From: Crocosphaera sp.
Lineage (GTDB): Bacteria; Cyanobacteriota; Cyanobacteriia; Cyanobacteriales; Microcystaceae
Reading direction: 5' to 3'
Length of the DNA: 32,000 nt
Assembly (NCBI RefSeq): GCF_030064895.1
Contig: NZ_JASJEB010000014.1
Location: 20,945-52,944 of the forward strand
A model generated the notes under the pieces. It did no database searches and was not told the DNA's origin. It was given only the letters and a program-made list of their open reading frames with translations. The position numbers and the translations under genes were made by a program. Of the stretch, positions 1 through 32,000 are shown one piece after another (the first letter of the stretch is position 1; every line of letters begins with the position of its first letter).

Positions 1-1
1 A

Positions 2-898
2 GCCGTGGAACTGATTATTTATGAGTTTGATTTGGCTGAAAACGTGAGAATGTTCGTTGAACCGGTTGGGGGTGCGTTTGATGACTTTGTTCCTACTGTC
101 AACTTCCTCGACGGTGACGGTGCAGCCGGGGCTATTACTGCCTTTGGTAGTCGTAATCCTCTCTATTATATGGGTGAAGGGCCTGGTATTGGTTTCCAAG
201 GTCGTCTTTTTGAGGTATTTGAGTGGAGTGGGGGTTATTTAGCTACCGATGCTCAAAACCCAGGTTTAGGTGCAGGTTTGTTTAATGGTCCCTATGGGTT
301 AATTGGACAGTTTGCCTACGAACCCAGTGATAATTTTAAAGTAGCGTTTACCTATGTTCATGGTTACAATAATCTTGACTCGGGAACAGGTACTCGTCGC
401 TCTAATTTTCAAACTTTTATCGAAGAAGAATTTGAAGACTTTGAAGCTGCTGTTAATACGGTCAATAATTCTTATGGTGGAGAATTTACTTGGCGTGTTT
501 GGGATAGGTTTGTCTTAGGCGGTTGGGCAGGTTTTACAACTACTAGAACCCTCGGTGCGATCGATATCGGTCCCGATGATGATGTTATCCAAAGAGGTCA
601 ATTAGATATTTGGAATTGGGCGGTTACTTTAGCTTTTCCTGATGCTTTTAAAGAAGGAGATACGGGGGCTATTATTGTTGGGATGGAACCTTGGGTTTCT
701 AATGCGAATATTAATTTACCGGATGATTTGACAAGAACGGATCAAGATAGTTCTTTTCATATTGAGGCGATTTACGAATATCCTCTTAACGATAATATTG
801 CTATTACTCCTGGCATTATCATCATTACTGAACCCGATTTTGATGACAGAAATGATGCTTTAGTTATCGGGACTATTCGGACAACATTTACCTTTTAA
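2..898 (+). CDS. Outer-membrane porin, C-terminal part (cyanobacterial OprB/SomA-type, 'iron uptake porin'-like); 5' end lies left of the window
   Basis: The frame is open to the window edge. The sequence is Gly/aromatic-rich with an alternating beta-strand pattern. It ends ...IRTTFTF, and a C-terminal Phe is typical of beta-barrel OMPs. Confidence 0.7.
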   Translation, partial: AVELIIYEFDLAENVRMFVEPVGGAFDDFVPTVNFLDGDGAAGAITAFGSRNPLYYMGEGPGIGFQGRLFEVFEWSGGYLATDAQNPGLGAGLFNGPYGLIGQFAYEPSDNFKVAFTYVHGYNNLDSGTGTRRSNFQTFIEEEFEDFEAAVNTVNNSYGGEFTWRVWDRFVLGGWAGFTTTRTLGAIDIGPDDDVIQRGQLDIWNWAVTLAFPDAFKEGDTGAIIVGMEPWVSNANINLPDDLTRTDQDSSFHIEAIYEYPLNDNIAITPGIIIITEPDFDDRNDALVIGTIRTTFTF

Positions 899-975
899 AC
901 CTTTACGAGGAGAGTTAATTATGGATTCTACTTAATACAATAAGACAGCTTCAATAATGGATAAAACTCTCCTCG

Positions 976-1004
976 GTAGGGATAATTGAGTAAATTATCC
1001 CTAC
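976..1004. promoter_or_regulatory. Perfect 11-bp-arm palindrome GTAGGGATAAT-TGAGTAA-ATTATCCCTAC. Its core gataattgagtaaattatc (981-999) resembles a Fur box. It could alternatively be the porin terminator hairpin.
   Basis: Read directly from the sequence. The outer arms GATAAT...ATTATC match the Fur consensus GATAATGATAATCATTATC at 12 of 19 positions. It ends 29 nt upstream of the feoA ATG, and no T-run follows. Confidence 0.3.
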
Positions 1005-1032
1005 ACAGAAAAACATTGTCTCAGGTCAAACA

Positions 1033-1281
1033 ATGGAACACATTGTCAACACTTATTTAAGAGAACTATCAGTTGGTGCTATTGGTTATATCGTAGGGTA
1101 TGACAAGGTTTTTAAAGGTTATCAAGGTAAATTATTGTCCATGGGATTAACACCAGGGACACAATTTATGATCATTCGTCAAGCTTCACAAAATTGTCCA
1201 ATTATTTTAGAAATTCAAGGAAATTTAATAGGATTAAATCAACCAGAAGCGGATGCTTTGTGTGTAGAAGAAGTTGACTAA
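1033..1281 (+). CDS. feoA: FeoA-family ferrous iron transport protein (small SH3-like domain)
   Basis: 82 aa, the typical FeoA length, with typical motifs (L..L..G....I......G....LL.MGL.PG......). No feoB follows. Confidence 0.8.
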   Translation: MEHIVNTYLRELSVGAIGYIVGYDKVFKGYQGKLLSMGLTPGTQFMIIRQASQNCPIILEIQGNLIGLNQPEADALCVEEVD

Positions 1282-1369
1282 GTTGTGAAAAAATATCTTA
1301 ATTATATTTTTTTTATTTTATAATATAAGAATTTATATTCCCTAGTATAAGACCTATTATCAAACTCCA

Positions 1370-1537
1370 ATGAAAACTATTGAAACTTTCTTTACATTTA
1401 GAGAAATTGCACCTACTCCTACTCCTTATAGTTTGGTTGATGCGCAACAAACAGGGGGGACCGTAGAAACAGGCTACAATTATAGTGATGCTGTACTTAA
1501 GGAAAAAGAAGCTTTAGCAATGTCTTATCCTGCATAA
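1370..1537 (+). CDS. Possible small protein, 55 aa (MKTIETFFTFREIAPTPTPYSLVDAQQTGGTVETGYNYSDAVLKEKEALAMSYPA). Not in the supplied ORF track.
   Basis: ATG-to-TAA ORF found by manual translation. A weak hairpin plus T-run (aagacgcggttttcgtcctattttt, about 1553-1577) lies downstream. No recognisable family. Confidence 0.2.
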   Translation: MKTIETFFTFREIAPTPTPYSLVDAQQTGGTVETGYNYSDAVLKEKEALAMSYPA

Positions 1538-1852
1538 CACATTAAACCAGTAATAAGACGCGGTTTTCGTCCTATTTTTAGCTAAAAAGAAATTTGCTAC
1601 GGTAGATTGTAGTGATAGTTTACCCCTACAACATAAAAATCTATAGTCTAGGTTGATGAAAATGCTGTAAAAACACCACAGAAAAGAGTTTTCTTGTATA
1701 ATCTAATTTGACAACTCGTCATACCCATATAGTCGGTCATTAGTCAAGGTTTCTCTGTTAAAAATATGAGAAAGAACACCTTTGAAAATCCCCCATACTT
1801 TTATTTAGTAGTTAAATGCTGATGTTTCCTACTTCTTTAAGGAGGTAATAAA

Positions 1853-3166
1853 ATGATGAATACCTTGACAAATCAAGATTTACAGATTTTCCAACAAGAG
1901 GGAAAAATGCCTAAAAGTATATACCAGCAAAATTGGTCAAAAAACTTAATTCGGCAAATTTATTGTCTTTTAAACTCTGATATTAATCCTCAAGAAAAAA
2001 TTGCTGAAATTTTAGCGTTAATAGGGGAAATTTACCAAGTTGATGATGTAGTTTTAGTAAGGAAAGAATCATCCACTGGTAAAATTCACAGCACTTGGGG
2101 TGTTAATGATAAAAATTGGCTGGAGAATTTTATTAGTAAGCGATGGTCGAACCTAGTTAACTGTAATCAAAAATATCAAGTTTATCAATTTTCTCAAGAA
2201 GACCTTATTTTTAACGACTATCAGAAACTTACCTACTGCAAGGAAACAAGAAATAATGATAATGAAAAGCTGTGCTTCTGTATTTTGAATATACCTTTAT
2301 ATGTACATCAGAATTTGTTTGGTTATTTAATATTACAAACTAAGCAATATGAGAGAACTTTTAACTGTGAGGAAATAGATAATTTAGAACTTGTTAATAA
2401 TCAAATTGCTATTGCTATTCAGCAAATTCAGTGGCAAGAAAAGATAAACAAAATTGAATCAGAAAATCAAGAACTAAAATCTTGTAGTGATAACAAAAGC
2501 GATTACTTTTCTCATGTTAGTCATGAATTAAGAACTCCTCTGGCTGGAATTTTAGGCTTGTCGAAGATGTTAAAGCAAGAAATATACGGACCTTTGAATG
2601 AAAAACAAAGAGAATATGTAAATGGAATTAGGGTATCAGGAGAGCATTTATTAGCCTTGGTTAATGACTTTTTGGATATTTCAAAAATAGAAGCTAATAA
2701 AGAAGAATTATTTTTAGAAACCGTTGCAGTTGAAGATATTTGTTTAGCAACAATATCTATTGTTCAACCAAAAGCAGATGAGCAAAATATAGAACTTATT
2801 TTTAAGTTAAGTGAACAAGTTGATTTTTGTACAGTTGATCAACGAAAAATTAAACAAATCCTGATAAATTTGATGTCTAATGCTATTAAATTTACAGAAG
2901 AAGGTTCAGTTACTTTGCAAGTAGAAAAAGTGGATAACTGGCTTAATTTCTGTATTATTGATACAGGAATTGGCATTAAAGAAGAAGATCAAAAGAAACT
3001 ATTTCAACCCTTCCAACAAATTCATAGTAAACTGAGTCGTAAACATAAAGGAACAGGTTTAGGGTTAGCTTTATCGCGCAAACTTGCCCAACTTCATCAA
3101 GGCGATCTTACCTTAAAATCGGAATATGGTAAAGGCAGTTGTTTTACTCTAGAATTACCCTTTTAA
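1853..3166 (+). CDS. Sensor histidine kinase (N-terminal GAF-like region, HisKA, HATPase_c)
   Basis: H-box FSHVSHELRTPL, N-box LINLMSNAIKFT, G-boxes DTGIGI and GTGLGLALSRKL. Strong SD aaggaggt lies upstream of the ATG. Confidence 0.85.
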   Translation: MMNTLTNQDLQIFQQEGKMPKSIYQQNWSKNLIRQIYCLLNSDINPQEKIAEILALIGEIYQVDDVVLVRKESSTGKIHSTWGVNDKNWLENFISKRWSNLVNCNQKYQVYQFSQEDLIFNDYQKLTYCKETRNNDNEKLCFCILNIPLYVHQNLFGYLILQTKQYERTFNCEEIDNLELVNNQIAIAIQQIQWQEKINKIESENQELKSCSDNKSDYFSHVSHELRTPLAGILGLSKMLKQEIYGPLNEKQREYVNGIRVSGEHLLALVNDFLDISKIEANKEELFLETVAVEDICLATISIVQPKADEQNIELIFKLSEQVDFCTVDQRKIKQILINLMSNAIKFTEEGSVTLQVEKVDNWLNFCIIDTGIGIKEEDQKKLFQPFQQIHSKLSRKHKGTGLGLALSRKLAQLHQGDLTLKSEYGKGSCFTLELPF

Positions 3167-3366
3167 AGTTTCATGAGGAGATGGGGAGATGGGAGAAATC
3201 ATTAGATAAACTATTATCAATCAAAGAAAATTTGCAACTTTGGGAAATTTCCATCAATCCCTTTGTATCTAGAAATATTAATGGCTACTATTAAGTTGCT
3301 CATAATAGTTTACGCTGCTATTTGGTACAATAGGGGAAATAGTTTAAAACATTGTCTTAATATAAA

Positions 3367-4197
3367 ATGCTGACCGATAAATTAACCCAATTACAAACAA
3401 TATTTAAGCAAATGGAAAGGGCATTAATTGCCTATTCCGGGGGAATTGATAGTACATTAGTTGCTAAAGTCGCTTATGATGTCTTAGGCGATCGCGCTTT
3501 AGCTGTCACTGCGGTTTCCCCTTCCTTACTCCCCGAAGAATTAGAAGATGCAAAAATCCAAGCAGCTACCATTGGGATCACCCATGAGTTGGTCAATACT
3601 CATGAAATGGATAACCCTAACTACACTTCCAACCCCATCAACCGTTGTTATTTCTGCAAAAGCGAACTCCATGATACCCTCAAACCCTTAGCCTTAAAAC
3701 GGGGTTATCCCTACGTTGTGGATGGGGTTAACGCCGATGACTTACGAGACTATCGGCCCGGTATCCAAGCAGCCAAAGAAAGAGGCGCGCGATCGCCCTT
3801 AGCAGAGGTGGGAATAAGCAAATTAGAAGTACGTCAACTCTCTCAAGGGTTAGGGTTGCCTTGGTGGGATAAACCGGCACAACCCTGTTTAAGTTCACGT
3901 TTTCCCTACGGTGAAGAGATTACCATCGAAAAATTGCAACGGGTGGGACGTGCAGAAATTTACCTACGCAATCTAGGTTATCACAACTTAAGAGTGCGAT
4001 CGCAAGGAGACACAGCGAGAATTGAGTTAACACCTGAAAAAATTAAAGAATTTGTGGCTACCACAGATTTAGACAAATTAGTGGCTAAATTGCAAGAATT
4101 AGGCTTTATATATGTCACCCTTGATTTAGAAGGGTATCGTAGTGGTAAATTAAATCAGGAAATTGTAGGAAAAAATCTGGCGAACACGCTAAGCTAA
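3367..4197 (+). CDS. larE: ATP-dependent sacrificial sulfur transferase LarE / TIGR00268-type PP-loop ATPase
   Basis: PP-loop SGGIDS near the N-terminus, a conserved PCLSSRFPYG Cys motif, and a length of 276 aa. Confidence 0.75.
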   Translation: MLTDKLTQLQTIFKQMERALIAYSGGIDSTLVAKVAYDVLGDRALAVTAVSPSLLPEELEDAKIQAATIGITHELVNTHEMDNPNYTSNPINRCYFCKSELHDTLKPLALKRGYPYVVDGVNADDLRDYRPGIQAAKERGARSPLAEVGISKLEVRQLSQGLGLPWWDKPAQPCLSSRFPYGEEITIEKLQRVGRAEIYLRNLGYHNLRVRSQGDTARIELTPEKIKEFVATTDLDKLVAKLQELGFIYVTLDLEGYRSGKLNQEIVGKNLANTLS

Positions 4198-4231
4198 CGA
4201 ATAATTATTAGTCATAAATGAATCCTAAATT

Positions 4232-5143
4232 ATGACAAAACGGGCCCTCCTTCTAGTTAACCGTCACTCTCGCAAAGGACAAAGAAATTTTGCCCAAGCG
4301 GTGGATGTTCTCAACAATCTTGGTTTTGAGTTGATTGTCGTCCCCATAAAATCTTCTCAACATTTACCCGAACTCATACAAAAACATGGACGGAAAGTGG
4401 ATTTAGTGATTGTGGGAGGGGGGGACGGAACCCTTAACGGGGTGGTTGATAGTTTGATGGATATGAACCTCCCGTTAGGGATTTTACCCTTAGGAACAGC
4501 TAATGATCTCGCCCGTACCCTGAAAATTCCTTTGAGTATTCCTCAAGCATGTCAAGTCATTGCAGAGGGACAATTAAAATATATTGATCTGGGTTGGGTG
4601 AATGGTAAACACTTTTTTAATGTGGCCAGTTTGGGGTTAAGTGTCAATATCACTGAAAAATTATCCAAAGGGGCCAAGCGTCGTTGGGGTGTTTTAGCTT
4701 ATGCTTTCACTGCTCTGCAAGTGATTAGTCAAACCCGTTCTTTTCACGCCCATATTATGATCAATGGGGAGAGTATTAAGGTAAAAACTATTCAAATAGC
4801 TGTGGGAAATGGACGGTTTTATGGAGGAGGAATGGCTGTGGCCGAAGATGCTACTATTGATGATCAAAGATTGGATTTATATAGTTTAGAATTGCAATCT
4901 TGGTGGCAACTGTTTCCCCTTTTATGGCGACTTCCTCAAGGACAACATGGGAATTTACCTTGGGTGAGAACTTTAGACGGTGAACATATAGAGGTTCGTA
5001 CTCGTAAGACGCAAGAGATTAACACAGATGGGGAGATTATTACAGCAACCCCTGCTATTTTTCGGGTGATTCCCCAAAGTTTAGGGGTTTTTGTGCCAAG
5101 AAATTCTTTAATTGAGTTAGAACAGAAAAAACGCCCTAATTAG
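4232..5143 (+). CDS. Lipid kinase of the YegS/BmrU diacylglycerol-kinase catalytic family
   Basis: DAGK_cat signature VIVGGGDGTLNGV and LGILPLGTANDLAR. About 300 aa. Confidence 0.8.
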   Translation: MTKRALLLVNRHSRKGQRNFAQAVDVLNNLGFELIVVPIKSSQHLPELIQKHGRKVDLVIVGGGDGTLNGVVDSLMDMNLPLGILPLGTANDLARTLKIPLSIPQACQVIAEGQLKYIDLGWVNGKHFFNVASLGLSVNITEKLSKGAKRRWGVLAYAFTALQVISQTRSFHAHIMINGESIKVKTIQIAVGNGRFYGGGMAVAEDATIDDQRLDLYSLELQSWWQLFPLLWRLPQGQHGNLPWVRTLDGEHIEVRTRKTQEINTDGEIITATPAIFRVIPQSLGVFVPRNSLIELEQKKRPN

Positions 5144-5146
5144 GGC
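5125..5146 (-). terminator. Intrinsic terminator candidate for cp12. The 16-nt perfect palindrome CGCCCTAATTAGGGCG is followed, on the minus strand, by TTTTTT.
   Basis: Palindrome at 5131-5146 and A6 run at 5125-5130, read directly. It overlaps the stop codon of the convergent lipid-kinase gene. Confidence 0.4.
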
Positions 5147-5172
5147 GATAACTAAATAATTGAGGATAATTG

Positions 5173-5266
5173 AGTCATTTCATTTATCATTTAACATTTA
5201 TCATTCGTTTGGAAGTAGGTTTGAAACCAAAATGTTCAATGTTCAATGTTCAATGTTCAATGTTTG
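5173..5266. repeat. MITE-like dispersed repeat, copy A. Contains (ATGTTCA)x4 and ATGATAAATG-type subrepeats.
   Basis: Its reverse complement aligns almost base-for-base with 29518-29660 (copy B), apart from indels. Confidence 0.7.
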
Positions 5267-5274
5267 GTCAAGAA

Positions 5275-5493
5275 TTACACATCATAAATTCTGCATTCGT
5301 CTGCTTCGGGGTGTTCTTGACAATATTTTTGAAAGTTTGTGCGGTTTTGTTGATGAGACACTTCTGCAAACAGTTCTTCTACTTCGTCCCATGCTTCGGC
5401 AGCTTGTGTCGTGTTACCTTCAGAAGAGAGTTTACGGGCTTCTTTGAGTGCTTCGTCGATACGTTCTTGGAATCCAGCGTTGATAGTAGTCAT
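5275..5493 (-). CDS. cp12: CP12 (Calvin-cycle GAPDH/PRK regulator), variant without the N-terminal Cys pair
   Basis: Core motif AWDEVEEL and C-terminal Cys pair C-QEHPEADE-C-RIYD. 72 aa. Confidence 0.9.
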   Translation of the reverse strand: MTTINAGFQERIDEALKEARKLSSEGNTTQAAEAWDEVEELFAEVSHQQNRTNFQKYCQEHPEADECRIYDV

Positions 5494-5595
5494 AATCTTT
5501 CTTGTTCACACCAATTTGATTAACTTACTTTTAAGTTAACCTGGACAACTTTGATGTTACCTCGCTTAACTGGTTCACCCAGTTGGGTGAATGTT

Positions 5596-5793
5596 TGTGG
5601 GGAGTATGGGAAGTTTGGCAAGTTTGGGGAGTTTGGGGGGTGTGGGGAGTGTGGGGAGTATGGGAAGTTTGGGGAGTTTGGGGAGTTTGGAGAGTGTGGG
5701 GAGTGTGGGGAGTATGGGAAGTTTGGCAAGTTTGGGGAGTGTGGGGAGTATGGGAAGTTTGGCAAGTTTGGGGAGTGTGGGAAGGGTGGGGAG
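5596..5793. repeat. Tandem nonamer array, about 22 units, consensus (G/T)TGGGGAGT with GGGAAGT/GGCAAGT variants. G-rich on the plus strand.
   Basis: 9-nt periodicity read directly. All three plus-strand frames and one minus-strand frame stay open across it (ORF-track artefacts). Confidence 0.9.
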
Positions 5794-5851
5794 ATTAATT
5801 TACAACATTATTTTTTCTTTCATGTTATTTTGAATTTTAGTTTGTATAAAA

Positions 5852-7975
5852 ATGAAGAAGATGAAATACAAAAATATAACTTTTCTGAAATTGTTTGTCT
5901 TATCTCTTAGTTTATTTTTATTATTAGATATTCATCTTTTTAGTTATTCTCAACAACTGTCTCCTGAATGTCAAAAGTTAACTAATGATATTGAGAATCG
6001 GGCAAGAAGTGATGCAAAAGCCGATAGATTTAATATACAAAATTTAGAAGCGATTCGTAGAAATATTGGAGACTTAAAAAATTTGTTTGGAGAGGAAAAT
6101 AAAGAACATGATTGTTATACTACTAATGAAATTTTGAACTTTTATGAATCAGCTTATGAAGCTCATAAATATCCTGGATTTGTACCTTTTATTGTCATTT
6201 TTTTACTAGGGGGTATTCTCTGGGAATTTATTAGACAAAATTTAATTGAAAGTGCCAGTAAAAAATTAGGAGAACTTTGGGAATCGATTTATCAAAAATT
6301 TGCTGGAAATTCTTTATTTTTAGGAATTGCTCTCAAACGTTATAACGAAAAACTGATTGAAGATTATCAATTATTACCAATTATTTTTACAGGAAATCAG
6401 TTAAAGCTACCGATGAAGGATATTTATGTTCCTTTAAAAATAGCTGATTCATCCGATAGAGAATTACTGAATATTAAAAGTATGATTCAATCTCATCGTC
6501 GTTTGATGATTACAGGAGAACCTGGATCAGGGAAAAGTTTATTATGTAAATATTTGAGTTTGAATTATGCTCAAGAAGGATTTGATTATTTAACAGATAA
6601 ACCTATTCCCATTATTTTAGAATTGTATCGAGTTAGTGATAGTGAATTAACAGTTGACAAATTACAAGATGCTATTATTGAAGCATTTGATAGTAGAGAC
6701 TTTCCTAAAGCAGATCATTTTGTTGAACAACAGTTAAACAATGGAAAATTGATGTTATTGTTAGATGGATTGGATGAAGTAGCAAGTCAAGATCGTTCTC
6801 ATGTTGTACAAATAATTCAAGATTTTTTAAAAAAATATGATCAGTGTCGAGTAATTCTTACTTGTCGCGTTGCCGTTTATCAATCACAGTTTAATCAATA
6901 TGTTGATCAAACTTTAACCTTAGTTGACTTTGATGATGAGCAAATTAGACGCTTTTTACGAGCATGGAAAGAATTATTTCCCCCTGATCATTCCAGGGAA
7001 CAATTAATTGCTTCTTTGCGAGAACGTCCCCAAATTTTACAAATGGCCAGAAACCCATTAATTTTAACATTAATTGCTTCCCTTTATACCGATCCAACTT
7101 TTGTATTACCCCATTCTCGTCTAGAATTTTACAATAAAGTAACGGATCGATTATTAGAGTTAAGAGATCAGGAACGTCCTTACTTAGAACAGCATAATAA
7201 ATATCGATTATCTGAGAAAAAAAGTATCTTACAAAGTTTAGCGTTATATGCTCAAAATCACCCTGATAAATTTGGAGGTAACCGCAAAAGTTTATCTTTT
7301 AAAACGGTTCGCGAAGAAGTGAAAAAAGAACTATCTAGCCTCAGTCGTACAGACAATGATATTATTCCTATTATTGATGAAATTGTAGAAAGAAGTGGAA
7401 TGTTACAGAAACTAGATGGAGGAGAAAATTATATTTTTTCCCATTTAACTTTACAAGAATATTTTACCGCTTTAGCTATGCGAGAAGAAGGAGAAACTCT
7501 CATAAGTCGCTTTCAAAGTGATCCCGATAGTTGGCGAGAAATTGTTAAATTATGGTGCGGTTTAGTTAATGATAGCACTGATGTAATTAAAGCCATTTAT
7601 GACAAAGATAAATTAACAGGATTTGAATGTTTAGCAGATGCTGCCAAAATCCAATCAGAGGTAGAAAAAGAGATTCTTGAAAATTTAAAGTCAAATTTAG
7701 AAAACGAAGCTTTTCATAAAGCATTTGCTGTAGTTGCAGCCGATGTTCGGCCAAGGGGTGAAGCCTTATTTTTGTTTCTAACTAACATTTTAAACCATGA
7801 AAATGAACCTTTATCAAAGCGAGAAGCAGCAGCAAAAATACTCTCAAAAACTAATTTACCAAAATCTGCAAGAGCATTAGGAAAACACTATAATAAACTT
7901 ACTTTTATTCGTAATTTATTAGTAGATATGGGAGATGTGGCACTACCGGAGTTAGAAGAATGGACAAACAAATAA
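5852..7975 (+). CDS. Membrane-anchored NACHT/STAND P-loop NTPase with C-terminal HEAT-like repeats
   Basis: - Walker A GEPGSGKS (6518-6541)
- Walker B LLLDGLDE (6755-6778)
- NACHT-type FSHLTLQEYFTA motif
- Two N-terminal hydrophobic helices (aa about 11-30 and 108-126) bracketing an ~80-aa loop with 2 Cys
- C-terminal alpha-repeat region. Confidence 0.85.
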   Translation: MKKMKYKNITFLKLFVLSLSLFLLLDIHLFSYSQQLSPECQKLTNDIENRARSDAKADRFNIQNLEAIRRNIGDLKNLFGEENKEHDCYTTNEILNFYESAYEAHKYPGFVPFIVIFLLGGILWEFIRQNLIESASKKLGELWESIYQKFAGNSLFLGIALKRYNEKLIEDYQLLPIIFTGNQLKLPMKDIYVPLKIADSSDRELLNIKSMIQSHRRLMITGEPGSGKSLLCKYLSLNYAQEGFDYLTDKPIPIILELYRVSDSELTVDKLQDAIIEAFDSRDFPKADHFVEQQLNNGKLMLLLDGLDEVASQDRSHVVQIIQDFLKKYDQCRVILTCRVAVYQSQFNQYVDQTLTLVDFDDEQIRRFLRAWKELFPPDHSREQLIASLRERPQILQMARNPLILTLIASLYTDPTFVLPHSRLEFYNKVTDRLLELRDQERPYLEQHNKYRLSEKKSILQSLALYAQNHPDKFGGNRKSLSFKTVREEVKKELSSLSRTDNDIIPIIDEIVERSGMLQKLDGGENYIFSHLTLQEYFTALAMREEGETLISRFQSDPDSWREIVKLWCGLVNDSTDVIKAIYDKDKLTGFECLADAAKIQSEVEKEILENLKSNLENEAFHKAFAVVAADVRPRGEALFLFLTNILNHENEPLSKREAAAKILSKTNLPKSARALGKHYNKLTFIRNLLVDMGDVALPELEEWTNK

Positions 7976-9678
7976 AATCAACAAGAAAATTAGCGATCGA
8001 TGATATTTACCGCATTGGAACCCCTGATGCTGCTGTTAAATTAGTTCCTTTTTTATGGGATGAAGATGAAGATTTTGCCATTTATGTTGCTTGGCATTTA
8101 GGTGTATTATTAAAAAAACCAGAAGTAGAAGAAAAATTATCTAAGTATCCATTAAAATCAGAACAAACTCTCACAGATGAATTAACTTATATTTGGCGAC
8201 CTTTTGAAAACAATTATGATTCTGCTTTATTTACAATTACCAGTCGTTTAGCTTATTTAATCAAAGTCTCATCAATTGAAAATATCCCTCAACCTATTTT
8301 ACCTGTTGACCCCAGAATTATTATTCCTATCTCTGCTGTTGAAACTATTAATTCGGTTAAACTGCCTACAAAAACTGATTCTAAAGTAGATAAACTTTTA
8401 GCACAATCAAAAATTACCCCTGAGTTAGAAAATACTTTTAAAGATAAGGTTGATACACTTTTAGGATATCAACAATTAGATAATAATTGGAAAATTAAAT
8501 TATCAAGTATCAGTCCTCGTTTACAACTTGATCTATTACATCGTCTTATTAATTCTCGTTCTTCTAGTCGTAGTGATTGGGGAAATCTTTATAAAAATAT
8601 TAAATACAAATATAGATTTCAAAGCGGATGGCATTATTATATAGTCTTAGGAGTTAGTTTTATTTTATGTCTAATAGCAGTAATTCAATTATTGACTAAT
8701 GTGAATGATAAGCTAAGTTGGTTATTTATATTTAGTTCTCCTTTTTTGTTTTTACTGGTTTTTTACTTTTGGCCTATTATCTGGCAAGGAATTGAAGAAA
8801 AATTAGAAGCACAACTCTTTCTTTCTTTTGGTTTGTTTGGAATACTAACATTTTATCAAAAATTAAAACTTCTATGGTTCAATAAATCTGTTTGGAATGG
8901 AATTACTCCTTTATATAATATAGTTATCAAGGTTCGGATGGGGGTATTGGCTTGGGTAGCATGGACAGTAGTAATAGAAGTTATGACGGAAGACTTGACA
9001 GTCGAATTAGGACTATTAGTAACACTGATAGTCTTTTTAACATTATTGGGAGTATGGGAGTCAGAAGGAACCATCATAATAGCATTGGCTCTAATGATAG
9101 TCTTTTTAACTCTAATGATATTCATAGTGTTGACAGGTGAAATGATGTTGCAAATATCAGATCCAGCAATAGCATTATTGAATGTGCTATCGGGGTCTTT
9201 AATAAGTGTTTTTCTAGTGCAGTGGGTCTTCCATCTAACTGAAAGAGCTGGAATAGATTTTTGGCTTGTAATAGTAGCAGTGGCTTGGGTAATACTGATG
9301 ACATTGATAGTGTTAGGGCCAATCATAGGGCCGGGGGCAAGGGTATTAGGTTGTGGAGCAGTAATAGTGATGGTGGTGTTAAGCGCAGGTTCTGGTTTAG
9401 GCGTTTGGCATCGAGCAAAGGATAAAATAGATTCGACTCGCTATCTGGCAATTTTTGCGTTTCCTTTCTTCTCTACTTTTCCCATTGTTTTCGGTTATTG
9501 TTCTTATGCTTTTTATGATTGGTTTGGGTTAACTTGGCAACAAATTACTATTATTTGGATGCTTATTTTAGGAGTTTGTACTGTTTTATGGCAATGGGGA
9601 CAAAAACTTGATTATGAAGCAAGAAACCCCTTTAAAGGTATTTTAGATACTGTTAAAAATGATAGTGATTTTTTCTAA
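7960..9678 (+). CDS. HEAT-repeat N-terminus plus polytopic membrane protein (about 10-11 TM helices). Partner, or split-off C-terminal part, of the NACHT protein.
   Basis: - ATG overlaps the upstream stop by 16 nt.
- N-terminus (RKLAIDDIYRIGTPDAAVKLVPFLWDEDEDF) looks like a PBS-lyase-type HEAT repeat.
- Hydrophobic helices span nt about 8632-9600.
- A 16-nt direct repeat TGATAGTCTTTTTAAC (9026-9041 and 9095-9110) marks a duplicated TM segment. Confidence 0.65.
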   Translation: MDKQIKSTRKLAIDDIYRIGTPDAAVKLVPFLWDEDEDFAIYVAWHLGVLLKKPEVEEKLSKYPLKSEQTLTDELTYIWRPFENNYDSALFTITSRLAYLIKVSSIENIPQPILPVDPRIIIPISAVETINSVKLPTKTDSKVDKLLAQSKITPELENTFKDKVDTLLGYQQLDNNWKIKLSSISPRLQLDLLHRLINSRSSSRSDWGNLYKNIKYKYRFQSGWHYYIVLGVSFILCLIAVIQLLTNVNDKLSWLFIFSSPFLFLLVFYFWPIIWQGIEEKLEAQLFLSFGLFGILTFYQKLKLLWFNKSVWNGITPLYNIVIKVRMGVLAWVAWTVVIEVMTEDLTVELGLLVTLIVFLTLLGVWESEGTIIIALALMIVFLTLMIFIVLTGEMMLQISDPAIALLNVLSGSLISVFLVQWVFHLTERAGIDFWLVIVAVAWVILMTLIVLGPIIGPGARVLGCGAVIVMVVLSAGSGLGVWHRAKDKIDSTRYLAIFAFPFFSTFPIVFGYCSYAFYDWFGLTWQQITIIWMLILGVCTVLWQWGQKLDYEARNPFKGILDTVKNDSDFF

Positions 9679-9709
9679 ATAAGTAGGTAATAGATTACAT
9701 AATGAAAAT

Positions 9710-9776
9710 GGTGGGTTAAGACGCGAATAAATACTTATAATGTTTTCATCAAAATAAACCTTGCGCCTAACCCACC
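9710..9776. repeat. Long hairpin between convergent genes (GGTGGGTTA...TAACCCACC, 9-bp perfect stem plus GCG/CGC extension, ~36-nt loop). Possible bidirectional terminator or dispersed hairpin repeat.
   Basis: Inverted repeat read directly. It sits in the 117-bp gap between the 3' ends at 9678 (+) and 9796 (-). Confidence 0.3.
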
Positions 9777-9795
9777 CTACGAAATATAAATTAAT

Positions 9796-10815
9796 TTAAC
9801 TAACTACCTGATTACGAGGATTCCAACGGGAACGACTTTCCTCAATGTGCATATTTTTTTCATCTTTTTTAAGATGACGAGGACTACTTTCAAAAGATAG
9901 AGAAGATGGCAACGCATCTGCACCATATTCCTCACGAATAAACGCTTCTACTGCTTCATAAGAAGGAGAGAAATTATCTGTTGAAGATGACTCATCTATT
10001 CCTTGATAACGTCTTAAGGCAGCAGAAAATAAACCCGTTCCATCATCAAAAAATCGTTCCGTGGTTTTTCCATAAGTATCATAAGTATGAAAAGCTAAAT
10101 CATCATTAGCTTTAGCTGCAACCCAGGAAAGATAAGACCAATATTCACTAAATGTACCGAAATCATTGGCAGAACGCATCATTAATAATAACCAGTGTTC
10201 ATCGGATTGATAATAGTTATTAACTTGATGTTTAAAAGTATCAATATGTTCTTGTTTAAACCATCCGTGATGAGGAATAAATGTTCCTTCTCCATCGGTT
10301 ATTGCTTCAACTTCTAATACAGAATTAATCCATTTCTCCCAAGTAGAAACAATTTGAGGATTTCCCCATTCATTATGTTGTAATAAAGCAAAAGTATGTT
10401 GAACCTTTCCTTGATTTTCTCGAAAAAGTGGCCAGGTATCAACAGGAAGTAAGTCACTATCCCATACCATATACCATTCACTTAAATTTTCAATTCCCTC
10501 AGATGCACCTAGTTTTAATAATTGTTGATAAAACCAACCAGGGTTATAAAGAGATTTTTCCAAGTTCAACTTAGCACAGATAGCATCTTTAGTTAAACCT
10601 GTTTTAGCTTTAAAAAATTCGTCTTCAGGATGAACATAAAGTGGTGCAGTTGACCATTTTTTTGATAATTCTTTGAGGGATGCAACCTCACAGTTTGGGG
10701 TAATAATATGAATAGCGCGAGGTTTATAGTGAACGGTTAGACCTTCCATGACAGCTTGTGTATTCCAACGAACTCGATAAAGCGGAATCACAAAGTCAAA
10801 GATTTTTGATGACAT
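9796..10815 (-). CDS. Conserved-looking hypothetical protein, 339 aa. Possibly GT-A-like (GWFYQQLLKL ... VWDSDLLP, a DxD-like motif); function not established.
   Basis: Long uninterrupted ORF with a protein-like composition. The motif resemblance is weak and from memory only. Confidence 0.55.
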   Translation of the reverse strand: MSSKIFDFVIPLYRVRWNTQAVMEGLTVHYKPRAIHIITPNCEVASLKELSKKWSTAPLYVHPEDEFFKAKTGLTKDAICAKLNLEKSLYNPGWFYQQLLKLGASEGIENLSEWYMVWDSDLLPVDTWPLFRENQGKVQHTFALLQHNEWGNPQIVSTWEKWINSVLEVEAITDGEGTFIPHHGWFKQEHIDTFKHQVNNYYQSDEHWLLLMMRSANDFGTFSEYWSYLSWVAAKANDDLAFHTYDTYGKTTERFFDDGTGLFSAALRRYQGIDESSSTDNFSPSYEAVEAFIREEYGADALPSSLSFESSPRHLKKDEKNMHIEESRSRWNPRNQVVS

Positions 10816-11010
10816 AGTTAGTTTCTGATTTTTCTATAGATTCAATTCAATTGTGTCTATGTTAAGTATTTGAACATGAACACAGTTTATGATGCCTGTT
10901 ATCATATCAGAACTCAATTCATTGAACAAGTTATATTATTTTCATCAAATGAGACTACATACGTTTATATTGTACAGATCAACGGCAGTTTGTCTCTACG
11001 GAAATGTGCA

Positions 11011-11043
11011 GTAAGGGTTAACGGCCGTTAAACCCTACTTTTT
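11011..11043 (+). terminator. Orphan intrinsic-terminator-like hairpin: GTAAGGGTTAACGG/CCGTTAAACCCTAC (12/14 bp) followed by TTTTT
   Basis: Read directly. No plus-strand CDS lies upstream, since the neighbouring gene is divergent. Confidence 0.3.
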
Positions 11044-11323
11044 GAAATTGGTATTATTCAATTTTATTATTTAATACAAAAGCAAAAATTATCTATCAAT
11101 TAGGGAAACATCTCCAAATTCCTCAATTGTTTTTTCAACAGATAGAAACAATTATTAGTTGAAAACTATAGCACTACAAAAATTAGTTACCATAGATAGA
11201 CTTTGGTGAAAGGAAACAGGGAACTTCGGAATAGGAAAAAACAAAAATTCCTAACAAAAATTCGTAGTGTTATATTAAAATACCTATTATAATTAAATTA
11301 ACTACTTTTATCAGTTAATCTCA

Positions 11324-12355
11324 ATGACATTAACACGAGAAACTTTATTAGGAAAATCTGTAGACGAACTAACTACCTGGATGAAACAACAAGGACAACC
11401 AGCTTATAGAGGTAAACAACTTCATCAATGGTTGTATCAAAAAGGAGTGCGATCGCTAACAGAAATTTCTGTCTTTCCTAAAGCATTCAGAGAAGACTTG
11501 AAAGATTATCCTATCGGTCGTTCTAACATTAACCATTGTACTATTGCACCCGATAAAACCAGAAAATACTTATTAGGTTTAGGGGATGGATTAATTATTG
11601 AAACTGTTGGTATTCCCACCACAAAACGCTTAACCGTTTGTGTTTCTTCTCAAGTAGGATGTCCCATGAATTGTGATTTTTGTGCCACTGGAAAAGGAGG
11701 ATATGACCGTAATTTAAGCAGTGCAGAAATTGTCGATCAAGTCTTAACAGTACAGGAAGACTTTCAACAAAGAGTTAGTCATGTTGTATTTATGGGAATG
11801 GGAGAACCCTTATTAAATATAAAAGAAGTCGTCAAAGCTGTTAAAATATTAAACCAAGACATAGGAATAGGACAGCGATCGCTAACTATTTCTACTGTAG
11901 GAATTCCCAAAAAAATCTTAGAATTAGCTCATCATGAACTACAAGTAACCTTCGCTGTTAGTCTTCATGCAGCTAACCAAACCTTAAGAGAACAATTAAT
12001 CCCCAGTGCCAAAGTTTATCCCCTTCCCAAACTTTTAGCCGACTGTCGAAAATATGTAGAAATAACAGGAAGAAGAGTCAGTTTTGAATATATTTTATTA
12101 GGGGGTGTTAACGATTTACCGGAACAAGCGATCGAGTTAGCAAAATGTTTAAAAGGCTTTCAAAGTCATGTTAACTTAATCCCTTACAACCCCATAGAAG
12201 AAGTCGATTATCAACGCTCTACTTCTGAAAATATCAACCTATTTAAAAACATTTTAGAAGAAAAAAATATTGCTGTCAGTGTCCGTTATTCCAGAGGACT
12301 CGAAGCTAATGCAGCTTGTGGACAGTTGAGAGCCATGTCATCGGTAAAAGAGTGA
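11324..12355 (+). CDS. rlmN: 23S rRNA/tRNA (adenine-C2)-methyltransferase RlmN (radical SAM)
   Basis: [11 protein letters not shown] radical-SAM cluster motif, [10 protein letters not shown]-terminal ACGQL. 343 aa. Confidence 0.9.
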
Positions 12356-12387
12356 GCAGTTACTAAAAATTTGGAATAACTGCTCAC
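12352..12387. terminator. Hairpin GTGAGCAGTTA-N14-TAACTGCTCAC between convergent rlmN and rpsF. Possible bidirectional terminator.
   Basis: Perfect 11-bp inverted repeat overlapping the rlmN stop codon. No clear U-run. Confidence 0.3.
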
Positions 12388-12404
12388 TGTTAACTGTTAA
12401 CTCC

Positions 12405-12773
12405 TTAAGCTTCAGAAGCAACCGGTTCCGTTTCTGCCACTGCTTCCACTGCTTCTTCCTCTTCCGTTTCTGAGGAGGGTTCCACTATATCCAGTCGAAT
12501 GGTGAGGTAACGCATAACTTCTTCCCCTAAGCGCATCATCCGTTCTAAGGGTGCGATTTGTGTTCCGTCTGCTTGATAATTAAACTCAACATAAATACCA
12601 TCCACCTTTTTTTGAATAGGATAGGCCAGACGGCGTTTACCCCAAATTTTCACTTCTAGGTTAGTAGCGTTATTTGTGGTCAGAAACTCCTTATAGGTGG
12701 TCAAAGCTTGGTTTACTTGGTCTTCTGAAAGATCAGGACGCAAGATAAAAATCATTTCGTATTGTTGACTCAT
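12405..12773 (-). CDS. rpsF: 30S ribosomal protein S6 with acidic C-terminal tail
   Basis: N-terminus [16 protein letters not shown] and RRLAYPI, the classic S6 signature. Confidence 0.92.
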
Positions 12774-13066
12774 GGTTTAAACTCCTTATGGACAAGTTGG
12801 CTTCATGATTCACTTAGAATCTGAATATCAAGAAGCAAGGATTAATCGAAACTAATCAATTGAAACAATGTCTTCTTTTTTTAGACACATTCCCCCATCC
12901 TAACACAATATTGAGGTTACAATGTTCAAATTAACGAGGGAATTGTTCTCGATATTCCCTTAAAATCAAACATCAAACTACAGACTGGATGACGAATGGC
13001 TAAGTAATGGCTAAGATATTCAAAGGCCACTTAGTCTGGTTCTGAACCATCTCACTGCTGAAGTTT

Positions 13067-13894
13067 ATGCCGCAACGCTACGTTCGAGTAAAAACCAATC
13101 AAGGAAACGTCCACTATGGCTCACTTAATCTTAACCGTAGTGTGGCAGTGTTTGATGCTGCCCCTTGGGACGGAGGCCAACCCAGTGGGGTTGTCCTCAA
13201 GGCTGATACTTATGAATTTTTAGCCCCTTGTTTTCCTTCCAAAATTGTTGCAGTGGGTAGAAACTATAAGGCCCATGCAGAAGAACTTGGTAACACTGTA
13301 CCCCAAGAACCTTTACTTTTTCTTAAACCCCCTTCAACCCTGATTGGGGAAGGTCAATCTATTCATTATCCCCCACAGTCTCAACAAGTTGACTATGAAG
13401 GAGAGTTGGCTTTAGTGATTGGGGAAGTAACTAAAAATTGTTCTGAGAAAGAAGCACGTAGCAAAATTTGGGGGTATACTATAGCTAACGATGTTACAGC
13501 CCGTGATTTTCAACGCAAGGATAATCAGTGGGTGCGCGCTAAAGGGTTTGATACATTTTGTCCTCTCGGCCCTTGGGTAATCCGTGAATTGAGTGCGGCC
13601 GCCAGTATTCAGACTTTTGTTAATGATGAAAGCGAACCAAGACAGTCTGGTTTGGTCCAGGATATGATCTTTTGTCCTCAAGTCATTGTCTCTTATATTT
13701 CTCAAATCCTGACATTGTTTCCAGGGGATGTTATTTTGACAGGAACCCCCGAAGGGGTTGGCCCTGTAAATGTCGGCGATCGCATTCGGGTAGAAATTGA
13801 GGGTATTGGTAGCATCGAAAACCCTATTATCAGTATGCCAACCGCTAACATTCCTACCAGCGAACCTGAGAATAAGCAGCCTCAGAAATCGTAG
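13067..13894 (+). CDS. Fumarylacetoacetate hydrolase (FAH) family protein
   Basis: FAH-fold motifs: KIVAVGRNYKAHAEE, DYEGELALVIG, KGFDTFCPLGP, PGDVILTGTPEGVG. Confidence 0.85.
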   Translation: MPQRYVRVKTNQGNVHYGSLNLNRSVAVFDAAPWDGGQPSGVVLKADTYEFLAPCFPSKIVAVGRNYKAHAEELGNTVPQEPLLFLKPPSTLIGEGQSIHYPPQSQQVDYEGELALVIGEVTKNCSEKEARSKIWGYTIANDVTARDFQRKDNQWVRAKGFDTFCPLGPWVIRELSAAASIQTFVNDESEPRQSGLVQDMIFCPQVIVSYISQILTLFPGDVILTGTPEGVGPVNVGDRIRVEIEGIGSIENPIISMPTANIPTSEPENKQPQKS

Positions 13895-14360
13895 GAATTT
13901 CTGCATAGCGGCCTAAAGCTGATTGGGCAATAGAAAAATAGGAGGCTGCTAAACCACCTAAAAATAGTACATTGAATAAGGTTTCAATGAGAATGCCACC
14001 TTTTAAAGCAGGTAACAAGACAAATTGCATGATGATACCGCCTAAAGCCAATAAAATGCCGATGAGGATCGATTGCATGGCGTTATAGCGAATAAAATGG
14101 CTAATCTTATCATTACGAACCACGGCCGCAAATAAAAGAATAAATACCAGAAAACTGCCAAAACGTCCTAAAGGTCCGAGTAAGGCACTCACTAAACGAT
14201 AAGTGATCTCAACAGGTATAGCAGGAAGCACCAAAAAGTTAAGAACTGGAAACTGTTCTAATAAGAACTCGCCAAAAAATACGGTGTCATAAACGGCAAA
14301 GCAATAAACTAAAGTGCCAAAAATACGATCGGTTATACTAACTGAACCACGCCACGTCAT
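13854..14360 (-). CDS. Tic20-like integral membrane protein (4 TM)
   Basis: 168 aa with four hydrophobic helices. It has an NAMQS motif and a C-terminal PTISEAAYSQV tail, resembling cyanobacterial Tic20 homologues. Confidence 0.55.
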   Translation of the reverse strand: MTWRGSVSITDRIFGTLVYCFAVYDTVFFGEFLLEQFPVLNFLVLPAIPVEITYRLVSALLGPLGRFGSFLVFILLFAAVVRNDKISHFIRYNAMQSILIGILLALGGIIMQFVLLPALKGGILIETLFNVLFLGGLAASYFSIAQSALGRYAEIPTISEAAYSQVRW

Positions 14361-14487
14361 TCGGGGTTACTCCTTAATTATTAAACTGAGTTCATCTTTA
14401 TCTTAAGATTTTTCGGTTTTAATGACCATGATATGGGGAGTCTGGGAAGTATGGGGGGTGATTGAAGAAGCAAGATTAGAACTAATA

Positions 14488-15009
14488 TTAAAATAGAAAT
14501 TCTGCCATACCCATCGGTGGAACTAAACGATCTACATCTAAAATAAATACAGTTAATAACTGCTCATTGTCTTCAATTCTAGTCACATGACTAGCTATTT
14601 CTAAAGTATCTCCACGACGATAGGAATCAGGTAACATCCGAATCTGACTAATAGGTAAATCAAGCATAGAAGGAGTTTGAGGGACTAAAATTCCAAACAA
14701 TTCGTCAATACTATTTTTCGCTAAAATAAGAAATTGTCGTCCTTCTTTTTCGGGTTGAGGGACTCTAAAAAGACGTTGATGAAGATCAATCGCTGTCATT
14801 TCTTTTTCATCCACATAAATCAGTCCTAATGCTGTTGTCCCACTCCCTTCCATCGGAGTGTAGTGAGTGATCTTTTTCACCGACTCTACAGGCAAAGCTA
14901 AGTGAAGCGTCCCTATCTGAAAGATTAATAATTTACGGAGATGGGATTTTTCTTGTCCTAAAGAGGATTCAAAACTGTTTGTATAAGAGTAATTTGTTTT
15001 AGTATTCAT
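14488..15009 (-). CDS. CheW-like coupling protein (second copy, last gene of the taxis operon)
   Basis: CheW-domain pattern: LLIFQIGTLHLALPVESVKKI ... FLILAKN ... GILV. Confidence 0.75.
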   Translation of the reverse strand: MNTKTNYSYTNSFESSLGQEKSHLRKLLIFQIGTLHLALPVESVKKITHYTPMEGSGTTALGLIYVDEKEMTAIDLHQRLFRVPQPEKEGRQFLILAKNSIDELFGILVPQTPSMLDLPISQIRMLPDSYRRGDTLEIASHVTRIEDNEQLLTVFILDVDRLVPPMGMAEFLF

Positions 15010-15025
15010 TGTTAATTATTAATTG

Positions 15026-18000
15026 TTAATTGTTAATCATATTTTTAACGGTTTCCAGGAATTGTTGTTCAACGTAGGGTTTAGTAAAGTAGGCACTTGC
15101 TCCTAAATGGGTGGCTAACTGACGATGTTTTTCGCTGCTACGAGAGGTTAACATAGCAACGGGAATCTTCATCATTTGCGGATCACGACGACGCTTGCCT
15201 AAAAATTCAAACCCATTCATATTAGGCATTTCTACATCACAAATCACCAGATTTATCCCCGAAGTTTGTTGTAGTTGTTCTAAAGCTTCTCGGCCATCTT
15301 TAGCTTGTAGAACTCGATACCCTGATTTTTGTAAAGTTAAGGCCAAGGTTCGTCGTAAGGCCGCTGAGTCATCCACCACTAAAACCGTGGGATTTTGTGA
15401 GATTGTGATGGGGGTAGAACCTTGATTATCAGAACTTTCTACCCTAATACCAGCAGCTTTTCCTGAAGACTGATAAGAGTCTAAATGTTCCTCTAATAAG
15501 ATAGTGCCATTGACCACAGGAATTAAGGTCCCATCCCCTAAAATGGTGCAACCATAAGTATAAGCAGGGGCAGCGATCGCTTTTCCAAAAGGTTTAATCA
15601 CTAATTCTTGTTCCGTGAGCAAACGAGTCACTTCTAGGGCGTGTAAATGCTCTCCCCGTCGTAAAATGAGCAGGGGTAAACCCCAATGATCCGGGGTAGA
15701 GATTCCTTGAAGAGACTGAGAAACAAACCCATCAATAGAAGAACTGCGATACTCCAACAGATGTTGCATTGCATAAATAGGGATAATTTTTCCTTGCCAA
15801 GCCAAAAATCTTTGTTCTCCAGACACTTTAATCTGTTCAGGTTCGGGCATAATAATTTCTTCAATGCTATCAGAAGGCAAAGCAATAGCCGATCCTTGAT
15901 GATAGTTATCATAATGAATTAAACAGACTAATAATTTAGCAATGGTTAGGGTTAAGGGTAGACGGAGGGTAAAAGTGGTTCCTTGGCCTGCTAGAGAACT
16001 CACCGAAACCTTACCTTTTAAAGCTGTTAACTGTTCTCTAACCACATCTAAACCCACCCCACGGCCCGACAGTTCACTAACTTTATTAGCTGTAGAAAAT
16101 CCAGGTTCAAAAATAAGATTCTCTAGAGCTTCTTTTGTCATCAAAGCCACCTGTTCTGGGGTCACTAATCCTGCTTGAACAGCTTTTTTGGCAATTTTAT
16201 CCAAATCCAGTCCCCCACCGTCATCGTGCATTTCAATGATAGTTTGGTTGCCTTGGTGATAAGCAACGATTTCGATTTTTCCCTGTTCTGGTTTGCCCAA
16301 CTTGCGACGAATTTCTGGGGGTTCAATGCCATGATCAAAACCATTTCTGAGGAGATGTTGGAGGGGATCGTATAATTTTTCTAAGGCTGCTTTATCCACT
16401 AAAACAGAACTACCAGTTAACTCTAATTTAACGGGTTTATGATACTGATTAGATAAATCCCGTAAGACTCGAGGAAAGCGGTTTAAAACTTCCCCTAAAG
16501 GTAACATCCTCGCCCACATTAATTCATCTCTAAGTGAGTTAAGCATTTGTCTTTGTTCTTCTAAAGTTTGATTAGAAGAACGGGCAAAAAGAACAATATC
16601 ATCCACTGATTCTTCTAACTGCATCATTTCTTCTAATAAATTCTGCACAATAGAATAAACCGTGCCATAAGAATCCATTTCTAATGAGTCAAAATCAGTG
16701 GCTTCTGAAAGAGTATATAAGGAAGAAAAGTCCACAGTATTTTCTCCATTGCCAGAGTTTTCCAGACCTTTTTTCTTTCCATAACGTTCAGGTCTAACTA
16801 CCATTTGATCCGATAATTTTTTGAGGTTTTCTGTAATTTTTTGAAAATAAGAAAAGCGTTCAACTAAGTCTTTTACTTTGTTTTGTAATTGTTCATTTTG
16901 TAGGGATAAACTATTACGGTTAATTACCAATTCCCCCACTAAATTATTCATTTTTTCCAACCTGTTAAAATCAACCCTAACCGAAAGCAGACCCGCCTTT
17001 TTTTCTTTCGAGGATCTTTCTGTTTGAGATGAACGTCGTTGTCCTTTCGTCGCTTTAGAAGAACGAGTTGCACCACTGGAACGGGTGGGACGATTGGAAC
17101 GAGTAGTATCAGAAGAATGTCTAAAGGTTTCACGGGAGACGGGTTTTCCTGTAATTGATGGATTACTTTGTTCTTCAACGGTTGGTAAGGTCTCAAAAAT
17201 ATTTTCTACCGACTCAATAAAAGTATCGATATTTTCTTGAATTTTTGTCTCATTAACTTCAACTTCTAAGGATAAAGTTTCTTCTTTGGGGGTTTCTACC
17301 TTGCCAAATAAATTATCTAAAGAAGCAGCAAAAGGAACCTCCTCCACCGGTTCAGATAGCTCCCCAACAGGTTCTCCAAAGACATCATCCAAAGCAGGAA
17401 CCCCTTCCCAGTCCGGTTCTTCTTTTTCGGCGATCGTTGAACCAAAAATATCATCTAATGGAGGCGAATCACTAAACTCTAAGGACTTAACCGGAGTTTC
17501 TTGTTCAACCTCCACCCTATCTACAACAGCATCATCAGAGGATAATAATGACTGGGCCGCTTCCTCATCTTTCTCTGAAAAGAGATTATCCAAAGAAAAT
17601 ACAGAATTTTTGTTAACAGAAGGTTCTGAAGGTATTTCGACCACAGGAGCAGACATTGGCGTTTCCAGGATATTCCCTTGTGCCAAACTTAACAACGCCT
17701 CAGAAGGTTGACCCCCCGAAGTGCGATCGCCTTCCACTAAAACTAAATGTTGACTCTGTTTTAAGTCCCCTAAAGCCACCTGAGCAATAGATAACGCCTC
17801 TGAGGGTAACTGTTCGAGAGCCTGTACCATATTCTGAACAATCTTCCCAAACCCTGGTAGGCCAAGGATTTCAGAAAATCCACTGAAAACTTCCCCCTGA
17901 GTGCGTAAGGTTTGAGTTATTTGTTCATTGTCTCCAGAGGCCAAAGCTGTTTCAATTTCTTGTAAACCTTGAGCCACATCTACTTCAAACAGAGAAGAAA

Positions 18001-18460
18001 CAATATCAATTCCCAAATCTGCTGAAGATGGGAGATACTGTTCCCCTTGAGCCATACTATCCCCTAAAATAGCCTCAATGGCTTCAAATATAGGCAAAGC
18101 AGTGTCGATGGCCCCCTCTTCATCAAAACTCCCTGTGATGATTTGGTCTTCTAAGGGATCACGCAAGTGATCGAAACCCTCTAATAATAGGTTTTCTAGC
18201 TCATCATCGATTATCACTGTCTCATCATAGAGAGCCTTAAAAATGTCTTCGAGACGATGGGCGATGATTTTGATGGTATCCAGTTCAACACTGGCCGCCC
18301 CACCTTTAATAGAATGAGCCGCCCGCATAATTTCGTGAATGGTTGAGGTATCACGCTCTTCTTTGAGGGTAAGTAATCCAGTTTCAATAATGTAGAGAAG
18401 TTCGGGGGCTTCTTCAATGAAAAATTGATAGGCTTGATCGCGGATGTCAGGGTTCATCAT
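15026..18460 (-). CDS. Hybrid CheA-type histidine kinase (Hpt, long acidic/Ser-Arg-rich linker, dimerisation, HATPase, CheW-like, C-terminal REC); PixL/TaxAY-like
   Basis: - Hpt motif AAHSIKGGAASV
- HATPase motifs HLLRNGFDHGIE, DDGGGLD, GRGVGLDVV
- REC motifs VLVVDDSAALR...DVEMPNMNGFE...K. Confidence 0.9.
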   Translation of the reverse strand: MMNPDIRDQAYQFFIEEAPELLYIIETGLLTLKEERDTSTIHEIMRAAHSIKGGAASVELDTIKIIAHRLEDIFKALYDETVIIDDELENLLLEGFDHLRDPLEDQIITGSFDEEGAIDTALPIFEAIEAILGDSMAQGEQYLPSSADLGIDIVSSLFEVDVAQGLQEIETALASGDNEQITQTLRTQGEVFSGFSEILGLPGFGKIVQNMVQALEQLPSEALSIAQVALGDLKQSQHLVLVEGDRTSGGQPSEALLSLAQGNILETPMSAPVVEIPSEPSVNKNSVFSLDNLFSEKDEEAAQSLLSSDDAVVDRVEVEQETPVKSLEFSDSPPLDDIFGSTIAEKEEPDWEGVPALDDVFGEPVGELSEPVEEVPFAASLDNLFGKVETPKEETLSLEVEVNETKIQENIDTFIESVENIFETLPTVEEQSNPSITGKPVSRETFRHSSDTTRSNRPTRSSGATRSSKATKGQRRSSQTERSSKEKKAGLLSVRVDFNRLEKMNNLVGELVINRNSLSLQNEQLQNKVKDLVERFSYFQKITENLKKLSDQMVVRPERYGKKKGLENSGNGENTVDFSSLYTLSEATDFDSLEMDSYGTVYSIVQNLLEEMMQLEESVDDIVLFARSSNQTLEEQRQMLNSLRDELMWARMLPLGEVLNRFPRVLRDLSNQYHKPVKLELTGSSVLVDKAALEKLYDPLQHLLRNGFDHGIEPPEIRRKLGKPEQGKIEIVAYHQGNQTIIEMHDDGGGLDLDKIAKKAVQAGLVTPEQVALMTKEALENLIFEPGFSTANKVSELSGRGVGLDVVREQLTALKGKVSVSSLAGQGTTFTLRLPLTLTIAKLLVCLIHYDNYHQGSAIALPSDSIEEIIMPEPEQIKVSGEQRFLAWQGKIIPIYAMQHLLEYRSSSIDGFVSQSLQGISTPDHWGLPLLILRRGEHLHALEVTRLLTEQELVIKPFGKAIAAPAYTYGCTILGDGTLIPVVNGTILLEEHLDSYQSSGKAAGIRVESSDNQGSTPITISQNPTVLVVDDSAALRRTLALTLQKSGYRVLQAKDGREALEQLQQTSGINLVICDVEMPNMNGFEFLGKRRRDPQMMKIPVAMLTSRSSEKHRQLATHLGASAYFTKPYVEQQFLETVKNMINN

Positions 18461-18467
18461 GGTTTTT

Positions 18468-18588
18468 GGGAGACGGGGAGATGGGGTGACGGGGTGACTG
18501 GGAGATGGGGTGATGGGGTGACTGGGAGATGGGGTGACTGGGTAACGGGGTGACTGGGTGACTGGGAGATGGGGTGACGGGGGGAGCG
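18468..18588. repeat. Tandem 7-8-nt G-tract array (GGGGTGAC(T)/GGGAGAT units), G-rich on the plus strand
   Basis: Read directly. It lies in the spacer between the MCP stop (18685) and the cheA start (18460). Confidence 0.85.
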
Positions 18589-18610
18589 AAATATTAATAT
18601 TGTTTCTAGT

Positions 18611-18673
18611 CTTCCCACACTCCCCACACTTCCCACACTCCCCACACTTCCCACACTCCCCACACTCCCCACC
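18611..18673. repeat. Tandem nonamer array, 7 units of CT(T/C)CCCACA. This is the reverse complement of the 5596-5793 unit, so it is G-rich on the minus strand.
   Basis: Read directly. It has the same unit family as 5596-5793 and the short 14432-14460 patch. Confidence 0.85.
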
Positions 18674-18684
18674 CTTTCTATTTC

Positions 18685-21600
18685 CTATTCAACTTTAAAC
18701 CGTTCAACATTGGCTTGTAATTGTTGGGCCAGGAGTAGTATGTCTTGGAAAGATTTTGCTAAATCAAGGACAGAAACCGAAGTATTTTCGGCAATAGTAG
18801 AAACGTCTCCCATGACTTCATTCATAGACTTAGAGGTCAGAGATTGGTCTTTAGCAGCCTCGAAAATGGCAGTTACTAAGCCATCAATCTGTTGAGAAGT
18901 GACTGTTATCTGTTGCAGACTATTACGGGTTTGTTCAACTAATTCGGTTCCTCGCAATACTTGTTCAGTCCCCGTTTTCATAGTTTGGGTGACTTCTTTA
19001 GTTTCGCTTTGAATACTGTTAACTAAGGTTTCAATTTCTGCGGTAGCTTCTGCTGAACTGGTGGCTAAACCCCGTACTTCATCGGCAATGACGGCAAAGC
19101 CTCGTCCTTGTTCTCCGGCGCGGGCTGCTTCAATAGAAGCTTTGAGCGCGAGTAAATGGGTTTGTGCTGCGAAACGACTAATTAAATTAACTACCTTAGA
19201 AATCTTTTGGGACGATTCTCCTAAATGTTGAATTTTCTTAGTGCTTTCTGTCACGGTGTCTTGAAGAGAGATGATACCGTCCATGGTTTGATTAATGGCC
19301 TGTTCTCCAGCAACGACATTTTCGGAGGCTTTTTGAAAGGCTGTTAATGTTTGTTCCGCGTTTTCGGTGACAAAATTAATCGATTTACTCATGGCCGTTA
19401 AGCCATCGCCTGCTACTGTAATTTTTTCGAGTTGTTTGAGAGATTCTTCGGCTAAATTTTCGATTAAATGCTCATTATTGTTGGTGGTCTCAGAAAACTG
19501 TTGCGCAACAGTTGTAACTTGAGTGACTAAGGAACGAAGGTTTTCCACCGTTGCGTTATAAGAGTCAGCAATAGTACCAATTTCATCTTCAGTGACTTCA
19601 GCGCGAATGGTGAGATCCCCTCTACTAATGGGTTCTACTGCCATCAACAATTTTAAGGCTCTCTGTTGTAATTTTTCTTTGGCCATGCGTTGTTGTTCAG
19701 AAACAACGGTTTGCTCATGCAACAGTTTAGCCCGTTCTAAGGCGACCCCAACTTGTACGGCGACTTGGGTTAAAAAGTCAATTTCGGGTTGTTGCCAATG
19801 ACGAGGACTTTGACAATTATGAGCAATCAGTAATCCTAATAATTCTCCTCCGGCTACAATAGGAACAACTAAATTGGCCTGAATTTCTAAGCTTTGCAGT
19901 TGTTGCAGATCACAAGAGTCTAAACCAGCTTTATGAATATTAGTTAGGGCTTTAACCCGTCCTTGACGATATTTATCCACAAAAGATTTCGCAAAACAAG
20001 GATCAGGAATATTCTGCCCTAAGGTGGCCGGATAGGCTGGATTAACCGATTCCGCGATTACGGTTCCTTTCCAATTTTCATCAAAACTATAGACAATAAC
20101 TCGGTCCGTTTTCAGTGCATCACGACTACTTTGAACCACTAAATCAAAGAGATTTTCGGTAATTATTTCTGTGGAAATTTTTAAGGTAATTTCTTTAAGA
20201 ACACGGGCTAACCCTGATTCTAAAGCCTTCGTTTGGGCTAGAGTTATACGGTTGATAGTAACTTGTATCTGGCTGACAAATTGTTTGAGGAAATTAATTT
20301 CTGTTTCTTGCCATTGCTCGTTATGGGTGCAACGTTGAGCAAATAAACAACCATAAAGGGTTTTTTGATTATAGATAGGGATAATCAATTGTTCTTTGAC
20401 TTGCAACCTTTCTAAACTCTCTCGGTATCCAGAATTTTCGCTGATAGCGTCTAGTTGTTCGAGGGTCCACTCTTCTGTTGATAGGGTTGCTTGCAACTCT
20501 TGTAATAAACTTGTAGGAATCATCTCACTGTCATCCTCTTGTTCTAAAACAGAGGTAAAACCAGGACTAACTACTTCATACTTGACCTGGTCTTGATCAT
20601 CTTCAGCAAAATAATAGATAAAGAGACGATCCAACTTAACTAAGCTTTTTGCTCCCTCTAACCCTCGATAAAACCAACTTTCCAAAGCCAAAGGATCAAG
20701 GGTTTGAGTAGAAGAAAGTTCTGCTAAAAAGCGGAACATTTTCGTTTTTTCCTGTAACCCTTCTTGATGAGTGGCAATATTGTTGGCCATCTCATTAAAA
20801 TAGGTTCCTAACTCTCCCACTTCATCTTGAGAGAGACCCTCAACCCGAGCATGATAGTCACCACTGGCAAATCGTTGAGTCACTTTTTGTAAGCGTTTAA
20901 TGGGTTTGGTAATAGCTGAGGCAATAATTCCGGCAACTACGACCACAACCCCCAAAACCGCCACCGATAAACCCAGTTGTAACACTAAACTATCTTTCAG
21001 GATTCGATTTAATCCCAGTTCGCGATCACCGTAAACCAAAATAGCAACTTCATTCCCGTTATGGTTAGGCAGTGCTTTGGCTGCCAGAGTATAGTTATGA
21101 TTATTAACATATCCTCTTTCTCCAACGGTTTTGCCTTGAGCTTGTACTGCTTTTTTTAAGATAGATGTATTGGCAGGAAGGGCTGTGTTAAGGTTAGAAT
21201 TCCTCAGTTCGGTTTTTTCAAAGGCAGTAGCTAAGGAAAATTGTTTATTTTCAGGATTATAAAGATAGACAGCACTATAACCAATATCTTGAAAAGTCTG
21301 TACGTTTTTCTTAACAATATCCGAATTCCCGTTAACAATATCCCCAGAAATAAGAGTCCCGATTACAGTTTGTGTACCGGGTAGTTTAACAGGGGTAATG
21401 GTATAACGGATCAAGGCATCTTGGCCCCTCAGTCCGGCCGGTAGAGGTACTTTTTCTTGGATTAGTTCTTGTAAACTAACTAATTCACTGGTACGGATTT
21501 GTTTTTTTTGTGCCATGACCCGGGTAACTAACCCTTGAGGGTTAAATATTTCCCCCTGACGTGGACTATTAGCATTGGCAATAATACGTGAAGTTTTATC

Positions 21601-22080
21601 GACTAAAGTAACATATTCAAGACCATAAAGTTTTTGTTCATTTTTTAAAATAGATTCTAATTGAGTGCGAATTTCTGGAGATAAAGATTCTCCTTGATTA
21701 AAAATTTTTGTAGCTTCAATAATTGTAGGATGTTCTGACTTAGCGGTAGCACCTAAACCCATTTTGTCTAAATCGGTATTGTAATTGAGTTCACTAACAG
21801 CTAATTGAGATTTTGTTTGATAAAGTAAATGAGAGCGTAAACTACCAACTAAAGAGCTTGAACTTAACCCAATTAATCCCCCTAATGCAAGAAAAATTAG
21901 AGCAGTAATCATTTGAGTCTTGCGACTAATAGGCAAGTTATAAAATTGCTCAATCAGTGGCAATCCAGAAGAGCTTTTAGGGTTATATTTGACTACTTTT
22001 TTAGAAATAAAAGGCGAAGAAAGAGAGGTTTTTCCCCTTGTAGAAGAAGGTTTGGGAACTGGTTTAACAGGGTTTTGCAT
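18685..22080 (-). CDS. Methyl-accepting chemotaxis-type photoreceptor candidate (2 TM flanking a ~290-aa Cache-like periplasmic domain, HAMP, 2 GAF, MA signalling domain); PixJ/TaxD-like
   Basis: - MA hairpin core: [31 protein letters not shown]
- HAMP after TM2
- GAF2 carries DPCF (Cys codon 19996-19998) and a Cys-Asp in place of the usual Cys-His (19909-19914). Confidence 0.9.
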
Positions 22081-22152
22081 AGATAGTACTTAACAATTAA
22101 TATTAACAACTCAAATAGGAAACAGCTTAATCTTTTGACTGCAAAAAATGGA

Positions 22153-22782
22153 TTAATCTTCTACTGGTAAATTAATCAAAATTCCTCCCATCACATCTCC
22201 CACCTTAAAAATTTTGCTAGGATAACGTTGTTTATGGATAGGATGTTGATTATGACAGTCAATACAAGCAGCAGAAACAGCTTTATCAGGATAAAGAGCA
22301 GAGAAATATTTTTTCCCATCTTTAACCTGATATTCTTTATAAGGTAAGCCCGTATCTAATACTTCTCTCATTGCTTTTTTCTCAAAATTAGTGTTGGGAA
22401 TATTATTCTCATTGAGACTCCAATCGGAAATAGCCCCATAACTAAACGCACTATTTTCTGAGGCTAATTCTGAAGTCATGCGAAACATTTGTGCTGGTAG
22501 GGGCAAAGCTTTCTCCTGTTGCCAATGTTCAGAAGCCCTAACAACGTTTTCATCTTTGAGCCGTTGCACAACATGTTTACCGTAAATGATGCGTTCAGAC
22601 TTGATAATGCGGTGAATATAATCAGTTACCATATCCGCGGGGACTTTGGCTCCCAGTTGCCGGGCATCAAGGGTGGCACAAGAAACAACGACAAACCAAC
22701 TGGCCACCCCGAGTATGATGAGGGTGATCAACCGCAGAAGGAATTTTATTGCTCGTAACTTTTGAATTAATGTCTGTATCAT
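22153..22782 (-). CDS. Tll0287-like (DUF3365) c-type heme PAS-like protein, probably a lipoprotein or membrane-anchored and extracytoplasmic
   Basis: - CIDCH heme-c motif (22252-22266)
- N-terminal hydrophobic segment ending in a lipobox-like VVSC
- ALPLPAQMFR and YPSKIFKVGDVMGG regions typical of the DUF3365 family (recognised from memory). Confidence 0.65.
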   Translation of the reverse strand: MIQTLIQKLRAIKFLLRLITLIILGVASWFVVVSCATLDARQLGAKVPADMVTDYIHRIIKSERIIYGKHVVQRLKDENVVRASEHWQQEKALPLPAQMFRMTSELASENSAFSYGAISDWSLNENNIPNTNFEKKAMREVLDTGLPYKEYQVKDGKKYFSALYPDKAVSAACIDCHNQHPIHKQRYPSKIFKVGDVMGGILINLPVED

Positions 22783-22874
22783 GGTTCTGTAGGCAGTATG
22801 CGAGTGGATAGGGTGCTAAGTGTGAGTAGTTTGGGGAGAATTTAGAATTTCTTTATTCTCTATTTCTCATGTTG

Positions 22875-25800
22875 CTACTTAACTTTGAACTGTCGGACAC
22901 TTTCTTGTAAGGACTGAGCAATGGCTAAGAGTTCTCGGAATGAGTTGGAAACTTGGGCTGCTTCGCTGGAGGTTTTATCGGAGATGGCTGCCACTTGACT
23001 CATGGTTTGGGTCACCGTTTGACTGGTTTGGGACTGTTCAATGGCAGAACGGGTAATAGCTTCGACCAGTTCACTAATTTGAATACTCGCTACAGTGATC
23101 TGATTGAGACTTTTACGGGTTTCATCTACTAATTTTGTCCCGGTTACTACCTGTTCTGTCCCTGCTTCCATTGCTGCTACTACATCATTGGTTTCTGCTT
23201 GAATATCGGCAACTAGGGTTTCAATTTCGGCTGTCGCTTCAGCAGACTGACGGGCAAGCGATCGCACTTCATCGGCAACTACAGCAAAACCTCGTCCTTC
23301 TTCCCCTGCGTGTGCTGCCTCAATGGAAGCATTCAGGGCGAGTAGGTTGGTTTGATCGGCAAAACTACTAATTAAGTTGACCACTTTAGAAATTTTCTGG
23401 GAGGACTCTCCTAACCGTTTCACTTTCTTGGCGGTTTCGGCTACTGTCTGACGAATGGCCATAATTCCGTCTACTGTACGATTCATGGCTTCTTCTCCCT
23501 GTTCTACGGTTTCAGTGGCTTTTTGAACGGTGGCTTCGGCTAATTCTGCGTTGGCTGCAACCGCACTAATGGAGGCGTTCATGACTTGCAGTTTATCTAA
23601 GGTCGCAGAAATATCCTGTGCCTGTTCAAAGGCTTCCTGGGATAAGGTACGAATAGCTGAGTCGTTCTGTTCGGTTGTCTCAGAGAGTTGTCCGGTGGCG
23701 TTTTGTACCTGGTTAACGATTTTTCTCAGGTTTTCGATGGTGGCGTTATAGGAGTCGGCAATAGTACCAATTTCATCTTCTGTCACCTTAGCCCGAATGG
23801 TGAGATCCCCTTGAGAAACCGGATCTACTTCCATCAGCAATTCTAATGCCCGTCTTTGCAGTTGTTCTTTAGCTATTCTTTGTTCTTCCTCAGATTTTTT
23901 CTGTTCTTCGAGGAGATCAGCCCTTTCTAGGGCAAACCCGATGTGAGTAGCAACCTGCGAGAAGAGGCTAATTTCTGGACTATTCCAGTTTCTAGGGCCG
24001 GAACATTGGTGGGTAATGTATAAGCCCAATAATTTCCCTTTACGAATCACAGGTGCGACTAAATTAGCACGGACTTTAAAGGGTTCGAGTTCCTTAAGGT
24101 GACATTCGGTTAATCCGGCGTTATAAATGTCTGGAGTAGCTTGAATCCTACCATCGAGGTATTTATCGACAAATTTAGTGGCAAAACAAGGGTCCATAAT
24201 TTTCCCATCTAAAGCATGGGGATAACCCTCGGCCACATCTTCGGCCACAATGGTTCCTAACCATTTTTCGTCAAAGGTATACAAAAGAACTCGATCGCTT
24301 TTGAGAATACGACGCATCTGTTGAACCGCCACTTCCATAATTTCTTCTGTATTGATGGCTGTGGCGATGCTCACGGTGATACTCCGTAACTCTTGAGCGA
24401 GTCTGGCATCCAGTTTTTGTTGTTCCTCTAGGGTAACGCGGTCGATAGTAACGTTTAACTGTTCGGCTACACGCTGGATAAAGTTGATTTCTTGCTCTTG
24501 CCATTGATGGGGTTCTTGGCAATGATGGGCGATCAACAGGCCAAAAATATCCCCTTGCTTGATCACAGGAACCACTAAATTAGCTTGAATCTGCAACTTT
24601 TCCATCAGTTTATAGTGTTTGGGATGAAAACCGGCTTCATGGACATTATCCGTGGCAAGCACTCGCCCTTGACGGTATTTTTCCATAATTTCTCGGGGAA
24701 TACAGCGATCGCTAATTTCCAGTTCTTTGGCACTGGGATAACCGGAAGCAACGGACTCATGAGCAATAAAAGAACTACCATCGAGATTAAATTGATAAAT
24801 CACCACTCGATCAACTTTCAAAACCTCTCGTAACTGTTCCAAAGTGCGATCTAAAATTTCTTCTAATTCCTGACCATCGTTAATCACAGTACCGGCAATT
24901 TCTGCTAAGAGGTTGGCCTGTTGTGCGAAGAAGGTTTGTTTTTCCACTAAGCCATAAATTCGTTGGCTCATGGTGTTGACGTTTTTGGCTAAAATACCGA
25001 ATTCATCATCTCCGGAGGCTTCTATTTCCACAGTTAAGTCCCCTTCACCAATTTTCTTGACCGCACGAGTAACACGGCGTAGAGGACTGATAATTTGTTC
25101 AGAAAGGAGAACAGCGGCAGTTCCAGCCAACCCGGCAGTGATTAAGGTTCCTAAAAAGATGGCGGAGAGGAGTTTTCTCTGGGGACCAAAAACCTCGGCA
25201 TTATCTAGAGCAATCACTCCATTCCATCCTAAGTGGCCAAAACCATCGATTTTGGGAAGGGGTGCTAAAGCTAAAAATTGCTCCCTATCCATGGCTACTC
25301 CGGGTTTTTTTTGATTGGCAAGAGAAGGATAAATGGAGAATAAAGAGGGGGCTTGGACAGCTTTTAGTTCAGACTCCTGGCTTCTTTTATCTACTTGCCA
25401 GACACTATTGATGTAAGTGACTTTTACTCCTTGAGGGGCTAGAAATACCTCTTCATTGTCATTGACTAAATAAATATCTTTTTTGTGTTGATGGGATGCT
25501 TGATCAGTGCCTTTTTGAATCACTGTTTTTAGGTTTTCAACGGGCATCCGCGAACGAATGACCCCAATTATTTTCCCTGTTTGACTATCCTTGATGGGAG
25601 CGGAAAAATAAATATTAAACGTTTCCTCGGTGGTAGAAATGAGGGGTTGGCTAATGATAGCGGATTTAGTTTTAAGAACTTCTTGAAAGTAACTACGATC
25701 GCCATGATTTTTTAAAGGTGTGCCTTGAGATTGGGCAATGACATCCCCTTGTAAATCAAAGACGGCGATACTGTCATAAAATTGATAAATATCTGTATAA

Positions 25801-26318
25801 CGATCTAAAATTTTTTGTTTATCTTGAGCAGAAAGACTATCTCTTAATTCTGCTTGGGTAAAGATGTTGAGGGTGGCCAAAGCTTGAATATCAAGATAGC
25901 GATCGCTCATAAAGCGAGATACTTGATTACTCAATGCCTCAACATGGGTAATTTCTGATTCTTCAATTTGATGATAAAGAATGTCACTAGAAATTTTATA
26001 GGCTAAAGAACCGACCACAACAACTGGCATAATACCAATGACCGTGGCTGCTAGAATACTTTTGGAACGTAGGGTTAAACGTTGGCACCATTGCATGACA
26101 GGCCAATGGTGCCAAGGGGGTGAGATGGTTGGAAATGGTTCTCTAGGGGGTTCAGGGGAGGGTTCAACCTGGCTTTCAATAGTCAACAGGGAAGACTTGG
26201 GGGTTTCGGTTTTAGAGGTATCTGGGGATTGATTTTCTACTAAAGAAAATGCCTGATCAACAGAACCATTATAGTTATTATTATCTTCAGTATTGTGGTT
26301 AGGAGAAATCTGAGTCAT
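22875..26318 (-). CDS. Methyl-accepting chemotaxis-type photoreceptor (2 TM flanking a dCache-like periplasmic domain, HAMP, GAF, DXCF-type cyanobacteriochrome GAF, MA domain); PixJ1-like
   Basis: - GAF2 has DPCF (Cys codon 24186-24188) and the canonical AGLTECH Cys-His (Cys 24102-24104).
- MA core: [31 protein letters not shown]. Confidence 0.9.
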
Positions 26319-26756
26319 GGGATTAACTAAAAAATGAATATCAATAAACGGGTAGAATACTGCTAAGCTGAGTTAAGAGTTGGAGTTTTTCCCATGAGAT
26401 AATCAGGGTTTAAGACTCTTGATTTTGACCAGTTGTCTATAAATTTTCTTATATTGAACTAAGGTCGCTAAGCTGCTAAATCACTCCGTAGTGACTGACT
26501 GGGAGACGGAGAGAGAGTTTTACTAATTTGTCAATAGGTTGTTTTCACAAGTCAAAAGTCAAAATTTTTAACTTAAGTAATAAGATTCAAAAAATGATTC
26601 TCTTCTTATTTTTATTCTTCATAAATGAAGAGGCTTTTAGGCTAAGTTTTTAATAAAAGCTTTTTCCTTCGTAAGCCCTAAACGATGTGTAGAATTTATA
26701 AAATAAGTGCTATATACAATAGAAGAGGATGGATATTTAACTTGTCGGTTCAATCA

Positions 26757-27314
26757 TTAAGAGGGTTGGGGCATAGCTGCCAGAATTGCTTCTGGTTCGA
26801 GTACCACCCACATTTCTTGACCTTCTGGTAACCAATAACCTCGCAGAAAAGGGGCTAAACTGGAGCTAATAGCTGAGTCGAAAGAGGATTGAATTTCATT
26901 GGGGTTACACCATTCAATATCATCAACGCCAGTAACCACGGCTCCTAAATGCTGACGCTGAGCTTTAGGCACTCTTTGAGCGGGTGTTCCTGCATGGAGG
27001 ATAATACTACGATAAATAGGGGTTACTTGTGGTTGTTGGTGCCAAGGGGTTAATCCCAGTAACGCCCCTAAATCGATTATCCAGAGAATTTCTCCTCGCC
27101 AGTTATAGACTCCCATAACCCAAGAGGGCATTTCGGGGATGGGAACGATTTGACCCAGGGGAATGGTGATCACTTCGGTGAGTTGGGTGACGGGCAACAG
27201 TAAAGTTGTGTCTGGAACTAAGCGAAATCGCAAAAATTGCTCTAGTTGCTCGGCGTTTTGATGGCTTAGGGTGGTTGTTGAAACGTTGGTTTGAGAAAAT
27301 TGAGGTTGAACCAC
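26757..27314 (-). CDS. CheW-like coupling protein (PixI-like)
   Basis: CheW-domain pattern: FLRFRL...LLLPVTQLTEVI...IPEMPSWVMGVYNWRGEILWIIDL. Confidence 0.85.
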   Translation of the reverse strand: MVQPQFSQTNVSTTTLSHQNAEQLEQFLRFRLVPDTTLLLPVTQLTEVITIPLGQIVPIPEMPSWVMGVYNWRGEILWIIDLGALLGLTPWHQQPQVTPIYRSIILHAGTPAQRVPKAQRQHLGAVVTGVDDIEWCNPNEIQSSFDSAISSSLAPFLRGYWLPEGQEMWVVLEPEAILAAMPQPS

Positions 27315-27335
27315 AATGGCTAACTCCTGATAACT

Positions 27336-27698
27336 TTAGGGGATGAGTTCTTGAATGGTGTTCAAAAATGTATCTTGATCTATGGGTTTGGGAATATAAG
27401 CGTCGGCCCCTTGCCGTTTACCCCAAAATTTGTCCACGTCTGTGTCTTTTGTGGAACACATAATGATGGGAATTTTACTGGTACGTTCTTCGGCTTTGAT
27501 CTCCCGACAAATCTCAAAGCCACTCAGTCCGGGTAAAATCACATCGAGAACTATCAAATCAGGGAGTTCCCCATTCAATTTTTCTAGTCCTTCTTCGCCA
27601 CTGGTGGCGATTTGGGGGATAATTCCTGCTAGTTTTAAATATCCGCTAATGATTGCTCTTTCTGTCACAGAATCGTCGATAACAAGGGCAGTTCCCAT
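27336..27698 (-). CDS. Single-domain CheY-like response regulator (PixH-like)
   Basis: REC motifs: ALVIDDS, DLIVLDVILPGLSGFE, PIIMCSTK, YIPKP. 120 aa. Confidence 0.9.
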   Translation of the reverse strand: MGTALVIDDSVTERAIISGYLKLAGIIPQIATSGEEGLEKLNGELPDLIVLDVILPGLSGFEICREIKAEERTSKIPIIMCSTKDTDVDKFWGKRQGADAYIPKPIDQDTFLNTIQELIP

Positions 27699-27757
27699 GA
27701 TTATTTTTACCTCGTTTAATGATTGATTAATGTGTTTGATCAGAATTCCCTAGTCTT

Positions 27758-27789
27758 AGACTTCCCTTAAACTTAAGGAAAATAACATT
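27758..27789 (-). promoter_or_regulatory. Bipartite conserved motif AGACTTCCCTTAA-N8-AAAATAACATT (plus-strand reading), upstream of the CheY-like gene
   Basis: Matches 29091-29122 at 23 of 24 fixed positions with identical 8-nt spacing. Confidence 0.35.
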
Positions 27790-27843
27790 GTTAACCCATA
27801 AAATTCCGAAAATTGACAATTACAAAAAAATTGGTACGAATGC

Positions 27844-29076
27844 TTAGACAACACTTTCTTGTTTGAGATTTTTGCGAATGGCACTTAAAACTAAGTCGGG
27901 ATTAACTGGTTTACTCATAAAGTCTGTTGAACCCACCATTTTGGCCCGTACTCGATCCACAATCCCGTCATTTCCTGTGAGAATAATAATGGGAGTATGA
28001 CGGAAAAAGGAGAGTTTTCTCAGTTGTCCACAAATTTCGTAACCGTTGGCGTTGGGCATCACCAAATCTAAGAAAATAACGTCTGGTTTACGGGCTAACA
28101 GAATAGCGATCGCTCTAAGAGGATCGTTAATGCCTAAAAATTGGTAGTTAGCCCCCACTAAGATTTTTTCTAGGGTTTGACACATCAAGGGACTATCATC
28201 CACACAGGCGATCAACGGACCGTCGGAAACCTCTGGAGTGGTTGCGGTGGGGTTTGTTGGGGGAAGGGAGACTGGGGGGGATAAGTCTTGGATGGTTATT
28301 AGTTCTATTAATCCCATCTGTATGTATGGCAGGAGAGAACTGGTGAGAGTCACTACATCTCGTTTCATGCGGATGGAGAGATCCCGTAGGGTTTGATTAC
28401 CGTCTAGGAGTTGTTTGAGGGTTTGATAAACTTGGGGAGAGGTGCGTTTTTGTAATTCGTCTGCCTGGCGAATAATAGGGGACGAGTTGGGAGAGCGATC
28501 GGCGACTTTTGCTCCTTGCCAAGCTTGCCACTGTTTTTGAGCCTTGTTAATTAGTTGATCCGCGTCGATCAAAACTAATCGCGTAGAGAGCAAGTTGTCT
28601 TGTCTGAGTTGACAAGTGACTTCCATGCTTTGGGTAATATCAAATAGCACTTCGATAATTACTGAGCGAATCATTCTAGCAGCTTGTTCGCGACTAATTT
28701 TTTGTTGTTCTACCCACAAACACAGCAGTTCATATTCCCAACATAAACGAAAGTCTTGATTCCCTAACCTGGCTAAGTCTACTTGTAAAGAGGACAATTT
28801 ACTGGCAATTTCGGGGAGATAACGGGCAATATGTCTTCTCCACCGTCTCACGGGATGGTTTCCCCCAGTGGCATACATAATTCGTCCTAAATACAAATAA
28901 AAGAACCATGTTTCTTGTTTGCTATTGGTTAAAACCAGTTGACCACTAAATCTAGGTTGTTTGAGGCTATCAAAAAACCCTGCTTGTCTTGATGGTGTAA
29001 ATTCTGATATGGAAGTTGGGGTTTGATGAGGATAGGCAGTTGTCATCATTACATTTTGCATAAGGTGAGTCATCAC
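27844..29076 (-). CDS. PatA-type response regulator (N-terminal PATAN/DUF4388 domain plus C-terminal REC); PixG-like
   Basis: - PATAN-like: FSGQLVL...WFFYLYLGRIMYATGGNHPVRRWRRH
- REC: IACVDDS...DVIFLDLVMPNANGYE...K
- The track start is a GTG at 29076; an ATG follows at 29073. Confidence 0.85.
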   Translation of the reverse strand: MMTHLMQNVMMTTAYPHQTPTSISEFTPSRQAGFFDSLKQPRFSGQLVLTNSKQETWFFYLYLGRIMYATGGNHPVRRWRRHIARYLPEIASKLSSLQVDLARLGNQDFRLCWEYELLCLWVEQQKISREQAARMIRSVIIEVLFDITQSMEVTCQLRQDNLLSTRLVLIDADQLINKAQKQWQAWQGAKVADRSPNSSPIIRQADELQKRTSPQVYQTLKQLLDGNQTLRDLSIRMKRDVVTLTSSLLPYIQMGLIELITIQDLSPPVSLPPTNPTATTPEVSDGPLIACVDDSPLMCQTLEKILVGANYQFLGINDPLRAIAILLARKPDVIFLDLVMPNANGYEICGQLRKLSFFRHTPIIILTGNDGIVDRVRAKMVGSTDFMSKPVNPDLVLSAIRKNLKQESVV

Positions 29077-29090
29077 ACTGTTACAATTCT

Positions 29091-29122
29091 AGAGTTCCCT
29101 TAATTGCCCAAAAAATAACATT
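29091..29122 (-). promoter_or_regulatory. Bipartite conserved motif AGAGTTCCCTTAA-N8-AAAATAACATT (plus-strand reading), upstream of the PatA-type RR gene, the first gene of the operon
   Basis: Second copy of the 27758-27789 motif. It lies 15-18 nt from the start codon. Confidence 0.35.
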
Positions 29123-29166
29123 CCGAAGTGAGTAGGAGTGACGCATTGACAGATGATTGACCCTAA

Positions 29167-29812
29167 TGTCGGGCAGAATACCCCATCCTTCCCTTCTGGG
29201 AGGAAACAGGAAAAGTATTTAAAGCGTTTAAATTCTCAATACCTCATATCCTAAAGGGGAAAAAGATTCATGAGTTTAGGATTATTCCTAAATATAACGG
29301 TCGTTATTTTGTCGCTCAATTTGTCTATGAAATTAAGGAGGAAATAGTAGAAAATCGAGATAAAGATCCATGTTTAAGCTTAGACTTAGGACTGAACAAT
29401 TTAGTAGCAGCGATTGATACAAAAGGGTCGTTATTCCTAGTGGATGGACGAAAACTAAAATCAATAAACCAATGGTACAATAAGCAGCTAAGTAAATTAC
29501 AATCTCTTAAAGACTTACCAAACATTGAACATTGAACATTGAACATCTTTCATTTTGGTTTCAAGCCTCTCCCTTTAGGGAGAAAGAAGTTTGGGAGAGG
29601 TTTCAAGCCTACTTCCAAACTAATGATAAATGATAAATGTTAAATGATAAATGAAATGACCAGAATATAATGCAGATAATCCAGAAACCTATGAATTTTC
29701 AGGAAAGAGAATAAAGAGAGGTTTGTATCGGACTAAGAATGAAAAATTAGTTAACTCAAATATTAATGGTTTTGCTAACATTGGAAGTAAAAGTAAAGCC
29801 AATCTTTTTTAA
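29167..29812 (+). pseudogene. tnpB: Degraded TnpB (IS200/IS605-family OrfB, RNA-guided nuclease family) relic. It is 5'-truncated, lacks its catalytic middle, and is interrupted by a MITE-like repeat.
   Basis: - 29167-29520 translates to ...KIHEFRIIPKYNGRYFVAQFVYE...CLSLDLGLNNLVAAIDTKGSLFLVDGRKLKSINQWYNKQLSKLQS, the typical TnpB N-terminal half.
- 29660-29812 translates to ...KRGLYRTKNEKLVNSNINGFANIGSKS*, a TnpB C-terminal tail.
- The RuvC and Zn-finger region is absent. Confidence 0.7.
29518..29660. mobile_element. MITE-like dispersed repeat, copy B. It is inverted relative to copy A, carries an extra ~44-bp nested-hairpin insert, and sits inside the TnpB relic.
   Basis: Aligns with the reverse complement of 5173-5266. 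The insert contains the inverted repeat cctctccc...gggagagg and a duplicated ggtttcaagcct. Confidence 0.7.
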
Positions 29813-29887
29813 AAGAGAGAGGTATTAGAGGGGCTTTTGGTTGATCTAAAGCTATATTTATTGTGGCTAAAAAAGCTTAAAATTAAA

Positions 29888-30346
29888 TTAATATTTAATC
29901 AACCAAAATGCTTCATTTCTAATATATAAGGGGTTACTATTAGCAGGAGGAGCAATCATTTTGACTTCTTTCATTAAAACATTATGTTCAACTTTCCAGT
30001 TAGTATAATCAGCAGATTCATCTTTTTCTTGTTCGGGACAACTATAAGTTACTTTTTGAATTTTATGATCATCAATTTCAAAAAAACGTCCACATTTTTG
30101 TGGTAAAATCATGATAACTAGCAAACGATTTTCTTGCTTAGGATATAAAGTAATGGTACTCGGTTGTTTAACACCAGTTGCTACTCTCCCCCAAAATTGA
30201 GCCGTTGCTGCATAGCTTTTTTGTCTAGGTTGAGGATTAACAATTGCTATTTCATTTAAAGGTTGAAAATCAGTTTTAACTTTTGATAATTCAGAAGGAT
30301 TCAATAATAGTAATAAACTCATTGATAAACTTAAATTAATATTCAT
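29888..30346 (-). CDS. Hypothetical small secreted protein (N-terminal signal-like hydrophobic segment)
   Basis: 152-aa ORF with a hydrophobic N-terminus (MNINLSLSMSLLLLL). No recognisable family. Confidence 0.45.
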   Translation of the reverse strand: MNINLSLSMSLLLLLNPSELSKVKTDFQPLNEIAIVNPQPRQKSYAATAQFWGRVATGVKQPSTITLYPKQENRLLVIMILPQKCGRFFEIDDHKIQKVTYSCPEQEKDESADYTNWKVEHNVLMKEVKMIAPPANSNPLYIRNEAFWLIKY

Positions 30347-30472
30347 ATTGCTGATGAATTTAGTATCTGTATTGTGTTAAAGTTTAACTAAAATTAGGTG
30401 ATTTTTATTAATCACCGATGAGAGATATTTACGCTCACAAATTTTATAATCTTGTTGATTGTTAAATTAATC

Positions 30473-30925
30473 ATGAAAAAAAACGAAATACTGATTATTG
30501 GTTATGGTAATACCCTAAGAGGAGATGACGGAGTTGGTTATAAAATAGCAGAAATCATTGAACAATGGAACCTTGATAATATAACATCTTTTGCCGTTCA
30601 TCAACTCACCCCAGACTTAGCGAAAAATATTGCTAAAGTGGATACGGTAATTTTTATAGATGCAGTTCCCATTACTGATATCAATACTGCAAAACTTGAA
30701 ACTAAAACCATTTCTATTGAGCAAAAAATTAATAATTTAGCCCACCATAATAACCCCGAACAATTATTATCTTTAACCCAAGCTATATATCAAAAAGTAC
30801 CTCAAGCTTATTGGATCTTAGTTCCTGCTATAAACTTTAATTTTAGTGAAGAATTATCACCAATTAGCCAAAAATATGTTAATCTCACCTTAGAAAAAAT
30901 CAAAGATATTTTATCAACCAAATAA
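30473..30925 (+). CDS. Hydrogenase maturation endopeptidase (HoxW/HupW/HybD family)
   Basis: N-terminus ILIIGYGNTLRGDDGVGYKIAE is the family signature. The ATG at 30473 is preferred over the TTG at 30452 used in the track. Confidence 0.8.
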   Translation: MKKNEILIIGYGNTLRGDDGVGYKIAEIIEQWNLDNITSFAVHQLTPDLAKNIAKVDTVIFIDAVPITDINTAKLETKTISIEQKINNLAHHNNPEQLLSLTQAIYQKVPQAYWILVPAINFNFSEELSPISQKYVNLTLEKIKDILSTK

Positions 30926-30935
30926 TTTATTATTC

Positions 30936-32000
30936 ATGATTATCGAAAGTGCAGAACTTTTTTTATTTGAATTACCTTTCATCAAAAGTTATCAAACTAG
31001 CTACGGTGAAATGAATCAAAAAAGAAGTATTATAGTTAAACTATCTACTTATAATTTATCTGGTTATGGTGAAGCATCAACTTTACCTTTTCCTTTTTAT
31101 TTACCCGAATATACTGACACTTCCTATATTGTCTTAAAAGATTTAATTCTTCCTCAAATTCTTGGTAAAACTATCAATTCTCCTAGTGAATTTCATCAAT
31201 TTTTATCTCATATAAAAGGTTATAATTTTGCAAAAACAGCCGTAGAAACCGCCTTATGGGATCTGTATTCACAACAACTTAAAACACCTTTATGGAAACT
31301 ATTAGGAGGAAAAATTAAAGAGATTCAAATAGGTGGCGCAGTTGGTATTACAAAAGATAAAAATAAACTCTTAGAAGAAATTAGTTTAAGAATCGAACAA
31401 GGTTATAAGAGAATTAAACTCAAAATCAAACCAGATTGGGACATTCAACCCCTAGAAATTATTAGAAATAAGTTTCCCGATATTCCTTTGCTTGCTGATG
31501 CAAACTGCGCTTACACTTTACAAGATATAGACTTATTAAAAACCCTAGATAACTTTAACTTAATGATGATAGAACAGCCTTTAGGTTGGGATGATATTAT
31601 TGATCATGCAGAACTACAAAAACAGATTGAAACCCCTATTTGCCTCGATGAAAGTATTTTATCCTTAGAAGATACTCGCAAAGCTATTAAACTAAATGCT
31701 TGTCAAATTATTAATCTTAAACCTGGAAGAGTTGGGGGACTAACAGAAGCAAAAAAAATACACGATTTATGTCAAAAAAATAATATTGGAGTTTGGTCTG
31801 GGGGAATGTTAGAGTCATCTATAGGAGCATTTTTTACCCTTTCTCTTGCCACTTTAGACAACTTTATTTATCCTGCTGCATTAAATACTAATGACTATAT
31901 TGATGACATTGTTACTCATAAATGTCTGCCAGAAAATGGAACAATAAAAGTTCCTCATTTTTTAAGTGACTTTGAGGTAAATGAAGATAAATTGAGACAT
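30936..32000 (+). CDS. menC: Enolase-superfamily enzyme, o-succinylbenzoate synthase-like (MenC/NSAR subgroup); 3' end lies right of the window
   Basis: Found by manual translation. It is absent from the ORF track because no stop occurs before the window end. 355 codons are open from ATG 30936. Catalytic pattern: KLKIKP (KxK), LADAN, IEQP, LDES, KPGRVGG. Confidence 0.6.
   Translation, partial: MIIESAELFLFELPFIKSYQTSYGEMNQKRSIIVKLSTYNLSGYGEASTLPFPFYLPEYTDTSYIVLKDLILPQILGKTINSPSEFHQFLSHIKGYNFAKTAVETALWDLYSQQLKTPLWKLLGGKIKEIQIGGAVGITKDKNKLLEEISLRIEQGYKRIKLKIKPDWDIQPLEIIRNKFPDIPLLADANCAYTLQDIDLLKTLDNFNLMMIEQPLGWDDIIDHAELQKQIETPICLDESILSLEDTRKAIKLNACQIINLKPGRVGGLTEAKKIHDLCQKNNIGVWSGGMLESSIGAFFTLSLATLDNFIYPAALNTNDYIDDIVTHKCLPENGTIKVPHFLSDFEVNEDKLRH

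Follow-up and report, generated by a model that had tools for sequence, protein, structure and literature searches.

The two overlapping genes of this locus of Crocosphaera sp. are somewhat more readily understood as two pieces of a single membrane-integrated NLR-like (NACHT/STAND) protein, a probable sensor of conflict or stress at the membrane, than in any other way. They lie in the window (the whole stretch of 32,000 nucleotides that was analysed), and both their ORF coordinates and their 16-nt overlap agree with the original prediction (Table 1). That prediction also described a membrane-anchored STAND/NACHT NTPase with HEAT-like repeats and a polytopic transmembrane (TM) region, a description that stands, and it treated the NTPase and a separate effector as a two-protein system, a view that was given up: gene 2 is homologous to the C-terminal half of single-chain proteins.

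Table 1. Coordinates of the features at the split NACHT locus (window positions).
Feature	Position	Strand	Basis and remarks
Tandem array	5596-5793		nonamer
Gene 1	5852-7975	+	ORF, 707 aa; N-terminal half of split NACHT protein; NCBI WP_300503988.1 (704 aa there, start taken at Met4)
N-terminal TM hairpin	5876-6235	+	hydropathy
TM1	5876-5941	+	
Extracytoplasmic loop	5942-6166	+	~75 aa, helical
TM2	6167-6235	+	
NACHT P-loop NTPase core	6497-6970	+	aa 216-373, Pfam
Walker A	6515-6538	+	GEPGSGKS
Walker B	6755-6778	+	LLLDGLDE
Sensor 1	6857-6868	+	LTCR
Winged-helix motif	7436-7471	+	FSHLTLQEYFTA; invariant His531
HEAT-like helical repeat array	7664-8145	+	gene 1 aa ~605-707 and gene 2 aa 1-~62
Split junction	7948-7975	+	SD-like GGAG 7948-7951, gene 2 ATG 7960, gene 1 TAA 7973-7975
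Gene 2	7960-9678	+	ORF, 572 aa; C-terminal half of split NACHT protein; NCBI WP_300503990.1, labelled "hypothetical protein"
Family-specific cytoplasmic all-helical domain	8185-8604	+	gene 2 aa ~76-215; WxPF, DPRIIIP and DW motifs
First TM pair, conserved	8629-8880	+	aa 224-248 and 254-275; pLDDT ~76-86, family consensus
Conserved interfacial segment	within 8629-8880	+	WQGIEEKLEA...
Variable TM block	8887-9408	+	~6 helices; inside hypervariable aa ~227-476; pLDDT 35-60
C-terminal module, conserved	9409-9678	+	77-97% identity among Crocosphaera; pLDDT 85-92; basic loop HRAKDKID, last TM helices aa 492-522 and 526-554, tail ARNPFKGILD
Inverted repeat	9710-9776	.	between convergent gene 2 and DUF6492 gene

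Fused relatives and the split junction

Single-chain NACHT proteins contain a collinear counterpart of gene 2 at residues ~620-1215 (E 1e-32 to 4e-65): gene 2 aligns to residues 617-953 of P0020, 708-1023 of P0036, 676-1194 of P0021 and 673-1215 of P0040, and gene 1 is matched by the N-terminal ~700 residues of these chains. With gene 2 as query, exhaustive phmmer searching returned 423 cluster representatives, most of which are 1,000-1,290 aa long and are matched from about residue 700 onwards. The fused form is dominant, accounting for 111 of the 189 gene 2-matching proteins in hand when a gene 2 match beyond residue 500 is taken as the criterion and being unambiguous at 20 of the 40 family loci examined, and it occurs chiefly in cyanobacteria but also in several other phyla. 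It is this collinearity, together with these counts, that leads us to read genes 1 and 2 as a single protein cut in two. In most other cyanobacteria the unsplit protein is a single chain of ~1,200 residues (1,000-1,290 aa), in which a TM hairpin with a small, helical, extracytoplasmic loop is followed by the cytoplasmic NACHT NTPase with its helical and winged-helix domains, the HEAT-like array and the family-specific helical domain, and then by a conserved TM pair, the hypervariable helices and a second conserved TM pair with a cytoplasmic tail.

The fused homologues already largely refute the reading in which the NTPase sensor is complete in gene 1 and recruits and activates gene 2 as a distinct membrane effector, which we regard as very improbable. 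The genes are indeed separate ORFs, gene 2 owns a start and an SD-like site, the pair is conserved in Crocosphaera and the split recurs in other lineages. However, the counterpart of gene 2 in single chains is their C-terminal half, fused proteins are in the majority, the cut interrupts a continuous repeat array, and among the family loci examined no gene 2 homologue was found apart from a NACHT gene.

The HEAT-like repeats of the original prediction are supported by the match of a family profile to alphaRep HEAT-like proteins (E 3e-17) and by homologues, in which PF13646 is found, but a Pfam search of either window protein alone does not detect them. The virtually rejoined junction peptide matches Pfam HEAT_2 with E 1.7e-4 and 22.3 bits, under the 27.7-bit cutoff. 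The model of gene 2 has four helices in the first 61 residues (pLDDT >90), and in the AF2 model of the fused homologue P0021 (pLDDT 82, pTM 0.72) the helical array of aa 579-735 is unbroken across the equivalent of the Crocosphaera cut, with pLDDT 92-97. The Crocosphaera reading frame is broken within a continuous HEAT-like array, not at a domain boundary.

At the junction, gene 2 is in the -1 frame relative to gene 1, and GGAG precedes its ATG by 8 nt. This design (GGAG, ATG and 16-nt overlap) is identical in three Crocosphaera assemblies, one of which is a complete genome, and one of the three has a 9-nt in-frame deletion shortly past the junction. The -1 frame and the A-rich overlap (ACAAACAAATAA) would suit a programmed -1 ribosomal frameshift that yields a full-length fused protein, a scenario to which we give hardly any credence: a canonical X XXY YYZ heptamer is missing, a search for a conserved slippery heptamer at the junction of the three assemblies found none, the candidate A AAC AAA reads A AAC CAA in the other two genomes, and the conserved ATG with its SD-like site offers a simpler route to the second half. 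Frames that differ by one nucleotide are also what a single indel leaves behind, and the ORFs could be the decaying remnants of a once-fused gene inactivated by a frameshift; C. watsonii WH0003 and WH0402 carry gene 1 in fragments, and frameshift-like overlaps are seen at three other loci (L038-L040). Such decay is nevertheless improbable, since the same junction is kept in three lineages at dS 0.18-0.32, with GGAG and ATG retained at the restart, and since both ORFs are intact, catalytic motifs included, with all indels in frame and dN/dS well below 1 (0.23-0.27 for gene 1 and 0.45-0.59 for gene 2). Both ORFs appear to be under purifying selection, and the split appears to be stable and functional. 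The gene pair is found in many C. watsonii strains, Crocosphaera orthologues of gene 1 are 85-90% identical, and a split paralogue is probably present in the same MAG. Independent split forms exist: one locus (L086) is split at the Crocosphaera position and four others (L003, L004, L006 and L019) ~60 residues further on.

The NTPase and the membrane-embedded ends

The complete NACHT module claimed for gene 1 was borne out by a Pfam match (E 3.9e-14, 53.3 bits against a cutoff of 26.7) and by intact motifs. LLLDGLDE had been positioned correctly and FSHLTLQEYFTA is present, while GEPGSGKS, which had been put at 6518-6541, actually lies one codon upstream. Residues G222, G225, G227, K228, D305, G306, D308, E309, T337 and R339 are invariant across 37 homologues, as are F529, H531, Q535 and E536 of the winged helix in gene 1 homologues. 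His531 sits where NLRs have their ADP-contacting His, and by analogy with NLR structures it may play the same role. Foldseek with the fused homologue P0021 matched NOD2, NLRC4 and NLRP3 (E ~1e-11, probability 1.0). The invariant Walker A, Walker B, sensor 1 and winged-helix His, together with the fold match to these NLRs, predict an active NTPase.

Hydropathy agrees with the two N-terminal TM helices proposed for gene 1 (aa ~9-30 and ~106-128) and the two-Cys loop between them; the cysteines, Cys40 and Cys88, show no conservation in the family consensus. The equivalent loop is helical in the P0021 model (pLDDT ~88). The K-rich N-terminus and the basic stretch past TM2 point to an N-in/loop-out topology of the hairpin.

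The helical domain of gene 2 (aa ~76-215) is modelled with pLDDT 87-98 and has neither a Pfam match nor a PDB fold match at E < 0.8, and its residues W79, P81, F82, D117, R119, P123, D206 and W207 are invariant or almost so. The polytopic C-terminal end that had been predicted comprises ~10 TM helices (nt 8629-9621) by hydropathy and in the model. As to the internally duplicated helix, a 23-nt direct repeat with 69-nt spacing (9026-9048 and 9095-9117, 87% identical, encoding LIVFLTL and MIVFLTL) does underlie a helix pair in the variable TM block, but it is short and could be due to chance. Sliding identity among Crocosphaera is at most 40% in the hypervariable stretch versus 80-97% in its flanks, pS is 0.68-0.73 in the variable TM block versus 0.11-0.29 in the flanks, and the lengths of the stretch differ by roughly 100 aa. 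The block likely displays a sensor-like variability. Weak constraint on hydrophobic spacer helices may also produce hypervariability of this kind. The tail has a family-wide consensus, ARNPLxGxL, and the positive-inside pattern of the C-terminal end suggests that it is cytoplasmic.

Genomic setting and known systems

The left flank of the locus is syntenic with C. watsonii WH8501 and consists of housekeeping genes, which fits vertical inheritance within Crocosphaera; housekeeping genes also surround the locus in the window and most other chromosomal copies of the family. In a set of 145 neighbour ORFs drawn from 25 loci, no family has more than four members. The patchy distribution considered in the original prediction is real (Actinomycetes, Acidobacteriota, Chloroflexota and others, besides a wide spread in cyanobacteria), and the genes have no fixed neighbours.

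The proposal that this is acquired or accessory DNA looks weak in view of the left-flank synteny, the housekeeping surroundings and an array that marks no border. The locus is AT-rich, as had been noted (GC 31-32.5%, GC3 18-22%, against a window GC of 37.8%), but low GC3 is common to the adjacent histidine kinase and DUF6492 genes. HIP1 sites are absent from it as stated, but the absence is insignificant because only ~1.4 sites are expected in 3.8 kb (P(0) = 0.24). The tandem array taken for a left boundary is present, but it is a dispersed, copy-variable microsatellite, with further occurrences at 14435 and 18624-18670 of the window and, at the equivalent spot, five copies in locus L001 and none in C. 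watsonii WH8501. The right-hand hairpin was found as an inverted repeat (MFE -21.6 kcal/mol, folding z -2.75) that has no T-run and receives no call in a terminator scan; it is possibly a transcript-end structure.

With animal NLRs (NOD2, NLRC4 and NLRP3) the family shares the NACHT/helical/winged-helix fold (P0021), Walker A and B, the winged-helix His and a repeat array C-terminal to the NOD. In contrast to them, its repeats are HEAT-like and not LRR, it has no CARD or PYD, identity is 12-15%, and the Crocosphaera protein is membrane-integral at both ends. In abortive-infection systems such as CBASS and Pycsar, oligomerised small TM modules compromise the membrane upon activation by nucleotide second messengers; the likeness to these effectors is by analogy only, with no detectable homology, and here the TM modules belong to the NTPase chain itself. 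A survey of defence STANDs (Nature 2026, PMC13581612) places TM segments among N-terminal effector types, and the tripartite effector-NTPase-sensor logic of Avs and other STANDs in it is shared. However, the NTPase is of the NACHT clade, PADLOC gave no Avs model match, and HEAT-like repeats and TM helices stand at the C-terminus in place of the TPR-like soluble sensor with which Avs binds phage proteins. In PADLOC, NCBIfam and Pfam no family was recognised beyond the NACHT module, PADLOC and NCBIfam giving partial hits at the P-loop/NACHT level.

A close counterpart is a "TM regions" class among bNACHT proteins (Kibby et al., bioRxiv 10.1101/2022.07.19.500537, Supplementary Discussion). Members of this class are numerous in cyanobacteria, where they occur as paralogues, and are predicted to act as sensors of intramembrane or periplasmic signals; the same work places a Crocosphaera chwakensis NACHT protein (module aa 175-605) in clade 5. 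In both, C-terminal repeats and several TM segments come after a NACHT NTPase, but the family described here adds the TM hairpin with its extracytoplasmic loop, the helical domain and the hypervariable TM block, is encoded by two genes in Crocosphaera, and is recognised by no PADLOC or NCBIfam defence model. The label "undescribed" thus holds in part: our literature search found no description of the family or of its split form, but the TM class is catalogued, and the locus is an uncharacterised split variant of that class rather than a new two-protein system.

A possible if rather unlikely alternative is that the protein is a STAND switch, tethered to the membrane, that serves envelope, thylakoid or membrane-stress signalling or assembly in cyanobacteria and is inherited mainly vertically, without a role in defence. 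The housekeeping surroundings, the C. watsonii synteny, the wide occurrence in cyanobacteria and the lack of defence-model membership are in its favour. It accords less well with the patchy occurrence in other phyla, with paralogues probably within one genome, with the fragmentation of gene 1 in some strains and the hypervariable TM block, with plasmid copies that adjoin BREX-1 or a NERD nuclease and a patatin-like phospholipase, and with the antiphage activity of tested bacterial NACHT proteins, among whose cited examples no TM-class member figures (bioRxiv 10.1101/2022.07.19.500537). A conflict role of the split NLR-like protein is hinted at by the patchy phyla, the split paralogue, the fragmentation of gene 1, the neighbours of the plasmid copies and the TM class of Kibby et al.

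Proposed mechanism

If genes 1 and 2 do encode one split NLR-like protein, gene 2 would be translated separately but coupled to gene 1, and the membrane-anchored halves would re-associate via the divided helical array, by which the full protein would be rebuilt. The NACHT protein would rest in an ADP-bound, auto-inhibited state, as do other STAND proteins, until a signal in or at the membrane is sensed by its C-terminal HEAT, helical and variable-TM part. Sensing would allow nucleotides to be exchanged and the NACHT modules to oligomerise, and the oligomers would cluster TM segments, namely the N-terminal hairpins and perhaps also the C-terminal bundles. The membrane would be the site of the output, whose most plausible form is permeabilisation or growth arrest in a setting of conflict or phage defence.

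A NACHT protein encoded by two overlapping genes

The two genes, which overlap by 16 nt, encode a split, intact and selectively maintained NACHT protein whose two ends both carry transmembrane (TM) segments and whose C-terminal half contains a variable TM block. The complete NACHT module that had been claimed for gene 1 was confirmed by a match to the Pfam NACHT profile PF05729 at aa 216-373 (score 53.3 bits, cutoff 26.7; positions 1-164 of the 167-position profile), with all motifs intact. The sensor-1 Arg is in LTCR and, together with the Walker A and B residues and His531 of the winged helix, it is invariant in 37/37 homologues; of the motif positions originally proposed, that of Walker B was right, whereas Walker A lies one codon before the place assigned to it. 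The protein has the features of STAND/NLR proteins, i.e., the NOD, helical and winged-helix domains with the conserved His, C-terminal repeats and an NLR-like fold, the last being judged from a single-chain (fused) homologue, P0021, which was used as the Foldseek query in place of the window protein and matched the folds of NOD2, NLRC4 and NLRP3 with E values of 1e-11 to 1e-10. Hydropathy also bears out the two N-terminal TM helices of gene 1, which enclose a loop of ~75 aa with two Cys, and the placing of Lys and Arg residues agrees with a predicted hairpin with the N-terminus inside and the loop outside. BLAST matches to this N-terminal hairpin module (aa 1-140) were found in close relatives only.

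Features of the Crocosphaera locus and of the surrounding window
Feature	Position	Strand	Remarks
Gene 1	5852-7975	+	ORF, 707 aa
Gene 2	7960-9678	+	ORF, 572 aa
Walker A, GEPGSGKS	6515-6538	+	gene 1; pattern GxxGxGK[ST]
Walker B, LLLDGLDE	6755-6778	+	gene 1; pattern hhhhDGxDE
Winged-helix motif, FSHLTLQEYFTA	7436-7471	+	gene 1; contains His531
Variable TM block	8887-9408	+	gene 2 aa ~310-483; wider variable stretch, aa ~227-476
Antisense ORF	8856-9326	-	156 aa; within the TM region of gene 2
Heptamer tandem repeat, AATGTTC	5231-5264		perfect, 4.9 copies; just downstream of DAGK/YegS-like gene, beside CP12 3' end
G-rich nonamer tandem array, TGGGGAGTT	5596-5793		~22 copies, higher-order periods 36 and 54; divergent CP12/gene 1 intergenic region
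Related nonamer copies	14435-14454, 18624-18670		
Inverted repeat	9710-9776		~10-bp GC-rich arms, ~45-nt loop; folding z-score -2.75
Pix/Tax-like taxis cluster	15026-29076	-	CheA-type hybrid kinase (1144 aa), two ~1,140-aa MCPs, Tll0287-like protein, PatA-type response regulator

The original prediction was of a two-protein system in which gene 2 supplies a separate membrane partner of the NTPase. This part of it has to be abandoned because gene 2 is the continuation of the NACHT chain. It is collinear with the C-terminal half of the single-chain proteins P0020 (617-953), P0036 (708-1023), P0021 (676-1194) and P0040 (673-1215), with E values of 1e-32 to 4e-65, and the same four proteins are full-length homologues of gene 1, which speaks against gene 2 as a separate partner family. 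An exhaustive phmmer search matched gene 2 to 423 cluster representatives, mostly of 1,000-1,290 aa, with the match starting near residue 700. The fused form is the commonest one: it accounts for 111 of the 189 proteins in hand that match gene 2, and 20 of the 40 family loci on reference-genome and metagenome contigs are unambiguously fused, in a locus set that was retrieved through the gene 1 alignment (gene 2 has no sufficiently conserved stretch) and is therefore biased towards NACHT conservation. An independent sensor and effector pair is very unlikely given this collinearity and the majority of fused forms.

The gene boundary falls inside a repeat array. In the AlphaFold2 model of P0021 (pLDDT 82, pTM 0.72), the helical repeat array at aa 579-735 is continuous (pLDDT 92-97) and spans the equivalent of the Crocosphaera cut point. 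Over the array region the family profile matches the alphaRep HEAT-like proteins with an E value of 3e-17, and the Pfam HEAT_2 profile (PF13646) is recorded on many homologues; neither gene 1 nor gene 2 alone has a PF13646 match, and the peptide rejoined across the gene 1/gene 2 junction scores 22.3 bits, under the cutoff of 27.7 bits. Since the fused homologues are collinear with the pair and the array is continuous, the HEAT-like repeats that had been assigned to both genes are best read as a single array, cut by the gene boundary, and not as two. That genes 1 and 2 are a single NACHT protein split into two is, in our judgment, nearly certain. A tempting mis-annotation is corrected in this way: the polytopic protein annotated as 'hypothetical' is the separated C-terminal half of the NACHT protein encoded next to it, and such splits would inflate counts of cyanobacterial 'NACHT + partner' systems.

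The split junction and its recurrence

Three Crocosphaera assemblies, one of them the complete chromosome of C. watsonii WH8501, share the layout of the junction: GGAG is followed after 8 nt by ATG, and the gene 1 stop comes 13 nt further on. One of the three carries a 9-nt in-frame deletion just 3' of the junction. In the three genomes gene 1 has a dN/dS of 0.23-0.27 and gene 2 one of 0.45-0.59; gene 2 has many indels, every one of which keeps the frame. The split is real and maintained, and a decaying pseudogene, against which both the dN/dS values below 1 and the frame of every indel speak, is quite unlikely. The gene pair is present in many C. watsonii strains. In two of these the gene 1 orthologue is fragmented (407 aa in WH0003, 81 + 588 aa in WH0402) and gene 2 stays at 552 aa; the fragmentation may be strain-level decay or an effect of assembly.

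Relative to gene 1, gene 2 is read in the -1 frame (the overlap is ATGGACAAACAAATAA), an arrangement that would suit programmed -1 frameshifting. No conserved slippery heptamer of the form X XXY YYZ was found in the overlap in the three Crocosphaera genomes: the candidate heptamer in the window is non-canonical, and the two other genomes have AAACCAA in its place, which makes frameshifting most unlikely. The simplest reading is that gene 2 is initiated separately, probably in a manner coupled to gene 1.

Splits are found in other lineages as well. A marine metagenome contig (L086, 4001-7205) has a 740-aa NACHT gene and a downstream gene of 329 aa that overlap by 8 nt and are cut at the same position of the HEAT array as in Crocosphaera; this split either is independent or was inherited in common with the Crocosphaera one. 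Other lineages, including a Nostoc chromosome, a Nostoc plasmid and a Crocosphaera paralogue (L003), are cut ~60 residues later and yield proteins of ~760-780 aa and ~430-540 aa. The paralogous pair of L003 (6001-10387; 759 aa + 430 aa) has an unusual gap of 815 nt between its halves and probably comes from the same Crocosphaera MAG, as judged by the adjacent accession series. In a crude NJ tree built on the NACHT region, which is too coarse for the direction or the number of events, the split forms fall in one sector together with one fused member.

The C-terminal half and its relation to described NACHT proteins

Gene 2 has about ten TM helices by hydropathy, in agreement with the ~10-11 predicted, and its Lys and Arg residues fit a putative topology in which ten helices stand between an N-terminal domain and a tail that are both cytoplasmic. 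Its aa 1-215, modelled with a pLDDT of about 87-98, form two HEAT-like helix pairs and then a family-specific helical domain in which W79, P81, F82, D117, R119, P123, D206 and W207 are nearly invariant. Conservation and model confidence are high for the first TM pair, the last two TM helices and the ARNPxKGIL tail; the helices in between have a pLDDT of 35-60. The gene 2 model found nothing in the PDB better than an E value of 0.8 (Foldseek), and no family was found for gene 2 in Pfam, NCBIfam or PADLOC.

Among Crocosphaera genomes in which gene 1 is 85-90% identical, the wider variable stretch of gene 2 is at most 40% identical, against 80-97% in its flanks. The central TM block varies in length by roughly 100 aa and also in the number of its helices, and pS in the variable block is 0.68-0.73, i.e., near saturation, against 0.11-0.29 in the flanks. 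This pattern suggests cassette-like replacement or recombination with diversification, or else very weak constraint. The antisense ORF in this region is probably a by-product of T-rich codon composition.

The system had been put forward as undescribed. This overstates the case, as Kibby et al. (bioRxiv 10.1101/2022.07.19.500537) already have a 'TM regions' class of bacterial NACHT (bNACHT) proteins, which they predict to be sensors of intramembrane or periplasmic signals. The window proteins have the features of NACHT and STAND proteins and fit this class, with which they share TM helices: the fused homologues have 4-9 predicted C-terminal ones and gene 2 about ten. The table of Kibby et al. 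(bioRxiv 10.1101/2022.07.19.500537) also lists, in clade 5, a NACHT protein of Crocosphaera chwakensis whose NACHT module is placed as in gene 1. The claim that the pair matches no named defence family held: PADLOC gave only partial matches for gene 1 (PDC-S73 at aa 209-246, and mad8), and the NCBIfam antiphage models gave no full-length match (EruA, 57 bits against a cutoff of 1000; DS8, 31.7 against 790), all of these being at the level of the P-loop or NACHT module. We found no published work on the two proteins or on a phenotype of the family in the literature searched. What is new here is the split form and the hypervariable TM block within a known class, which is moderately interesting and not categorically new.

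Genomic surroundings and possible role

The original prediction took the locus to be consistent with accessory or acquired DNA, and little of the argument for this remains. The gene pair is AT-rich as stated (GC3 18-22%), but its neighbours, the histidine kinase and DUF6492 genes, are AT-rich too. The lack of HIP1 sites in the pair, with 12 in the window, is non-significant (P = 0.24). A Crocosphaera origin of the window is borne out by these 12 sites and by the identity of the proteins to NCBI entries for Crocosphaera sp. The tandem array and the hairpin do not serve as borders: the array recurs in the window and varies between strains, with 5 copies at the same spot in another Crocosphaera assembly (L001, 286-334) and none in C. 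watsonii WH8501, and is a dispersed, copy-variable microsatellite, and the hairpin lies between convergent genes. The latter has no T-run, and a terminator scan made no call on it. A further short tandem repeat, a perfect heptamer, lies on the CP12 side. On the left, synteny with C. watsonii extends over the LarE-like gene, DAGK/YegS and CP12; on the right, synteny with WH8501 breaks directly after gene 2, where the window has the DUF6492 gene and rlmN. WH8501 has EI24-like, zeta-toxin, FRP, HicAB and PIN genes downstream of the pair (L002, 11942-17708). The remainder of the window is made up of housekeeping genes and the Pix/Tax-like chemotaxis cluster, the MCPs of which carry HAMP and GAF domains, one of them also dCache, and the response regulator of which has DUF4388.

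Chromosomal family loci mostly have housekeeping surroundings. Among 145 neighbour ORFs of 25 family loci there was no conserved neighbour, no ORF family being found in more than four members, and matches to defence models were few (as a raw count). Three cyanobacterial megaplasmids carry the NACHT-TM family. On plasmid pNsp_c of Nostoc sp. ATCC 53789 (L088, 5585-17512), a split member (771 + 539 aa) directly adjoins BREX-1 (BrxA, BrxL, PglZ, PglX), and this is the clearest defence-island context observed for the family; an Acaryochloris plasmid copy has genes for a NERD nuclease and a patatin-like phospholipase in its vicinity. No gene 2 homologues were found in the phage collection. The family is mostly cyanobacterial, with members in Actinomycetes, Acidobacteriota and Chloroflexota, and in single Gammaproteobacteria and Bacteroidota MAGs.

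Taken as a whole, the statement that this split membrane NACHT protein has a conflict or defence role is the one towards which we lean, with some reserve. A membrane-signalling role unrelated to defence is its main rival and a possible, less probable one. The halves of the split protein would reassemble through the divided HEAT-like array, and translational coupling and the membrane anchoring of both halves may help them to do so. The C-terminal HEAT, helical and TM part would be the signal-receiving region, and NTP-dependent oligomerisation would cluster the TM modules and thereby lead to a membrane-level output. A bolder proposal, which we regard as rather unlikely, is that the protein is an NLR-like receptor in which a cassette of TM helices, and not soluble repeats, is the specificity part: the hypervariable block would act within the membrane as a 'sensor', be under diversifying selection and recognise membrane-inserted factors of phages or competitors, and expression as two polypeptides would be tolerated by way of the divided HEAT-like solenoid. 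Such tolerance would explain the repeated splitting at two or more positions.

To our knowledge, few phage-defence determinants have been recognised in Crocosphaera, a marine nitrogen fixer of ecological importance. The NACHT-TM family comprises many unstudied bacterial relatives of NLRs that are embedded in the membrane by both ends, and its naturally split forms are a ready-made test of the control of the NTPase half by the sensor half. Should the variable TM block prove to be a sensor, NLR-type recognition would be extended to signals inside the membrane.
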